Shown here: positions 1 through 64,000 of the stretch, piece after piece
How positions within the stretch are numbered: the stretch's first letter is position 1
Layout of the letters: every line of letters begins with the position of its first letter
NCBI GenBank assembly: GCA_964187785.1
Contig: OZ076411.1
Span: 24,614,001-24,678,000, forward strand
Direction: 5' to 3'
DNA from: Amphiscolops sp. MND2022
Taxonomy: Eukaryota
Length of the DNA stretch: 64,000 nucleotides
Notes under the pieces: generated by a model
What the model was told of the DNA's origin: nothing
Seen by the model: the letters and a program-made list of their open reading frames with translations, nothing else
Databases searched by the model: none
Translations under genes and position numbers: made by a program

Positions 1-59
1 ATATAGGTGTATAATTTTCCAAAAGTAAATTGGTCAAGGTTTATTTGCTATCACTGCAG

Positions 60-191
60 GGAAACGGCACGGAGCCAACTGACGAGTCAGATACTGAAGA
101 AGAGAAGAAAGAGGAAAAAAAGAAAAAAGTTGTTTACATACCAATTTACGACGACGATGGAAATTTCTGTTGCAACGGAACTGCCCCAGCA
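60..191 (+). CDS. Candidate internal exon of a host gene (acidic/Lys-rich, two N-glycosylation sequons, Cys pair)
   Basis: Acceptor ...tcactgcAG at 58-59 and donor GTTAGT at 192. The 132-nt phase-0 frame reads GNGTEPTDESDTEEEKKEEKKKKVVYIPIYDDDGNFCCNGTAPA. No transcript evidence. Confidence 0.4.
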
Positions 192-640
192 GTTAGTTAT
201 GTTAATTTTTAAGAGTTTCAAGTTTTCTATAATGCAAATAGTAAAGTTCTTAGGTGTTAGTTCACTTGAGTATAGTGGTCCAATTATTGATCTTTTGTTC
301 ATATTTTCCGAATCGTAAGTTAGAAAATATGTCTCAGAAACTTCTTAACATTTCTACTCTTAAACACTTTTGAATGAAATTACATAAAACATTCACATGT
401 AACCAGAGGGACCAATTACATAATGAAAGAAAATTTCGTAGCTGAACAATAAATGCAGTGAATAGTTTTCGCAAATCGTTTCATTGAAAAAATGTCAATC
501 GGTGTATTTTCAAAAAGGCCAGTTGTCAATTTTTGTACAAAAAGCAACATTGTTCACCCCCAAAAGATTCAGATTCCATCTCAAAATTTATGAAAACATA
601 TCTCGTTGAAAATTGAACATGAAATGCTCAGCTTTTGATA

Positions 641-1020
641 TTTTTAGTCAGCGTTTTCGAAGAAAATCCCGACTCTTACAGTGGCTAGTTTTTTTTCGTC
701 AGTTCAACGCGTAACGTCCACTTTTTGTGCATTAATGCAATTAATGCACATTTACCAACTTTTACCATATGTACTTAGTACTTCATTTTCAACGCATCCA
801 AAGCGTCTAACATGAGATAAAAAGCGTCCCCCCTTTTACATTTTTCGGCACTATGCGACTTACCGGAAACTTCGAAAAAAAATTCAAAAAAAATTCGGAT
901 TTTTTTTTCTCAATTTTTAGTTTTTTGAGAGTTTTTGTTGTCTCCAGTTGTAGAAAAAGTGGTTTTTGAGTCTTTTTGAGCCTTAGATATGGCGCCGACT
1001 TGGGCCGTTCCCGGCTTGTT
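641..1020 (-). repeat. Interspersed repeat family A copy (HINE/DINE-1-like)
   Basis: Ends in ...gccttagatatggcgccgacttgggccgttcccggcttgtt (AACAAG start on the minus strand). The other end is tttttagtcagcg...cccgact, as in the other copies. Confidence 0.65.
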
Positions 1021-2000
1021 ACACTTCCGATGGTAAGCCAGTTTTCTACGTTGATGCGGACGTTTTTCCCGGCGGCAACTCGTTGAACTAATCTTTATAG
1101 GCGGCGAAACTTCCCAATTTGCCCTCGGTTTTGGGATTACGGTTTTGGTTTTAGCTAGAGTAGTTGTCGGCAACCTAATTCATCGCGGAACATGCAGATT
1201 CTTGTACATTTAGCGGTTTTTTAGCTAAAGGTTTTCATTATGCAGTTTTTTTTCTAAAACTTGTTCCGAACTGTTTTAGACTGATAATTTTCAGTGCAAG
1301 GAAAAAACCGTTTTCTATTGACTTTCGTATCATTAAATTTTACTTATACAAAATTGCGACCCGATGCAGCTGATAAAGTTTTAAGTCCTTTAGGTATGCC
1401 AACTACTGTTTTCCAATAACTCCGAGTTTTCCTCAACAGTGAATTAAATTGTTTTGGTTTTTAAAAAATTTTGGCTGAAAAATCAATTTTTTCAAACGAA
1501 AACTTAATGGTTTCATGAATTTCATAGTTAAGACTGTGTTAACCACTGTTTTCCGCTTACCCTATTGAGGTATCCTATAGGTAACCCAAAAATGTCTATC
1601 AGCAATTTTAATATAAAATTTTAGCAATCGGAAGAAAATTATCAAGATGATATTATTTCGCTACTGTCTGTTAAATATTTTAAAGATATTGAAGTTATGG
1701 GAGATCTTCGGTTTTTTAACGCTTCACTGCAACTAACTGATTTATACCAAATTAGTTGAAGTACCTGCTTTCACGGGGCCAGATGAAAAACTTCGAACAA
1801 ATTCAGTTCTTTTCTCTTCGTGTTTCTGCTCTGACTTTGGCAACTTAACGGGGTCGATGAGTCATGGTACTATGATGGGCCGCAAATTTCTTTTTTTTGC
1901 GTATCAAGTTTTTTGCATATTTCAGATGTGTTTCACACTAATGGCTTAAGTCGCATACACCCGTTCTCTGAATGAACATGTTTTTCGTGCTTTTATCCAC

Positions 2001-2497
2001 GGCACCACGACAATTCGTACAAACGACATTTCGTACAATAGCCAAAAACCCGACATTTCGTACACGGACAATTGCTACAAAAATGAAACCGGACATTTCG
2101 TACAAAAGACATTTCGTACAAAACTGAATTGAACAGATTTGCAAAATAGGTCTCAAACAACAGAATTACTAGCTTTCAGTGCTGTTACAGCCAATATGTA
2201 TGGAACTTGATTCAATTAAAGAGGTTAGCAAATATGTTGTATGGCTCGGTCGCTTCGCTCCCTTCGCCAAGTAGCAACATAGAGGCATGACCAAATGGCA
2301 CGTCGCTCCGCTTCGCTTCGCTCCTGCATTTAGGGCACTAGGGGTATGTGAACATAGCTGACTACGGTATAATAATAAGTTGTATAATATAAATTGCACG
2401 AAATGTCTGGTTTCGCTTTTGTACGAAATGTCTGGTTTTGGTTTTTGTACGAGATGTCGTGTGTACGAAATGTCATGTGTAAGAATTGTCGTGCCCC
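2001..2497. mobile_element. MULE/Mutator-like non-autonomous MITE
   Basis: 9-bp TSD TTTATCCAC (1992-2000 and 2498-2506). Inverted termini ggcaccacgacaattc / gaattgtcgtgcccc. Inverted subterminal arrays of gacatttcgtac. A 9-bp TSD is typical of MULEs. Confidence 0.8.
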
Positions 2498-3667
2498 TTT
2501 ATCCACTTAGGCTTGCAATTCCTGAGCTTTGCACAAGCACGACCTTGACTCGTCTTTTATAAAACTGCAACTATTTAGGTGTTCTTTTTTCCGCCAGCAT
2601 TAAGTTCAAATCCAGTCAGTTTCGTGCCAGCGAGCGAAATTTTTGATGAAAATTAACTAAAAGTTGCCATGTATCCATTTGAAAGAAGTAATTCAATTTT
2701 AGTCTTAGTGATCACTTGGATTTTGTTGGATTACCTTGAAGAATAATTTTGCTCAAAATAGACTCGTGAGCACATGCATTTGTTAGCAATCACTTTATTT
2801 GGTCATTTTACAAAATATTTTGATACTTTTTAGAATGAAACTGAAACTGTTGACAAGAAATACGCGAGCATCGGAGAAGCTTACACCTGAGAGATAGAAG
2901 ACACCCCAAAACACTTCAATGCCCCTACGCATTGTTATGACATCAGCTTTCTCAATAGTTTCTGATTGGGTGTCTCGTTGTTCTTTGAATGCTTCTCAGG
3001 AAATATCCAACCACTAAATTAGAGGTGACTGTGTCTCTGTCCTCATTTCAATAGAATTTCGTACGAAGTATTATCTTTTCTTCACAACAGCAAGCATTTG
3101 AACGAATCCGTGTTTTGATAAAAACGGATGGGAACTTCTAGTTGTTCCAGAACATCGTACAGATGGTTTTCAACTTCAAAATCAAAAGATAGTGGTCGCT
3201 TGGTCAATGAAGTCTAGTTAGATTTCCCAGTGAAAATTTTGAGTTGTCTGGCTTTCAAAAGTCCATTTGGACGTATCCAAAAAAGGAAAAAAAACTAGCC
3301 ACTGTAATAGTCGGGCTCTTTTCACTAGAAAAGCGCCGACTAAAAACAACTCAGTGTAAAAGTCGGGCACTTTTCTTCAAAAGCGCCAACTAAAGGAATT
3401 CCTTTGGGTTTCAGATATTTTCAGTAGGGGTAAAACATTCTTTCCAGCTGAAACGTTGGACCCTTGAGCACAAAATTTTCCAAATTGAAATGTACTAAAA
3501 ACAGTTTTTGATATACCCAAAAAAGCCCAAATTTGATTTTATTTTCAAATTATACAAGGTGTTGCCAAAAAAACAGAATTTCAAATCTATTCTACGATGA
3601 ATTTTTTCATATTTTTTCAGAAAGAAGTCTACTATAACCTTTTTTCTGATACATCGTGTATAAACAT

Positions 3668-4265
3668 GAAGCAGACAGGAACGTCTCAAGTCGGCACCCC
3701 ACTTAAGGCTCAAAAAGCGCAAAGTTTTTCAAAAACTCTCAGAGGTTTTTCGAGTAAAATCTATCTATCATAGGAATAACAAACAAATGGCTGTTAGATG
3801 GTACTAAGTTACCTTGAAGAAATGTTTACAGAAATGTGTCAGTTCGCTGGTCTCAAAAAACCAAAATTTGGATATAGCACAATATTGTCGAACCTCCGCC
3901 ATTTCCTCAGTAGAACGTAACTTACTTCGAATATAACGTCAAAAGTTCGGATATAGCGTGTTGGGCCACATTGGAGCGCATTTTTTGGAACTTCGGCCTC
4001 CTCCTTAACAAACAGCAATTTACTTCGAATATATCGTCAAAATTCGGATACAGCGCAGTAATTTCCAACCTCGGCTTCCGCCTTAGTAAAACGCAATATA
4101 GTTCAGATACAACGTCAAAAGTTCGGATATAAAGTGCTATTGACGTCGGCCTCAGGAGTGTGTATTAGATTGTAAGAGTGGACCATTCAGAATGAGATTG
4201 TCACCTAACAAAAAATTTGCCACTGTAATGGTCGTGCGCATTTTCTGCTTAACTGCGTCGTCTAA
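3668..4265 (+). repeat. Family A copy with internal degenerate tandem repeats
   Basis: Degenerate 5' end (ggaacgtctcaagtcggcacc...taaggctcaaaaagcgc) and 3' ccactgtaatggtcg...gcgtcgtcta end. Recurring ttcggatatagcg / acttcgaatata units at ~3860-4160. Confidence 0.5.
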
Positions 4266-4615
4266 TAAAAATGGTTAAATCCGATACTTTCTGAGGTTTT
4301 TTTCTGAAGTGTTGCGGGGATTTATATTCATTTTTATTTTCAGTTTATTTTCATTTTGGAAACATTCATTCATTTATATATGAACTAGTTTTCAGTCTTG
4401 GAATATACGGTTGTTTTTTCTCTATGAACAATTGAGGTTTAAGGTGTGTGATTTGTGCTAGAGGAAGGCCTTTTACAAATGTATTCGAAACGTATTGCAC
4501 TCGTGGTCAAAAAGAAAAAGATTCAGGTCTCAAACAACTTTCGAATCCAAAACTGTTGCTTGGAACTTAAGACAGTGGAACTTATCTACTGAGCTACAGT
4601 GGAAAATTCTCTAAT

Positions 4616-5339
4616 TGTAACGTCCAGCAAAAGACGTCACAAAAATTCGAAGAAATGTGCGATAGCAAAATTTCTAAATCAAGATGGCCGACCTGACTGG
4701 TACTGGAAATTGAAAAGGATGATGGAAAATAGTGCAAAAAACCCCCACCCAGCCCGAGAGAGAACACACCGCCATAGAAATTTCCCCGAAATTGCCGTGT
4801 TGTGCCATCTCCCTCGGAAGACGTCCCAGCTGCCAGCAGAACCCCAAGAATGGCCCAAGAGATGAAGAAACTCAGAAGTTTGCATATTTTGCATGTGCCA
4901 CCTAGTAGGTCCAAGACCAAGGCTCGCTGACACTGACGCCTGATGTTTCTTCAGCCTGTTGTACCATATTTGTGGTTCTTGTAGATGTTTGGCGATGTTT
5001 TACCCCTTATTTCACCCAGTTTAGACGTTATTCACTAATTAAATGTACTTTGGCTAAACCCCTGTTTTTGGATCTCGGAGGTATGTAGGAACACGCAGGA
5101 GCATTAGGAATTGTTTTTACAGGCTTGAGGGACGTGTCTGGACTTTGAGAGCGCCGGCACGTCGCCTCGGAGCTCTAATAGAGGAGACTCCTTAGACAAT
5201 TGGAAAAGTCCCTTTAAGGAGACCATTTTGGGATTAAGAACTAATGCCTAGGGCTGTAGTAACACAACGGTCTCCTGTCTAAGCACCCTGGGCATTGTCC
5301 CACTTCTATGATGTACTCTGCTACGTGGCTGACGTTACA
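4616..5339 (+). repeat. 5' LTR (724 bp)
   Basis: TGTAACGTC...GACGTTACA is a perfect 9-bp terminal inverted repeat. Five substitutions (hand count) relative to 8964-9687. Confidence 0.9.
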
Positions 5340-5355
5340 TCTAGAATAGTTTTTA

Positions 5356-5373
5356 TGGCGCCCCACAAGGGAC
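5356..5373 (+). promoter_or_regulatory. Primer-binding site, tRNA-Lys-like
   Basis: TGGCGCCCCACAAGGGAC matches the canonical Lys PBS TGGCGCCCGAACAGGGAC at 14/18. It lies 16 nt downstream of the LTR. Confidence 0.6.
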
Positions 5374-8300
5374 ATTTTCCATGTTTTCGCCATATTAGGA
5401 GTTTTTCCTGCTTTTCGGCCCTGTTAGGTCTGGATCTAGGAAAACTTTCTGGAGAGTCCTAGATTGTTTTTCTTGCCTTTTTCTAGCCTTACAGGCTTTG
5501 TATTAGTGTTTTTCCTGCGTTTCCTGCATGTTTCCAGGGTCTGAAATGAGAAATAACCGATTTATAACAGAGTACCGATTAAAAACCGTTTCTACCTGTT
5601 GAAATTGAACTTCCGGCCTCACCGGATTCTGTTTTGAAGAGTTCTGTAGCCTCATTTCAGCTAATTTGCAATGTATGGGGACCGAGAGGACGACCGCTGA
5701 AGGTTTCCATCAGCTGTGATGACGTGGTGACGTCCTCCACGACGAATCCTCCCGTACCCTTGTGATTGCAGTGTACCCTCGTCAAACGAGTGAAATCACC
5801 AATTTTCTTAATTTTGAAGCCCAAAAAACATATTCCTAGGCCTATTTCCACAGAAACTAGCTGAGAAAAATACCCAGCGGGTGTTTGGACCGGTTGTGAA
5901 AAAGTTTGAGCGCGAAAACCCAGAAAATCACCTTATCTAAAGCTCAAACCTCAATTTTACTAATTTTGAAAGTCAAAAATTTGTAGAATAGAATACGGCC
6001 GGTGGGAATACAATAAAAATGTTTCATTAGACCTGTTAGGTCAGGAACAGGAAAATTTGCTGGGCTAAATTTCTGAAACATTGAAATATTTAGCAAATTT
6101 TGTTGAAAAAACATCAATTTTGGCCTAAAAGACCAAAATTAGTGAGGGCGAAGTCTTGGGCGTTTGTTCCCAAGCTTTTAGATTGGCCCAAAAACATTGT
6201 TCCCGAGCTTGGTGGTACGAAACAATACTGCCAAGACAACTTTTAGCCTTCCCCAATATAAATTGAAACTTTAACCCCTGATTTTCTTTAATATATATAG
6301 ACCTGAGTAGAGGACCCGATAGACCTGAGAGTTATAACATCAAAACTAATAATTGAAACAACCCCAGTCCCCCGAATAAAGATATTACACCTTTTCCTAC
6401 TGTACTATTAGAACTATTCCATCTGGGAACCGAGAACTAAAAAGTTCCTGGGGAAAATACGTGTTTTTCATAAGTGTTTCCAGAGTGTAAAAGGTGTAAC
6501 TTGAAAAATTTTTGAGAGACCTTTTTTGGAACCTGCCAGGGTTCGCTTGCCTATTTTTTGCTAGTATATATAGAGTATACCGTTGCAAACGAAGAAAACC
6601 GCGAGTGATTCCAACAAGTGCTGGCCGAGAAACAGCCAAAAACGCGTTATTTCAGTGACAATATCGGTACACTGGAATAGTGTTCCTGAGACAGGTCGAA
6701 ATCTCTCTCAGCAGGAGTAGCCCAAAACGGATTGCACTATCGTGTAGACCGTAAAAAGGTACGTTAGTGGTGTAATTTTCGTAGTGCTACCATTACTAGT
6801 GATTGAGAAATCTTAGCCGCAGTTTTGCTCAAAATTTGTACGAACTTGTCGAAAAAATCGAATTTTAGTTGAGCATAGTGCTATACCTTGGAGGTACCCC
6901 AGCACTAAGATTATTGCATTTTCGAAACGTACGGCACTAGATCCCGACGATTTGTGCATTTTGAACAGCTTGCTACTGTCCAATTTGGAGAAATTGACAT
7001 TTTTGTGAAATTTGACCTCAGAAAGTGACCAATAGGGTACATCTTAGTTTGTCGACTCGGATTGCAGAATATTGATCTGGGCACCCCGCTGTTTTGTTTT
7101 TCTGTTACGTGGGCATAATTCACGCTCGCATACAAAATTTCAGGTAGCTAGGAAGCCTAGAAGGCGAGTTTGACGGACATGTGTAAGTTTCACAACATAG
7201 TCGATTTTCGTAACAACATTGTTAAACAATCCCACATCACGTATAATCAATTTTGGCGCAATCGACGGTGATGTTCCCACAATTTGGCCACTATAGTTTA
7301 CCGTGTTAAAATTTCAAGTCGCTACTAGCTGTAGAAGTGATTTTCACCTTTCCCAGGCGTGCACATTGGCGAAAAAATTGCCGATTTTGAGAAATCTTGC
7401 GAAAAATCACACAGTTTTCGTAGGTGTAGTAGCAAGTGAGATCTCAAAAAACCCTAGTTCTACTCTAGCCACCCATAGCACGTCTAATTGAAACAATCAG
7501 AATAGAGCTAGCTAAACCCTAAGATCTTGGGTTCGTCGAAAAACTGTCTACAAGACGAAGAAGCGAAAAACACAAAAACCTTGTTTTTTCTCTCAACAGC
7601 TGTCAAAGTCACTTGAGTGCAATCTATTTATTGAGATTACGCATACTCAGTGCCCTACGGGACCTACGGGTGCTGGAGCGCGTTTATAGGCACTTTTAGA
7701 GGTTTAGATTTTGTACGCAGTGCGTCTCAAAACAAAACAACAAAGGCTATAGTTACTACCATGGGTGAAAAAGAACGCTTTTTCTGATCCTGCTACGATC
7801 GTAGGCAAGAAAACACTTCAAACTTATTGTCCCTCTTTCAACTTACCCCCAAGGTCTCTCCCCAATCCCTAATAACATTTTTGTTTTTACTTGTGCTCCC
7901 AGAAACAGGGCAGCATGAGTGACGAAACGTCTTTTCAAACAATCTAACGTCTGTAGCCAAGCAGGCTTCTCAAAAAATCAATATTCGTTGCTCGATTCAT
8001 GCCTAGTGTGAACCTCGGTTCTCGGTACCACAGTTGCGTGAACCATATCGATGTGAAAACACCGGACAAGAGATTGGCCCTGGGAGTACCTGTAGTCTCC
8101 CGAGAGAAATCAACACCAAGCATGATAAAATACCTGGAGCTTCGAAGCTCTGAGAACTGCTTGGCCAACCGCCGTGCTTTTAAAACTCCAATGATTGCTC
8201 CGGAACGCTTTTTTATTGCCAAAGACTGTTTTCATTGTTTTAATGATCTACCATACCTGATTTTTTAACTTCCGTTAGTCATAGTCTATCATCGCTATCG

Positions 8301-8955
8301 ATATAATCATCCTCTTGAGAAGCAATTTATTTCCATCTTTTACATATACACTGGTGCCTATATTACCTACACAACACTTTTATCTGAGCGTACACTGATA
8401 ACTCAATAGATTGAATGGGTCCTCACTTTTGGTGATATTTTTGATTTATGGTATCAATTTTTCCGTTGGTGCTATTTTTTGTGCAGTTTCTGTTGGCCTT
8501 GAACTACGACAGTTTTGCAAGACCACAGCCATTACTTTTACTCTTCGCTATTCAAGTGCTATCGTGCATTTTGTACAACCTAACTTATCAGGTAGGACCG
8601 AGCTTGATGCCAATCCTGTTGTGATGTGTGCTTTTTATACAGATGCAGTAAAATTAAGTGCTAGAAATTTTGGGTGCGAAAATAAAAGTCTGAAAACGTT
8701 TTGAGTATAATTCTGTGTGTCTAAAGTTGCTAATGCTATTCCAGTGCTAGAACCCATTGTTGGTGTGGAATCTGAGGAAGCCTGCTAGGCTAGCTGCAAA
8801 AACTCATCTTTTTGGGCAATGTCTTTTTGGGCAGTGGCAATTTGGGCAACGACTTCCATTTAGATTCCTGAAGATGTTGCAACAGTATCACTGGATGATG
8901 GCAACCAAGACGTAAACATCCACTATTGTTTGTCGAGGACGACAAACTACGGCCC

Positions 8956-8963
8956 GGGGAGGA
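8956..8963 (+). promoter_or_regulatory. Polypurine tract
   Basis: GGGGAGGA immediately precedes the TGTGACG start of the 3' LTR. Confidence 0.75.
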
Positions 8964-9687
8964 TGTGACGTCCAGCAAAAGACGTCACAAAAATTCGAAG
9001 AAATGTGCGATAGCAAAATTTCTAAATCAAGATGGCCGACCTGACTGGTACTGGAAATTGAAAAGGATGATGGAAAATAGTGCAAAAAACCCCCACCCAG
9101 CCCGAGAGAGAACACACCGCCATAGAAATTTCCCCGAAATTGCCGTGTTGTGCCATCTCCCTCGGAAGACGTCCCAGCTGCCAGCAGAACCCCAAGAATG
9201 GCCCAAGAGACGAAGAAACTCAGAAGTTTGCATATTTTGCATGTGCCACCTAGTAGGTCCAAGACCAAGGCTCGCTGACACTGACGCCTGATGTTTCTTC
9301 AGCCTGTTGTACCATATTTGTGGTTCTTGTAGATGTTTGGCGATGTTTTACCCCTTATTTCACCCAGTTTAGACGTTATTCACTAATTAAATGTACTTTG
9401 GCTAAACCCCTGTTTTTGGATCTCGGAGGTATGTAGGAACACGCAGGAGCATTAGGAATTGTTTTTACAGGCTTGAGGGACGTGTCTGGACTTTGAGAGC
9501 GCCGGCACGTCGCCTCGGAGCTCTAATAGAGGAGACTCCTTAGACAATTGGAAAAGTCCCTTTAAGGAGACCATTTTGGGATTAAGAACTAATGCCTAGG
9601 GCTGTAGTAACACAACGGGCTCCTGTCTAAGCACCCTGGGCATTGTCCCACTTCTGTGATGTACTCTGCTAGGTGGCTGACGTTACA
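8964..9687 (+). repeat. 3' LTR (724 bp)
   Basis: TGTGACGTC...GACGTTACA, near-identical to 4616-5339. Confidence 0.9.
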
Positions 9688-10112
9688 AATATTTTATTGT
9701 TGAAAGAATTGTTTTAGTTACGATTTGGCAAGCAAATGAAGGAAAAACTGAAAACACGGTTTTGTCTGTCTTTTGGAAATCACAAGTTTCAAAGTTTATG
9801 GAAAAATTCAAAAATTATAGTTGATAGAGTTCAAAAAGCCCGGGTTGACATTCATACAAAAAATGTAGATCATGCAAAGTCATCCGTGATTATACATGAA
9901 ATCATTTCAGTCATAGAATAACCAAACAAGAGACAAAATTTATGCGAATCCCACAATAACCATATTATGTTGGTTTCATTGTAAATATGTTTCCATTCTA
10001 TGTATGGTCCTTGTATGGTTTTCCATTCTTTGGTTCTTTAATGTAACGCATCTTTACCGTATATATTTTAATATAAAGTAGTGAAGTAACGCTGATGCTG
10101 ATCAATTTAAAG

Positions 10113-10324
10113 GCTACCTTTCAACCAATGTTTCCATTTTCATCAAAATTGTGAGAACCTTATCACAATGACCATTTTTTGCAACTGATGCTAATTTTTC
10201 CACCATTGATCTCCAATGAAACACAATTTTTCCTTTTGCCCAGGTGAGAACGGTTCATACGTTTTTGATATTGGAGGTCAATATTGTACTTATTCAGCCG
10301 AAGGATACAATTATTCAGAAATTT
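10113..10324 (+). CDS. Two candidate small host exons (10113-10150 and 10244-10324) separated by a 93-nt intron
   Basis: Strong acceptor tttttccttttgcccAG at 10242-10243, donors GTGAGA (10151) and GTGAGC (10325). The spliced frame reads LPFNQCFHFHQNCENGSYVFDIGGQYCTYSAEGYNYSEI, with Cys residues and NGS/NYS sequons. Confidence 0.35.
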
Positions 10325-11379
10325 GTGAGCCATTTGAGACAAATCATCATCGTTTATTATCATGTGAAGAAAACATGAAAGTCATACAACTATCAGCTTT
10401 AAAATGTATTTTTCCTAGAACACGCATATGACAAAAAAGTCAAATGTGCAAAAATGTTTCAGGTTCTTATCAAAACATCTCAAAACCTACAACCCAGAGA
10501 AACTTTCCTGGAACATTTTTGTAGCCATGGCACCTTTCTTCGGTGGTAAATTTGTGGAAGCCATATTTTTCCTAAATTCAAGTTAAAGAGTTTGCAAATT
10601 GGTGATCATTTTGCGGTGTGATTTTTAGGGAAGATTCAAGAAAGTGTTTCAGTCAAAAGTTAGCGATCTAAATCAAAGGTTCAAAGTTTGTCTCTGGAAT
10701 TTTCAAACAGCTCTTTATATAGTGAACCGACTACATCAGTGGCTTTTTTAAAACCAACGAACCTACAGATTTCTATAGGTTTTTCTATACTCTCACTGCC
10801 ACTTGGCATAGTGGACCGCTCGAATTTCCAAAAGAGTCGCACTAAACCAAAACTTTTTATGCTTGAAAAAATAGAGGGGAGACCAAAGAATCCCGTCTTT
10901 AGGTTTTTTTTCAGTTGTTGCGACTCTTTTTCTGAAACTTTTTATACTAAGACTCTTGAATTGTTAGCAGAAACAAAGAGTTTTGCGAGCATAGGTCTCT
11001 TAGAGTTTTTCGGCACTGTACGAGTCACCGAAAATTTTTTTTGGAAATTCGAAAAATCTTGAAAATTTTTTTCCACACAATTTTTAATTTTTGAGGTTTT
11101 CTGTAAAGAAAATCCATTTTCAGAGTCTTGAGTGTAACCTCTCTGATTCTGCTTTGGTCCAATGGAACCCATGAGAGTTTTCTTGTTAATTGTGGAAAAG
11201 TTTTTTCAGCACTGTGCGATATTCTTGGGGAAACCTTTTAACTTTCATAAATGTTTTCAGTTTGAAAAAAAAACGTTTTCAGAGGCCAAAGTTTTTTTGG
11301 CAATGAGATTTGTTTCCGAAGAAAAAAGTTCTTTGATGTATACAGTTAGGAAAAAACGATTTTCAGGTCTTGTTGGTAT

Positions 11380-13590
11380 CCCAGTGTAAAATATCTTGAA
11401 ACTCTTGCCAAGAATGTTGCTAGTTCCTGAAAGCCTTGGTAAGAATCTTGGCAAGACTCTTCCCAAGATTGCCAAGAATATGTACGATCTTGCAAGATCT
11501 TGTCAAGAACTTCAAGAAAAATACCAAATTTTTTGGACCGAAAAAACGCACAAAAAGGATTTTTAGCACAAGAAGTACCAGGAATCTTGTCATAAAACTC
11601 AAGAAACGCCAAGATTCTTGCCAAGAAATACGGTAAACCCAAGAATAAACGGGAAAAAGCGAGAGATGCCCAGTTACAACCTAGCCCACCGCGAAGAAAC
11701 CCGAACCACAAAAATCAGTAAGGAAATCTATAATCATTGGAAATAAGATTTGAAAGCATCCAAAAACCGATCAGAATGTTGTCTGATATGGTTTCGAACC
11801 GCAAACAAAGTTTGCAGCTATTTCGAATCACATTCCTCTGTGCAGTGATTTAAGACGTTATTCCCAAAAAATGATTTTAGACGTTATTCCTAAAAAAATA
11901 GTGATTTTAGACGGTATTTTACTAAAAAACGGTGATTTCAGGCGTTATTATTTTCCGACCCCACATTTTAAAATGGGGGAGGAAAATTATGATCTGTGTT
12001 GCGTTTTTTCTCGAAATTCTGCCAAAACTCCACTTTGTGCTACTCCACTTGCTCACTTGCTGAATCCACTTGCTCACTTGCTGCATTCACTTGATTGAAT
12101 GCAATTGTTTTCTCCATCTAGAGTGGGGAACAGAATCTTAGAAGGGGAATAATATCTCAAGTCAAAAAAGGGAATAAGATCTAAAGGGAATAAGATCTAA
12201 AGTTTGAGGACAGGTATGAGATCTAAAGGGAATAAGATCTAAAATCACTTAATTTTAGATCTTACTCTTTAGATTCTATTCCCGCTCCCAAAATAGCAAT
12301 GGCTCAGTTGGTGAAGGCGAAAAGGGAGAAAATTATCCCGGTGCTTAGCGGGCGTCTTGTTCCAGGAAAACACTATGTTTTTACAACCTATTTTTTCCAA
12401 AATACAGTGGTTTTAGACGTTATTCCACAAAATTGTGATTTTAGACGTTATTGCCGAAAAAAATAGTGATTTTAGACGGTCTTTTACTAAAAAACGGTGA
12501 TTTCAGGCGTTATTATTTTCCGACCCCACATTTTAAAATTGGGGAGGAAAATTATGATCTGTGTTGCGTTTTTTCTCCAAATTCTGCCAAAACTCCACTT
12601 TGTACTACTCCACTTGCTCACTTGCTGCATCCACTTGCTCACTTGCTGCATTCACTTAATTGAATGCAATTGTTGTCTCCATCTAGAGTGGGGAACAGAA
12701 TCTTAGAAGGGGAATAATATATAATGTCAAAAAAGGGAATGAGATCCAAAGGGAATAAGATCTAAAGTTTGAGGCCAGGTATGAGATCTGAGGGGAATAA
12801 GATCTAAAATCACTTAATTTTAGATCTTACTCTTTAGATCCTATTCCCGCTCCCAAAATAGCATTGGCTCAGTTGGTGAAGGCGAAAAAGGAGAAAAATA
12901 TCCCGGTGCTTACCGGGCGTCTTGTTCCAGGAAAATACTATGTTTTTACAACTTATTCTCCCAAAATACAGTGGTTTTAGACGTTATTCTACAAAATTGT
13001 GATTTTAGACGTTATTGCCGAAAAAAGTGATTTCAGACGTTATTGTTGAAAAATAGTGATTTCAGACGTTATACCATCAAAATGCGGTGATCTTAGACGT
13101 TATCCCAGTAAAATAAAATGTTTTCAAATCTTATTCCACCAAAATACCGTGATTTCAGGACTTATTCCAGCAAAACAGTTTTTTCAGATCTTATTCCACC
13201 AAAGTCTCCAAATCTGGGAAATTTTTTTCTAGGAATCATGACAATGTAACCAAAAATTCATAAAATCCTACCTATCCAGCGGATTCATGAAACGCTGTGC
13301 CCAAAAGCGTCCTTAATGCTACCCTAGTCAATAAAGTAACCCTGTAAGAAAAGATTTGTTCACAGTTTTAATGTAGTAAATTGTGACACGTGCAAACTTC
13401 ATGCTCAAACGACGAATTTGAAATTTTCACCCCTTGAATTTCTTGATAAGAATCTTGACAAGAATTTTGTAAAAACGGTTTTTAACGGTCCAGGAATAAT
13501 TCAAGATCTTATCAAGGGTTTCAAGAGGTAACGGGAATTTTCTGAAGAATCCAAGATCTTGGCAAGAGTTTCAAGATATTTTACTCTGGA
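11380..13590. mobile_element. Non-autonomous TIR element (CCCAG-type termini) with nested repeats
   Basis: 34-bp inverted termini cccagtgtaaaatatcttgaaactcttgccaaga (2 mismatches). Subterminal caagaatcttg repeats in inverted orientation. Possible 2-bp AT duplication. Confidence 0.6.
11845..13200 (+). repeat. Family C repeat, two tandem ~565-bp units plus a tail of gtgatttcagacgttatt-like repeats
   Basis: Markers recur at +565 (ccgacccc 11955/12520, gagtgggg 12121/12686, ggctcagttgg 12301/12866). Internal agatctaaagggaata repeats. Reverse-oriented copies at ~27676-28066 and ~29424-29814, partial at ~25440-25640. Confidence 0.75.
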
Positions 13591-14469
13591 ATGTCTTTGC
13601 GTATCTTCGGGCCATTTAAATTTGATAAACTTTTCACAATAGCGTCCCTTTGAGTACTGAATTTTTTAACCTTAGTGCTTGGCGTCGACTTGGGCCGTTC
13701 CCGGCTTTTGTTACGAGCAGCGGTCTCCGAGATTTAGCATATCGAAAAGGCGAAAAAAAATGAGCCAAGTGTTATAATTTTTGATTGATTTCAAAACAAA
13801 ACGTACGCCTGTATTTCAAAAATTTGGGAGTTTTGCTCGTGGGACTTTTCTGTTAAATATTTCGTAATAAGTTATTGCGATTAAAAATTATGGTAGCGAA
13901 ATCAGGTGATGTAACTTTGGTACTCTAGTGTAAAACGAGGAAGCATTCTCAAACACTTTGAAAAAGTCGAATATTTCCATAACTATATGGGCTACAAATC
14001 TAATTGTTTGTAGTTGAAATTCATCGAAGGAACTCTATCTTCTGATTTTGAAATTTTTGGAGGATTATTCCTCTGCAATTCCATTAATAAAATTTGAGAG
14101 GAAAATTTAGGAATCACTAATTGTAACTAACTGTAAAAGGTGTTTAGAAACGTCAAAGCGATAAAAAAAAAACTATCCTATTTGATAATTTCAATTCTTT
14201 CAATAACATGAACTTTCAACAACAGAAACTTTCAATTACCAGTAGACTTCAGTCAATTCGAAAATAACGACACGAAGGAAAGCTTAATAACAGTTTCAGT
14301 TCTGCAGTTCAACATCTTTCAACTGAAGCGTGAAAAGTTTGAACAAGTTTGATTTCAGTTTCCGCTTCCGTTTTGGAAAGAAATTCTCAACAAAAATTTT
14401 TAAAAAGTTAGCTTTTATTTATTTCAGACCTCTGTCTGCTCTATTTTCCTAGCATTTTTTGTTAACAAA

Positions 14470-14665
14470 ATTTTAAAAGACTAGATATTTATTTGAAAAT
14501 TAGTTGTTGTCCATATTGTCCTCGGTGTCCGGTGTGTTTTCCCGGCCATTCAGTCTTTTGACGGTATTTTAAAATACTAGATATTTATTTGAAAATTAGT
14601 TGTTGTCCATATTGTCCTCGGTGTCCGGTGTGTTTTCCCGGCCATTCAGTCTTTTGACGGTATTT
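14470..14665. repeat. 96-bp tandem duplication at the 3' end of the Gypsy internal region
   Basis: attttaaaa(g/t)actagatattt...cttttgacggt occurs at 14470-14565 and 14566-14661, with attt microhomology. Confidence 0.9.
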
Positions 14666-17600
14666 CCTGTAATCAGATGGTACTGGGTTACTAAGCCTAA
14701 TTATTGGGTTGGTTTTTGTCAAGCGTTTCGATCTACGTAAATTATGTTCTTTTGTTTTTGTTTTATTTCGGTACTTGAACTGAGATTGCAAATAATTCTA
14801 GTTCTGAGGTGTCTTGTTCAGTATAACTATTTTCTACCTTGTCTTCTTCCCCTCCTTTGGGGGATTGGTAGTTGTTTTGAATTACTTTACCGTTATTATC
14901 TTTGAGGTGTAACTCTGTGTTTGCCCTTCTGGCATCCTCAATGACGCGGTCTATTTCCGCGTCCGTCATGTTCTCCGTTACTACTGTCAACGGTCCAATG
15001 CTTGATTGTTGGTCCGGGCTGGTATGTGTTTCTCCCGGAGAGCCAGAGTTTTGACGGTTTCTGATCAGCTTTGGCCGTCCCCTGCCGATTGTGCTGTATT
15101 TTGGTGGCGGTGTTGTGTGTTCTCCGAATGTTGTAGTTGCTGTGGCGGTCGCTACCGGTGAGGCTTCTCCATGGTCGCAGTCTGAGTCTTGGACATTGAC
15201 TATCCTCGGGGACTTGGTAAGCGGCCATCTGGTCCTCGTGGTCCGGTGCCCCGGTTGGTGCTGTTTTACTGTACAATTTCAGAAATGGGTATACTAATAT
15301 GTTTTCTGTGCAAGATTTTATTATCTGACGTTGTTATTGTATGTTTGGTGCCCGATATGGCTATTTGTGTTTTATCGGAATATGCACTTTCAAACTTCGG
15401 TTTATTCATTTTCATTCACTTTCAAACTTCGGTTTATTCATTTTCTTACTCCTTTTGCTCCTTTCTTCTGTTTCATCGGTAGCTGGTCTGAGGCACCGCC
15501 AGCTCCGCTGAATGAGTACACCTGTAAGGTGTCTGGTTTTGCTGAAATACAACTTTTTGTAATAGTTTTCAGTGCGTCTAGGTTTAACATACTGCTTATT
15601 TCCGTTTTCGGTTCGCGTCCGTAGTGTAGCCCAAATGCGGACTTCTTTAGTCTTGTATGGGGTGTTTTCCGCATGATTTCCAGAGCTATATCTAAAGCTT
15701 TACCGAATTTCTCTCCGGCCTTGATATTGGTTAGTAGTGTTTCTATCAATGTTCTTACGCCGCGTTCAACCAATCCTGTCGGCGTATGGATATACGGTGT
15801 CCCGTATAATAATTTTATCTGGTGAGTTTTGCAAAAGTCTCTAAATGTACGGCCCGTGAATGCGGTAGCTTTGTCGGTTCTAATGGTTTTCGGAATGCCG
15901 TTCAGATTTATGTACTGTTCTAGAAATCTAACCGCCGTTTGTTCGTCCGTAGTTTTACATAAGCTAGCTGCGGGCCATTTACTAAATCGGTCCGTTGAGA
16001 GTAAAATGTTAAATTTTTGGTTCTTTTCGCTTATGGGGCCGATGAAATCCATTTGGATTTCTTCGTTTGGTTTATTCACCGGTGGTAACTGACTTACTTC
16101 AAAGTGGCCTAGGAATGTTAGGTTTATTGCTCTTACCGGACATTTTGCACGGTACGCAGCCGTCGCACTTCCTCTGGATGGCTTCCATCAGCTTTGGCCA
16201 CCAGAAATGTCTTGCTGCCATCGACATCTTGTTGATGGCGGGGTGTCCCTTGTGAAGGAGGCTAATTATTGTGGTCCGCAGGTTCTTCGGGACAATTATT
16301 CTATCTTCAAAGAATACCAATCCGTATCTGGTGGAGAGCTTTTTCTTATACATGATGTATTTTTCGGGCATATTGTCGTGTTGCTGGCGTTCCAAACATA
16401 CCAACGTTTTGAGGAGGCTAGGGTCGTTTGTGGTCTCCGACATTAGTAGTTGGAGTTCTGTGGAGAAATTCTTTTCGGTTTCTCTGACGGCGTTCCCTAG
16501 ATCCCAATTGTTTTGTTCCTCAGCATCCACTCTGGGAGCGTGACCCATCTCTATGTATTGGACGCTTTTGACGCCCACGTATTTGGCCCAATTGATGGCC
16601 GGGACTTCCAAGACAGATGGGTCCTGATCGGTGTCTGATCCGATTTCGTCTTCTTCCATTGGGGCGTACATTGTGTCCGGAGATGATGTCCCGGGTTGTT
16701 CTTGTGGTCGCTGTGGGCGGTCTACCCCCCAGAATGGATCAACGGTCCCTTGTTCGTTTAGCCGTTGTTGTGCCTGAAATCCTTGCAGTTGTTGTTGCTG
16801 CTCTTGCTGTCCCGGTAGATTTTGTATGGCTAATTGTTGACGCTCTTCTATTATTTTCCGTTCGTTCCGGAGAAATTTTGGCTCGTGGTACTTTTTCCAA
16901 CGGCCACCAGATTGTCTGTAAATGCCCGGTTTTACTATATCTCTCCAGCGGACTATCAGTTGTCTGGTTTCTGCAGACGGGTCTGCGGCTTCAAGATTGT
17001 CTATGGTTCTAGCGTCCATAGTTAAATTGCTCGAGTTTGCGATAAAGTTGATGCAGCTTTCTGGCGGTCAATTAAGGCAAGCAATGGCAGTTTGTTCACG
17101 CGTTTTGGAATGTTTCGCGTCGTGTGATTGGTTGGAATGGTTGCTAAGGCAACCGTATTTGGCTACGAATTTGTAGTGCGGGACGATGTTGTTGATTACG
17201 TATTCTTCTTCGTATGCGTCATCTGCTTCCGGTGGTGCTGACGGATTACGACTGAGAGCGCTAAATGTTTACCAGCAATAAGGCTTACGTTAATTGAAAA
17301 ATGAGCTAATCGGTCGAGCCATCTAGTTAGCCGTGCGCTGTATGTTTTGTTTGAACGATTTCGTTTAGTTAATGGTTCTAGAGCTTGGTGGTCCGTGAGT
17401 AATTTTATCGGTTTTCCGTATATATATAAACGAAAGTGTTCAAGCCCCCCATACCACCGCTAATAGCTCCAGTTCATTAATGGCGTTTTTCTTTTCCGTG
17501 TCAGAAAGGAAGCGACTGGTAAATCCGATCGGTTTTAGTTTACCGTCCGGTTGTTCTTGCCAGAGTGTGGCTCCAAGGCTCTTAGTGCTAGCGTCTGTGG

Positions 17601-19972
17601 TAAAATATGTTCGGATAATTAGAATTATAGTGCGCCAAACACGGTATTTCCGTGATTTTCTGTTTTAAATTTTCGAATGCTTCCGTGTGTTCCTCGGTCC
17701 AAATCCAATCCATACCCTTCTTTAACAGCTGTCGTAAAACGTCCGTTTGTGCTGAAAGGTTTTCAATGTACTTTGACAGATATTGGATTGCTCCGAGAAA
17801 TGATTTAAGTTCCTTTTCGTTCTCCGGTTTCTTCAAATTTTTAATCGCCATTAATTTGTCCTGTAACGGTCTAATTCCGTTTTGGTCAATTTTATGTCCA
17901 ATCCATTCAATTTCGGTTTTGAACAGCTTCAGTTTGCTTTCGCTCAGTCTATAACCAGCGTTTTCCAATTACGATAGTACGTCGGTTAATTCCTCCAAAT
18001 GTTTTTGTTTGGAGGATTTGTTACGACTATGATGTCGTCTAATCATGCTGGGTGTTTATTTTCCAGTGTTTGGTCAATTTTCTCTTGAAATATCGTCGGG
18101 ATGTCGGTTAGCCCGTAAAAGCTTTTTAAAAATCGGAAATAACCGGTAAAGTTTCCCCCGGTTACTGCGAAGATGCATAGGTCCATTGTTTTTTTTGATA
18201 GTTTAAGTTGACTGTATGCATAATCTAAATCGAACTTCGAAATCCATGTTTCGTCTGCCGGTCCGTCTGCGGTATTTCCGGAGATTCTCGATTTTAATTC
18301 CTCCATATTAGGCATTTGTGCCTTTCTTTTTATTGTTATTTCATTTAATTTTCTTGAGTCCAGTGCGATTTTTACCGACTTATCTTTTTTGATGATGATT
18401 ACCGTAGGGCTTACGAAACAACTTTCGTCAATATTTTCAGCTTTTTCGATGTGGCCCAATTTTTTCAATTTTTCGATTTCTTTACCCACTGCTTAATGTA
18501 AAAGGATAGGATTGGGTCTACCTTTTTGTTGGATCAGTTTTGCGTCATCTTTTAATTGTATATCAACTTCCACGTTTTTTACAGTGTGGTTTGTTGAAAA
18601 TAATTTATGGAACTTACTTTTCAGTGCTGTTATTTCGCGTTCCGAGTTACAGTTGATTTGGTTCGGTTTGTCGGTGATGTGTTTTATTGTTTGGATGTTA
18701 TTGTCCGTGTTCAGTGTAATTCCGAGTTTTCCCATCCAGTCTAATCCGAGTAGTGGGTGTGTTTGTTTAGTTGTTACCAGTAATTCCAGTTGTCTCTCTT
18801 TACCGTCTATTGTTATGTTGGCGGTTGTTTTCCCCTCGAATTTTATTTTGTTGTCGTTCACGTCCCGGTAATCTAAAGTTACCGGCTTCATTGTTGTAAT
18901 ATTGTTGAATTTTGATTTTGGAATTAGAGTTTTTGGTGAGCCTGTATCGACGATGAATTTGATTGGTCGGTTATTAACCGATAACGTTTTAGTATAGAAC
19001 GGTGGTCCGTTCTTGCTTCCATTGCCCAGTGAGTTGATTTTTTGTTGAATTGAGTGTATTTTGTCTGGTGTCCACTCGTCTTTATCTGCGCTATATGCTT
19101 CCTCATCTGCTATATGGTTTATTTTCTTTCCAGACCGGCAGCATTTAGCAAAATGTCCCAATTTACCGCATTTGGCACATTTCTTTCCTTTTGCGGGATA
19201 TTCGTGTTGTTTGGACCCGTTAGGTTCTCCGCACCTATTGCAGTCCAGTCTTCTCGCGGTCTTCGGGTTTCGTTCGGTATGTTCTTTTCCATACTTTAGT
19301 TTTCTTTTTTCCACATGCCTGATTTTTTTTGTCTTCGTCGCTTTCTGGAGATTCATTTAGTTTTTCATGCATGTACTCATGTAATGCCTCTGTGATAGCC
19401 TCCACTGACATGTCGCTTTTTCTAATTTTCTTTTTTACTTCGTAATCGCCTGTGGATTTCCCGATGAGCGATAGGAATTTTGAGGCCAGATGTTCGGCTG
19501 CCGTAATGGTTTCGAACTCGCAGTTTTTCTCCGCCTCCAGTATTTTCTTCCAGACGTCTGCGGTTGTTTCGTTTTCTTCTTTTTTCAAATCGAAAAAGTC
19601 GGCCCTGCTATGTTGTACGTTCCGTTCTGGAGTGAAATGCAATCGAAATAGGCTGTACAGTCTGTGTAACGGTAGAGTGCTGGGTTCTCGTTCTCTCACC
19701 GTTTTTGTCATTTCTGATAGGGCACTTTGTCCAATTGCCCATAGAAACGTGTCTTTAATTTCTAGTTCCAGTTGATCGCGGAATTGTGGCAGGATTTCTT
19801 TTGGGTTTACCCTTTGTGATACGTCGATGTCTTTTGTCATTTTAATATATTGGACAAATTTTCGCCACCACAGATTTGCGCTGGAGCTGTCGTGTTTTTC
19901 TAAGCTGGGAATGGTCAATTTCTGGGTACATGTCCGTTCTCCCGTTCTTGGTGTTGTTTCATTGGGTATCAA
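14585..19972 (-). pseudogene. Fragmented gag-pol polyprotein
   Basis: Gag NLWWRKFVQYIKM (19235-19972), CKKCAKCGKLGHFAKCC knuckle and FIVDTGS protease (18493-19356), RT KIALDSRKLN with A*LDD (18043-18489), RT thumb/RNase H (17100-17968), HKGH...CDGC (16099-17019), integrase MDFIGP / RTDKATAF / GLVERG (15438-16079). Multiple stops and frameshifts. Confidence 0.9.
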
Positions 19973-20100
19973 CTGGCTGCTGGATGATTGATCGGTTGCC
20001 CGGTCAGGCTGTTCCCCCGTTGGAGGGGTGTTGTTCGTATCTTCCGTTCTTTGGTAATTGATGGGCTGATCACGAATGTTTGTGGTAATTGTCAGTTATA

Positions 20101-20118
20101 CTGACACTGACTGCGCCA
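20101..20118 (-). promoter_or_regulatory. Primer-binding site (TGGCGCAGTC, tRNA-Ser-like)
   Basis: The minus strand reads ...TTACAACA|TGGCGCAGTCAGTGTCAG. TGGCGCAGTC matches the tRNA-Ser PBS used by 17.6/297-type elements. Confidence 0.75.
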
Positions 20119-20313
20119 TGTTGTAACTTTATGATACAAAAATTTACTTTCTATCAAGACTGTATTTTATCTCGTAGCTATTCTTACTAAACGAACTTTA
20201 GTATGATAAAGACGATACAGTATAGGCAGGTACTTCAGACTAATTAAATAACAATAAGAATAATAGTGTCTAAAGTATGAAGTTTGTCCTCTAGCTTAAT
20301 CAGCTATGCCACA
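20119..20313 (-). repeat. Single 195-bp LTR
   Basis: Minus strand TGTGGCATAG...TTACAACA directly followed by the PBS. Confidence 0.7.
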
Positions 20314-21256
20314 AACAAAATTTTAAAATACTAGATATTTATTTGAAAAAAAACTGACAACAATTATCGCAACAAAGTTTATAGAACATTTTCAAAGTTT
20401 TTCTATCTCCATTCCATTCTTTAAAACGCCCTTCTATTTTCGAAGACCATAAATTAAATTCTGATAATCTGGGGCTTCAAAAAAGATTTTGATCAACGTG
20501 AAGCGCTTTTTTCTTTCAAAAACGGGAATATTTATCACATAAGGTGTGGAAAGTCGGTCAGTACATGCGAAAAGCAACGACCAGCATAAGTGAGTGAGTC
20601 GACGATGAACCAAAAAAGGGTAAAATTAGAACATCAAAAGCAGGTCGGAGAACATAAGTGTTTTGAGGTGGAAAATGTTCAGCAATCAGTTTGGCGCCTC
20701 CTGTCATTTTCTGACTTTTTGTTACTAATTTTTTCTTTGAACTGTCTGGGCCAGTGGCCTTTGATATTTAATTGATGCCATCAAATGAAAAAGTTCAATG
20801 GAGTGAAAACCGATAGCCGCTCCATTTCATCCTTGTAACCCCAAAGATCACGAAGTGTCGATTAAAGTGAGTTGTGAGTGTAGAGTTCTGACTAAAATGA
20901 AAGTAGAACTCTTAAAAAATGACTAGGGTATACCGTTTGTAAGAAGTAGTTCCTTGAATGGCCCCTTTTATTATGAGCGGACGCCTGTAAAAATCTGCAA
21001 TGTTGATGATCAGTGGTTTTGAACATGATTATATTCGCCAAAATGCTTCTTTCATACAGAAGCCTGAAAAGTTTTGAAAGTAAGTTTGGGAATTCCACAA
21101 CGTTTCTCAGTAGTTCTCAAAAGTTGATTCTGGTTTAAATTGTACTCTATGGTACCAAAAATGCAAATATCACACGCAAAAACTTTGGAAGCGCATTATT
21201 TCTTTGGATATGCATTCGACAGAGAAGTCTTTTGAAAATGAGAATGACAACAGTGT

Positions 21257-22552
21257 TTTTAAGTCGGCGCGTTTTCCTTTTAAGGAAAAATGTCCGACTG
21301 TAGCAGAGACCTTTTTTTCTTCAGACTACAATCCTCACACTGATCGGTCCACTTTTTAGAAACAATCCTGAAAACACCCAAGGCCAAGTCCGGCAAGGCA
21401 AACTTAGTCCAAAGGGTCCCAAGGTTTCCGATCTTTGCGAATTTGTGCAGATCTGCAGGGTTCTGTAAAGATCGTTGCACTGAATCTTGAAGATCCATTC
21501 AGATCTGCAAGATATTTACAGAAATGTGCAGATTTTCTTTGAATCTTTTTGCAGAAATATGTTTTTCTGCAGCTTCTAAGGAACCAATATACTGCATTTT
21601 TGGACTTCTTTAACTCCTTCATCAACTATTTTAGCTGACCAAGGCTCAGTCAGTTGATACTCTCGATCACTCAAAATTCTCGAGAAGGAAAGATTGTCCC
21701 CATCACCGTAGTTTTGGTGACTGGAGAATGCGCCGTATTGGTTATACACGGTAATTTATCCATTTCACTTGAACTTTCCAGAAGTGACTGTTGAACTTTG
21801 AGAAGCTCGTTTGCCTCATTGACTTCGTTTTGACGGATGAAATTTGACTTGTGGCAACCGTCTGGGTTGGTAGATGTGTTGATAAAGTGTTGTTGTTGTA
21901 ATATTTCGGGAAGATGGTTTGTTTGAGTAATTTTAATAATTTCTGCTATTTCGGAATACGTTATAGTAATTTACTGGTCATTGTTTGGAGCTGTAAAGAT
22001 CTGTAAAGATCTGCAAAACTCTGCAGATCTGTACAGATTGCTGCAGGAAAATGTTTCATCATTTTGACATAAATGAGATTTTTCTTGGTTTTTAAACATT
22101 TTTATTATTCGTTTGACATTGCTGTGGTGTTTCTAAGTAGGTCATTTTTCTTCCAATCTGCACATATCTGCAAAGATCTGCAAAAATCCTGCAGATCTGC
22201 AGGGATTCGCAAAGATCGAAAACCTGGGTCCCCCTTTCATTTTTTACTTTTTTAACGTAACCTACAAAACCGGACGAGACTAAAGGGTCCCTCCTTTGGA
22301 TTTTTTTCGGCACTGTGCGACTTTTTTTCGAAAAGTTTTTAATGCCTCCAAAGGGTCCCCCCTTCGAGTTTTTTGATATTTTGCAACAAAATGTATGTTA
22401 ATAAATCCAAAAGGGTCCCCTTTTACATTTTTCGGCACTATGCGACATTTTTTGAAAGAAAAAAATTCAAAAATTCAAGTTTTTTCCAAAAAATTTATTT
22501 GCGCTTTTTGAGCCTTAGAGATAGCGCCGACTTTAGACGTTCTCGTCTTGTT
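21257..22552 (-). repeat. Family A copy interrupted by a TIR element
   Basis: agtcggcgcg...ccgact end at ~21257 and ...cgtcttgtt end at ~22552. Confidence 0.55.
21418..22228. mobile_element. Non-autonomous TIR element with gatctgca repeats
   Basis: Left end cccaaggtttccgatctttgcgaat...gcagatctgcagg matches the reverse complement of the right end cccaggttttcgatctttgcgaat...gcagatctgcagg. No TSD recognised. Confidence 0.55.
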
Positions 22553-22739
22553 TGTTTTGAATTCGAATCAAAAATACAGAAGTCTCTCACCTGAGACTGT
22601 TTGACAAATAAATGAATGAAAATTTATTGTGCTGAGATTTTTATGTTTATGAGATCAAATGTTTTCAACTTTGGTACCCTAATGTAGCTTTCTGGATAAT
22701 GGTGTTCTATCAACTGATTTTCAACGACAAACAATAAGT

Positions 22740-25700
22740 GCTAATAAGTGCTGTCTGAGTTTGACTGCATCATGAATAGATTGTCTATCTGTCAGAAACT
22801 ACTTTTGACAGAAAATATAAACTGCACAATTGGCTGAAAACAATACTCTGTGGAACTACATAACAAATTTTCTACCCAAACGAAGACGTTAGGAAATGGA
22901 AGACTTTTCAAATTCCTCCGGTGAGATGGCAGTTGATTTTGAAAGAATAGGATTCATTTAAAATTGAGGTGAAGATGTCCAAGAACTCAAAGGAAGTTCA
23001 AGGAGTTACAAAACGAAGTGTGTTCCTTGAGGACCAAAGTTACTGATCTCGAACGGTATCACTCAAAAGATTCTGTTATAACTAACAAGTTACATCGGCA
23101 GATAAATCAGGTTATGGAAGATGTACTACGGTTATTTAACAACCAGCTGAAGGTAAGCGTCTCACCATGTGATATTAAAGCCTGTCATCCCCTATCGAAG
23201 ATGCAAGACCCAAGGCATCCTCTCCCAGTGATCATAAAGACTCTTTATTTCAATCAAAAGGAACGTATTTTTGCAGTGAAAAACTACTGAATAGGAAAAA
23301 CAATACTCTGAACAACCAGCCCATCTTTCTAGGCGACCAGTTGACAAAAAGTGATGTTTCGTTGAAGTTAGCGGCTGAAGAAAAAGGACTTTTAGTAACT
23401 ACATGGAACAGTGCCCCTCAATTGCTAAATCGAAAAGAAAAGGGTGCCAGTTTCACTAGGCGCAAAGAAAAGGGTGCCAAAGTGAAAAATTCAGGAAAAG
23501 ATATCGAAGAGCTGCAAAAGTGGGCTATTAAAAATCCCAAACGCAACCCGAAGATCGTTCAACAAATTATGCAAGCTGACACGATCAAAAGACCCGTACA
23601 AAAAGCAATAGAGCCTAAACCCACCTCAGTAACAATTAATTTGCAAGAGTTGAAGGCCTCATTTGGGAATGAAAATGCTACTTTGATTTTGTGAAAGGAA
23701 TGTTGTCTGGTAGTCATAATAATAAACAGTTTATACCCGAAAGTAGTGTTATTCCAACAACAAACGACGATGCTTGTCAAGAAAAGGATGAAAAAAGTCA
23801 CTCATTGCCTTGTCAGGCGTATTCTTGGCTGTCAATTCGACAAGCTCAAACGAAAACTCTGAAATTAGTGTGGTAGAGGGTTTGACATTTTAATATGATA
23901 ATATAAGATCAGTATCAACCAATTAGGTGATCTAGAAGTTTTGATAGCAGACTCGAAGCCTTCGGCTATCGCGCTAGCTGAAATGTGGTTCAAGAACGAA
24001 AATGATGCTGAGCTATATAACCTTGAAACTTCCCACAAACCAGTTCCTAGTACTAACACCAAAAGAAAAGAACTGGTGCTGGAGTTGCAATCTATGGTAA
24101 ATTAGATCTGGAAGCTAAACTACAACAAACTGACTAATTTTACGAGTCCATTTCTGTAAAAATAGGCCACTCATGTGGGGAAAAAATCATTCTTTCTTGT
24201 TTTTACTGCGGACCATTCAGGAACAGGTTTTAAGTATTTGGAGCATGTTGAAGAAGTCTTGGAAAATAATGGTAATGGACTACAAATAGCCTGTGGAGAC
24301 TTTAGCATTGAACTGAATAACAGGGTCTTCGAGCACGAATAACGTTAGAAAACTTAATGATGTCACAAGGACTTGAATTGGTTAGTTTGAGAGAACCCAC
24401 CATAGACAGCCACTTCTAGCTCATGCTTTGACTCTACATAGCAGTGTTCCGGTTCAGCAATCCCAGATAGACGAAACTACGTTTTCTGATCACTATACCC
24501 TGAAAAAGGAATTTAATGATTCCCTTGAGATATTACAAAACATATTTGAGTTCAGATCTTCAAAGAAATTAGATGAACCCTCATTTTTTGTGAAAAATTT
24601 CTCTTCTACCTGAGTCATTCATTTGGCAATATAAGTTAGCAAAATACAAACTCAGAAACATATTTTGATAGTATTGTACAAAAAATCAATGAGTCAACAG
24701 ATAAATACTTCCCGCCCGAACAAGGTAAAAGGCATATTCCGAAAAAGTCATGGAGAACAAATTGTATCAAAAGACACACTACTAGCAGAGACTGGCTGTA
24801 CCAGATTTGGATCCGATCGAAAGCAAGAGAAGAATACGGGACATTCAGAAAAAAAGACGCCCGCTAAACAACGGGATATTTTCCGCCTTGTCAAAAAAAA
24901 TAGGCGGAGGCAAAATTCGAACCCACTACCTGTTGACAAGCAATTAGTAGAGCGATAAGATTAAAAGCAAAAAAGCAGTTCATTTCAAGAGATTAGCTCA
25001 GTGTATTATTCTGTTCGCATAGTGAAATTGCGAAAAAGCGTTCAATCGGGTTCAATTCTCGATATCACCGAAGTTCGATATTTTTAATATACAAATAATA
25101 GCAAAAATAAGTATTGACTTTCTGCAACAATCTTGAAAAAGGCCTTGCTAGTTCGTTCCAAAACATCACTGTTCACTAATATTTGCTAATTGCTGCCTAA
25201 TTTCTGTTCATTTAGCTGTCGATCTCCTATTATTATAATTTTTTGCTGTTTAATCCTTGCCTCGAATCTTGTTGAAATTCAGTACGATCTTGGCCTTCAA
25301 AACTGGAAATCTATTACATTGTTTCTGTTCATCAAGTTTTACAAAACGATCTATAAAAACTTCGACAAACTCTATAGTTATTTCACAACCTACTGTTTGA
25401 TAGTAACTGAATTAGTCAGGTAACTAAACTTGTCAAGTGACTTAAAGGTGAAAATGATAAACTATTATCTAAAACTACTCGACTATTTCAGTTACTAGTA
25501 ACCATAAGAATAGTCAAGTAGTGATGGAGATCGTGGAGATTTGGCAAAATTGGTAAAAAAACGCTACTCGGATCATGATTTTTCTCCCGCGTTATATGTG
25601 GGCGAAAATGAAAAACGTTTGAAGCTAACGTATAAGTTACGTTTGCAAAACGAATAGAAGTTCGAGGCATAGTTGAACGAACTAATACAATAGAATTCTT

Positions 25701-27450
25701 CAAAAATCTCAAGGAAATGAAACGATCGGAAACCAAGTGAAAAAATGTACTGCACTTTCTGTTGATGACTTCAACACTTTTCTTTATCTCTGCATATGAT
25801 ACAAAGAACACTATATTGACTCACAGATGGATAAATAAGCAAACTGAACATTCGCAATCTATGTTTTTCTTCTTTGTTACAGATGGCGAAATCTTGAAAG
25901 TTATTGAATCATTAAAGAACAAAAAATCTATTGTATTTGGGTGTATAGTGGCGGGGTGTATATGGGTGTATTGTATAAAAATGGATGTATAGGGGCCAGA
26001 TTTTTGAAAAAAGTGGCACGAGTTGTTAGTCCCTATTTAAAAACTGCGTTTAATGAATGTAAGTTTGAAGGCGTTTTCCCACAAATTTTGAAAATTGCGA
26101 AAAACCAAATTTTAAAGATGGACAAAACAATTTGTCTCAGTCTTGACTTCCTCAATGGACAATTCTATAATGGGGCAATTTATCTAAAGAAATTCAGAAA
26201 ATAATCCATAAAATATGTTGAACTATCTCGACAAATTTCCAATCCGTACAAACGATCAGAACGGTTCCAGAAAAAAAGGTACTATCCAAGCAGCAACTTC
26301 GCGGTATAAAACGATATAAGAAAATTGGCAAACCGAAGCAGAAACAAACAGCATTTTCGTTGATTTCAGAAAAGCGTTCAACTCAGTTGATCACCATGTC
26401 TTGTTGGATAAATTTTACCATATCGGTATTGGGGGTATTTTGCATAACCTTTGAGCAGATTTTTTGGCAAATAGGTTGCTGTGCGTCAAAATTGACGAAG
26501 AATGTTCAGCAATGAAAAAAAACGCGGAGTTCCACAGGGGTGAATTCGGGCCAACTTTTCTTTCTTGGTTTTTTGAGTGATTTTTGTGCATATGAAAAAT
26601 GGAGTGGCAAAGTTGTAAAGTATGCTGATGATACAGTAATGATTTGATGAAATATTCTCAAAATCTGCTAATAAACATTTGTTTCAAACATGGATGAATA
26701 AAATCGGAGTAGATTGTACATACACAATAGCTAAGTTTGTCGTTTTCGAGAAGAGATCAGCAAATCATTCAATATAGTAATTGGGGATCATGAAATTTCC
26801 TCTTGTGACAGTTACAAATACTCGGCCATGCCTTTTGATAAAAAATTGAACTTTGAAAAACACATTCACAGTGTTGTAGCCAAACTCGCACGACAATGCG
26901 GAATGCTTTACAAATCACGAGAATCTTTGAACAGGAGACAGTACAAAATTTTTGAACGTAAACGACACCAACTGTTCAATATGGCGTACTTTTGTATGGT
27001 TTAGGTTTAAAAACTAGACTCCACAAAAGTATGATACTTCAGAAAAAAACTAATTAGGATTGCTTCACGGCTTCCTGCCTCGACCAGTGTTATCAAAAAC
27101 TCAAAGGTTAAAAATTGGAACAATTTTTGAGTACCTTATTTACAAGATTCTCAAGTTTACCCTAAGCCAGATTCGAAATGGTTTCAAAATTCCTAATATT
27201 ATGACTCCAAACTGACAGACAAGGAAAAGAAAATTAAATTTTTGGAACTTCCCAGGAGGGAATGACAATCTGGAGTCTCGTGCCATAATTCTAATGAATG
27301 CTTTGCGTAAATAAGATGTCATACCTTCTGACAGAATAATTTGTGAGATGGACGAAAAATAACTTCGCAAATTCTATCACCAATTTGCAGATCTTCATAT
27401 TTTCGGCGACGGTGAGCTTATCGATATTATCGACAAGTAAATAAAACTGA
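22740..27450 (+). pseudogene. Heavily decayed non-LTR retrotransposon (LINE, CR1/L2-like clade), ORF1 plus EN-RT ORF2
   Basis: ORF1-like DIKACHPL...VIIK (23018-23694), AP-endonuclease remnants (LAEMWF, ACGDF, ~23960-24430), RT motifs FEGVFPQILKIAK (~26070), FVDFRKAF..VDH (~26355), GVPQG (~26526), YADDT (26621-26635). Boundaries approximate. Confidence 0.8.
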
Positions 27451-30400
27451 TAATTAAATGAGAAATCTCTACCACACCCAAAATTCTAACAAAAAAGTCA
27501 ACTTGAAGTTTCATGTTAACGGTAAGGCTTCCTCCTGAAAAGCGTCCACCTGAAAAGTGAATATGTGTATGTTTATATTTTTACATGTCATGGCCAATAG
27601 ATATCATAAATTCATAAATTGTTGATATTTCATATGGCGCCCCTGACAAATTCATTTATTATATAACACACGACACCCGCTAAGCACCGGGATATTTTCC
27701 GCCATGTTCGCCTTCAACAACTTAGCCATAGCTATTTTGGGAGGGTGGAATAAGATTTAAAGAAGAAGATCTGAAAGTTAGTGATGTTAGATCTTTTTCC
27801 TTTTAGATCTCATTCCCGCGATGAAATTTTAGATCTTATTCCCTTTAGATCTTATTCCCTTTAGATCTTATTCCCTTTTTTGACTTTAGATATTATTCTC
27901 GCTGTATGCTATTTTAGTTACTTGACTATTTTAGTTACTAGTAGCTATATAAAATAGTCAAGTAATCAAAATGTGGAGATTGTGTAAATTTGGCACAGTT
28001 TGGAAAAAAAACGCGTCACAGATCATGATTTTCCTCCCCATTTTGAAATGTGGGGTCGGAAAATAACAATAAGTGCTGTCTGAGTTTGACTGCAACATGA
28101 ACAGATTGCCTATCTGTCTACTTTTGACAGAAAATTTAAAATGCACAATTGTCTGAAAACATTACTCTGTGGCACTGCATAACAGTTTTCTACCCAAACC
28201 AAGGCGTTAGAAAATGGAAGACCTTTTAATTTCATCCTGTGAGATGACAGTTGATTTCGAACGATTAAGATTCATTGAAAATTGAGGTGAAAATGTTTAA
28301 GAGCTCAAAGGAATCTTCAATTGCTGCTTTTTTTTCTGCTAGACTGCCTTTTTTTGTTTGAGCCGTCAAAATGCCGAAGTGAAAGTCACAGAACAATTTA
28401 ATTGAATCGCATCTAACGCAAGGGAAATTGAAAAGATTTTTTTCGTTCAAGATTCCTATTTTCGCCCACTTTTAATAAGCTTGACGCTTTTTGAACCTGG
28501 CTCTCATAGTGCCTGACTCTCACAGTGGCAAAGTTTTTTGTCAGATGACAAATTCCATTTTTAGTCGACGCGTTTCGTAGAAAAACGCAGACTATAGTAG
28601 TGACTTTTCTTTTTTAGTCGGCGCTTTTTCGTAGAAAAACGCAGACTATAGTAGTGACTTTTTTAAGATCAACGAAGTGACAGATTTTATAAGCTTTATA
28701 AGCTGACTTGAACTAACACTAAATGCTACACTACTTCTACTGGGACTTGAGATAGAGGTTAATTAGGCTTTTTTGAGGTCCCTTTCTATATTTTTCGGCA
28801 CTATGCGACTTATCGGAGACCAAAAAATTTTGACAAAAACTTCGAAAAAAATAGGATTTTTTTTTCAATTTTTTCCTCATTCGGGTACTGTAGAAGAGAA
28901 TACGTGACACTTTGAAGTCCTTTTGTCATTTTTGAGCCTTAGATATGGCGCCAACTTGGGCCGTTCCCGGCTTGTTTAACAAACGTCTAGCTTTAGGTCT
29001 GATGATTACTGAAAGAAATCAAATGGTGCACTTTTTGAGTTTTTCACATTTTACATAATATACGTGATATTCATGATATGCATGATACTCATATATGATA
29101 TACATGATTAACTACAAAATTCTATCACCAAATTGCAGATCTTCATATTTTCGGCGACGGTGAGCTTATCGATATTATCGACAAGTAAATAAAACTGATA
29201 ATTAAATGAGAAATCTCTACCACACCCAAAACTCTAACAAAAAAGTCAACTTGAAGTTTCATGTTAACGTTAAGGCTTCCTCCTGAAAAGCGTCCACCTG
29301 AAAAGTGAATATGTGTATGTTTATATTTTTACATGTCATGGCCAATAGATATCATAAATTCATAAATTGTTGATATTTCATATGGCGCCCCTGACAAATT
29401 CATTTATTATATAACACACGATGCCCGCTAAGCACCGTGATATTTTCCGCCATGTTCGCCTTCAACAACTTAGCCATAGCTATTTTGGGAGGGTGGAATA
29501 TGATTTAAAGAAGAAGATCTGAAAGTTAGTGATGTTAGATCTTTTTCCTTTTAGATCTCATTCCCGCGATGAAATTTTAGATCTTATTCCCTTTAGATCT
29601 TATTCCCTTTAGATCTTATTCCCTTTTTTGACTTTAGATATTATTCTCGCTGTATGCTATTTTAGTTACTTGACTATTTTAGTTACTAGTAGCTATATAA
29701 AAAAGTCAAGTAATCAAAATGTGGAGATTGTGGAGATTTGGCACAGTTTGGAAAAAAACGCGTCAGAGATCATGATTTTCCTCCCCATTTTAAAATGTGG
29801 GGTCGGAAAATAACAATAAGTGCTGTCTGAGTTTGACTGCAACATGAACAGATTGCCTATCTGTCTACTTTTGACAGAAAATTTAAAATGCACAATTGTC
29901 TGAAAACATTACTCTGTGGCACTGCATAACAGTTTTCTACCCAAACCAAGGCGTTAGAAAATGGAAGTCCTTTTAATTTCATCCGGTGAGATGACAGTTG
30001 ATTTCGAACGATTAAGATTCATTGAAAATTGAGGTGAAAATGTTTAAGAGCTCAAAGGAATCTTCAATTGCTGCTTTTTTTTCTGCTAGACTGCCTTTTC
30101 TTTGTTTCAGCCGTCAAAATGCCGAAGTGAAAGTCACAGAACAATTTAATTGAATCGCATCTAACGCAAGGGAAATTGAAAAGATTTTTTTCGTTCAAGA
30201 TTCCTATTTTCGCCCACTTTTAATAAGCTTGACGCTTTTTGAACCTGGCTCTCATAGTGCTTGACTCTCACAGTGGCAAAGTTTTTTGTCAGATGACAAT
30301 TTCCATTTTTAGTCGACGCGTTTCGTAGAAAAACGCAGACTATAGTAGTGACTTTTCTTTTTTAGTCGGCGCTTTTTCGTAGAAAAACGCAGACTATAGT

Positions 30401-30867
30401 AGTGACTTTTTTAAGATCAACGAAGTGACAGATTTTATAAGCTTTATAAGCTGACTTGAACTAACACTAAATGCTACACTACTTCTACTGGGACTTGAGA
30501 TAGAGGTTAATCAGGCTTTTTTTGAGGTCCCTTTCTATATTTTTCGGCACTATGCGACTTATCGGAGACCAAAAAATTTTGACAAAAACTTCGAAAAAAA
30601 TAGGATTTTTTTTCAATTTTTTTCTCATTCGGGTACTGTAGAAGAGAATACGTGACACTTTGAAGTCCTTTTGTCATTTTTGAGCCTTAGATATGGCGCC
30701 GACTTGGGCCGTTCCCGGCTTGTTTAACAAACGTCTAGCTTTAGGTCTGATGATTACTGAAAGAAATCAAATGGTGCACTTTTTGAGTTTTTCACATTTT
30801 ACATAATATACGTGATATTCATGATATGCATGATATTCATATATGATATACATGATTAACTACAAAA
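27369..30867. repeat. 1748-bp tandem segmental duplication (27369-29116 / 29117-30864)
   Basis: Colinear copies with roughly 20 substitutions and small homopolymer indels (hand count), with aaa microhomology at the junction. Each unit carries family C, a LINE 5' fragment and a family A copy (28556-28976 / 30304-30724). Confidence 0.92.
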
Positions 30868-32018
30868 GGACAAAGTGCCCTCTGGAGGTTTTTGTTTAGG
30901 AATTTTGAATCAAGAAAAATTCCATTTAAATTCACAGAAAATTTTTCCGTTACATTCAATTGTTGAGCATTGAAAACAAAAAGCTTTGCAGCTCTTCAAA
31001 ATGCTTTTGAGCTTTTTTAGCATCAAAAGTGCAATGACTTCAAACGTTACTGTCGTCTTACTGATACTGTTACTCGCTGATGAAAAGATTTCTTTTTAGT
31101 TTTTGAACTTTTTACAGATTTATTTTTAGCAAGAACATTCGTGGCCTGCCTCCCACTAAGCAACTTCGGTTCAAATATTTAGTTTTGGGAGCAAAAGAAC
31201 GATGAACCAAACGGAATCGTTTTTCCCTATCGTACTCGTCCGTTGTAATTTCTCAATGTCAGTAATAATTGTCGGCATTGAGCAAAACTTAATTGTGACA
31301 ATTAAAATGCAACAGCATTTTTGTTCGAAAAAAACTAGTGAGTTTTTGTCTGTTCAATGGTGTGGTTCGATATTAGAATATTAGAAAATTGAGTAACACC
31401 TGAATATTTTCGGCTCTTATTTATTTCGACGAGAACATAAGCTGAAGGTTCGAGCGTAGCCGACGCACTGCAATAACTGTACAAAAAGTTTAAAAATTGA
31501 AAACTTCGAGACTTCTTGGGTCTTTTTGGTTCCTTTTAGGAACTTTCTTTCAAACTAACTTCAGATTTCTCTATAAAATTTATGCTAACTTGCTGGTTGT
31601 TTTGTCCTTGAACTCTGTCGATTTTCATACTCACGGAAACAATTAAAAAAATGAAATTAAAACACAAAATTTCTCAGAAATGGAGAATATGGATGTTTTG
31701 CTCTTTTAGGGACGTTTTTGGAAACCTTTCATTTCAGAAACTTGTTTCAAAAGATCAACAAATGTTTAAGCAAATACTTATTTTACGAACCTAAAATGTT
31801 CGTCGTAGATATCTGAGGAAGAACCCACTTTTTCACTATTAATTTTGAGTTTCTTGCCAGAAGGACTAACTCTTATCACTACCTTCTCTTTCTCTCGCAA
31901 CCCAAATTTTCAAAGTGTTGAGCCTTAACACTTTATCCCTTTCTTGTTCCAACAGAGAAACAGTGGGCTTTGCATTATTCATTAAAAACTATTCCATGTC
32001 TCAACTTGAACGTGATTT

Positions 32019-32509
32019 CTAGTCGGCGCCTTTTCCCTTAAGGAAAAAAGCCCGACTATTACAGTGAGTAGTTCTTTTTTCAGTTGACAATCTCACTTTG
32101 AGTGGTCCACTTTTTACAATTCGTTCATTTGGTCAATTTCGACCAATTTTTTGAACCCGGAGAGCGTGGGTTCGGTTCTCGCACTAAACCATAAATTTTT
32201 TTATGCTTCCAAAAGTACAAGTGAGACCAAAGGGTCCCCGTCCCCCTTTGGGTTTTTTTCGGCACTATGCGACTTTTTTTCAAAAGTTTTCGAATTTTAT
32301 CAAAGGGTACCCTTGCATTTTTTGTAGTTTTAGGTTTGTAAAAAACGTTTAATGAGCCCAAATGACTCTTTTTGGGTTTTTCGGCATTGTTAGACTTTTT
32401 TAACTAAATACTTTTTTTGAAAAAAAAATTCCAAATGTTTCCAATAGTTGTTCCTTGAATATTTTTGAGCCTTAGATATGGCGCTGATATGGGACGTTCC
32501 CGTCTTGTT
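32019..32509 (-). repeat. Family A full-length copy
   Basis: tagtcggcgccttttcccttaaggaaaaaagcccgact ... gggacgttcccgtcttgtt. Close to the copy at 62111-62639. Confidence 0.8.
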
Positions 32510-34744
32510 AAGTTTTAACTATTAACTATTCTTTTAGTGGCCTAGTCAATTAAAGGCTCGAAAAGTTTACAGTCAATTCCGCAAATAATTTTTGTAGAAG
32601 AGAGTTGCGAATACTGTTTCCCACCACGAATATATTGCAGTAATTCGTCTTTCAAAACCTCAGTGAGAGCACCAAACTCTATGTGTTGCTTGGAGAAAAT
32701 TATAACGGCAACAAAAGTTAGATGTTTACTTTTATTGATGGTTGAGTTATAATTTTCCGTCATTATTTCATCTGGGAAAGGGAAAAAATATAATCAGCTG
32801 CGTTTTTTAACAAAATTTGCCATGTTTCAAATTTATATCCAAGTCAAAAGATTTCGCCCATGGAATTCAACTGACGTAATTTTAGTATCATGCGATATGT
32901 ATTTTGTAAGATTTTCAGACTTTTTTGGTTGACCCCGAAGACCCCAGAATGACCCAAAAATGACCAAAATTCTTGACTTTCAACGTTTTTATGCAATTTT
33001 TTTTTCAAATTTTTGAGAGACTTCGTGGCTTAGAATGTTGAAAATGTTCAAAAAGTAAAGAATCTGTTGTCTGTTGGGCTTCAAAAACACTTCAAAATGG
33101 CCCCTATGATTCGGAAATGAAAAAAATTCAAATTCAACGGTTCTGATGCAAAGTTTCAGAATGTTTTGAGAAACTTCCATCGTTGAAAGTATGAAAACGT
33201 TAAACAGCGCACATTAAAAAAAACAAATCTCGGCAGTGTTTTGACGAATAGTGAATTTTCAATGAAAATGACCAAACTGTTGTAATTGAGAAGTTTCAAA
33301 AAACAAATTGAGAAGTATTTGATTTAGGCATGCAGAACGTTTAAAAACAAATTTGTTTTGTATGTGAAAAGAACGACCTAAAGCTATGAAAGAGCCAATT
33401 GTTTTTTGATTTTGAAATTTTTGCACACATTTTTGTAAACCCTTTGAGCAATCTCGTAATTCAACAACGATTAAACCGTGTATCCAGAAGGCGATTTTGA
33501 AAAGCCTTCTGCAGTTTTTTAGAAAAATGCCTCAAATGACCGCAAACTTCCCAACTTTTTACTTTTCCAGTGATTTTTCGTGCAAAATTATAAAAATTTA
33601 GTACGGTAGGTTTTGGTATCCACACATTCCGACAACAAAGCAAATAGGTATTTAGTGTGCTCTCGAAGTGTTGCCTTTTGAAATGGGATGACAATAATCA
33701 ATAAGCACTAAAACTTTTTCATCAAATTTCTGTACATTTTCATAGTGCATTGGCCACTCTTGAGTCTCATAATTATGTCGTTGCTAGAACAGTTGGGACG
33801 GAAACTATCCCGCTTGCCAGTGAGCGTCTTGTTTTCAAATCTAAACAGAACTTTCGAGATCTTTGAGAAATTGGAATATTCGAAACCAACAGAGAAGATT
33901 CTCAATGATGCATATTCGATCACGAGTTTGTTTTGAAAGTTCTCTTCTGCTAACTTTGCCTTGTTGTAATAATGCTTGAACAAAAGTTTCAGATCTGTAA
34001 GGGCACTTATTTCACTTAAATTTTACATTAGTCTGTTATCAAACCTTGGTTGCTGGCAGGTGTCCATAACTGTATTAACTGAATATAACTTCGCTAGCTT
34101 TCAATTTCAGAGTTCTCATTCGAATTTTCATCAGATACGAAGCAATAATTAGGGAATCGATCAACCAGGAGCAGTGGGAGAGATATGATCTTGATTGTCG
34201 AGGATTGGGTTTATTGAAATAATCCGAGTTTTTCAAAAGATTTTTGCAAGGTTCTCGCTAGGAGGTTTTCCTTGCAAGATCTTGAAAAGGACATTTTTGG
34301 CCGAAAATCTCGCAAGGAAAATGTTTCTTAGAAAGACCTTATAAGATTCTTGCAAATTGCAATTTTTGTCAAGTTAGAAAGTTTAGACACATTATGTCTG
34401 TTTTTGAAAATGCTTTCCCGAAATGTTGAGTGAAATAACTTCAGATTTTGCACGAAACCTCACAAAAATTCGACGGAAAAATATTCTGGGAAAAATCGCA
34501 TACTGGGCATTCATTAAATTTTTTAAAAGTAATTAGCAAAGATCTGTAATTCTTTGTTGGTCAGCCACAAGACAATGAGACGTAAAAAGTTAAGCAAGAG
34601 CTAGATCGTTACTCACATTTATGCAGTCAAATACCTATGAAACAAGAATTCATACCAGGTCAAACATGGAATAGAACAAATCCGCATCAAACCTAAAAGT
34701 TTGAACAGTCGCAACGGACTGAAACAATAATATCGAAACAATCA

Positions 34745-36650
34745 TGTAAACTAGGTTCTTCTCACATGCGGTACAGAATGAAGCTCAGTAATTGATGGAC
34801 CTTTACCGCCCTTCAGATCGGTACCCTTATCGGCATTTAATTCCCATCCGAAGATAATCGGTTTACAGGAACTAACATCAGATTTAGATAGAGCGTAGTA
34901 TAGAGACGATTTGTAGCTAAAACCTTTGGGGTGTCTACTCAATTTTGTTCTAGGCTGCTCACATCCTAGTCTTAGTTAAAACTTAACAATACAACATGGC
35001 GCAGTCGCTAAAAACACTCATCTTGAATGCAAGTGAAACCCGAAGCCCCCGAACAGAAACGATCTTCGCCTATACCGTTATTCAGTGATCCGGACACACA
35101 CCAATCGACCACTGATGCGGGATTATAGTGGCCTTAGATTTACACTGTATATGGAGCTCACACAAGATATCGCGATCTACTCATGTCTTGCGAGAACCCA
35201 GAAAATTGACAAAGCAAAAATAACTTGACAAAATGCAATACACACCATGACAAGGAAATATGCAATGAACCCGTATCATTGAGGACAATGCCTACCCTTG
35301 TCGAACGACTACAAAAAACCGCCTTATGTTGGACAAAACACACAACACAATAGAAGAGGTTTTTCGAACTACAACAACAAAAATCCAGTGCGAATTAGGG
35401 AACGACTCTTCGAAATTGAACGGAAATGCGATTTTTTATCAATAACTGCCGAACAACTAATTATTGCAAAAAATCGTTCTTTTATCAATGAAAAGATGAA
35501 AAATTTAAGAACCGATCGAAGCTTCATCGAAATAATACCAACTAATTGATACCAAATAATACCATAATAATATTAACAAGCCGAGAACGGCCAAAGACGG
35601 CGCCATATCTAAGGCTCAAAATTGGAAAGGGGGACCCTTCGGGCTTTGTGAAACTCTAGCTGGTTGCGAAAAATGAAAAAAATTGAAGGGGGACCCTTTG
35701 GGGACATGAAAAAATGTCCCAAAAAAATTTTTAAAATGAGATTTTTGAACAGTGTCACAGTGCCGAAAAATGTAAAAGGAGGGGCCCTTTGCGATTTTTT
35801 TGACATCCATTGTGTTGCAAAATATCGAAACAAATGAAGGGGGACCCTTTGGTCCAATCCAAAAAGTTTCAAAAAAAGTCGCATAAAGCCGAAAAAAAGT
35901 AAGGCTATGGGGGCATCCTTAGTGTGATTTCGAGGTTCTGGACGTCTGTTTTGTTTTTTCTTTTCGTTTTGGACGCGCTTCTGAGGTTGGAGTTGTTGAG
36001 GTTTGAAGTTGTTGAGGTTTGACGTTGAACAAATGAACAAAAAAGTGGACCTTTCGTGTCTAAAAAATACTACCCACTGTAAGAGTCGGGCACATTTTCT
36101 ACTAAAATGCGCCGACTAAAAACGAACATACCAACGGAAACACGACATAGAAGGATCCGCACCAAAGATACCGCACATCAATGCAGATGCACTGGTTACA
36201 ATAAAGACCGTACACAAACATCAACCGCAGTGCACTTAAATTGGGAATACGAGCTGTGACAAAAGCCACGGATGCCCGACAAAGAATGTAATCTGCCGAA
36301 ACTGAGGAAAACAGGATATTTCAAGAAATTATGCAGATAAAAACGAACAAAGATCGTAACGGAAGAGTCAGCATCTGAGAACGAATTCCACTATCCTACC
36401 TTTCATCAACTCAAAAGACGACAGTTCAACGAATAACTGGTTCTACAAACCGAAATCAGGAAACAACAGCAAAGAAACAACCTTCATCATTGATACTGGA
36501 TCATCAATCACACTTGAACCAGAAAAAATGGCAGCAAAAATCATACCAAAGCAGGCGAAGCTAGATGAAAATAGGAACAAATTTTTTGACGTAAAAAAAA
36601 CGAGTTAAAATTATTGGGAAAGCAGACGTCGTTTTACATGAACACAGCAC
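34745..36650 (+). pseudogene. Decayed Gypsy fragment (LTR - PBS - gag - protease) related to the 14464-20349 element
   Basis: ACAACA|TGGCGCAGTC at 34991-35006 has the same LTR end and PBS as at 20119. Gag-like GLxW.RFTLYMELT remnant, knuckle remnant CPTKNVICRN (~36270), protease FIIDTGS (36483). Interrupted by family A. The LTR start at 34745 is uncertain. Confidence 0.65.
35575..36121 (+). repeat. Family A full-length copy nested in the decayed gag
   Basis: AACAAGCCGAGAACGGCCAAAGACGGCGCCATATCTAAGGCTC ... agtcgggcacattttctactaaaatgcgccgactaaaa. Confidence 0.8.
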
Positions 36651-37440
36651 AAGCAAATTTTTCACTTTTACATTCAATACGACTCCCTTTACTACTTTGG
36701 ATGAATTTTCACTAACCTTGAATGAGTAAAAAACAATGCTGTGCTTGATTTTATTGATTGAAATACGGTTGACTGAGGAAGATGTTTTGGAGCAATTGAT
36801 ACTGGTAGATACCGAACCATGGAATCAATTCAGCGGCAGACTTGACATTTTGAAAAGAGTCTACTTCAATTGATCATGAATTTTTTCAAACAGAGTAGGA
36901 AAGTTTAGTTTCTGAGGAATTATACTCTCGTTTGTTGAAAATAAACTGAAGGACCATGCGCAAAAGCTTATCATTAACGGCAGCAAACAAACTGTCACGG
37001 CATGAAATGTCACCCATGACAGTTCTCAGTATGCATAAACTATGTTGAGTTGTTGAGGAACTCGTTTTGTGCGGACTCTCAGAAAATCAATATGCCGAAA
37101 ATCACTCAATGGAAGGAACTGTGAGTTTTATTTTGTAAGTCCTTCATCAGAATAGAGTTTAAAAACGTAACGAAAATTTTATCTGAAAAAAGTTGTCTTC
37201 GAAAACAACCAAACTGTGCCAAAAAACCAAAATTATAATAAACTTGTTTCGGTCACTTGGACCCGTTTGAGTGAAAAGCCGACAAACAACCACTCTAATT
37301 GTCGGGTTTTGATTATTGAAACGGAGACTGAAAATAACCAATGAAGCAAGTCAGCGCAGGTGTTCCACAAAGTTTCGAGTAGGTCCTTTCCCTTCTTCTG
37401 ATTTTCACCAAGGTCTTTTTCAAAACACTTGAAAATTACC

Positions 37441-39080
37441 TGTCGCAGGCGGCCGCCTGCGATGGCAACCTGTATACCATAGACCACAGTCTGCCAATTG
37501 CCCTACCCGGAACATTACCTTTATAACTACAAGGATAAATAACTTTGAGAACATTATTTCATTTAATATTTGCAACACATGTAAACCAATTTATGTATTT
37601 TATTTGTAATATGATTGATGTTTGACAGCAAGCTATACTGACAGGCAGAAAGGAAACGAGTTCAAATGTTTGCCTGTTAAGTATAGCTAGCATAGCCGCG
37701 CACGGCATATTAGCCAATCATAGCTCATCTTGTTTTATTTGTAGTTGTAGTAATGCATTCACTTATTAATCAGAATGGACCGTCACGGTCACTTGGCCTA
37801 AGCGGACTAATTGCATTTTGTTGCTATACTGAGTTGCTGTTAAATAAATAGAACAAAGCGGATGCTGTCTTAATGGCTGAACGGCCTTACTTGTCCAAAT
37901 GTCGCTAGTGCTACTGCTAGAGAAATAAGGCCCTATGCGGCCAGCGGACTAAATGAGTATTCTCATTTGTTAATATGATGAAATCGATGCTATTATTGAT
38001 ATGTTAATGAAATACGTGTTATGTATTACTGAGTGTTCAACCTCATGTAAACGTTAATATGTAGTGTTACTTCCCCTGTTTAATATGATAATATGGGGTT
38101 AAATGGTTCCTCGCAACAATAGACCGTGTAGGACCGCCATGAATCATTTTGCATGTAAAACTGTTGCTTACATGAATTTGTATATCTGAACATTTTGACC
38201 TATATGCAACGTGGCCCTGTTAGGCGCTTTGATTTAGCCGCCTATATAGGTCCACACTGACGTCATGTAGCTATTTATAGTTCTGATGTATCTATTTTTA
38301 GCCTGTGTGCTATTTTTAGCAGCATGATCATCAGAATTGCGGACGTCATGCTGTCTTGAGTATATATATATGCCCAAGTTAGCCCACAATTTCAATGATT
38401 GATACGATACGGTTATTATTCAGCTATTCTTTTACTGAGAGTACAAGATTCACTGTAAACCCAACAAACATTGTCCACAGGAACAATTTACTTATTTTCT
38501 CCTGGAAAGATATTTTCAATGCCGTCTACAAGAAAACAAAAGGCTAACGCCAGGAGGTCGAGAGAGTTAGACATGTTGTCCGACTACGGTAACATGGACG
38601 TGATGCTAGGCGAAGGTAATTCTAACTCTATAGAAAGAGAGCTAGATAGTCTCATTAATGTCCCTGAAGGGCCGCAAGACTTCAGGTCATTTCCTAAAAG
38701 GGAAAATTCATCTCAAGAAAATGAGATTAGAGATATTGATAACAGAAACGAACCAGTTAGAGAAAGAAGACTAATAGAATCAATTATTATGTTGTCTGGA
38801 GAAATGAATGCTAGAATGTCTCGTGAAATGGAAACAATGATGGATTTAATGCAATCACAAATCAGTAGCGCTATTAGCTCTGCCATAAGTGAAAGGATTA
38901 TTCCTGAGATACAGAACATGGTGGAAAACTTGCCTTTGAGTCAACCTGGCGCCGGACCGTGTATGTCCTCAAATGAGGATGGAATGAGAAATGTATGGAA
39001 AAGCTCAAATACGAAATTAACAAAGAAGGACTCAAGGTCTGCATGCGATCTGAGGGACCATGTGGACCCTGTTCCTTACA
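37441..39080 (+). repeat. 5' LTR (1640 bp), includes the first ~187 codons of gag
   Basis: TGTCGCAGG...GTTCCTTACA. About 11 substitutions and one TA indel (hand count) relative to 52552-54189. Confidence 0.95.
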
Positions 39081-40222
39081 TGGTGACAGGAGCTAACGAA
39101 CCCCAACAGCACATTCCTGAATTCCTCACAGGACGAATTTACTCCCAGCCCGACCTTCAGAGACAAGAATCCGCGCATGATACAACCCTCGACACAACCC
39201 TACCAGTGGCGGAGCCAGTTACAGCCCAACTGTCGCAAGACCCCATCAACCGATTGGCAGATGTCCTGGTAAATCTCCAGAACAAACCACAGTCGATGAC
39301 AATTCGACCAGTCACGACGAACCCTATGACATTTGACGGCAAAACAGAGAAATTCGAATTGTTTGAAGATTTATTTCATACAATGATAAAAATGCAACCC
39401 GCTATGACTGAACAAATGAAAATAAATCATTTTCATTCATTGCTCAGAAAAGGGGCCCTGCAAACCTTCCGAAATATAAACTCTATAAACCGTCAAACAC
39501 TGGAAGACGTACTTGTCATTTTTCGCCGCAAGTACGTTAAACCAGAGTCCCAAGCCACAGCCAAGCACAAGTGGCACAGACTCATTTTCGATCCCAACAC
39601 GATGAAACTACCCGATTTTCTCGAAGAACTCAATCAGGGTGCCGAGAAAGCCTTCGGGGAGAACGCCAAGAGTATGATCGATAGCCTCTTATATGCTAAA
39701 TTACCCCCAAAACTCAAAAGATCGGTGAATATGGCCCGACTGGAAAACGGGACCTACGAGGAGATTGTGGCACATTTAGAAAGAGAACTCGAATTAAACG
39801 CATTAGAAGAATCTGATGACTTGCCAATAGCTACAATGGCTTCATCGTCAGGAAAAGCACGAAATCTACTATCCAATGGCATCGACACCAACAAGAATAA
39901 CAAATGCTCATACTGCAAGGCTGAAGACCATTTCTGGAAGAATTGCCCAAAACTGAAAAAGAAGAAAGAATCAGAGGCCAAGAATGGCAAGAAGCCTCAA
40001 CGCCAAACTTACCCAGAATGTCCCACCTGCAGCAAAACCAATCATCCAGCAGAGAAATGTTGGCGCGGTGCTGGGGCCCACCTTCGTCCAAAACGAAATA
40101 GACAGGACTCCTCAAAAGACACGGAGCCCTCAGAGGACGAAGGCACTCGTACCAAAAACGAAAAACCCACCACATCCACATCAAACCAGTCCAATTTAAA
40201 AAAGACTGATTCAAAAAACTAA
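38519..40222 (+). CDS. gag: Gag polyprotein (567 aa from the first ATG)
   Basis: Intact ORF with capsid-like MTFDGKTEKFELFEDLF region and two CCHC knuckles, CSYCKAEDHFWKNC and CPTCSKTNHPAEKC. Confidence 0.93.
   Translation: MPSTRKQKANARRSRELDMLSDYGNMDVMLGEGNSNSIERELDSLINVPEGPQDFRSFPKRENSSQENEIRDIDNRNEPVRERRLIESIIMLSGEMNARMSREMETMMDLMQSQISSAISSAISERIIPEIQNMVENLPLSQPGAGPCMSSNEDGMRNVWKSSNTKLTKKDSRSACDLRDHVDPVPYMVTGANEPQQHIPEFLTGRIYSQPDLQRQESAHDTTLDTTLPVAEPVTAQLSQDPINRLADVLVNLQNKPQSMTIRPVTTNPMTFDGKTEKFELFEDLFHTMIKMQPAMTEQMKINHFHSLLRKGALQTFRNINSINRQTLEDVLVIFRRKYVKPESQATAKHKWHRLIFDPNTMKLPDFLEELNQGAEKAFGENAKSMIDSLLYAKLPPKLKRSVNMARLENGTYEEIVAHLERELELNALEESDDLPIATMASSSGKARNLLSNGIDTNKNNKCSYCKAEDHFWKNCPKLKKKKESEAKNGKKPQRQTYPECPTCSKTNHPAEKCWRGAGAHLRPKRNRQDSSKDTEPSEDEGTRTKNEKPTTSTSNQSNLKKTDSKN
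39081..39092 (+). promoter_or_regulatory. Primer-binding site, tRNA-Leu-like
   Basis: TGGTGACAGGAG immediately follows the LTR and matches the typical tRNA-Leu PBS TGGTGTCAGGAG at 11/12. It is also coding (M-V-T-G in gag). Confidence 0.75.
40213..40219 (+). promoter_or_regulatory. -1 ribosomal frameshift heptamer A AAA AAC
   Basis: Canonical X XXY YYZ motif in the gag frame directly before the TAA. A -1 slip gives KKLILPRLQICDR, the pol frame, which has no early ATG of its own. Confidence 0.85.
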
Positions 40223-40224
40223 TT

Positions 40225-43200
40225 TTGCCACGACTCCAAATATGTGACCGAATGTCGATACGACAATACGTCATATCAGACCCTGCTAACATTACCTACA
40301 AGCAATCACAAAATGACATCAATGGGACTCCATCGACTGTCTGGCAGCAGCAGATGGAGGAAGCATATACTGAAACTCAATATATCACAAATAGTGACCA
40401 CCCATACTTATACCGACGTAATAGCCACACGAAAGACTCTGAAACCCAATTCCGACCCTTACAAACTGTCGAAGACTATAACCCTCACTACTATGACCCT
40501 GAGTACGGCAGAGACCCGTACTGGGACGATGACATATACGACAAACAGAACTTACAATTCCGAAACGATGATTACCCTCCTACGGACGATGAAGATGATC
40601 CTGAGATTCTAGATAACGCACTGTCCCGGGCACTCATCGAACTGTGGCAACCAAATTTTGAGGCAATCAATGATCAGCCTCATGCAATAGAGACACAGGC
40701 CGCATCCGGCCTCCTAGATGAGACGGCCTTCATACATGTCCTTGTAAACAAAGAGGGAGAACCGGCATACATACCCCTATCAACGAACCTCGGACTTAAA
40801 TACAAAAAACGGATGCTATATTTCCCAATGGACTTTGGGGAATTGACCATAGACGGACTTATCGACACTGGAGCTCTGTCAAGTGCAATACCAGAAGCAG
40901 ACCTCAGGAAAATACGCTTACTAGCGCCTCAATCCATAGTCAAAGAGGGACCTGCGCCAACATTCCAAATCATGGTCGCAAATGGTCAATTAGAAACCCC
41001 AAAGAGCACTGTTGAACTCAAGTTCGAAGTTGGAGACATTGAATTCCACGAAATCTTTATAGTGATGGAAAAACTGACCGGCCCCATTATAGGACTAATG
41101 TTCCTTCAAAGGAATCACACAGTCCTGGACATGCGACAAGGCATCCTTAACTTTCCCTATTTCTCTATGCAACTTAAAACGGCTGACCACAAATATTCAA
41201 ACGTCTTGGAACCTATACTTAACCCAGACGATGTTACAATACCACCCAATGACCGTACTGTAGTAGAGATCAAATCTCAGATATATAATGAAAATTCGGT
41301 CACAGGGGTGTTACAACCCAGTGATCTTCTCCACGAGGAGAGCGACATCACATTTTGTGCCGCAATAGTCACGTTGACTAATGGAAACGTCAGCGTTCAT
41401 ATTAACAATTTCTCAGACCAACCTTACAAGCTCAAAAAGGGACTACACATAGCGAATTTTTCAGTACTAACGCCGGAACAGATGAAACACGTTAAACCAA
41501 TAGACCCGGTGTCCACTTGGCATCTTCTCAACGAAAATGAAGAAGACGCGATCTATTACGTGAGTAGTCTACTTAAGGCTAACAGAAACAATGACCAATA
41601 CGAACAGTACTGGTTTCCAACCCCAGAGAATCCAGGGGACGAAGATTCCCACACTCCCATCCAACGACGAATTCTCCAGGAATTACGCAATCTACAAGAA
41701 GTTGAACAGCTGGACCCTCAAAACGATGAGGAGTCACGACATAAATTTCTTAGCAACTTTGACTGGAAGGACTCGATGCTACAACAGCACGAAATTAAAA
41801 AGATTGAATCGCTCCTAGTTGAATACCATGATATATTCGCCAGACACAGATTTCACATCGGGATGAATGAAAAATTCACGGTCAAACTAACCCCCAAGGA
41901 CGATTCGCCCGCATATAGCCAAAATCTACCCACCCCAGTCAACTTAAAAGAGGACATCCTCGTTGAACTGGCCCTTTTACACAAATATGGCATCATAACT
42001 ACACTGCCATTTTCTAAATATGCCAGTCCCAGATTCGCACAGAAGAAGCCGAATGGGAAACTGAGACTTTTGGTCGACCTAAGGAAAATCAATAACCTTA
42101 TTTCGGACGACTACATAAACAACAATCATCCAGTTAGCACATTGACGGACGCCGCACAGCATATGGCAGGAAAAAAATTATTCTGTAAACTTGACTGTTC
42201 ACAGGCGTACCATTGCCTTCCAATGGCGGACCAAAGGTCCATCGAGATGCTTGCGTTCAACTTTGCGAGCCGCACTTTCGCCTACAGAAGACTTGCCCAG
42301 GGCCTTAGCAGAGCATTATCAGCATTTTCAAGCTTTATGCGAGAAAACCTTGATAAAGTTATTAAAGCAGATCAATGTGCCCAATATGTCGATGACATCG
42401 GCATAGCTGCCAACGACGCCGATCATCTCATCAAAATTTTGAAAGCAACGTTCGAATGTATCAGACCTTAAGCTAACAATGCACAAATGCCATTTTGGGG
42501 CGACAGAAACTGACTTCCTAGGAAGAACAATTACTCCCGAAGGAGTCAAACCACAAAAGGAACAAATAACAACCTTTCTGGAAAAGACCAAATTCCCCAA
42601 ATCCAAAAAAGCCCTGCAGAGATACCTTGGTTTCCTCAACTATTACAGGAACTTTATACCAAGATTATCTGAGAAACTAGCCCCCTTCTTCCAACTCCTC
42701 AAAAAGGACGAGAAGGTACTCGTGACCACGGAGCTAGTACAACAATTCAACGAAATTAATCGAGATCTTGACAAATGTAGCCAATTGGCCCTGAAGCAAC
42801 CTCTCCCAAACAAACAGCTAGTCCTGATGACAGAACCTAGCTTTACAGCGGCAGGCTACGCGATACTTACCGAAGACCACCCAAATCAAAAATTCACTTC
42901 TGTCAAAAAATCGTATGCTCCAATAGCATATGGATCAAAGACGTTCACCCCATCACAACTCAAAATGTCCATATACGCCAAAGAATTCTTAGCTATATAT
43001 TATGCATTCAAAGAATTTGGACACATATTCTGGGGAACACCCAAACCGACCACCATCCTCACGGACAACAAATCGGTAACGGGGTTTTTCCAAACGAAAA
43101 TAATACCTCCAGCGCTATGGAACGCGTGTGACTACGTTTTACAATTCAATTTTATCATTGCCCACATTCCTGGCAAAAACAATACCGCGGCGGACTATTT

Positions 43201-45415
43201 ATCTCGAATGGAAATGGATCCTAAAGAAAAATTAGTCCTGAAAATCCGCGAAGATGTGGAAACACGGCCCATTGAGGTAAATGTCCAATCAGCTGGCGTA
43301 TCAGAAGAGGAGCAAATTTTCTTCACAGAGGATGATGGTGAAACAGAAGCCCAAATTTGGGAACGCAAAAAACAAAGCCGTACCAATCCAACCGACCAGG
43401 AGGTCGTAATCCAGATAGACGCAATAACTGAAAATATAGTTGATGAAATTACAAACTTTACACAAAAGTTGCGCCGAACGAATCAAATACTGCTCGAACA
43501 GTCTAAAGACCCTACTTTGCAACAACTCAAAGCAAAAATACAGAACGAAGATTATTCTGAAGAAATTCTCCAACAGGACATTCGATACAAACACTATCTC
43601 AACAATTTGGACCGAATAGTCCTTAAAGACAAAATAGTCACGCGACAGTACTATGATGAAACTGGACAAATCAAACACCACCAAATTCTCTTACCAAAAC
43701 ACCTATTGAAAGAACTTTTAAACGCATTGCACGGCACCGCGCACAAGCATCCCGGCATATCAAAAATGCTACAGGAAAATCGTCAGAAATACTATTACCC
43801 AGGTATAGCAAAACACGTCAAAAAATGGGTAGAGGGATGTGAAACTTGTGCAAGGGACAAACGTGTTCCAAACAACACAATCACCCCTGAGTTGCTCAAC
43901 TTGCCTGAATGGGACCTCGGACCGGAGGATGCAATGCAAATTGATTTATTACCAAATCTACCAACAAGTGGAGGCTACCAAACCGTGATGACAGCGATAG
44001 GTGTTTTCTCAAGATACCTGTTTGCCTACCCGTTAGTAGAAGCTACCGCTTCAAACACAGCAAAAGTTCTGATTGACATCATGACAAAACATACATATCT
44101 GCCGACAACAATCATCACTGACAAAGGAACTGCTTTCACGTCAAAAAATATCGCAGAAATAACCGAAATTCTCGGAATTACACTAAGATGTGCAACGACT
44201 AAACACCCGCAAACAATCGGCAAACTAGAGAGGACACACGCCTCTTTAAAGACTAATTTGAAGATGGCCTCAGGGGAATATCGCCGGCAATGGCATAAAT
44301 ACCTACCACTGGCAGTACTCAATTACAATACCACCTACCACTCCAGTATTGGTTGTGAGCCAAGTAAGGTCTTCCACGGACGAATTCCCTACAACGTCCT
44401 AGATCATAAACTTGGAAATAATCCTAATAAAGATTTCTTGCCTACTACGGAATTTGCGGAAGAATTACAACAGAGAACACAAATTCTCATTGACAAAACG
44501 AAGCAAAATATCATGCAGTCATACTTGAAATACAAGGAATACTATGACCGGAAGGCCAAGGCAGCTCCCCTTAGTGAACAAGATTTTTGCTTTATTCTGC
44601 AACCCAAAGCAGATAATCAAGGATCAAAAATACCCTTTAGGGAGTACCGCTGGATCGGTCCCTACAGAATTGAAAAGGTATTACCTAATGACAATTACAT
44701 TGTTAGACGGTTAAATACAAATAAAACACAGATATTACACCGGATTCGTCTGAAAAAATTTGTTCCAAACACACCCTTAGAGGACAAATATTCCAAAGAG
44801 AAATTGCAACCAGATGAAGAAATAATCATTCCGCAAGATGATTTATATACCATCTCTTGGGAAGCAGACTTTGATTACCAAGTCTTCGGGCCGAGACGGG
44901 ACGATAACACGAATGAAGAATTACAAATTGACAACGACGCTAGTACTACTACTCGTGATTACGTCATTGATGAAGACGCTGATCACAACGCAAGAAGGCC
45001 GGGAACGGCCACCAGTCGAGACAGCACAATTACGCGAGACGCAAATGACGTCACCGAAGGGAATGAAAATGAAGCAAGACCGAGTACGGCAAATAACCGA
45101 GACGCGCGTACATTGAATGACGATGATGACGTCAATGACAATACTGCAAACGACAAAAGAAACAGTGAAAATGAAAGGCCGAGTACGGCCACAAGCCGAG
45201 ATAACCAAACTTATGGCGACACGCCTACTGAATTGCACAATGAAATTGATGATAGTACTAAACGTTCTCCTAAAAGAGGGGAGGATGATCCCGTGCCCGG
45301 AATATCGGATGATGAAAGAAATGAAAAAATAGAAGGAAATTCAAGCCCTAGAGAAGGGAAATATAATCTTCGACCTAACCCCACCCCCAACTATACTGAC
45401 GAATACAGATACTAG
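40225..45415 (+). pseudogene. pol: Pol (protease, dUTPase-like spacer, RT, RNase H, integrase) broken by one frameshift at ~42470
   Basis: LIDTGA, LRLLVDLRKIN, YVDD, LMTEPSF (expected TDAS), HGTAHKH...CETC, integrase MQIDLL / ITDKGTAF / GKLERTH. Split into ORFs 40225-42471 and 42479-45415, apparently by a small deletion in ECIR-[KAG]-LKLTMHKC. Confidence 0.93.
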
Positions 45416-46750
45416 TCAGAAATGTTAAATTATGTCCCTATTTATTTTACTGCCCAAGAAGGCATGTTCTTTACTGGGACTACTCTGACTTTTGACTCAA
45501 AAGAAACTAACTATATAAATACAGAGACAAGAAACAGAACTCAAATTTACAAATAAAAAGTCTACAATGGCAAATGTACAATATGTAGATTTAGTCTTTA
45601 GAGCTACCTTCTTTTGGATTTTCTTCGGCCTTTGAAGTTTCAGTGGGAATTATACTTCCAAAGAAAGCGGGCTTCTGAGAACTCCCAGATTCACGAACAA
45701 CTTTATGGCCTGCTGTGGATGAAACTGAAGAGCAACGTGAAGGGCCGGCAATTACCTTGACAGGAGTAGGCTTGAGGCCTTTAAAAGTCGTCATTAAACT
45801 CTTCTGAAAGGCTGAACGCCCAAAAGCATCCACGTGCGTCCAGGGATCCCCTGCGAACTGACCAGAACTAAACTGACTATCCATTTCGCGAAATTTGGCA
45901 ATGGAACTCTCGGAGGTGCAGTAGCTGACGGACTGAGAACAATTGGCCAAATAAGACAGAGCCGGTAAGAGCATATCTGTGAAACGGCATTTGGGCTTGG
46001 ACGTATCCACTTCATGGAATTTAATAGCTGGAAGTTCAGTACCACTCTCAGTAAGGCAGAGGCAACTAAGCCGAAATAAGTGAAACAAACTTTTGCGACT
46101 GCGTAAGGCAGGAAGGGCAACGAGAAAACCGACCATATCTTTCATTTGGCCGGGCACGTCCTTAAGCTGAGGGAAATTAGCTCGAAAGTGATCCACGAAT
46201 TCCATGTATTCGTCTCGATAATCAGCCTCTGAAGAACGCTGTACCCATCCGCGAAGGGCAAAGGTCTGGAAAAGGGCTCCAAAACAGAACGTCACTTGCT
46301 CCATTGACAGGGAAACCAGAGTGTGGGGATCAAAGCAAGCCAAGCCGTGGACAATGTCAGCTGTAAGATGGACGTCACGAAGTATTGTCTCGAGCAAAAA
46401 GACGAAGTACCCTCTGGCATTCGTCGCAAAATTATCCCTTTCGGCAACTAGCAGACAACTAAATTCATTGGCACTAATGTTAGGGTCACTGCGAGACTGA
46501 CGGATTTTGGCCTTGCAAACGAGGTCGATGTCGGTGACAAGCTTCAGCCGGTGCAGGAAATCTCGGCAAGATAATAACTTTAAATCATCAGGGCACAAAT
46601 AAAGCATTCCAGTCCAATCCATGTCGCCAGGGATACACTTAGGAAGGACGGCCCGTGAACAAAGTTTTCGTAGGAAGCGACAAAATTGTCCGAAAGTGAA
46701 GAAGGATGCATCGGCTTGCCCAGACAGACTGCGTTCGAAGCACTTGACGT

Positions 46751-46814
46751 CTAAACACCACATATATAGCGGGGAATCAGAGGAAAAGAGAAATGACCAA
46801 AAGGTCATACTTAC
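46751..46814 (-). other. Spliceosomal intron 3 (64 nt)
   Basis: GTAAGT...pyrimidine-rich...GTTTAG, phase 1. Joins EIFGLIVRD-Y to VKCFERSL in the 409-aa ORF frame. Confidence 0.7.
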
Positions 46815-47203
46815 AATCACGGACTATGAGACCGAAGATCTCCAACTTGATAGTGAAGTATTCATCCATCAGAATCATCCACTCAAGACTTTGTGGCTGA
46901 AAAGGTCTATGGATAAATCCTCGGAGTGAAAGTTCAAATAACGCTTAGGGAACTACTATTCTTGAAACCATAAACGGAATTTTGACCAGGAGGTGGAAGA
47001 CAAAACCATAATGTTCACGCTCAACATTAGCTGTAAAAGCCTAATCAACTGAACAATAGGAAACTCACCCTGCCTCGAACTCCCTGTCCGGATTGGGAAG
47101 GTGCATCTTTAGTCATGAAGTCACGAATGTTTGGCCACTGTGCAACAATTTCCCCACATAAGGCTGGAATGGTTTGCAGATTCAGATCACATGTAGTAAT
47201 GGC

Positions 47204-47317
47204 CTGAAAAATACACAATCATTGCCTGTATGCAACTCTGACGTTACCCATCCCTCACTCCTTCACTTGTACAACCAGTTGTTCAGTGCTTAGAAGATAA
47301 GATGAGAAGAAACTAAC
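47204..47317 (-). other. Spliceosomal intron 2 (114 nt)
   Basis: GTTAGT...TATTTTTCAG, contains two in-frame TGA. Joins CPNLST to AITTCDLNLQ. Confidence 0.65.
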
Positions 47318-47435
47318 CGTCGAGAGATTGGGGCAGTCTAACATCCAAGTTTGGCTAAGACCGTTGACGAGGAAAACGGTTAAGTACTTGACTTGAGAGA
47401 AGATATCGATCTTTCCAAAGAAACATTCGTACTTC

Positions 47436-49571
47436 TGATGCATGAGTTTTGGCAATGAAAGCACCTCGAATCTGAAGGGATATTGCAGGGAGAACTTGAA
47501 AAGGTCACTTCGGTCAAGGGTTTGCAACACGGCGGAAGGACAGCCGGACACGCTGACTAAGTTAGGCCCGACGGAGACGAAGGACAGCAATCGTGAAATG
47601 GAACCGAAGAAGTTCCCAGGGTACGAGGAAGCCAGTGGGTGTCTGCACAGCTCTATCCGCTGGATGACATCCTCCCGCCAGAAACGTACGGCCATGTAAC
47701 AGAAGCCTTTGCGGTTCGTAAACTCCAGAGAGTAAATGCCTTCTGTGGTGATCTGTCCTGCTATATCTTCAGTGCAACGTAAGAAGACGTGATGGAAGAT
47801 TTTCTGGAAACAAAATTAATATTGTTAGCACGGAACTTCCAAAAGGGTCACTCTGGCCAGGGAGTTAATGTAATACTTACAGTGAGGTTGTCAGATCTCC
47901 AATCGAAATCGGAGAAGAACCCTTGGTGGCTAGTGAAGGTTCCGAATTGTGTCCACAGATTTCTCAGTAGGGCTAAATCACCTCCGTGTGGGGCAAGGAG
48001 CCCGATCAAGGAAATTTGGGTAGTCATTCGGAGTTCATCTGGACTGGATGTTCCTCCCATTGTTGCAACGTAATCGTCGTAAAATGGAAACTTGTCTCCA
48101 ATATCGACGAGGGGGGCATCAATAAAAAAACTCTTCTCTTTCTCCAGTTGTAGAGGAGTAAGTATTTAATCGTCCTTCCCTCGGACTTGGTGGGTCACCT
48201 TGCCAGTTGTAGCATCTATTTCTCTGAGGTGTTCATACCTCCATTTTTGGTCACGTCGCAGGTGGCCTTGAGTCTTGTAATGGCGAAGGTTCTCTCGGGC
48301 GCCTTTAGAATATATTGATATGTTTGTTTTACATATCTGGCAATAGAATTTGTAACGATTATGTAAGGGATCGAGGGGTCCTGAGACAAAAAGCCTTGTC
48401 CATTGGATGCCTTTAAAGTAGGCATCCTTCATGACTTTGCCTGGTTTGCAAAGCATTCTCCTCCGCTTACGAGGAGGACTAGAATCTGCCCCAACGGGGG
48501 CTTGATGCATGAGTTTTGGCAATGAAAGCACCTCGAATCTGAAGGGATATTGCAGGGAGAACTTGAAAAGGTCACTTCGGTCAAGGGTTTGCAACACGGC
48601 GGAAGGACAGCCGGACACGCTGACTAAGTTAGGCCCGACGGAGACGAAGGACAGCAATCGTGAAATGGAACCGAAGAAGTTCCCAGGGTACGAGGAAGCC
48701 AGTGGGTGTCTGCACAGCTCTATCCGCTGGATGACATCCTCCCGCCAGAAACGTACGGCCATGTAACAGAAGCCTTTGCGGTTCGTAAACTCCAGAGAGT
48801 AAATGCCTTCTGTGGTGATCTGTCCTGCTATATCTTCAGTGCAACGTAAGAAGACGTGATGGAAGATTTTCTGGAAACAAAATTAATATTGTTAGCACGG
48901 AACTTCCAAAAGGGTCACTCTGGCCAGGGAGTTAATGTAATACTTACAGTGAGGTTGTCAGATCTCCAATCGAAATCGGAGAAGAACCCTTGGTGGCTAG
49001 TGAAGGTTCCGAATTGTGTCCACAGATTTCTCAGTAGGGCTAAATCACCTCCGTGTGGGGCAAGGAGCCCGATCAAGGAAATTTGGGTAGTCATTCGGAG
49101 TTCATCTGGACTGGATGTTCCTCCCATTGTTGCAACGTAATCGTCGTAAAATGGAAACTTGTCTCCAATATCGACGAGGGGGGCATCAATAAAAAAACTC
49201 TTCTCTTTCTCCAGTTGTAGAGGAGTAAGTATTTAATCGTCCTTCCCTCGGACTTGGTGGGTCACCTTGCCAGTTGTAGCATCTATTTCTCTGAGGTGTT
49301 CATACCTCCATTTTTGGTCACGTCGCAGGTGGCCTTGAGTCTTGTAATGGCGAAGGATCTCTCGGGCGCCTTTAGAATATATTGATATGTTTGTTTTACA
49401 TATCTGGCAATAGAATTTGTAACGATTATGTAAGGGATCGAGGGGTCCTGAGACAAAAAGCCTTGTCCATTGGATGCCTTTAAAGTAGGCATCCTTCATG
49501 ACTTTGCCTGGTTTGCAAAGCATTCTCCTCCGCTTACGAGGAGGACTAGAATCTGCCCCAACGGGGGCTTG
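47436..49571. repeat. 1067-bp tandem duplication inside the antisense gene (47436-48502 / 48503-49569)
   Basis: Duplicate ORFs offset by exactly 1067 (47442/48509, 47789/48856, 48166/49233). TG microhomology. At least one substitution (ARENLRH vs AREILRH). Confidence 0.95.
48871..48947 (-). other. Spliceosomal intron 1 (77 nt; duplicate at 47804-47880)
   Basis: GTAAGT...GCTAACA(branch)...TTTTGTTTCCAG, phase 0/0. Joins ...SDNLT to KIFHHVFLRC...YMAVRFW in frame. Confidence 0.8.
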
Positions 49572-51803
49572 TGCCTGCGAAAGAGAAGCTAAAGGACGGT
49601 AATCACCACTGCTGTAGCTGCTGCCTGAACAAGGGGTCAGTATCCTGGCTGGATCATGTTGATCTACCGCCATGTCGAGAGTCTTGGAAGCGGAAATGAT
49701 AGGTGGGCAGCCTTCGGACCCAGTCTCGATGTTCCTCATGTCCTCATCAGTGTCCATTGCCCCGCTGGTGTAGCCGTCACTTTCGATTCCCGTGCTCTCA
49801 CCTCCAGAGCTGGACTCGTACCCGGGGCCGGGAGTGGCAGACCTGCGAGGAATATTTCGCGAGGTACGCTTGTTCAGAGGGATCCCCTCAGTTAACTTTA
49901 TCAGTAGCGATTTCATCATGTGGAATGACGACAGCACTGACTCATCAGCTATGGTTCTCAGCACGCCATGAACCTGACTTTCACTAAAGGCAACAGTTGA
50001 ATGACCGGCTGGCAGCTCGACAGGCACGTTCTTTGTGAAGAACTTACGGATAACTTCTCTCCCGGTTGGTGATAGGTTTCGTTCAGTCGAAAGCATCTTG
50101 TCCCGATAGGCAGCTTGTTCAGCATCACTATTCCTTGAAGACTGCTGCAAATCCTCGTCAAGGCTTGTGAATAAGTCAGGATCAAATGAGAAAGTGCCTA
50201 ATTTAGTGGTAGGCAGATCGACTCCAGAACTGTCGTACAACTCTCCCGGGTCACTGGTATCAGAGTGCAAAGCCCTACACTCAAGAGTTCTTGTTCGGGA
50301 TTCTTCACTATTGCCCGGGACCGGCTGTGGTGCTTTGGTAATTTCTAAAGTTATCGACTCAGAGACTTTAGGAGCTCCATGTGTGTTTTCCTCAGCCTCA
50401 GGAACTTTGGGAGCCGCGTGTGGATCTTCTTCAAGGACGGTGTCAAGGGGTGTTGTTGATGCACCTGGAAACTGTGAGACAACTTTCTCAATATAGGCGC
50501 TTACACTCTCGTCAGTTGAGTTGGACGCCTGGGATTCGGGTCGCACTTCTTTTTCTGGCACATTTTGGAATTGGGCCGGTTCATGTTCTTGTCCCTGACC
50601 AATGGGAGCAATGGTAGGATTGGTGGATTCTGGCAACCTCTCTTCGTTAGACATCTCTAAATGGAAAGAGACAAATTTTAGCGGGTAGCTTCCTGAATAT
50701 GAATCCATGAGACCGCTTTACAAATCTTCTAGAAGTAAAATTGAAACATACGGCAAAACGCTTATGCTCTTTGAAACAAATGGACAGGAAGTATTACGAG
50801 CGTGAACAGGTCCTGATCAAACCTATTTCCGTTCAAAAAGAAAAGACCAGATAGCTAACCTGACATTGCAAAAGATTTGAATCGGATGTAGTCCAGAAAG
50901 ACAATTGACAGGAAGATGGAGAAGGGAGACTGATGCTGTTACGAAGAATAAGGCACTCGGACCCCAAGTAGGAAATCCAACTTCAAAGAGAAGTCGTCTG
51001 CTGTCCGAGTATGGCCAAAGAGTAGAAGGCTGATAGTCCAATAGTGAACTTGATAATAATAAGTAACGGACCAGAAGACTAACAACTATACTAAATAGAC
51101 AATGTATAAATACGGAAGTGGTTAGAATTTGAATGGATAAAGTAACAATTGAATGAATGACGAAGATTGCTGAAAGAAGAGTTGGAGTTTGTGGCAAACT
51201 GGAATTGATGTCAAACAATTATACAATTATAGGTGTCATTTTGTGGATGGAACCTGCCAGAGAAATCCACAAAGTTATCCTCAAAATCTTATTTTACCAC
51301 GGATCTATTATTTTACAGTTATTTCATTATTTTATTTATTTCCTTATTTGGAATATTATTATTTCGTCCGCCATTTCGGAATGCGGATAGCAATGGCGAT
51401 TCTTATTGGCTATCGCGGCGATGAGCCGCGCGTGGCCTCAAATCTTGACTATTGGCTCTTGAAAGTCTCAAGTGGATGTTGAGAGCTGATAAACACTTAA
51501 AGGTGCCATTGATGTCTTCAAGCCGCATTAGGCAGACTGCTGAAGTAACGATGTAAACAAAGCGGCACGTTGGGGTCATCAAAGGTTGTTTGGAAGGAGT
51601 TATCGATATGAATGTTAACAGGAAGGCAAAACCCCGGGAAAGGAGTCACGGGTTTCGAAGTAAAAATCTTAAACGAAATCAAGAAAAGAAATTGTCATTC
51701 TCTCTCTTAAAGCCTACAAGTGCAGTTGGTCTTACAACTGAAATTCATAAAGTTGACTTCAATTTTCTACAAAATTGCGAAAAAACTGATAAAAACGCGA
51801 TAC

Positions 51804-52637
51804 ATGGCTGATAGATACCCGCAAGACTTTTGTGGCGCTGCGCCCCGAAGGATACAGCTAGTATATCTGTCCAGTGATGAAGAAGAGGAAATGGACGCAT
51901 TTAGTACTACATCCGTAATGGACCTCCAACTATCGTCAGAAGATGAGGAATACGACGATGAGATCTTGATGATGGCACAATGCGTCGAAATGCAACTGTC
52001 AACGCCTATACCTGTCCCTGGGTCTTCTACACCGAAAACGGACCGCCCTAACCTATTGAACAGGCCGTCTGAAAGCAAAAAGCCTAATCTGACACACAGC
52101 CCTAGTCCCGTCCCAGATCAGTCTTTCTTTTCATTGGGAAGGGGAAAGGGCCCGATAAGGCGTGATGATCGCATAAGGAATAACCACCCGATAAAGTTAT
52201 GCAGCGGACTAATCCCTCTGGTGGACACGCCAATGTCACCTCCCCCGGAAGAAAGAGGGCACTGTAGTTCTTTTTTCGACAACTATGCCGAGCGGCCAGA
52301 GTCACAACAATCTCTCGACGGAATTACAAATCATTTCCAAGGAATGGGACTCAGTGGGTCGGGGGCATTAGTGAACTACTCAGACTGTGTAATATGCGGG
52401 AAATCGACAATGCAAATTCAGCAAGAAGCAGTTGCGGACTACCTGGTCAAGACGGCTATTCCCGGAGAAACAGCACTACAAGTCGAAGCGCGTAAGAGAG
52501 CCTTCATTGAAGGGATGCAGGTTGGCACATTCTTACTTCTCCCAGGGGGAGTGTCGCAGGCGGCCGCCTGCGATGGCAACCTCTATACCATAGACCACAG
52601 TCTGCCAATTGCCCTACCCGGAACATTACCTTTATAA
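51804..52637 (+). CDS. Accessory sense ORF (277 aa from ATG), acidic N-terminus, Pro/Ser-rich, CxxC, unknown function
   Basis: Open frame 51720-52637 with ATG at 51804. Reads across the PPT and stops 86 nt inside the 3' LTR. No signal peptide or transmembrane segment seen. Confidence 0.7.
   Translation: MADRYPQDFCGAAPRRIQLVYLSSDEEEEMDAFSTTSVMDLQLSSEDEEYDDEILMMAQCVEMQLSTPIPVPGSSTPKTDRPNLLNRPSESKKPNLTHSPSPVPDQSFFSLGRGKGPIRRDDRIRNNHPIKLCSGLIPLVDTPMSPPPEERGHCSSFFDNYAERPESQQSLDGITNHFQGMGLSGSGALVNYSDCVICGKSTMQIQQEAVADYLVKTAIPGETALQVEARKRAFIEGMQVGTFLLLPGGVSQAAACDGNLYTIDHSLPIALPGTLPL
52544..52551 (+). promoter_or_regulatory. Polypurine tract
   Basis: AGGGGGAG immediately precedes the TGTCGCAGG start of the 3' LTR. 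Confidence 0.85.
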
Positions 52638-54189
52638 CTACAAGGATAAATAACTTTGAGAACATTATTTCATTTAATATTTGCAACACATGTAAACCAA
52701 TTTATGTATTTTATTTGTAATATGATTGATGTTTGACAGCAAGCTATACTGACAGGCAGAAAGGAAACGAGTTCAAATGTTTGCCTGTTAAGTATAGCTA
52801 GCATAGCCGCGCACGGCATATTAGCCAATCATAGCTCATCTTGTTTTATTTGTAGTTGTAGTAATGCATTCACTTATTAATCAGAATGGACCGTCACGGT
52901 CACTTGGCCTAAGCTGACTAATTGCATTTTGTTGCTATACTGAGTTGCTGTTAAATAAATAGAACAAAGCGGATGCTGTCTTAATGGCTGAACGGCCTTA
53001 CTTGTCCAAATGTCGCTAGTGCTACTGCTAGAGAAATAAGGCCCTATGCGGCCAGCGGACTAAATGAGTATTCTCATTTGTTAATATGATGAAATCGATG
53101 CTATTATTGATATGTTAATGAAATACGTGTTATGTATTACTGAGTGTTCAACCTCATGTAAACGTTAATATGTAGTGTTACTTCCCCTGTTTAATATGAT
53201 AATATGGGGTTAAATGGTTCCTCGCGACAATAGACCGTGTAGGACCGCCATGAATCATTTTGCATGTAAAACTGTTGCTTACATGAATTTGTATATCTGA
53301 ACATTTTGACCTATATGCAACGTGGCCCTGTTAGGCGCTTTGATTTAGCCGCCTATATAGGTCCACGCTGACGTCATGTAGCTATTTATAGTTCTGATGT
53401 ATCTACTTTTAGCCTGTGTGCTATTTTTAGCAGCATGATCATCAGAATTGTGGACGTCATGCTGTCTTGAGTATATATATGCCCAAGTTAGCCCACAATT
53501 TCAATGATTGATACGATACGGTTATTATTCAGTTATTCTTTTACTGAGAGTACAAGATTCACTGTAAACCCAACAAACATTGTCCACAGGAACAATTTAC
53601 TTATTTTCTCCTGGAAAGATATTTTCAATGCCGTCTACAAGAAAACAAAAGGCTAAAGCCAGGAGGTCGAGAGAGTTAGACATGTTTTCCGACTACGGTA
53701 ACATGGACGTGATGCTAGGCGAAGGTAATTCTAACTCTATAGAAAGAGAGCTAGATAGTCTCATTAATGTCCCTGAAGGGCCGCAAGACTTCAGGTCATT
53801 TCCTAACAGGGAAAATTCATCTCAAGAAAATGAGATTAGAGATATTGATAACAGAAACGAACCAGTTAGAGAAAGAAGACTAATAGAATCAATTAATATG
53901 TTGTCTGGAGAAATGAATGCTAGAATGTCTCGTGAAATGGAAACAATGATGGATTTAATGCAATCACAAATCAGTAGCGCTATTAGCTCTGCCATAAGTG
54001 AAAGGATTATTCCTGAGATACAGAACATGGTGGAAAACTTGCCTTTGAGTCAACCTGGCGCCGGACCGTGTATGTCCTCAAATGAGGATGGAATGAGAAA
54101 TGTATGGAAAAGCTCAAATACGAAATTAACAAAGAAGGACTCAAGGTCTGCATGCGATCTGAGGGACCATGTGGACCCTGTTCCTTACA
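52552..54189 (+). repeat. 3' LTR (1638 bp) carrying a second copy of the gag N-terminus
   Basis: Direct repeat of 37441-39080, followed by the TSD TTACC. ORF 53628-54215 is gag residues 1-187 running on into the flank (PVPY-ITEATRRR*). Confidence 0.95.
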
Positions 54190-55292
54190 TTACCGAAGCA
54201 ACACGAAGACGCTAATGGGTTTTGTATTGAAGTTCGTAGCACTGTGTGCACAATGCGACTTATGAGAACTCGCAATTATTCACTGATGTTTGAGTAAAAA
54301 ATATGCTTCAGCAAAGTCGTTTTTCAAACATCGACACCACAGCCACGGGGAAGCAAATGAAACAAAAATCAGAAAAACTAAATACAGCTTGTAGGAAAAA
54401 TTGTGGCTAATTTTTTTTCAAGAAAACTGTTGGACTCTCGGTATCTACAAATGAAGAAAGAAGTTTGTAAAGAGAATCTTTTGAAGCATACTTGTTGGAA
54501 CGTTTACCGTCTATTTTTGCGAGGGATAAAAAGTATTTCAAGTTTCCAGAAACTGGTTGATTTAATTACATATGACATACAAGTTTATGACAAGAAACTC
54601 TTTTCTTCATATACATGATCTGTACAAAAGTGAAAATCATGACGAAACGCGCTAATTTTTGCCTACAACTGGGTCATTTCGCTCGATTTTCACTTCAAAA
54701 TGGAGGCTAATCAAAGAAAAACAGTCGATATGATGATACGAAAAACAGCTTCTGAAATAGCATTTTGTGTGCCACTTTTGAACTGTTTGTGAAAAGTTTC
54801 AATACCAAAAGATATGGAATATTAGACAAGTAATTATTTTTGGAAATAAGTGTATTGGATAAGTAGATGTTTCTGAAACTTTTCACTAATCCGTCGAAAT
54901 TCTTTCCGAATATCAAGACATTCTAGAGAAAGAACGACTGAACTTTTGTCTAGTAGAAATCTCAAATCATTTAAACAGATGGTGAAAGAAGAAAGCATGA
55001 AATATACGATACTAATTTAATACTTTTGAGCTATTGGTAGTATTACTATTAGCAAAATTTCGAAATCTTCTACTCGCAGCCTGCCATATAATTCTGTAGA
55101 ATTTTGAGCTTGTCCGAAACATGTAAAAACATTTTCCCAAAAATCAAGCTATATTTTAAATAACCCTAAAATGGAATGTGAAGTAGATTATGTGAGTGAA
55201 ACCTCCTCCCCACTGATGTGATGAAACTCAACCATCCTTTAAATAGCGAAAACTAGAATGTTGATGTGATGATTGTGTCGCAATAATTAGTC

Positions 55293-55481
55293 TCATGTCT
55301 CAACAGAGGTCTTCTCGGCGTATTCCGGTGCGATTGTGTCGTTGTGTGCGGTGCTGTTGCCGTTGTCAGTGTTGTTGTCAGAGTCATCATCACCTTCTTT
55401 GCCTGTGGATTCATCACCGAATGTGTCTAATTCGGGGCAGTCTTTCCTTTCCTTGTCTTCCACATCTGGAACACGCTTCAA
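55293..55481 (-). CDS. Candidate host exon, acidic Asp/Asn-rich with NST/NDT sequons
   Basis: GC-richer island in an AT-rich flank reading KRVPDVEDKERKDCPELDTFGDESTGKEGDDDSDNNTDNGNSTAHNDT. Splice acceptor not convincing. Confidence 0.3.
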   Translation of the reverse strand: MKRVPDVEDKERKDCPELDTFGDESTGKEGDDDSDNNTDNGNSTAHNDTIAPEYAEKTSVET

Positions 55482-57999
55482 CTTTTCTCTCTTGGTTACA
55501 AATTAAACTAATTGTATGAAAACGATACAATTCAGAGAATGTGACAACTTTGAAACTGATGGCTGGTTTAAAAATTAACATGTTTTTTTTGCGATCGAGA
55601 TGAACTTTTTATACGACGTTTTACCAATTTTATTCTATTTTGCTCAAGCGTAGAATGCGTACACCAAGAAGTAGTTACAACCTTAGTATTTTATAAATAC
55701 TACATCTTTTTTATTCAAGACGTCAGGCTCTGAGGAACCTCTTAAAAATCAAAGATGCAGTGGTACTGTGGTAATTTGAACCTGGAGGAGGAGCTTTTTA
55801 ATTGCAATACTTTCAAAATTTACAAATTTCATGTCTTCAAACTCAAAAAACTCTTTTTTTGAAGCTCCCTCTAGATTCTAATTTTAATTCACTGCATTGG
55901 CTTCCAATGTAGAAAAGCTATCAAAAGAATTGACACATCCAATATGCACCTCCGATTGAAACAACGGTTTTGACTCACACATTCCAAGCGAAAACCCAAC
56001 AAACTTTGAAGCAATAAGGTAAATGGTACTCGGAGCAAATCTCCTATTCTTACAAGACGCTTTCGGGAAAATTTGGACACCCCACTCTCGAAAACTGGAC
56101 TGTTCATTGTAAGTCATAATATAACTCAATGCGTCGGATAGAGAATTGAAAAACATCTGCCTTTAGCAGGGACTCCTTAGGCTTAAAACTTTTTCCGTAA
56201 TGAAAACCCAAATAAAATCTCAAAGGGTCTCTATTGTTAAATGAGAAAAAACTTCGAAAACCGTCTCTCAATGCCAAACCACGCTAACCACGAGGCAAGG
56301 TCACTGAACAGTTATGATCTTCATTCAGTATTCAATCACTTGAATGTTTTCGGTCTACTAGTTATTCACTTCTCAAATTGTAGGCTGCTGGATATCCGTT
56401 GAAGTGAACAATTAATCATTGGATGCTATTCGCTCTCGGGTTTCAAGTCAATATCTTCCACAATTTCAAGAGAAAAATCACGTCAAAATTTTTTTGAAAA
56501 ACTGAACGAATCACATGCCCTACAGAAGCAATGAGAAACTGAGAAATATTTTTTCCTTGACTTTTTACATTTTTTAGGTTGTTTTTCAAGGAAAACATAT
56601 TTCCGACTCCCAAGGAAACCTCTTTGACTTTTTTTGGGTCCTGTGAATCTGATGAAGGTTTTGTGGAATAATTGCGGAATCCACTCAATAATTTGGCCCA
56701 CTCAATAATTTGCGGAAAAGACCCTTTTGGCTCAGTGCGACTTTTAATCGAAAAAAAATTTATTTGATCAAGAGGTATCTCCTTCACTTTCACAAATGTT
56801 TTCGGTTTGAAATTATTGCTCCTTTTTGGGCACTACGAGCTTTTTCCGAAGAAAATATTTGTTTTTTTTACAGTTGGCGAAAAACCGGTTTTACAGTCTA
56901 ATTGGTATCCTTTCGGGCAATTTCTGGCACTGTAAAATTGGTAAACTTTTCACAATAGTGTCCTTTGCAAATTTATATTATAAAATTTGGTGTTTTTAAA
57001 CGTGAGCGGGCGGCGACTTGGGCCGTTTCCGGCTTGTTCGATGTTCTGGTAGCACCGAAAAAATTACAATGGGGACCACTGTTAGATCAGAACCCAAAAT
57101 TCTTGTTGAAGCAATGACAATGAAAACATGAGCATCCAAATGTCGAAAAATTTTGGAAATTTGACTTTTCAGAAATTTCAGAAATTTGATTTTAAAAAAT
57201 ACTTTCGACCACAAAATTTTTTGGCATCACGATCAGGGAATGGAAAAATAATAATTGCAATTTATTTGATATTCAAAAATGGCACAATGAATTAATTACA
57301 ATTATAGAAAATCCCCAATTCAATTGACCAATTAATTTGCAATTGATATCAACGAAAAACATTTTTAAAACTTAATTTATAAAACATCACAATCAAAAAT
57401 GATATTCTGAACAAGTTTTTTATCCGGCTGGAATTACGTTGGTATTTGCCAAGTATGCATTCAATTCATTTAGCTATTCCAGCCGGTGGCAGGACAAAAT
57501 AACCAAGGTCTAAATAGCCAATGTCAAAATAGCCAATGCCATAATATCCAATATGCCAAAATAGCCAATGTCAAAATAGCCAAGGCCAAAATAGCCAATG
57601 CCAAAATAGCCAATGCCAAATAAGCCTAAACCAAAACAGCCAAAGTGGCACTATAACCAACGAGAACAAGGCAGCCCAGACTAAAGCAGACTAATTACAT
57701 GTAGAGCTCCAAGTAATGTCAGGCTTGATTAACGTAATTGCTTTAATGACATTCTAAGTGAACAATTTAATTTTTTGATAGCTATCGCTCATTTAATCCC
57801 TCTCTGATCCAAATTCTTGTGTAATTATAAAATTATATAATATATGAAATTAGTATAAGTTAGAAAAATGAAAATCTGTTTTTTCTCCCGAAATAAGAGG
57901 AATTGAGAGCCCAAAATTTGACACGTGAATCAGGGCGATATTGAGTTTTTTCGTTAGCCCCCCGCCCATTCCTGATTTCTTAACTCCCGGAAATAGGGA

Positions 58000-58150
58000 A
58001 TTTCGGGACATCGGGAACTTCCGTCTACCTTTTTTTCATAAAATGACAAAGACTAGGCTGGAACTCGGATAGTTCAACTATCCGAGTTCCAGCCTAGTGT
58101 TTGTCATTTTATGAAAAAAAGGTAGACGGAAGTTCCCGATGTCCCGAAAT
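58000..58150. repeat. Palindrome with 75-bp arms, 1-nt spacer (C at 58075), one mismatch
   Basis: Arms 58000-58074 and 58076-58150 are reverse complements except for aaaGacta vs tagtGttt. Confidence 0.97.
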
Positions 58151-58239
58151 AATTACTTTGGCCTAGTGGTCAGAGAACTGCTTCTGAAGTAAAGTTTACT
58201 TCAGAAGCAGTTCTCTGACCACTAGGCCAAAGTAATTAT
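58149..58239. repeat. Perfect palindrome with 45-bp arms, 1-nt spacer (G at 58194)
   Basis: Arms 58149-58193 and 58195-58239 are exact reverse complements. It abuts the previous palindrome. Confidence 0.97.
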
Positions 58240-59589
58240 GTGTTTAAAGATCGTTCCAGGTATTATATCAAAACACGGTATTAGCGTTTAGGAAATATGA
58301 TTGACAGTTGCTTCATAGTTTCCATGCACGAAAAACGAAAAGCGTAATAGATTTTTGAACTTTCTTCACTTTCAATATTTGTCATCAAGTCAATAAAAAT
58401 GATCGGCATTTTGCATGCTTTGACTGTCAATCAAAAATTTTGACAGGTCTTCACTGCTGTATGTGCTTTTTCTTTTTAAGTGCATTCAATGTGACCGAAA
58501 ACGCACCAGTTTTATCAATCAAATTGTTTTAGGTCATTACATTGATCTGCTGTGAAAGTATTGTCAGGCATATATGTGCGATCCCAAAGTTGCGTCATCA
58601 ATTGTTTCATTTGTTCAAACTAATTAGTTCAAGGCGCTTTTCACGTGTGCGCATCTGTTCTCTCGCGTTGGTTATGTCAAATTGGCTATTATGTCACGTT
58701 GGCTATTTTGGCATTGGCAATTTTGTCACGTTGGATATTTTTGCATTGGCTGTTATGACATTGGTTATTATGACTTAGGTTATTCTGACATGTAACCATT
58801 CCAGCTATGCATAATTAGCTATATAGATATGACCGAGAAATAGGCGCAGAAATTACAATTCAATGGTTTTCATTGCCTATTTTCCAGTCAATTAATTGAT
58901 GTGTTAAAAATATCCAATAAATAAATTTTCACTGAAAAATTGCAATTCATTGTTCATCAATCAATTTTTCCAACCCCTGATCACGATTCCCAGAGTGTTT
59001 AAAAGGGTAGTTTTTGGGACTTCCGGCAAATGCTGATTTGATATGCAAGTTCTCGTTGGCAGCATCAAGTTGTTCTTCAGTAGGTCACATTGGGGGTTGT
59101 GATTCATGTTTATCTAGGCTTCATGTAGCATCAGATTGAAAATCTAAACTAACAATTTATTTGAGTGTTTGGGAGGTTTGGGAATGTATGATAGTACCTA
59201 CTGACATGATAATTACGCCTGTTCACACGCAATTTTGGGTTCAAACAGTCTTACATTCACTGAAAATCGGAACTAATCAAAAGCGTTTGTTTTATTCTGT
59301 CTTATTCAAACATCGATTTCGAAGCTAGAAAACGAAGACCATAAAAATTCTTGCTCAAAAACCAAAGTGGGTTGCTCTTCAAGAGGTCTTAACTGATGTA
59401 TAATTTGTAAGGGGGGCTTAATCTTCAATAGGTGGATCCGAGGTTGGGGTGGGGATTGGGCGGTGTTGCGGGTGTCGGTTATGAGATTCTTTTCAATTTG
59501 AATTAGTTTTCATTGTATCAGAATTTGAGGATTGTTACTCCAGAACACAAATGCGTGGCAAATATTGAAATTGATGTCTGCTGTCTCAC

Positions 59590-59764
59590 CTGTGTCGTTT
59601 GAGTCGGTCACATTATCTGTCTCGTCAAGTTCCACCACTGCGTCTTCGGCTTCAGCCGACGTTGACTGGCTGGGCATCGTGGCCAATAAGAATGCTATAA
59701 CGAGAACAGGGTAACATGCATGAGTCAGCACCTGGTATACTTTGTTCATCCTCCTTCCTGCCAT
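59590..59764 (-). CDS. Candidate first coding exon of a secreted host protein
   Basis: ATG, then hydrophobic YPVLVIAFLLATMPSQSTSA (signal-peptide-like), then acidic EAEDAVVELDETDNVTDSNDT. Phase-1 donor CAG|GTGAGA at 59589. Confidence 0.5.
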
Positions 59765-62110
59765 TTAGGGTAAGCAGCTCCAGTACAAAATTACAAGTGA
59801 AAGCGATTCAAATAAACACTTCTTTTACACAAATATATAATACAGTTTATAATATTAGGACGATCTAACAATGTTTAAATTTTGCTTGGACCATAGGCAG
59901 TATATATCAGTGTGTTTTCATTTTGTCTTGGAAACATGCATGTGAGTGAAGGAAGCGAATGTTTCTCAAGTGGGAATTTTCTTTACCGATTTATATTTCT
60001 CATTTTTTTCCATATGAGTTTTTGGTACAATGGTGCTCAGTGTTTGCGATAAATACGTCATTGCTAAAAAATATCTTGTCCCTCTCAAACAATTTTCCTT
60101 GAAAATACCGATATGGAAAAAATATTCGAAGAACTTTTTTCGGAAAGAATTTTTCGCACATGTTTTTGGTCTTTTGAGGTTTTCTGTTGAGGAAAACCAA
60201 TTTCCGGGTCTTAAGTGTGGCCTCTTTAGTTAAAGGTGACATCTGTGTGACTAATGAGAGTGTTATCAATAAATGTGAGAACTATGTTTTTCAGCTCTGA
60301 GCAACGAAATTTTATCCTGTTCACTAGAGGTTCGCTGCTTTGATTTTTTTTCTGATGTTTTCTGTTTTTGAACCAGACTTTTTCACAATATCGGATCTTT
60401 GTGATGTTTTCTGTCAAGAAAAAGACTTTTCTTTCCCGGAAAGGCCCCCTTGGAAATTTCCGGTTGCAACGGTGTGCAAAAAATTCATACAATGAACCTC
60501 CTGTTTTATGCATGTACAATGAACAATGTACAACAATGTACAATTACATGTACAATGAACAACGTAATCGGAATTTACGCCACTAAAAGAAGCATTAAAA
60601 GTTTCAGTAAGGAAAAAGTATTAGGAAAACTGAAAAACTAGGATATGTTCATCTGCATGACTAAAGAATTCTGCAGCAAACTATGGACTCAGTATGAAAA
60701 TAGTTGGGCTGAAATACTCAAAAACTAATATAAATTCTGTATTTTTTGACAACTTCTACAAAATTTTAACAGAAATACCCATCGAATCAGATTTTATACG
60801 ACACTGCACAAGAATAAAATTCATTAGATTCGCTCTATGGACTAGTATGGGACTTCGACTAGGGTACTGTATTATGAGGAATGTTCCTTCAAATTTAAAA
60901 AATTGTCATTGATTCTTCCTTTATTAATGATGGCCCGAAATAATTCTTATCAAGCAGCAGCATAAAGTTAAACCTGTAATATAAAAAAACTGTACAAAAA
61001 ATTGTGACAGTTAAACAAATATTTTTGTTTTGTTAGAACAAGTCAGAAATGGACTTAATCGGCGCCCCATTAAAGGCTCAAAGAACGCGAAGCTTTTGAA
61101 AGTCCTCAGGGGTGGCATGTAAATAATCTGGAGAATCTGACATCACCGACAAACATGGAGAAGCACTATTTAGGCTCATGAAGTCTTTTACTTGTCTAAG
61201 AAATTTAAAAGAGATAAAGCATTTGATCCCAAACAAATTCGGAAAGAAGTTCCACAGTTCCAAAAACAAGACGGCCGCTGAGCAGCGAGATACTTTCCGC
61301 CCCAAACTGTTCTACAACTGAGTAAATTTGATGCTCAAGAATAGCCAATGCACTATAAAAACGTAAAGAAGCTCGAAGAAAGGAACGCTTTGATTCATGT
61401 TAGCCCATTTTAAATGAAACCCCGAAGTTATAATATTTGCGATAGCTGGCCACTTTTTGTTTTTTCTGGCCACCGAGAAAAGAGAAAATTTTCAATACTT
61501 TTTCGAAAATAATTTTCGGAAAACATTTTTCGTCGTTTTTAATATTTGAGGTTTTCTGTAAAGGAAATAGGTTTCTCGAGTCTTGAGGGTGACGTCTTTG
61601 TTACTTTTGATCATATGGAACTGACGAGGTTTCTTCTGGATTGTGGAAAATACTTCATTTTAGTTTTTTCGACTCTGTGCGTCTTTCCGGAACTTTCATT
61701 TGGTCAAAGAGTACACCTTTGCTTTCATAGTTGATTTCGGCTTGAGGAAAGTAATTTTGCGAGCTGAAACTCGTTCCGCCATCAAAGAACTTTACCGGAA
61801 AAAAATCAAAAAATTGGATTTTTTGTGATTCTTGTTGTGCAAAAAGTGGTTTCCTAGTCTCAGGCGTATTTTTTGTACTCAGCTAAGTTTTGGCACTGAG
61901 AAAGTGGTAAAAACAATAAATTAGGTCCTTTGGGAAAGTTGAGTGATCCCGGTTTGTTATATTATTGCACATAGTTTCACTGGAAGTGTCAAAATATAGA
62001 AATAGTTTTGATAACTTTGGGGTCAATTTGAGGAACTTTTCTAACATGAATCTTTCAGATGTTTTCAAAATTAAGCCTACTGGACAATGGAGTTTAGCTG
62101 TTGTTGAATG

Positions 62111-62639
62111 TTTTTAGTCGGCGCCTTTTCCCTTAAGGAAAAAAGCCCGACTCTTACAGTGAGTAGTTTTTTTTCCAGTTGACAATCTCACTCTGAGTGG
62201 TCCACTTTTCTTACAATTTTTGTTCATCTTTCATATTTGTTCATCTTCCATCTTCGACCCAGCCGGAGAGCGTGGGTTCGATTCTCGCACTAAACCATAA
62301 ATTTTTTAATGCTTCCAAAAGTACAGGTGAGACCAAAGGGTCCCCCCTTTGGGTTTTTTTCGGCACTATGCGACTTTTTCGAAAATTTTCGAAATTTATC
62401 AAAGGGTACCCCCTTGAATTTTTTTGAAGTTTTCGGTTTGTAGAAAACGTTGAATGAGCCTGAATGGCCTCTTTTTGAGTTTTTCGGCATTGTGCGACCT
62501 AAAAAATACTTTTTTTTCGAAAAAAAAATCAAAAAAAATTTTTTGAAAAAAATTTTTTTTCCAAATTTTTCCAATAGTTGTTCCTTGAATATTTTTGAGC
62601 CTGAGTTATGGCGCCGACTTGGGACGTTCCCGTCTTGTT
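62111..62639 (-). repeat. Family A full-length copy
   Basis: tttttagtcggcgccttttcccttaaggaaaaaagcccgact ... atggcgccgacttgggacgttcccgtcttgtt. Confidence 0.8.
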
Positions 62640-64000
62640 ACTATTTTAACCCACGAAGTAGCTCGAAACATCTTCCTTTGGAAGGTGTACTCCATATCTA
62701 GTGATTCTGCTTGGAGATTTTTGAATTTTAAATATTGGATAAATCAGGTCGAAACACTACGGGTAGCTACACGTTTCAATCTTGAGCCTATGGTTTTTCT
62801 GATTGAGATAAATTTTCGGAAAGTGTCAAAAATTAGGACTAAGTTGTCAAAAACAAAAGAAAGTTCGGAATATTTGACACCTTTGTTGTAAACTCGATGA
62901 ACTTCATCCCATTTTCCCCCAATTGTGCTTTGAATACCTTAATGTTTAACCAGTCAGGTCATTGGAAGTTCTATTCTTCGAGAATTTTTCATGGTTTGAA
63001 CAAAAATTGTGATTATGTTGTCAAAAAATTGCTTTTTGTAGTTCCATGGACTTTTTAGGATATCTTTAGGCCAATTCCAACAAACAAAATGCAGTCTTCG
63101 CTTCAAAATTGCCTACTCCAGATATCCGGGTTGATCACTGTTGAGTTTTAAAACCATTTCTAGCAAGGAAGTTGCTCAAAAATTGTACAAGATATGCCTA
63201 AAAATGTAAAAAAACTTCATTTTTCTCATTTTTTCCAATACTTGGGCCATTCCGAGGAAACTTTCGACCATGAATTAGGCTATTTGTTTTTGAAAAACGT
63301 ACCTCAAACCTAGTTTCATTCCCTGGAGTTGTTCGAAGTTTTTATTTCACCAAAATCTTCTAATCTCAAATTAAAATTAACTGAAAATGTCAGAAATCGA
63401 CAAGAATTTCGACATTTTCAACGTTTTGGGGTCAATTTGATCAAATTTCCTCTGCAAACGTTCTATTCAAAAAATGTAACGCAACGATCGTTCTTTCGTT
63501 GTGGAGTTGATTGTGTTGGAACTTAGAACGAAATCTTTCGGAAAATGTACAGAAACTGCATCAAAAACGAAAAACTTTTTCGACAGTTCAGTGTCAATTG
63601 GAGGCATTTTCTTTTACAAACTGAACTTATCTCTTGACGAAAGCTAACCGAAACAACAACTTTGCCCATGTTTTAGGCTTTTCATCATTCTAGTCCACGA
63701 AGTCATTGATATTCTGACAAAAATTGAATGAAATTAGTGACACTCGAAAAAATTTCAAAATTTTGTCTTTTTCGATGTCAATTCCGGGACACTTTCCGTT
63801 TGAAAGAATGCATTTATCTCTTTTCCAAGCATACTGGACAATATATTCGTTCCTTGTTGACCCTTTTCAATGTTCCGGTTAACAAAGTTTGCCGAAAATT
63901 GAAAGTTTGGAAACAATTGGCATTAAATCATTGAAAATTGGAAAATTTTTAGGACTTTTGTCATTTTCGATGTCAATTTGCGACATTTTCATTCAGAACA

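Follow-up and report, generated by a model that had tools for sequence, protein, structure and literature searches.

Can an LTR retrotransposon encode a third of its Gag protein inside its own long terminal repeat (LTR), reading the frame straight through the LTR end and the primer binding site (PBS)? The locus that raises this question is a complete element of 16.7 kb at 37441-54189 in a 64-kb window (the whole stretch of DNA analysed here, 64,000 nucleotides; Table 1). A preliminary description of the window had placed the gag ATG at 38519, 562 nt before the LTR end, in a frame that crosses the boundary, and these coordinates proved right. This ATG is the first in frame after a stop at 38456, and codon 188, also an ATG, is composed of the last A of the LTR and the first TG of the PBS. 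The LTR-coded part, which we call the head, was also said to be duplicated in the 3' LTR and to end there in a 195-codon chimera at 54215, as the open reading frames confirm. Between the two LTRs there are 9 substitutions and a single 2-nt indel; at 99.2% identity this is a young copy. Four of these substitutions fall in the head, and every one of them is non-synonymous. They show no purifying selection since the insertion, as expected for a dead copy, and lend no support to the head. The pol gene of this copy is itself broken by a frame change inside the reverse transcriptase (RT) near 42470.

Table 1. Features of the element and its flanks, by position in the 64-kb window.
Feature	Position	Strand	Basis
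Target-site duplication TTACC, 5' copy, 5 bp	37436..37440	.	sequence
5' LTR, 1640 nt, TGT...ACA	37441..39080	+	sequence
Two TATA-like runs (38243, 38361), upstream of gag ATG	38243..38372	+	sequence; putative promoter
gag ORF, 567 aa, start inside LTR	38519..40222	+	ORFs
LTR-coded Gag head, 187 codons and the A of codon 188	38519..39080	+	sequence, alignment
Predicted single 57-residue helix, aa 80-136	38756..38926	+	AlphaFold, pLDDT about 75-90
Putative PBS, starts TGG, abuts LTR end, read in gag frame; approximate extent	39081..39098	+	sequence
Capsid core of Gag, aa 241-440	39239..39838	+	96% identical across subgroups
Two CX2CX4HX4C zinc knuckles, aa 463-476 and 501-514	39905..40060	+	sequence
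Slippery heptamer AAAAAAC just 5' of gag stop	40213..40219	+	sequence
pol: protease, dUTPase-like domain, RT, RNase H, integrase	40213..45415	+	Pfam and ORFs
Accessory ORFs in antisense: 45591-46808 (405 aa); 49233-50708 (491 aa, C2H2-like finger)	45591..50708	-	ORFs
277-aa ORF, no known family; through polypurine tract, 86 nt into 3' LTR	51804..52637	+	ORFs
Polypurine tract AGGGGGAG, short, abutting 3' LTR	52544..52551	+	sequence
3' LTR, 1638 nt, TGT...ACA	52552..54189	+	sequence
3' LTR copy of Gag head, 195 aa (187 LTR codons and 8 host codons)	53628..54215	+	ORFs
Target-site duplication TTACC, 3' copy	54190..54194	.	sequence

Judged by its pol order, LTR ends and Gag features, the element is a Ty3/gypsy (Metaviridae) LTR retrotransposon. 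Pfam matches across 40252-45412 run protease, RT, RNase H, integrase, the order of Ty3/gypsy, and membership of Ty1/copia (Pseudoviridae) was rejected with the integrase lying after RNase H and not before RT. The dUTPase match within pol is weak (E 2.5e-4, just under the cut-off), and the RT matched only foamy-virus, HIV and 4OL8 RTs in the PDB. For Gag, the knuckle region gave a weak match to MLV NCp10 (E 0.02) and the protein a match to DUF1759 in Pfam below the cut-off (E 6e-5), while its look-alikes among Atlas protein features were Retrotrans_gag, Ty3_capsid and zf-CCHC clusters (score 0.93). The gag frame ends in AAAAAAC-TAA, and pol can be entered there in the -1 frame, which stays open; from this we infer a -1 frameshift at the heptamer. 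No tRNA gene to match with the putative PBS lies in the 64-kb window. Seven ATGs lie between 38200 and 38518, and the single AATAAA of the LTR, at 37843, precedes the TATA-like runs by 400-500 nt, which leaves no evident simple order of promoter and poly(A) signal.

When the bases of the 562 nt were shuffled 20000 times, the frame was closed by a stop in every case, and the purine bias over the three codon positions in the LTR-coded part of gag (0.70/0.53/0.56) resembles that of the gag core (0.60/0.52/0.53) and pol (0.63/0.53/0.51), unlike that of the upstream LTR (0.47/0.52/0.45). The beginning of the head is basic, with six K/R in 16 aa.

We then compared the head with other members of the family. 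A search scored on Gag aa 1-330, which favours proteins carrying the head, returned 2255 matches, and a repeat on the capsid core alone (aa 240-480) returned 2609, of which the best 120 were analysed; this core-ranked list favours young intact copies, and the labelled matches may all trace back to a single assembly or a few. Among these best 120 of 2609, 103 carried the full head, 8 a near-full and 6 a partial head, and 3 started at or near the PBS, with no stop before Met188 in 117. The frame is thus intact and family-wide, whereas the preliminary description had named a start at the PBS ATG and frequent breakage in other copies as what would count against it. Conservation within the head is uneven: across 102 full-length proteins, many of them near-identical, identity of other subgroups to the window Gag was 69% at aa 1-42, 50% at aa 86-136 and 76% at aa 166-180, separated by linkers of 19% (aa 43-85) and 15% (aa 137-165), and subgroups differ by net in-frame deletions of 4-6 aa. 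A frame that is kept, with conserved blocks alternating with linkers, is the pattern of a protein under selection, and on these alignments the head probably functions as part of Gag. The block at aa 166-180 could be conserved either as protein or as a U5 signal. In a 50%-cluster library, 587 matches to the head were found. At the DNA level, no relatives of the element appeared in the viral contigs or prokaryote genomes searched. Metagenome contigs held one related locus (L001), its gag core 52% identical, on a contig without the head, and one sequencing run with a share of 0.07 gave short contigs that covered neither head nor junction.

Structure prediction singled out one part of the head. 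The AlphaFold model of Gag was poor overall (mean pLDDT 43, 68-row alignment), the helix at aa 80-136 being its only confident element, and a fold search with this low-confidence model gave no match at E 0.001. The hydrophobic period of the helix peaked at 3.8 among 10 values tried and not at the heptad value of 3.5, so we do not describe it as a canonical coiled coil. A homodimer prediction for aa 72-142, with a score of 0.01, speaks neither for nor against dimers.

The junction itself points to a different kind of constraint. CA followed by TGG is the standard end of an LTR and start of a primer site. Here the junction DNA, ...ACA|TGGTGACAGG, spells residues 187-192, and the peptide Y/H-M-V-T-G is the reading of xAC A|TG GTG ACA GG. 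Among the best 120 core matches the junction read YMVTG in 108, HMVTG in 7, and YIVTG and YMVRG in one each, with 3 not parsed. In the same 102 full-length proteins, residues 187-192 were 99% identical across subgroups and the adjacent residues 181-186 were 0% identical; with 187-192 fixed while 181-186 are free, the peptide appears to be fixed by DNA signals. The integrase att site and PBS had been described as being under coding constraint. That relation is probably reversed: constraint would run from DNA to protein, with the peptide tolerated in a linker. The RNA fold of 39000-39140 was not more stable than that of shuffles (z -0.99).

Short proteins that carry the head also locate this boundary. 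There were 409 such matches, and the best 120 of these fell into 74 heads with an unrelated tail, 10 that read on into gag and 36 unclassed ones, which are fragments or have a changed motif; in such protein data 3' LTRs and solo LTRs look the same. If the LTR ends in TAC-A, the first residue of the tail needs a codon starting with A, and the first residue was ANN-coded in 73 of the 74 tails against a background of 41% (P 2e-27). The 50%-cluster search added 146 new representatives (P0241-P0386), 26 with the same junction and the rest fragments or cases in which the motif was missed. Among the 25 of these representatives classed as tails, 24 fit the ANN rule; one of them, P0332, is in fact a read-through. 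Some junction-bearing representatives from this search have heads only about 41-47% identical to the query. The ANN-coded tail starts therefore place the LTR end at codon 187/188 throughout the family, including members whose heads are less than 50% identical. The first tail residue was in addition skewed, with T, N and S high and I, K and M low (p 7e-8), most simply explained by a target-site preference of the integrase.

Together these data favour an explanation, to which we give a probability of roughly 0.8, in which the R-U5 part of the LTR of an otherwise ordinary tRNA-primed Ty3/gypsy element holds the first 187 codons of gag. Transcription would start in the LTR upstream of 38519, and ribosomes would read the genomic RNA from the ATG at 38519 across the LTR end and PBS to yield capsid and nucleocapsid, the -1 shift leading on into pol. 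The head, with its basic tip, long predicted helix and flexible linkers, would be the pre-capsid part of Gag, probably serving oligomerisation or targeting. The tRNA-primed minus-strand strong-stop DNA would measure at least 562 nt and carry the head, and reverse transcription would copy it into both new LTRs. Since both LTRs are copied from one head, no separate function is required to explain why 3' and solo LTRs have intact heads; their open frame would be automatic, upheld by selection on the 5' copy, and their host tails neutral. The fixed integrase end and PBS would dictate the junction peptide, located in a tolerant linker. Exchange of U5 between co-packaged RNAs would then swap a protein domain, so that the layout would tie LTR recombination to protein-domain exchange.

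Transfer of strong-stop DNA to the second RNA in the particle can link the R/U5 region from one parent with the body from the other (PMC6894440). Several divergent heads were found on near-identical bodies, and heads were more diverse and more mosaic than bodies. Pairs of P0040, P0030 and P0079 showed 21-32 differences as far as aa 181-183 but were identical over aa 188-240, and 8 of 14 pairs, which were hand-picked and are non-independent, had far fewer differences past the junction than expected from scaled rates (P about 0.01 or lower). P0079 was sister to P0086 in the head tree and joined P0040/P0030 in the body tree, with a change point at aa 179-183. The excess of head diversity might instead mean that the LTR part evolves faster or that bodies have recently swept, rather than that heads were exchanged at the LTR end in the course of strand transfer, a reading to which we give slightly less than an even chance. 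Several results are consistent with it. First, a two-tree split over 19 representatives and 25 positions was best at aa 187, where the gain of 160.5 was nearly equalled by that at aa 245 (159.1), and 133.5 of the 160.5 at aa 187 was due to branch lengths. Second, with rate differences allowed and 10 positions tried, the best split moved to aa 120 (121 lnL units), compared to 98 at aa 187 and 90 and 91 at its neighbours. Third, a segment-type graph test for mosaics found no cycles. Lastly, some pairs break near aa 85 or 240. Rates or sweeps are, however, at odds with the switch of sister group by P0079 and with the sharp fall to zero differences just past aa 183 in the three related pairs. On these comparisons recombination in the LTR-coded part is likely. 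Exchange of heads mainly at the LTR end is partly rejected by the lack of cycles and the rate-corrected split at aa 120; as the alignments stand, the LTR end is one of several breakpoints and not the dominant one.

The free heads invite two further readings, neither of which we favour. A head made from 3' or solo LTRs might be functional, co-assembling with Gag through the helix and restricting the family in the manner of Ty1 copy-number control by p22/p18. Many of the 409 short matches have the whole head intact, the helix is a discrete conserved unit as predicted, and a truncated-Gag restriction factor does exist in Ty1 (PMC13709905, excerpts). Copying alone, however, gives intact frames, random tails would leave a large share of the products with junk C-termini, and Ty1 p22 acts through the C-terminal domain (CTD) of capsid (same excerpts), which the head lacks, so that we consider restriction unlikely. 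The chimeras might also supply this genome with new host genes, given 74 distinct chimeric ORFs among the best 120 of the 409 short matches and tails reaching 70, 87 and 108 codons. This too is unlikely: tail lengths (mean 19.6, median 15 codons) equal those simulated from the host DNA of the window (mean 18.8, median 13; KS p 0.68), and only one pair of tails was mutually alike. These searches covered unspliced ORFs, those above 310 aa only where the capsid core is present. The chimeras look like by-products with neutral host tails, showing no sign of selection. The claim that LTRs are ready ORFs that fuse with host sequence is accordingly borne out by the 74 chimeras, and the importance attached to it is not, the tails being as random DNA.

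Joining exchange to restriction would make the LTR a mobile coding cassette, its head swapped between subfamilies at strong-stop jumps and, set free from hundreds of LTRs, restraining the family through the helix. We regard this as a long shot; if true, solo LTRs would be a built-in, copy-number-dependent brake and head exchange an escape route from it. The possible production of a restriction factor from Gag by solo LTRs could be tested directly in this family. It is unlikely that the main Gag start is the ATG at 39080, formed by the LTR A and the PBS, with a 380-aa Gag and the LTR frame a rare extension or separate product: Met188 is near-invariant (115 of 117 parsed junctions, plus YMVRG), this ATG has a purine at +4, and it precedes the capsid core and both knuckles, but the methionine is forced by A|TGG, the frame before it is free of stops in 117 of 120 matches, the head has conserved blocks and in-frame indels, and a tRNA annealed on the PBS would cover the ATG.

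The proposed translation of gag from 38519 through the PBS has a precedent. As given in the excerpts of PMC5454406, Ty1 has a 53-nt 5' UTR, a PBS at RNA nt 95-104 inside GAG, and a 334-bp LTR with R from nt 241, and by arithmetic from these figures its start codon lies about 41 nt, or about 14 codons, before the LTR end. Silent changes in the Ty1 PBS keep the Gag sequence (PMC3592414, in the part consulted). Ty1 and Ty2 (Saccharomyces, Pseudoviridae) are therefore alike to our element in having the GAG start in the LTR and the PBS in coding sequence, and the presentation of the layout as a departure from known gag starts was overstated. Unlike Ty1, the present element has the Ty3/gypsy order, an LTR of 1.64 kb and an overlap of 562 nt (187 codons) that is about 14 times longer and holds a predicted helical domain, and the putative frameshift is -1 here compared to +1 in Ty1. 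What we describe is a real, family-wide and extreme variant of the layout known from Ty1, on the sequence evidence a structural variant and not a new mechanism: an overlap of about 14 codons in Ty1 has here, in a gypsy family of very high abundance, grown to a third of Gag. The consequence is a genome seeded with hundreds of LTR-head ORFs, which gene callers annotate as genes; leftover LTRs each carry a 187-codon gene fragment running into the adjoining host DNA. Boudicca of Schistosoma, which may also start its gag in its LTR, is not used as a precedent here; the excerpts of PMC2582038 and PMC8293314 do not state such a start. Exact-phrase searches of full-text literature with few subscription papers, and not extending to supplements, Repbase or GyDB, brought up no paper whose title or abstract deals with a long Gag head coded by the LTR.

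In the rest of its organization the element has closer relatives. The order PR-dUTPase-RT-RH-IN with CCHC knuckles and extra ORFs after pol is described, in the sections consulted, for bdelloid Juno, Vesta and TelKA, planarian Burro and basidiomycete elements (PMC5408684, PMC6431247), and a dUTPase between protease and RT together with extra ORFs for rotifer, planarian and fungal gypsy elements (PMC5408684, PMC6431247, PMC2774666). These share with our element the pol order with dUTPase, the knuckles and the extra ORFs; a gag start in the LTR is not described for them in those sections of PMC5408684 and PMC6431247, and the rotifer LTRs measure 159-551 bp. Gag N-termini of this type may occur in acoel worms. 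Acoel worm genomes are rich in LTR elements (PMC9911081).

The accessory ORFs between pol and the 3' LTR gave no match to an envelope family in a Pfam search. The antisense pair may resemble a hAT transposase, a likeness for which the Pfam search gave no support; a single-sequence fold of the 405-aa ORF had a pLDDT of 36. The 277-aa ORF had no match in the Atlas protein search. HIV nef and MMTV sag are retroviral genes that overlap the 3' LTR, in U3 only. The 277-aa ORF at 51804-52637 is like them in crossing the polypurine tract into U3, and the element is unlike them in that the U5/PBS border is coded as well. Within the antisense ORF region, a tandem duplication of 1067 nt spans 47436-49571.

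Open frames span both LTR-internal borders of the main element copy (37441-54189). At the 3' border, an ORF of 277 aa crosses the polypurine tract and extends 86 nt into the 3' LTR. As a whole this frame is non-random, with none of 5000 shuffles remaining open; its 28 LTR codons, taken alone, are not non-random (2006 of 5000 shuffles open). At the other end of the element, four sites consisting of a pyrimidine tract plus AG lie directly 5' of the gag ATG (38295-38509, forward strand), and the upstream ATGs could be removed there by splicing or trans-splicing.

The Gag head, the LTR-coded first 187 codons of gag, runs on into a tail coded by host DNA in copies at 3' or solo LTRs. The first host codon after the LTR end was skewed (p = 7e-8) in the 74 tails found among the best 120 of 409 short head matches. 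T, N and S were over-represented as first tail residues (24, 21 and 11 versus 13, 10 and 6 expected), while I, K and M were under-represented (6, 4 and 0 versus 18, 14 and 5 expected). This skew suggests a target-site preference in which the first base is not T and the second, after A or G, is a pyrimidine. A related gag core with 52% identity was found on a metagenome contig (L001:43-1162), terminating in a similar slippery heptamer and stop. The beginning of pol that comes next is also similar, and the contig stops short of the Gag head region.

In pol of the main element, the acidic start was without a family match, and a dUTPase-like domain is placed between protease and RT, a rare arrangement known in gypsy elements from rotifers, planarians and basidiomycetes (PMC5408684, PMC6431247, PMC2774666).

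Coordinates of features in and around the main element
Feature	Position	Strand	Remarks
277-aa ORF	51804-52637	+	no known family
Acidic, Tyr/Asp/Pro-rich pol start	40252-40800	+	~190 codons, ahead of protease
dUTPase-like domain	41224-41466	+	pol aa 325-405 of ORF 40252-42471; weak Pfam match, E 2.5e-4, just under cut-off
Antisense ORFs, 405 aa and 491 aa	within 45591-50708	-	
Tandem duplication, 1067 nt	47436-49571		99.9% identical; in antisense ORF region
Second element	4616-9687		724-nt direct repeats, 99.3% identical; first copy TGT...ACA
Fragmented gag-pol, unrelated gypsy element	15438-19840	-	matches to gag, zinc knuckle, protease, integrase
Tandem duplication, 1.75 kb	27369-30867		98.6%
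Palindrome, 75-nt arms	58000-58150		nested in wider inverted repeat 57495-58772

Self-comparison of the window revealed no LTR pair for the gypsy fragment. Between the direct repeats of the second element the longest frame is no more than 103 codons, and this is likely a non-autonomous LTR element. Additional open stretches lie between the two antisense ORFs of the main element, the longer of which has a C2H2/BED-like finger at its end, matched weakly in Pfam; these ORFs and the intervening stretches may be parts of a single long captured gene.

Follow-up and report, generated by a model that had tools for sequence, protein, structure and literature searches.

Most known additional ORFs of LTR retrotransposons come from plants. 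In the Retand/Tat elements of plants, Grande of maize, RIRE2 of rice and the fungal element Boty, a long region between pol and the 3′ LTR carries antisense additional ORFs, which are present in most copies, are conserved about as well as gag and pol, and are suspected to encode nuclear or DNA-binding regulators; for Grande an own promoter has been reported (PMC7264820, PMC11963269). Among animals, the Ty3/Gypsy-like elements Juno, Vesta and TelKA of bdelloid rotifers have a dUTPase between PR and RT and non-env ORF3s after pol; these ORF3s are sense-oriented and recognisable (env-like, GDSL esterase, DEDDy exonuclease), and no antisense spliced gene has been described in the three elements (PMC5408684). 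Cer1 of C. elegans encodes CERV, a nuclear, phosphorylation-dependent accessory protein without known domains, which the element requires to express its genomic RNA; the five-exon sense mRNA that encodes CERV overlaps the gag-pol frames (PMC10309623). The deltaretroviral genes HBZ and APH-2 lie on the minus strand of the 3′ part, start in the 3′ LTR, have a spliced form and encode nuclear regulators of the bZIP type (PMC11963269). More remote is the anti-silencing protein VANC of the Arabidopsis VANDAL elements, which are DNA transposons, i.e. another class; VANC targets arrays of short non-coding motifs (PMC5735166, PMC10398659).

The window, i.e. the whole stretch of 64,000 nucleotides of Amphiscolops sp. 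MND2022 DNA analysed here, contains at 37441–54189 a young Ty3/Gypsy (Metaviridae) LTR retrotransposon of 16.7 kb. It shares the long pol-to-3′ LTR region and the antisense ORF with the plant and fungal elements, the dUTPase between PR and RT and a non-env ORF3 after pol with those of rotifers, and a spliced minus-strand coding gene in the 3′ part with the deltaretroviruses. Unlike the plant and fungal elements, it has no TRP28 (PF04195), no SMC domain and no tandem-repeat arrays, its antisense gene encodes about 1,150 aa and has three conserved introns, and this gene is paired with a sense ORF3 overlapping the polypurine tract and the LTR. None of the recognisable rotifer ORF3 types matches here. 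At the 3′ end, ORF3 is one uninterrupted ORF of its own, in contrast to the five-exon CERV mRNA, and no sequence similarity to CERV was found. The antisense protein has a single putative finger and is five times larger than HBZ or APH-2, and its gene would start in an internal spacer instead of the 3′ LTR. The lineage is autonomous and recently active, and regularly carries four genes: gag, pol, the four-exon antisense gene and the sense ORF3.

The two 1.64-kb LTRs of the window copy (5′ LTR, 37441–39080; 3′ LTR, 52552–54189; both plus strand) have TG...CA ends and are 99.3% identical; over 1,640 nt, 11 mismatches and a single indel of 2 nt separate them. They are directly flanked by matching 5-bp target site duplications (TSDs; TTACC, 37436–37440 and 54190–54194). 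The preliminary description had assigned the approximately 7 kb after pol to the element, and the LTR pair and TSD do enclose them. Of these 7 kb, 1,067 nt are a tandem duplication internal to the window copy (its units differ by 1 nt) and found in 0 of 7 other full-length copies, so that the canonical element measures about 15.7 kb. Each LTR starts with a perfect 20-nt palindrome, equal to its own reverse complement (positions 3–22 of the 5′ LTR, 37443–37462; 52554–52573 in the 3′ LTR), whose 8-bp arms are largely preserved across other subfamilies; the first 25 nt of the LTR are identical in L009, a copy from another assembly. A TATA-like run lies at 38361–38367 on the plus strand of the 5′ LTR. 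The primer binding site, which begins with TGG, follows the 5′ LTR immediately (39081–39098, plus strand) and is near-identical in all relatives, and the polypurine tract (52541–52551, plus strand), a purine run abutting the 3′ LTR and lying within the ORF3 coding sequence, is kept in all of them. In the non-coding DNA of the element we found no tandem-repeat arrays or arrays of short motifs, only scattered two-copy repeats.

The intact gag gene (38519–40222, plus strand, 567 aa, two CCHC knuckles, weak DUF1759 match in Pfam) has its start codon 562 nt into the 5′ LTR, so that its first 187 codons lie within the LTR, and its N-terminal frame recurs in the 3′ LTR as an ORF of about 190 aa; the start is likewise inside the LTR in L002, L003, L007 and L008. 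pol lies in the −1 frame with respect to gag, and this frame is open from 40210 on. Just ahead of the gag stop lies a slippery heptamer, A_AAA_AAC (40213–40219, plus strand), the −1 frameshift site into pol, which is conserved with its context in the window copy, L003, L007 and L008. From Pfam matches and motifs, pol (40210–45415, plus strand) encodes PR (DTGA), a dUTPase-like domain, RT (YVDD), RNase H and IN (HHCC, core and GPY), i.e. the order PR-RT-RH-IN with IN after RT, and then a C-terminal extension of about 250 aa; the dUTPase match is above the Pfam cut-off in L003. One frameshift splits pol of the window copy into two ORFs (748 and 978 aa), which lie in different frames, while L008 has a single ORF of 1,524 aa. 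The best solved-structure match of pol is Ty3 Gag-Pol (7q5b, E 4e-33), followed by foamy-virus IN (E 3e-21); by these matches, RT and IN are closer to Ty3/Gypsy than to Copia, BEL or retroviruses.

Two divergent genes occupy the pol-to-3′ LTR interval, the antisense gene (50708–45591, minus strand) and ORF3 (51804–52637, plus strand), flanking a conserved spacer of 1,095 bp from ATG to ATG. The head-to-head arrangement, about 1.1 kb apart, is thus as first described. Further full-length copies with the cassette were found at 7–8 loci (L002, L003, L004, L005, L007, L008, L010 and L011), all drawn from the window's own assembly, from which nearly all the data come, and fragments of the cassette genes occur in two other assemblies (L006 and L012 in one, L009 in the other). 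L003, L007 and L008 have their own LTR pairs and 5-bp TSDs, like the window copy, and LTR identity is 98.7–100% in five copies. Cassette-bearing copies range from about 30 to 98% in protein identity, yet gene order and orientation are constant in every full-length copy fetched, across subfamilies with saturated synonymous sites, which bears out the earlier proposal of a stably inherited module. The family comprises 829 clusters at the 50% identity level; exon 3 homologues form 39 clusters (about 530 member sequences), ORF3 homologues 81 (about 500), and exon 1 homologues at least 180, with about 1,900 members in the 120 clusters listed.

The dN/dS ratios of the cargo ORFs (0.06–0.26) are well below 1. 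Between the window copy and L008 we obtained 0.118 for exon 3, 0.26 for exon 1, 0.108 for gag and 0.033 for PR-RT; ORF3 gave 0.145 against L010 and 0.06 against L011, and protein similarity remains where dS is saturated. Both accessory genes are therefore under purifying selection about as strong as that on gag; the extra ORFs occur in all full-length copies examined, with a conservation comparable to that of gag and pol. Since this selection acts in many diverged copies, the two genes belong to the element's own biology.

ORF3 is intact in the window copy and encodes an acidic protein of 277 aa with 24 invariant columns in its alignment. The ORF had been correctly placed, but it continues past the LTR border, the first 86 nt of the 3′ LTR serving as its last 86 nt. 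Because its most conserved stretch coincides with the polypurine tract and the LTR terminus, part of this conservation is a constraint on nucleotides. Neither ORF3 nor the antisense product looks like env, in line with the preliminary description: neither matches a family, and ORF3 has no hydrophobic segment (maximal 19-residue hydropathy of 1.15). ORF3 has no Pfam or PDB match either, and thus lacks the signal peptide or transmembrane segment and the fusion-glycoprotein domain of env-bearing, errantivirus-like elements. At residues 19–31 it displays a motif resembling SUMO-interaction motifs (SIMs): a hydrophobic stretch, then Ser-Ser-Asp, then acidic residues. All 23 sequences compared have Ser23, Ser24 and Asp25, Ile20 is nearly invariant, and 36 of 57 full-length homologues have the strict SIM pattern. 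The proposed SIM-type protein thus stands as a motif-level prediction; motifs of this sort are short, and acidic disordered proteins commonly contain them.

ORF3 could instead belong to a control system like that of complex retroviruses, as a Rev- or CERV-like export factor for unspliced genomic RNA, with the antisense finger protein activating or repressing the LTR or the internal promoter and SUMO having no special role. We regard this as possible, though on balance unlikely. ORF3 occupies the position of the accessory genes of retroviruses and of Cer1; its product is short and mostly disorder-like, and has a conserved stretch rich in Arg as well as proline-directed Ser/Thr sites. In all six subfamilies a pyrimidine tract with an AG after it precedes the ORF3 ATG by about 90 nt, as would suit a subgenomic mRNA made by splicing; CERV is a precedent in an animal Ty3/Gypsy element (PMC10309623). 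However, we found no matching conserved splice donor in the 5′ region and no similarity of ORF3 to any known export factor, and this explanation does not account for the invariant Ser-Ser-Asp after the hydrophobic stretch.

The antisense gene is spliced, as had been proposed, with four coding exons and three GT-AG introns (77, 421 and 64 nt in the window copy). The splice sites are common to the subfamilies, and the first donor, GTAAGT, is invariant. The joined exons form a continuous ORF of 1,151–1,182 aa in the three intact relatives L002, L004 and L007, and 84–100% of exon length can be aligned across subfamilies against mostly 22–46% of intron length. It is established that antisense introns are not spliced from the genomic RNA of a retroelement and so are retained; those described here outlast retrotransposition because they are not introns on that strand. 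In the window copy the gene is interrupted by one in-frame stop and by the tandem duplication, while exons 2, 2b and 3 are intact; L008, whose LTRs are 100% identical, nevertheless lacks the exon-1 tail and exon 2. The full antisense protein is thus not needed in cis.

The product, about 1,150 aa, has an N-terminus that is acidic and rich in Ser, a helical module modelled with confidence, a basic NLS-like run, one putative Cys2His2 finger and a mainly helical remainder of about 700 aa. The finger ligands (C-x2-C-x16-H-x5-H, downstream of the basic run) are invariant in 25 of 25 sequences, and the finger is modelled as a beta-hairpin and a helix (beta-beta-alpha) with a pLDDT of 60–70. The match to the Pfam profile zf-C2H2_ZN292 scores 17–19 bits, below the 27-bit cut-off. 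The DNA-binding function put forward earlier is therefore supported at the level of the motif, i.e. an invariant finger beside a basic run, but not by a Pfam match or a significant fold likeness, and a single finger is weak ground for sequence-specific binding. Searches including profile searches gave no Pfam family or solved-structure match for the antisense exons, and no exon matches TRP28 (Transposase_28). The structure models, whose confidence is low to medium, did not resemble any fold significantly; this includes the model of exon 3, which is all-helical.

As to its origin, the gene might be an ancient capture, now unrecognisable, of a BED-finger/hAT-transposase-derived or host zinc-finger gene. 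Aromatic residues upstream of the finger and the ligand spacing point this way, and in local fold the finger comes nearest to ZBED3 chains (49 columns, rmsd 2.6–4.0, TM to target 0.5–0.6). These matches are nevertheless not significant (E 4–5, probability 0.2–0.3), there is no zf-BED, hAT dimerisation or RNase-H-like Pfam match at E up to 5, and exon 3 is without a match, so that we consider such an origin improbable.

The spacer (50709–51803) has conserved blocks that are identical in 6 of 6 subfamilies despite saturated synonymous sites in the coding sequences, among them GGACAGGAAGT (50782–50792), TATTGG (51404–51409) and ATAAACACT (51489–51497). The cassette may serve in regulation, anti-silencing or RNA export. 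Our preferred explanation, which we hold with somewhat less than even confidence, is an active, autonomous four-gene Ty3/Gypsy lineage whose nuclear accessory products regulate the element itself. The spacer would be an internal bidirectional promoter, and the antisense protein and ORF3 nuclear regulators of the element. The finger protein would recognise nucleic acid of the element, the palindrome at each LTR start being a candidate target, while ORF3, through its SIM-like motif and a casein-kinase-type acidic serine cluster, may couple to SUMO-dependent chromatin machinery; new copies would thereby be kept transcribed, or the site of action steered. The products may act in trans, which is possible because copies without an intact antisense gene still inserted recently. 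That promoter, nuclear regulators, finger target, SUMO coupling and trans action all hold together is doubtful.

A narrower form of this regulation is an anti-silencing pair, in which the finger protein would bind its own DNA, e.g. the LTR-start palindrome, and the SUMO-binding partner would disarm or redirect SUMO-dependent heterochromatin. Made of two protein families not seen before, it would correspond to plant VANC in a retroelement of animal type; we think both the pair and this equivalence rather improbable. The analogy with VANC drawn in the preliminary description is not supported, as there is neither homology nor a family match, nor any array of the kind that VANC targets; the likeness is one of concept, i.e. 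an accessory protein acting on the element's own chromatin.

Self-encoded inhibitors are known for some yeast elements, and the cassette products might likewise limit the copy number of the element, or be of use to the host once many copies had been domesticated. Antisense transcription over 5 kb would form double-stranded RNA with the genomic RNA, and purifying selection alone cannot separate activation from restraint. Against this, the lineage is very abundant and, from its LTR identities, recently active, and the genes lie within mobile copies and not at fixed host loci; restraint thus appears quite improbable. Accidental cargo, i.e. a one-off host-gene transduction or a nested transposon in the window copy only, could be suspected from the unusually long pol-to-LTR distance and a GC content differing from that of pol, but is refuted by the copies fetched and deserves next to no credence, since all full-length copies examined carry the cassette and it also occurs in other assemblies, no terminal inverted repeats bound it, its dN/dS lies well below 1, and ORF3 extends over the polypurine tract and into the LTR of the element itself.

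The antisense protein and ORF3 represent new families without annotated relatives in the databases searched. That the antisense introns are conserved speaks directly, at the sequence level, for an antisense mRNA that is separate and spliced, and the lineage offers an unusually clean case of two selected accessory genes with conserved introns and a shared conserved spacer. Hundreds to thousands of young copies are available for comparative tests, and copies with a partial cassette hint at action in trans. If the SUMO-linked regulation is true, the lineage would reveal by what means a retroelement opposes a central silencing pathway; if ORF3 is an export factor, it would be the second animal Ty3/Gypsy example after Cer1.

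The element at 37441-54189 demonstrably has a four-gene architecture with splicing signals, is under purifying selection and has been active recently. The preliminary description had claimed that it carries an accessory cassette between pol and the 3' LTR, i.e. an antisense gene (45591-50708, minus strand) and a sense ORF, ORF3 (51804-52637, plus strand). Comparison with other copies bears this out. Eight further full-length loci (L002, L003, L004, L005, L007, L008, L010 and L011) were fetched, all from other contigs of the window's assembly, and all eight share one layout: pol, an antisense gene converging on it, a spacer, ORF3 and an LTR. Fragments that carry the cassette genes were also obtained from two further assemblies (L006 and L012 from ERZ1742291, L009 from ERZ27264081). 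The cassette is thus not limited to one copy; it was found to have no TIR or TSD boundaries of its own, and its dN/dS is 0.06-0.26, not near 1. A nested DNA transposon as the source of the cassette was rejected because no inverted repeats bounding it were found; accidental cargo is excluded, as is a nested insertion.

L003, L007 and L008 are each delimited by a clean LTR pair and a 5-bp TSD; an LTR pair is present in L002 as well. Across these four loci the LTRs are 98.7-100% identical, those of L008 without a difference in 1,725 nt. The end repeat of L005 (locus positions 3737-7000 and 17854-21241) exceeds 3.2 kb and covers ORF3 and part of the spacer, which would fit two tandem elements with a common LTR or a recombinant better than it fits a plain LTR pair. 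Beyond these loci, the last antisense ORF (exon 3 query) matched 39 clusters at 32-98% identity, ORF3 81 clusters at 34-97%, and exon 1 of a relative at least 180; a profile search (1.84 billion representatives) gave 829. All the cassette homologues matched are unnamed ORFs in ENA assemblies.

In the window copy the LTRs lie at 37441-39080 and 52552-54189. The LTR pair put forward in the preliminary description is real: both LTRs have TG...CA ends, they differ by 11 mismatches and one 2-nt indel over 1,640 nt, and TTACC is found on either side of the element. A primer-binding site beginning TGG follows the 5' LTR, and a purine run lies directly ahead of the 3' LTR. The window sequence contains no N and is identical to part of the ENA contig ERZ25074608:ctg182930_109x_l, from a long-read, metagenome-style assembly in which such contigs have about 100x coverage. 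ORFs flanking the element have no Pfam domain, and tRNA and Rfam scans of the window and the fetched loci returned nothing. The window also holds, at 15438-19972 on the minus strand, a second, degraded Ty3/Gypsy-like pol with IN, RT and PR in several ORFs. It belongs to an unrelated lineage (RNase H 26% identical), lies in a strongly AT-skewed region and has no cassette homologues.

The gag gene (38519-40222), which encodes two CCHC knuckles, starts 562 nt within the 5' LTR, 158 nt downstream of a TATA-like run. A gag start inside the LTR is common to all subfamilies. Every 3' LTR and solo LTR consequently carries an open frame for the gag N-terminus of about 190 aa (38519-39080 and 53628-54215 in the window copy). 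The pol frame is -1 and opens 13 nt ahead of the gag stop; directly ahead of this stop, at 40213-40219, lies the classic -1 frameshift heptamer A_AAA_AAC, kept with its context in four subfamilies. The order of domains in pol, i.e. PR (DTGA), a dUTPase-like domain, RT (YVDD), RNase H and IN (HHCC, core, GPY), and its best solved relative, the Ty3 Gag-Pol polyprotein (7q5b, E 4e-33), assign the element to Ty3/Gypsy. The dUTPase-like domain (approximately 41200-41470), between protease and RT, is also present in pol of L003 and L008; it falls just below the Pfam cut-off in the window copy and above it in L003. Few retrotransposons have a dUTPase at this position; bdelloid rotifer families are known to be among them (PMC5408684). 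In the pol stretch of about 250 residues past the GPY module of the integrase (44660-45415) no recognisable domain was found.

The antisense gene has four coding exons, and its three introns are common to subfamilies with only 30-55% protein identity. The first donor is GTAAGT in six of six loci, and the remaining splice sites are canonical GT...AG with pyrimidine tracts. A three-exon model was frame-compatible with poor acceptors, and was replaced once exon 2b (82 nt, between the second and last exons) had been found, without which the frames join poorly. Exons were joined in intact relatives and, for the window copy, in the uninterrupted exons 2, 2b and 3. Joined as they stand, the four exons give continuous ORFs of 1,169 aa in L002, 1,182 aa in L004 and 1,151 aa in L007. 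In alignments between subfamilies the exons are covered over 84-100% of their length and the introns over 22-46%, with one exception. As established retroelement biology implies, a retroelement can retain introns only on the strand opposite its genomic RNA. The introns kept here are therefore sequence evidence that the antisense gene is separately transcribed and makes its own spliced mRNA.

The predicted antisense protein has an acidic, serine-rich N-terminus followed by a two-helix module predicted with confidence (pLDDT about 90), a basic run and a C-x2-C-x16-H-x5-H finger, all four ligands of which are invariant in 25 of 25 sequences; past the finger it is mainly helical. AlphaFold2 models have a pLDDT of 61 for exon 3, which is all-helical, and of 56 for exon 1. 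Foldseek comparison of both models with the PDB and viral models gave nothing significant, sequence and profile searches of solved structures with exon 1, exon 3 and ORF3 returned nothing, and Pfam assigned no family to the cassette ORFs or to exon pieces of intact relatives, with sub-threshold zinc-finger matches only. A non-significant local fold likeness between the finger and ZBED3 is the only lead on relatives of this protein, and an exact-sequence look-up of the window exon-1 product found its own contig only.

Gag and ORF3 are intact in the window copy. Its pol has one frameshift. The antisense gene is interrupted by a single in-frame stop, in exon 1, and by a single internal tandem duplication (1,067 nt, with 1 nt of difference between the units), and is intact in exons 2, 2b and 3. 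In L008 the exon-1 ORF ends at most two codons from the end point in the window copy; L010, L011 and the other subfamilies read on. The exon-1 tail and exon 2 are, moreover, missing from L008 through one internal deletion. The relatives include intact copies of every gene.

Since pairs between subfamilies are mostly saturated, closer copies were fetched for dN/dS comparison. Between the window copy and L008 dN/dS is 0.108 for gag, 0.033 for PR-RT, 0.26 for antisense exon 1 and 0.118 for antisense exon 3; for ORF3 it is 0.145 against L010 and 0.06 against L011. Between the window copy and L008 dS varies tenfold among segments (0.08-0.96), and the ORF3 of L008, about two-thirds identical to that of the window, is far more diverged than the adjoining antisense gene. 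The subfamilies are thus recombinant mosaics.

ORF3 encodes an acidic product of 277 aa (37 Asp+Glu versus 22 Lys+Arg) in which no hydrophobic segment was found. Aligning 23 homologues shows 24 invariant columns. Among them are Ser23, Ser24 and Asp25, preceded by a hydrophobic stretch and followed by a Glu run, a region which we take to be a SUMO-interaction-like motif with a casein-kinase-type cluster; the others include His128, His177, Cys195, Cys198 and a block near the C-terminus. The coding sequence of this block spans the polypurine tract and runs 86 nt into the 3' LTR. Within the overlap, LTR positions 3-22 form a perfect palindrome of 20 nt (37443-37462 and 52554-52573, in the 3' LTR directly after the polypurine tract), which codes for the ORF3 peptide that varies least. 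The arms of the palindrome are mostly retained in other subfamilies. L009, from another assembly, has the same first 25 LTR nucleotides and an ORF3 protein only about 37% identical. The palindrome may serve as a signal for integrase or for priming, or may be bound by a protein. At synonymous sites the overlap is less diverged than the rest of ORF3, so the conservation of the C-terminal part reflects a cis-acting nucleotide constraint. Outside the overlap ORF3 is still under purifying selection (dN/dS of 0.147 over the first 244 codons, window copy versus L010).

The main alternative to the functional module set out in the last paragraph is that expression is controlled as in retroviruses, ORF3 being a factor for export or expression comparable to CERV of Cer1 (PMC10309623). 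A search of the 5' region for a conserved splice donor that could give a subgenomic ORF3 mRNA found none. The sole AATAAA of the LTR (37843 and 52954) precedes the TATA-like run by about 520 nt, i.e. it is in U3; that of the 3' LTR, about 320 nt past the ORF3 stop, could serve a short ORF3 mRNA instead of the genomic RNA.

The 1,095-nt spacer between the two ATGs (50709-51803) contains blocks identical in six subfamilies despite saturated coding synonymous sites, for instance a palindromic GGAA-core site near 50725-50735, GGACAGGAAGT at 50782-50792, TATTGG at 51404-51409 and ATAAACACT at 51489-51497. The ORF3 ATG is preceded, at a distance of about 90 nt, by a pyrimidine tract with AG after it. 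We read these features as similar to sites for ETS and forkhead factors and to the CCAAT box, as they occur in bidirectional promoters. No tandem motif arrays of the VANDAL or Retand kind were found in the element.

Plant Retand, Grande and RIRE2 and fungal Boty are known to have conserved antisense ORFs downstream of pol and ahead of the 3' LTR (PMC7264820, PMC11963269), and rotifer elements have varied ORF3s (PMC5408684); a review covers accessory ORFs in giant elements (PMC6431247). The present element differs in the several introns of its antisense gene, in the pairing of this gene with a sense ORF extending across the polypurine tract into the LTR, in the conserved spacer common to both accessory genes, and in encoding two protein families without a relative in Pfam, the PDB or named database entries.

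The explanation that we favour, though taken as a whole we consider it less likely than not, is a functional module of internal promoter, finger protein, SUMO-binding adaptor and trans action. In such a module an internal bidirectional promoter would drive both accessory genes, the finger protein would recognise nucleic acid of the element and ORF3 would be the SUMO-binding adaptor; both products would be nuclear regulators of the element itself and could act in trans.

Follow-up and report, generated by a model that had tools for sequence, protein, structure and literature searches.

A Ty3/gypsy LTR retrotransposon in the genome of Amphiscolops sp. MND2022 carries an antisense gene that sits between pol and the 3' LTR, raising the question of where this gene came from and how it might serve the element that holds it. 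The copy studied here lies in a 64,000-nucleotide stretch of contig OZ076411.1 (GCA_964187785.1, positions 24,614,001 to 24,678,000; hereafter the window), and a preliminary description had read its product, the cargo protein, as a catalytically dead hAT-type transposase retained by a retrotransposon. The identity of the carrier is clear, with LTRs, a target-site duplication, a primer-binding site, a polypurine tract and the order protease, RT, RNase H, integrase all present (Table 1). Its two LTRs are identical at 1627 of 1638 aligned bases, the first ~187 gag codons fall inside the 5' LTR, and the primer-binding-site sequence is identical in five divergent sisters. In the window copy, pol is split over two frames (40210-42471 and 42443-45415).

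Table 1. Features of the retrotransposon and its cargo gene, in window coordinates
Feature	Position	Strand	Remarks
Target-site duplication	37436-37440 and 54190-54194		TTACC; before the 5' LTR and after the 3' LTR
5' LTR (Ty3/gypsy)	37441..39080	+	TG..CA, 1640 bp
gag	38519..40222	+	DUF1759 match E 6e-5, below cut-off
Primer-binding site	39081..39092	+	starts TGG
pol	40210..45415	+	protease, dUTPase, RT, RNase H, integrase
Cargo exon 5	45591..46750	-	helical insertion-like domain and C-terminal region
Cargo exon 4	46815..46896	-	82 nt; QSLEW at the hAT 'TRW' position
Cargo exon 3	47069..47203	-	135 nt
Cargo exon 2	47318..47803	-	RNase-H-like strands; YSLEF at 47734, LVSVSGC at 47560
Tandem duplication, 1067 bp	47436..49569		units 47436-48502 and 48503-49569
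Cargo exon 1	48948..50654	-	acidic low-complexity N-terminus, NLS-like PPRKRRR, zinc finger, helical region
Conserved non-coding start block	50680..50865	.	candidate promoter and binding array
ORF3	51804..52637	+	second accessory gene, 277 aa, sense
Polypurine tract	52544..52551	+	
3' LTR	52552..54189	+	

The cargo gene comprises five exons and four coding introns of 77, 114, 172 and 64 nt. All the peptides quoted in the preliminary description, including GIYSLEF..YMAVRFW, NLVSVSGCPSAV and LFHLFRLSCLCLTES, are present on the minus strand, but the gene itself starts about 1.1 kb outside the range given there (45591..49600), at 50654 or alternatively at 50708, which adds an acidic, probably disordered N-terminus of ~370 aa. 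The NLS-like PPRKRRR (49544-49524) and the C2H2 finger (C-x2-C-x16-H-x5-H, 49409-49329) are likewise present, and this BED-like finger is conserved more strongly than any other part of the protein, its two Cys residues being kept in 131/132 and 133/134 rows. Besides the introns, the earlier description is to be corrected for a tandem duplication that doubles the NLS, the finger with the first RNase-H-like motifs, intron 1 and the larger part of exon 2. The copy in the window is broken by this duplication and by a stop, which both units hold (49233-49235 and 48166-48168); none of 39 sisters has the duplication, which alone could be an assembly artefact, though its units differ by one base. Copy number rules out such an artefact as the source of the cargo gene.

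The data show that the retrotransposon has kept this gene over the long term. An open frame of 1166-1189 aa runs across four GT-AG introns in 28/39 close sisters, and all eight splice sites are intact in 36/39. Exon lengths are fixed (486/495, 135 and 82 nt), unlike those of the introns, which range between 62 and 179 nt. One cargo motif gave 886 genome matches compared to none for the reversed control; in all 79 copies examined the gene is antisense to pol and bordered by gypsy sequence. Among the nearest 40 copies of the integrase, 39 are accompanied by the gene, the single exception carrying a deletion that runs from pol into the LTR. Purifying selection is evident from dN/dS values of 0.04-0.06 in four between-subfamily pairs and of 0.01-0.02 for the finger, and insertions are recent, with LTR pairs 99.4-100% identical in 16/17 elements. 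Selection and fixed position together rule out a passive nested insertion. In addition, 653 representatives match cargo exon 5, all of which may come from Amphiscolops sp. MND2022 or close species. A pattern search found no DNA copy with a spliced exon 1-2 junction, a result that is uninformative on splicing.

We consider it about an even chance (roughly 0.5) that the cargo is a fixed antisense hAT-derived gene whose product, with cutting likely lost, binds DNA in the nucleus and there activates the element or counters its silencing. In such a scheme a transposase gene would have landed in reverse orientation in the interval from pol to the 3' LTR, where its introns, unspliced in the genomic RNA, would survive reverse transcription. 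Transcribed from the conserved start block and then spliced, the gene would yield a protein brought into the nucleus by PPRKRRR, and the BED-like finger, carried by a hAT scaffold that oligomerises, would bind a short motif common to the whole clade. Candidate targets are an inverted GGAAGT array by the cargo's own start or a few boxes conserved among the LTRs. The acidic N-terminus would then recruit activators, perhaps together with ORF3, so that elements stay transcribed. Precedents for parts of this scheme are found in the available text of two sources, in which the BED finger of Hermes binds AAG(T/C) (PMC10368747) and transposases, like proteins derived from them, can activate the elements cognate to them (bioRxiv 10.64898/2026.08.24.746577). 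We infer a DNA-binding or regulatory role, as proposed earlier.

The start block holds a donor-like CAG|GT, TTGATCAGG and two to six inverted GGAA(G/A) motifs; this motif was chosen by eye from the same sequences, which makes its shuffle test post hoc. No RNA structure was detected in the block (z +1.7). ORF3 lies head to head with the cargo gene and stops inside the 3' LTR. It was found in 23/24 loci in one set and 17/20 in another, has no Pfam match, and displays a CxxC and acidic SIM-like (SUMO-binding-like) motifs. A more far-reaching and tentative extension is that an LTR clade took over an entire class II transposase together with its introns and promoter and turned it into a transcription factor of its own, which with a head-to-head SUMO decoy would form a two-gene anti-silencing cassette, swapped between families and driving the current expansion of ~900+ copies. 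Cargo, pol and LTR modules are shuffled among families, a finding that speaks against a VANC-like target confined to the LTRs of one family.

A protein of the same origin could instead act at integration, binding the cDNA ends or the integrase and carrying the complex to the nucleus or to chosen chromatin. The NLS, finger and transposase scaffold would suit end-binding, linkage of cargo and pol is near-obligate, and such a role is proposed for plant antisense ORFs in the available text of PMC7264820. However, the cargo would come from a separate antisense message, not alongside Gag-Pol, and integrases with 95-96% DNA identity are accompanied by cargos that share no more than about 65-73%, indicating that the two do not co-vary. 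We regard an integration role as a minority possibility, at under half the weight of the activator.

Both of these readings presuppose a transposase origin, for which we examined AlphaFold models of two separate cargo parts, the exon-2 region (P0045) and exon 5 (mean pLDDT of the two models 63 and 57). At the motifs singled out in the preliminary description, the exon-2-region model has three hairpin strands, a helix, a strand and a further helix (strands 241-273, helix, strand 299-303; local pLDDT 64-92). The RNase-H-like catalytic fold is present in the model, and nearly all top fold-search rows are RNase-H-like. In the comparison with Hermes that had been suggested, the top nine Foldseek rows for this part were all Hermes (E 0.009-0.09), and VIA-align placed Hermes at rank 1 of 48,161 (Z 6.8, rmsd 4.8, 140 aligned). 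For exon 5, Foldseek against PDB and viral structures returned nothing at E <= 0.001, but VIA-align placed Hermes at rank 4 of 48,161 (Z 5.7, rmsd 9.1, 133 aligned); no other row listed covers the whole model, and this one is collinear with Hermes 226-582. Z scores below 8 are common among unrelated folds. The Mutator transposase ISCth4 tied Hermes in one comparison (Z 6.4, rmsd 4.3, 120 aligned) and scored Z 4.8 in another.

In profile comparison the two best matches to Tip-type hATs were weak but collinear and had similar offsets: cargo 578-651 against 294-372 (score 21.8, reached by 0/30 shuffles) and cargo 904-967 against 609-674 (E 0.045). C-terminal profile matches did not exceed shuffles. 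With a cargo HMM, the scores of 111 Tip hATs did not exceed those of reversed or shuffled sequences, the reverse test was blank too, and no sequence likeness to 26 hAT frames of the host genome was detectable, HMM scores again being no better than shuffles. Pfam gave no above-cut-off match for any cargo part or 11 relatives; the PF05699 dimerisation domain was unmatched at E <= 1 in the window exon and the 11 relatives, and zf-BED was unmatched, the finger giving a C2H2 match below cut-off only. PDB sequence searches with five exon profiles reached E 0.15 at best, and a word-based search placed exon 5 in no longer protein. In the ESM Atlas, exon 5 fell with unnamed or DUF3684/DUF8348 clusters at 0.94 (128-148 shared features), which we take as uninformative. 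A genome search with PF14291 found no match anywhere, its controls being unmatched as well; complex prediction for exons 2 and 5 scored 0.00; and no inverted repeats flanking the cargo occurred among the 25 longest of the window. Although each score is individually non-significant, three fold searches on two separately folded parts and the two profile matches point to a transposase-type fold, and the cargo likely derives from a hAT-type DNA transposase.

Blank sequence tests, and the presence of pantothenate kinase, Pelota and actin folds within 1 Z unit of Hermes, speak for a host-captured protein that combines a zinc finger with an RNase-H-like or actin-like domain of unrelated origin. We nevertheless judge this origin improbable: the rival folds align 70-85 residues compared to 140 for Hermes, which include the helix ahead of strand 1; Hermes is likewise indicated by the other part, which was folded on its own; and the finger, the strands, the Trp and the last helix come in hAT order with hAT-like spacing (cargo versus hAT median, n = 46: D1-D2 59 versus 64, W-E 261 versus 249, D2-W 125 versus 94).

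The claim that the DDE residues have been replaced stood for the second Asp, whose position at the end of strand 4 (657) is C, S, T or G in 69/69 matched loci. The first position is register-dependent, being acidic in 4/72 copies, or in 72/72 if the register is shifted by two, as an invariant acid (596; 70 E and 2 D, n = 72) stands on strand 1 two places ahead of where the first Asp is expected. The third is uncertain: with the register set by eye, its position is L, M, F or Y in 71/71, most copies having an acid five places ahead. Intact DDE was absent from 79 loci, down to about 30% identity. In the available text of PMC4763223, single mutants in the DDE residues of the hAT transposase Kat1 are inactive. 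Given the non-acidic second position, an active passenger transposase is unlikely, and the alignments suggest that the protein has likely lost DNA cutting, although the invariant 596 acid and the common acids at 1037-1038 indicate that part of the active site may be retained.

Those same acids, together with conserved cysteines (C1033 in 118/126 and C1035 in 116/125 rows), could be imagined to form an altered metal-dependent nuclease or nucleic-acid-processing site. The lack of an acid at the end of strand 4 weighs against this, as does the CxxH motif, which is not recognisable (S and K/E/R/H at eye-aligned 685 and 688, 20 rows), and the modelled E596 lies diagonal to a conserved strand-2 Arg, which, judging from the strand limits, would fit a structural salt bridge; such an activity seems unlikely, slightly more so than a non-transposase origin. 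Least probable of all is that the retrotransposon merely spreads a protein that serves the host or restrains rivals, for instance by acting on the hAT transposons of the genome as their repressor or a poison subunit, hAT elements being plentiful (150/150 scored PF05699 candidates above cut-off), as selection operates across element lineages, the cargo has no detectable sequence likeness to the hAT frames compared and none of the 79 copies examined lies outside a gypsy element.

In its predicted domain order the cargo resembles Hermes and Tip/ZMYM1-like hATs (DUF4371, PF14291 with PF05699), which also give the best fold match; the order would be a C2H2 BED-like finger, a helical region, RNase-H-like strands, a Trp motif, a helical insertion and a final helix. 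Exon 5 holds a helix LFHLFRLSCLCLT (from 46088). Unlike hATs, it lacks an aligned D-D-E, CxxH and a PF05699 match, has the ~370-aa acidic N-terminus and resides inside a retrotransposon.

In position it resembles the antisense ORFs of the plant elements Retand, Grande and RIRE2 (TRP28, PF04195; Grande gene23), which as described in the available text also lie between pol and the 3' LTR in nearly all copies. For the Grande ORF, a promoter of its own and a nuclear location are reported (PMC11963269; PMC7264820), while the origin of the plant ORFs is called unknown there, and the word 'intron' is absent from the available text of PMC11963269. The cargo differs in that its gene has five exons and encodes ~1190 aa for which a transposase fold can be traced, and PF04195 matched neither it nor 11 relatives. 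Animal LTR elements can also carry extra ORFs, captured genes beside pol in rotifers (rotifer ORF3; nucleases, esterases) and the planarian Burro, and have a dUTPase between protease and RT as here, but none of these genes is described as antisense, intron-bearing or transposase-derived in the available text of PMC5408684 and PMC6431247. According to reviews, as far as their available text goes, neither the origin nor the function of antisense accessory genes in LTR retrotransposons is known. Here moderate support links one such gene back to a DNA transposase, and the family carrying it continues to insert and includes numerous intact copies, which makes it possible to test what these genes do and whether retrotransposons carry their own anti-silencing factors. 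If correct, one transposon class has domesticated the enzyme of another, and multi-intron genes can persist in a reverse-transcribed element through orientation alone.

As a proposed element-encoded, non-catalytic activator of cognate copies, the cargo would be comparable to TnpA (Spm), reportedly transposase-derived in the available text of bioRxiv 10.64898/2026.08.24.746577, and to VANC (VANDAL). Those proteins serve DNA transposons, whereas the present case would put a class II protein at the service of a class I element, and the cargo finger is conserved across families, not family-specific.

Retention of a whole scaffold with an eroded catalytic triad also recalls the host-domesticated transposases ZBED, DREF and DAYSLEEPER. 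FAR1 and MUSTANG are described similarly in the available text of bioRxiv 10.64898/2026.08.24.746577. In contrast to these single host genes, the cargo belongs to a mobile family that keeps it at 886 places or more.

The antisense gene carried by the window's gypsy element (the cargo gene) is real and conserved: an accessory gene of several exons that belongs to an active gypsy clade. Alignment of sister copies at 97-99%, 78% and 73% DNA identity revealed conserved blocks separated by variable GT...AG stretches, with exons of about 1707, 486, 135, 82 and 1160 nt in 39 close sisters. All eight splice sites were intact in 36 of these sisters, and 28 retained an open frame of 1166-1189 aa, the other 11 being broken. 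The same junctions recurred in 20 more divergent copies wherever a copy was sufficiently intact, the automatic junction pick missing at least one junction in about half of them, mostly decayed copies. From this conservation we infer that cargo is spliced. Introns in antisense orientation survive reverse transcription, and we attribute the persistence of the cargo introns to this orientation. The window copy carries a stop codon, repeated by a 1067-bp tandem duplication; it is a dead copy within a family that is still alive.

A pattern of eight codons immediately preceding the zinc finger matched 886 places in the 1.07-Gb host genome, probably that of an animal to judge by the named relatives of its hAT elements; the reversed control matched none. 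Cargo was antisense to pol in all 79 loci examined (39 close copies, 20 with protein identity of 45-80% and 20, from a single contig, with 30-40%). A listed cargo exon lay near 38 of the 40 integrase copies closest to that of the window, in one case beyond a duplication; inspection of the remaining two found cargo in one and, in the other, a deletion reaching from pol into the LTR. In 16 of the 17 elements compared, LTR pairs shared 99.4-100% identity; two of the comparisons covered short overlaps. Over residues 380-1130, dN/dS was 0.04-0.06 in four subfamily pairs and 0.13 in one very close pair, with five pairs in the comparison saturated at synonymous sites; the lowest dN of cargo fell in the finger. 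In addition, pol, cargo, LTR and ORF3, a second accessory gene, recombine as modules (loci L026, L044, L056, L058 and L062 compared with the window), as where a 95% integrase accompanies a 65% cargo, or a 98% cargo a 66% ORF3. Another locus, L124, has its own internal duplication covering the ends of pol and cargo.

The preliminary description had taken the cargo protein for a catalytically dead hAT/ZBED-type transposase. Sequence searches with cargo gave no significant match. A natural open frame over exons 1-2 via an in-frame intron (P0045), folded with 93 sequences, gave a model (mean pLDDT 63) whose elements, three hairpin strands, helix, strand and helix in order, fall exactly at YSLEF, VRFW and LVSVSGC. 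The hAT transposase Hermes filled the first nine Foldseek rows for this model (E 0.009-0.09; 350,542 chains) and ranked first of 48,161 in VIA-align (Z 6.8, rmsd 4.8, 140 aligned), where kinase, Pelota and ribosomal folds came within 1 Z, aligning 70-85 residues. In a second VIA comparison, the Mutator-type ISCth4 tied with Hermes. Exon 5 folded alone (pLDDT 57) had no Foldseek match, and in VIA Hermes ranked fourth, collinear along the entire model. Compared with a profile of 111 Tip-type hATs, cargo matched best at the first catalytic strand, a score reached by none of 30 column shuffles; ten tests of this kind were run. With a subset of 52 sequences, a further match appeared in the insertion domain, similarly offset; against exon 2 alone, only 14 columns matched. 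Together, fold models and profiles indicate an RNase-H-fold transposase with a probability of about 0.85, and favour a hAT specifically with somewhat less assurance: Hermes leads both P0045 searches, but the blank sequence and exon-5 Foldseek searches and the ISCth4 tie weigh against the proposed hAT-type fold.

For the positions of the Hermes catalytic residues, which we take to be D180, D248 and E572, motif patterns matched 72, 69 and 71 of the 79 loci, and counts cover matched loci only. The end of strand 4 had C in 59, S in 8, T in 1 and G in 1, and Asp in none of 69. With strand 1 anchored on a conserved Ser four places ahead of the hAT Asp, the first position held T in 49, A in 7, V in 6, I in 5, E in 4 and N in 1; two places earlier stood E (70) or D (2), so that the first acid survives under another register. 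The third site, twenty places from the Pro opening the last helix in a register set by eye and unsupported by the profile tests, held L, M, F or Y, with a Glu five places before it in 65 of 71 loci and 67 of 123 rows of a wider alignment. The proposed replacement of the DDE residues thus stands for the second acid, whereas the first depends on register and the third on an alignment by eye; no sister copy among the matched loci had an intact triad. In the available text of PMC4763223, which also gives the Hermes H268 and W319 numbering, loss of one acid abolishes activity of the hAT transposase Kat1. Judged from sequence, the cargo protein is likely to be catalytically dead. Neither the triad, CxxH nor PF05699 (the hAT dimerisation domain) was found in it, which places it outside hAT transposases as defined, though it likely derives from one.

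A regulatory role for the cargo protein is plausible. Dead transposases serve as host and DNA-transposon regulators, according to the available part of bioRxiv 10.64898/2026.08.24.746577. The constancy of the finger across exchanges of LTRs suggests that all members of the clade share a target. A conserved non-coding block at the cargo start contains 2-6 inverted-order GGAA(G/A) motifs, presumably ETS-like, against 0.3-0.5 expected (17 related, non-independent copies; post hoc test). The Hermes finger binds AAG(T/C) (PMC10368747, available text), which makes this block a candidate binding site, and a host ETS factor fits it equally well. Even families with no more than 30-40% identity in cargo retain the block (L019 to L119). 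An apparent conserved peptide, MD..GS.P, at the putative cargo start may reflect no more than this DNA motif and a splice acceptor. The cargo protein might activate rather than repress the element, an option we prefer because its N-terminus is acidic and because transposases, TnpA and VANC set a precedent; this is the weakest step of the mechanism.

Plant Retand and Grande elements have antisense ORFs at the same place, of unknown origin according to the available text of PMC11963269 and PMC7264820; cargo differs by its introns and likely transposase origin. Full-text searches of mainly open-access papers turned up no intron-bearing accessory gene of transposase origin in any LTR retrotransposon.

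The carrier element has a TTACC duplication, PBS and PPT, and its LTRs differ by 11 mismatches and one 2-base gap. It encodes gag and a pol with protease, dUTPase, RT, RNase H and integrase, split over two frames in this copy; no envelope-like gene was recognised in it, and antisense cargo and sense ORF3 occupy the interval between pol and the 3' LTR. ORF3, present in 23 of 24 and 17 of 20 loci, had no Pfam match; it has one CxxC and acidic hydrophobic motifs that we take to resemble SUMO-interacting motifs, and the start of the LTR supplies its last ~27 codons. The first ~187 codons of gag lie inside the LTR and the frame reads through the primer-binding site, so both LTR ends are protein-coding. 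Boxes common to the LTRs of five families are CCAATCA, CTATTTTTAG (presumably MEF2-like), TATATA and GGAAACG.GTTCAA.

Features of the carrier element and of the surrounding window
Feature	Position	Strand	Remark
5' LTR	37441-39080		gypsy carrier element
LTR boxes	37714, 38292-38319, 38360		common to five families
gag start within LTR	38519-39080		matching stretch 53628-54189
Stop codon in cargo	49233-49235		window copy
Start block	50680-50865		GGAA(G/A) motifs
ORF3	51804-52637	+	second accessory gene, conserved; product of 277 aa
3' LTR	52552-54189		gypsy carrier element
Repeat family	11843-13165		28-31-bp repeats
Unrelated degraded gypsy element	14763-20095	-	gag, protease, RT, integrase
Tandem duplication	27369-30867		1748 bp
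Foldback- or MITE-like region	57476-58797		15-bp tandem arrays in inverted arms, AT palindromes between

What the first reader, a model, noticed from the sequence alone, without database searches (positions are those of the whole stretch)
58000..58239. Two abutting near-perfect palindromes with single-base centres (C and G) in the middle of a hAT MITE
Seen: X-c-X' (75-bp arms, 1 mismatch) is immediately followed by Y-g-Y' (45-bp arms, perfect). Known: hAT excision leaves hairpins on both flanks, and off-centre opening gives inverted duplications around a single base (Ac/Tam3 footprints). hAT ends here are C...G. Inference: an unusually large hairpin-repair footprint, or double template switching. 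It could extrude cruciforms and, if transcribed, yield Dicer substrates. No 8-bp TSD is visible between the inner arms, which weakens the excision model.
Basis: partly seen in the sequence, partly recalled or inferred. Interest (0 to 1): 0.7.

Follow-up and report, generated by a model that had tools for sequence, protein, structure and literature searches.

The report
Two-sided hairpin-type break-repair scar
One old copy of a Mutator-like jumping gene carries a recent repair scar in which 75 and 45 bases on either side of a single break were each copied back-to-front. The scar is real in the sequencing reads and much larger than known scars of this type, but it is a single scar with no sign of a function.

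Summary
X (58000-58074), C, X' (58076-58150) has one mismatch in 75. It abuts Y (58151-58193), G, Y' (58195-58239), which is perfect. These are the only such palindromes in the 64-kb window.

At least ten other copies of the host repeat in the same genome have one X joined directly to one Y' (...GGATAGTTTACTTC...). This copy is therefore A-X-c-X'-Y-g-Y'-B, derived from A-X-Y'-B. That means two inverted duplications of local sequence on either side of one breakpoint.

- The arms share 9 substitutions private to this copy and differ at 1 base, so the event was local and recent.
- Contigs from four read sets (one sample) hold every new junction at single-copy depth and the Y-arm-only piece at double depth (X-centre piece 1.1-1.2x, as its partly shared arms predict). 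This is not an assembly artefact.
- X and Y' overlap by only TT (at most 4 nt). The centre C is not ancestral. X' and Y join at a 2-nt microhomology (AT).

Best reading: one double-strand break, both ends passing through hairpin forms, opened 45-75 nt from the tips and end-joined.

hAT excision is not supported, because there is no 8-bp duplication. The host is a deleted Mutator-like element, not a hAT MITE. Excision of a transposon with a 2-bp duplication and CA...TG ends fits the anatomy but is untested.

Earlier scan notes show no like structure elsewhere.

The parts
57477..57484 (+). Left copy of the 8-bp target-site duplication (ATTCCAGC) of the host element
   Evidence: the empty-site paralogue L007:2647-2720 has a single ATTCCAGC where the window has ATTCCAGC-element-ATTCCAGC.
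57485..58797 (+). Host element: an internally deleted, non-autonomous Mutator-like element (MULE). Arrays of 15-nt subterminal repeats lie at 57476-57660 and, inverted, at 58664-58797. The transposase gene is deleted at about 57770.
   Evidence: Searches give the boundaries, terminal inverted regions and TSD. Searches show that longer copies (L008, L002, L006) carry FLYWCH (PF04500, E 3e-13) and MULE (PF10551, E 8e-13) in the stretch missing here.
58000..58074 (+). X: ancestral arm, left of the breakpoint. It ends ...GGATAGTT.
   Evidence: collinear with all other copies. It keeps the family state at 58051.
58075..58075 (+). Centre C of the left palindrome. It is not ancestral; all ten other copies have T here.
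   Evidence: alignment; present in reads. The G seen in one X4 contig is the reverse-complement traversal of the same palindrome.
58076..58150 (+). X': inverted copy of X (75 nt). It carries the single arm-specific change, at 58099.
   Evidence: it shares 7 private substitutions with X and differs at 1.
58149..58150 (+). AT: a 2-nt microhomology at the X'/Y joint, assignable to either palindrome
   Evidence: arm I2 ends at 58150 and arm I5 starts at 58149. The sequence is read directly.
58151..58193 (+). Y: inverted copy of Y' (43 nt, or 45 with the shared AT)
   Evidence: perfect complement of Y'. It shares 2 private substitutions with Y'.
58194..58194 (+). Centre G of the right palindrome. 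It equals the ancestral base before TTTAC, so it may be ancestral or foreign.
   Evidence: alignment.
58195..58239 (+). Y': ancestral arm, right of the breakpoint. It begins TTTACTTC, and its first two bases TT repeat the last two bases of X.
   Evidence: collinear with all other copies.
58798..58805 (+). Right copy of the 8-bp target-site duplication of the host element

Best explanation
This is a germline repair scar of one double-strand break inside an old, dead Mutator-like element.

Shown:
- The ancestral sequence ...GGATA-G-T-T-T-ACTTC... was broken within the GTTT.
- The 75 nt to the left and the 45 nt to the right are each now followed or preceded by their own reverse complement.
- Each inverted copy turns around a single base.
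- The two inverted copies are joined to each other at a 2-nt microhomology (AT).
- The template was this very copy, and the event is recent.

Inferred mechanism:
1. Both broken ends became hairpin-capped, with the top strand continuous with the bottom strand.
2. Each hairpin was nicked on its 5' strand far from the tip, 75 and 45 nt away (or further, then trimmed).
3. The stems unfolded into long 3' tails ending ...X-C-X' and ...Y-C-Y' (the latter on the bottom strand).
4. The tails paired by their terminal AT, were filled in and ligated. This is end joining of the microhomology / polymerase-theta type.

Read symmetrically, each 3' strand running into the break consists of flank, then TT, then one extra C. 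The TT present on both sides implies a 2-nt staggered break or a 2-bp target-site duplication.

The most economical source of covalently closed hairpins with this symmetry is excision of a cut-and-paste element with a 2-bp duplication and 5'-C...G-3' ends, of a type that forms hairpins on the flanks (the CACTA/Mirage/Chapaev/Transib-RAG clade). This last step is a hypothesis, not a result.
For: Structure and statistics:
- establish the palindromes and show they are unique in the window.

Ancestral state:
- all other scored copies (L002-L011, L014) have X-Y' once, with an invariant GGATAGTTTACTTC at the breakpoint.

Local and recent template:
- 7 + 2 substitutions private to this copy are present in both arms, and only 1 is arm-specific.
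- the best other genomic match to X is 89%.

Reality in reads:
- junction and centre unitigs at 1x and the Y-arm-only unitig at 2x, in four runs. The X-centre unitig lies at 1.1-1.2x, as expected from its 21 arm-shared words.
- No allele-like direct X-Y' joint was seen. The one 'skip' contig has depth 347 and mismatches, so it comes from paralogues.

One break rather than two events:
- Both turning points lie within 3 nt of each other in ancestral coordinates.

End joining:
- 2-nt AT overlap of the two palindromes.

Perfect symmetry down to a single-base centre is what covalent hairpin closure gives. Fold-back priming instead needs a pre-existing inverted microhomology and leaves a loop of ancestral sequence. 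In yeast these were 2-150 bp, one-sided, with a 41-nt loop (PMC11724301).

Background from papers:
- hAT, Transib, RAG and MULE transposases all leave hairpins on flanking DNA (PMC5499845; PMC6900584).
- The CMCT clade has 5'-CA..TG-3' ends and 2-5-bp duplications (PMC12730594).

Lead only, untested: earlier scan notes report multi-copy RAG1-fold transposons with 2-bp duplications in this genome.
Against: - No element is present at the site, and no allele or paralogue with an insertion at GTT|T was found, so the cause of the break is unproven.
- Known hairpin-derived (P-type) footprints are a few nucleotides long. Opening 45-75 nt from the tip is inferred, not documented for transposon excision in anything I could read.
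- A first nick one base inside the element, needed to put the element's C and G at the centres, is not a documented chemistry. RAG nicks at the border. Hermes, as I recall it, nicks one base into the flank.
- The right centre G equals the ancestral base, so the overlap could be read as 2, 3 or 4 nt.
- All four read sets come from one sample, possibly the one that was assembled, and they are k=31 contigs, not raw long reads. Two of the bridging contigs have only 28-30 nt on one side.
- The Pfam RAG1 model found nothing in this genome. The same search also found nothing in any control genome, so it is uninformative.
Confidence: 0.6

Rival explanations
1. Replication-based serial template switching (FoSTeS/MMBIR-like). 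A nascent strand copied up to ...GGATAGTT and turned onto the opposite-sense template to make X'. It then jumped to the far end of Y' and copied back to the breakpoint to make Y. Finally it returned to the original template at G and went on.
For: The inserted 121 nt are entirely templated by adjacent sequence of this same copy. Short template-switch events and inverted templated insertions are well documented (PMC11724301; titles). The right centre G is the ancestral base, as a return to the original template would give.
Against: - It needs three switches, two of them landing within 3 nt of the same ancestral position, with no usable microhomology at the U-turns. The only local inverted motif is AGT..ACT, and it predicts a different centre (my reading).
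- The segment X'-Y is not contiguous in the ancestral sequence, so a single four-point switch cannot make it.
- The centre C is templated by neither strand.
Confidence: 0.2
2. Excision footprint of a hAT (or nested Mutator-like) element: 8-10-bp duplication and flank hairpins opened off-centre.
For: hAT and MULE transposases do form flank hairpins (PMC5499845). A hAT-like end (CAGGGGTG...) is nested 4 nt from the equivalent position in another copy, L012. A young MULE family with a 432-aa open transposase stretch exists in this genome.
Against: - The hairpin tips mark the element borders, so X and Y' should overlap by 6-8 nt of ancestral sequence. They overlap by 2 nt, at most 4.
- Under the hAT rule as I recall it (nick one base into the flank, centre = complement of the flank base), the centres should be A and C. 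They are C and G.
- Similarity of the breakpoint to a MULE end is no better than elsewhere in the element.
Confidence: 0.04
3. Artefact of library preparation, sequencing or assembly (fold-back chimera, missed adapter, polishing error).
For: Palindromic chimeras are a known artefact of amplified or long-read libraries. All supporting reads come from one sample, which may be the assembled one.
Against: Four runs carry the centre- and junction-specific 31-mers at the same depth as the unique flanks, and the Y-arm-only words at twice that depth. Stochastic chimeras would be rare and heterogeneous. No other such palindrome occurs in the 64-kb window. The one other found, in about 40 kb of paralogous loci, is an ancestral feature of a repeat family.
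Confidence: 0.04
4. The palindromes are ancestral structure of the repeat family or two nested fold-back MITE insertions.
For: Repeat families in this genome can carry built-in palindromes. The L007:25-71 palindrome is shared by all 40 scored copies of a family with 1600 first-look candidates.
Against: No other genomic place matches either palindrome in both orientations. The extra arms carry this copy's private substitutions, so they were copied in place, not inserted from elsewhere.
Confidence: 0.02

Closest known systems
Palindromic (P-type) excision footprints of hairpin-forming transposons (Ac/Ds, Tam3, hobo, Hermes, TcBuster) and P nucleotides of V(D)J coding joints
   Same: Inverted copies of the flanking sequence on both sides of one break, turning at the former break ends and then end-joined. 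PMC3499496 shows the 3-4-nt version for TcBuster.
   Different: - The tracts are 75 and 45 nt instead of a few nucleotides.
- There is no 8-bp duplication.
- The centre bases do not follow the hAT rule.
- No element is known to have been at the site.
Fold-back (snap-back) inverted templated insertions at double-strand breaks (yeast Pol delta + NHEJ, PMC11724301; Pol theta / SD-MMEJ, PMC5728401, PMC4912351)
   Same: Local inverted duplication next to a break, 2 to about 150 bp, captured by the other end with 0-5 nt of microhomology.
   Different: Those events are one-sided, start from a pre-existing inverted microhomology and keep an ancestral loop (41 nt in the yeast system). Here both ends are duplicated, the symmetry is perfect down to a single base, and the left centre base is not ancestral.
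Short template-switch mutations / quasi-palindrome correction
   Same: A cluster of changes explained by copying the opposite strand nearby. They create perfect hairpins.
   Different: A single four-point switch cannot give X'-Y, which is non-contiguous in the ancestor. There is no pre-existing quasi-palindrome of any length at the site.
Fold-back inversions / hairpin-capped breaks giving large palindromic duplications (yeast mre11/sae2, human inverted duplications)
   Same: A hairpin-capped break end as intermediate.
   Different: Those replicate into kilobase-to-megabase palindromes with loss of the distal arm. Here the chromosome was rejoined locally, with 120 nt gained and nothing lost.

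Membership tests
hAT excision footprint | Both copies of the 8-bp target-site duplication (or most of them) flank the footprint, so the two flanks overlap by about 6-8 nt of ancestral sequence | tested here: not met
   X ends at GGATAGTT and Y' begins TTTACTTC in an ancestral GGATAGTTTACTTC. The overlap is 2 nt, at most 4.
hAT excision footprint | The base at the turning point is the complement of the flank base next to the element (first nick one base into the flank; recalled from Zhou et al. 2004, not re-read here) | tested here: not met
   the predicted centres for a 4-nt overlap are A and C. The observed centres are C and G.
hAT excision footprint | Inverted duplication of flanking sequence on each side of the empty site | tested here: met
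hAT MITE (the host element) | 8-bp duplication, short YARNG-type terminal repeats, and relatives encoding a hAT transposase | tested here: not met
   The 8-bp duplication is met. The termini are YGGTGG...GTAACC with long repeat-built terminal regions. Relatives encode FLYWCH + MULE domains. This fits MULE: TIR over 100 bp, 8-10-bp TSD, FLYWCH in Muta1 (PMC5499845).
Excision footprint of a CACTA/Mirage/Chapaev/Transib-clade element | 2-5-bp target-site duplication kept on both flanks | tested here: met
   TT is present at the inner end of both ancestral arms. The range is taken from PMC12730594.
Excision footprint of a CACTA/Mirage/Chapaev/Transib-clade element | Element ends 5'-CA...TG-3'. Any element base left in the scar should be C on the left and G on the right. 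| tested here: inconclusive
   The centres are C and G. This is one base each, G is also the ancestral base, and retention of an element base requires an undocumented nick position.
Excision footprint of a CACTA/Mirage/Chapaev/Transib-clade element | An element of that kind was once at this site and the transposase makes flank hairpins | not testable with these tools
   No filled allele is available. The PF12940 search was uninformative.
Fold-back (snap-back) templated insertion | A pre-existing inverted microhomology near the end primes the synthesis, and the loop between is ancestral sequence | tested here: not met
   The only local motif, AGT-TT-ACT, predicts GGATAGT-TT-ACTATCC. The observed sequence is GGATAGT-TCA-ACTATCC. 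The centres are single bases.
Single template-switch mutation (four-point model) | The inserted segment is the reverse complement of one contiguous nearby stretch | tested here: not met
   The insert is X' followed by Y. Its reverse complement, Y'-X, is not contiguous in any ancestral copy.

The most novel reading that the evidence does not exclude
The double palindrome is the excision footprint of one of this genome's cut-and-paste transposons with a 2-bp duplication, CA...TG ends and a RAG1-fold transposase. If so, it would be natural in-vivo evidence of three things. That branch of the RAG/Transib/CACTA clade would make hairpins on flanking DNA. The first nick would fall one base inside the element, leaving its terminal C and G at the hairpin tips. 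The animal host can open such hairpins tens of nucleotides from the tip and still rejoin the chromosome.
Probability: 0.2. Interest if true: 0.6.

Novelty: new variant of a known kind. Interest (0 to 1): 0.4.

Why it matters
Scars are the only record of how germline breaks were repaired in non-model animals. This one is unusually legible. The ancestral sequence is known from paralogues, nothing was lost, and both ends show the same treatment: flank, then TT, then C, then a long inverted copy.

It shows that hairpin-type intermediates can yield palindromic additions ten times longer than textbook P nucleotides or transposon footprints, and that such a product can be inherited.

If a genome-wide census found more of them with the same 2-bp overlap and C/G centres, they would map past excisions of a transposon family related to RAG. 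They would also show where its first nick falls.

As it stands, this is a single neutral scar in dead repeat DNA with no indication of function. The perfect 151-nt and 91-nt palindromes could extrude cruciforms or give hairpin RNA, but that was not testable here.

Tried and rejected
How often such scars occur remains unknown.
2. tRNA origin of the X-Y' region. A-box-like and B-box-like motifs are visible on the minus strand, but ARAGORN and Rfam call nothing. There was only a sub-threshold MIR815 look-alike on an ancestral stem-loop.
3. A cryptic Mutator-like end at the breakpoint (aberrant cleavage by the family's own transposase). Local alignment of the 18-nt termini scores 7 at the breakpoint against 8-9 elsewhere in the element. 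Rejected.
4. An ancestral stem-loop at the outer border of X as the cause of the 75-nt limit. The stem is clear in young copies (L003, z = -2.0) but decayed in this copy (z = -0.6). No support.
5. A breakpoint hot spot in the family. Three copies end near it, but their borders are at different bases: L009 has a deletion at CTC, L013 ends later, and L012 has a nested element 4 nt upstream. Not a shared break site.
6. The Pfam RAG1 model in the own genome gave no hit, and none in the controls either, so it is uninformative.
7. I could not find a held paper giving the exact Hermes nick position. That rule is cited from memory.
8. The centre variant in run X4 (58075 G, 58099 C) is the reverse-complement path through the same palindrome in a k=31 graph. 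It is not evidence of a second allele or of flip-flop isomers.

Full report
**Observation**

The window holds X (58000-58074), a centre C (58075) and X' (58076-58150). The arms are 75 nt long with one mismatch (58051 G against 58099 G). Next comes Y, a centre G (58194) and Y' (58195-58239), which are perfect. The repeat finder starts the second palindrome at 58149, so the dinucleotide AT at 58149-58150 belongs to both.

A scan of all 64 kb found only these two palindromes with arms of 18 nt or more, spacer of 6 nt or less and at most 5% mismatch. As single-stranded DNA the stretch folds at -140 kcal/mol, z = -34 against shuffles. Chance is excluded.

**What the other copies show**

I searched the window's own genome (1.07 Gb) with each palindrome. 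Apart from the locus itself, every place found holds one X-like arm. In ten of the thirteen, one Y'-like arm stands next to it; the other three are deleted or interrupted beyond X. Ten copies aligned across the site all read ...CTCGGATAGTTTACTTCAGAAGC... without interruption.

The window's copy is therefore A-X-c-X'-Y-g-Y'-B, derived from A-X-Y'-B. A block of 121 nt has been added: the reverse complement of the 75 nt to the left of one point, followed by the reverse complement of the 45 nt to its right.

In ancestral numbering GGATA-G(p1)-T(p2)-T(p3)-T(p4)-ACTTC:
- X ends at p3 and is followed by C, where all other copies have T.
- Y' begins at p2 and is preceded by G, which equals p1.
- X and Y' therefore overlap by TT, or by up to 4 nt if the bases beside the right centre are counted as ancestral.

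**Local and recent template**

Seven substitutions (and one indel) that set this copy's X apart from the family are present in both X and X'. Two more are present in both Y' and Y. Only one change is arm-specific, in the derived arm X'. The best match to X elsewhere in the genome is 89%.

The inverted copies were thus made from this very copy, after it had diverged by about 7.5% over these 120 nt. About 0.8% divergence between arms has accrued since, unless the arms homogenise each other.

**Reality in reads**

Only one sample and one study holds the stretch, in four runs stored as k=31 contigs. Laid on 57650-58650, the contigs covered the following:
- the A/X border (57650-58029);
- the X centre (58000-58120; 75 and 45 nt on either side);
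- the X'/Y joint (58121-58178);
- the Y centre (58164-58224);
- the Y'/B border (58210-58315).

Depths in the four runs were about 80, 56-60, 76-80 and 28, the same as the unique flanks. The X-centre contig takes in 21 arm-shared words and lies at 1.1-1.2x (92, 68, 89, 31), close to the 1.2x expected. The Y-arm-only contig 58149-58193 had 120, 160 and 51, which is twice that depth.

That is the signature of a true palindrome present on every sequenced copy of the locus. It is not the signature of a rare chimeric molecule or an assembler error.

The only direct X-to-Y' joint seen has depth 347 and mismatches, so it comes from paralogues. One X4 contig reads the centre as its reverse complement. 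A de Bruijn graph cannot orient the middle of a palindrome, so this says nothing about isomers.

Caveats: the sample may be the assembled one, these are contigs rather than raw long reads, and two bridging contigs have only 28-30 nt on one side. The graph forces that last limit.

**The host element**

The palindromes sit in a 1313-bp element (57485-58797). Its 8-bp target-site duplication, ATTCCAGC, is proved by an empty-site paralogue in L007. Its terminal inverted regions are built of 15-nt repeats.

It is not a hAT element:
- The termini are YGGTGG...GTAACC.
- Longer family members carry, in the stretch deleted here, a FLYWCH zinc finger.
- They also carry a MULE transposase domain, in a 432-aa stretch without stops that runs off the locus.
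- Long terminal repeats, 8-10-bp duplications and a FLYWCH N-terminus are Mutator-like features (PMC5499845).

Several long copies are 97-98% alike, so the family is young. Derivatives of about 270 bp, made only of the two ends, are common. The window's copy is a diverged, deleted relative.

**Mechanism**

Both turning points lie within 3 nt of one ancestral position. Each inverted copy is adjacent to its own template. Nothing was lost, and the two inverted copies meet at a 2-nt microhomology.

The simplest history has four steps:
1. One double-strand break occurred.
2. Both ends passed through hairpin forms.
3. Each hairpin was opened on the 5' strand 75 and 45 nt from the tip (or further, then trimmed), releasing 3' tails of the form flank-centre-inverted flank.
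4. The tails paired by their terminal AT, were filled in and sealed.

Steps 2 to 4 are inference.

Perfect symmetry down to one base argues for covalent hairpin closure rather than fold-back priming. Fold-back priming needs an inverted microhomology and leaves an ancestral loop, as in the yeast events of 2-150 bp (PMC11724301). The only local motif, AGT-TT-ACT, predicts a different centre from the one seen.

**Cause of the break**

hAT or Mutator-like excision, which does leave flank hairpins, is contradicted by the 2-4-nt overlap.

Read symmetrically, each 3' strand entering the break is flank + TT + C. That fits an element with a 2-bp duplication and 5'-C...G-3' ends whose first nick falls one base inside the element.

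The CACTA/Mirage/Chapaev/Transib clade has CA..TG ends and 2-5-bp duplications (PMC12730594). Its Transib/RAG branch forms flank hairpins. Earlier notes of this scan report multi-copy RAG1-fold transposons with 2-bp duplications in this genome. I could not test those notes, because the Pfam RAG1 model was silent everywhere and no more genome sequence could be fetched. I therefore give this sub-hypothesis about 0.2.

A non-transposon staggered break with an added C on each 3' end would look the same.

**Rivals**

- Serial template switching needs three switches, two of them at the same spot without microhomology, and it leaves the C unexplained. I give it 0.2.
- Artefact is contradicted by depth in four runs.
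- Ancestral structure or nested fold-back insertions are contradicted by the other copies and by the shared private substitutions.

As a contrast, a 23-nt-arm palindrome found in locus L007 is shared by all 40 scored copies of its repeat family (1600 first-look candidates). That is how a built-in palindrome looks.

**Verdict**

This is a real, recent, inherited two-sided inverted-duplication scar of one break. It is of a known general kind (hairpin or fold-back repair) but about ten times longer than described transposon or V(D)J palindromic additions, and unusually clean.

It is a single neutral event in dead repeat DNA. Its wider interest depends on whether a census finds more scars with the same 2-bp overlap and C/G centres.

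Noticed in passing
L002:1781-3076 (minus strand); L006:1780-3075; L008:1936-2514: A young Mutator-like family. Copies are 97-98% alike. A stretch of 432 aa or more without stops, carrying FLYWCH + MULE domains, runs off the fetched loci. The family may still be active in this genome.
   Followed up: partly
genome places listed, e.g. C9:32455819-32456095: Many elements of about 260-280 bp consist only of the left terminal region abutting an inverted terminal region. These are true MITE derivatives of the same Mutator-like family (204 first-look candidates).
   Followed up: no
L012:1561 onward: In another copy of the host family, a nested element starting CAGGGGTGTTCAG (a hAT-like end) sits 4 nt upstream of the position where the window's copy was broken. 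Its other end lies outside the locus.
   Followed up: no
L004: flanks at about 2702-2709 and 931-938: One Mutator-like copy is flanked by reverse-complementary 8-mers (TTCTGGAC / GTCCAGAA) instead of a direct duplication. This suggests an inversion or a two-element rearrangement.
   Followed up: no
window 58020-58074 + 58195-58239, minus strand (and the same stretch of all family copies): A tRNA-like module lies inside the Mutator-like element: an A-box-like TGGCCTAGTGG, a B-box-like GAGTTCGAGCC and a ...GCCA end. ARAGORN and Rfam do not call it. The break fell between the two boxes.
   Followed up: partly
L007:25-71: A palindrome with 23-nt arms and a single-base centre is a built-in feature of a very abundant repeat, about 99% identical between copies (1600 first-look candidates).
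   Followed up: yes
window 57426-57484 and 58798-58979 against L007:2647-2877: The host element landed inside another dispersed repeat. A paralogue of that repeat supplies a clean empty site.
   Followed up: partly
L003:1468-1519 and the same stretch of young copies (window about 57958-58019): Young copies have an imperfect 13-bp stem-loop just upstream of X, which gave a sub-threshold MIR815 look-alike hit. It is decayed in the window's copy.
   Followed up: partly
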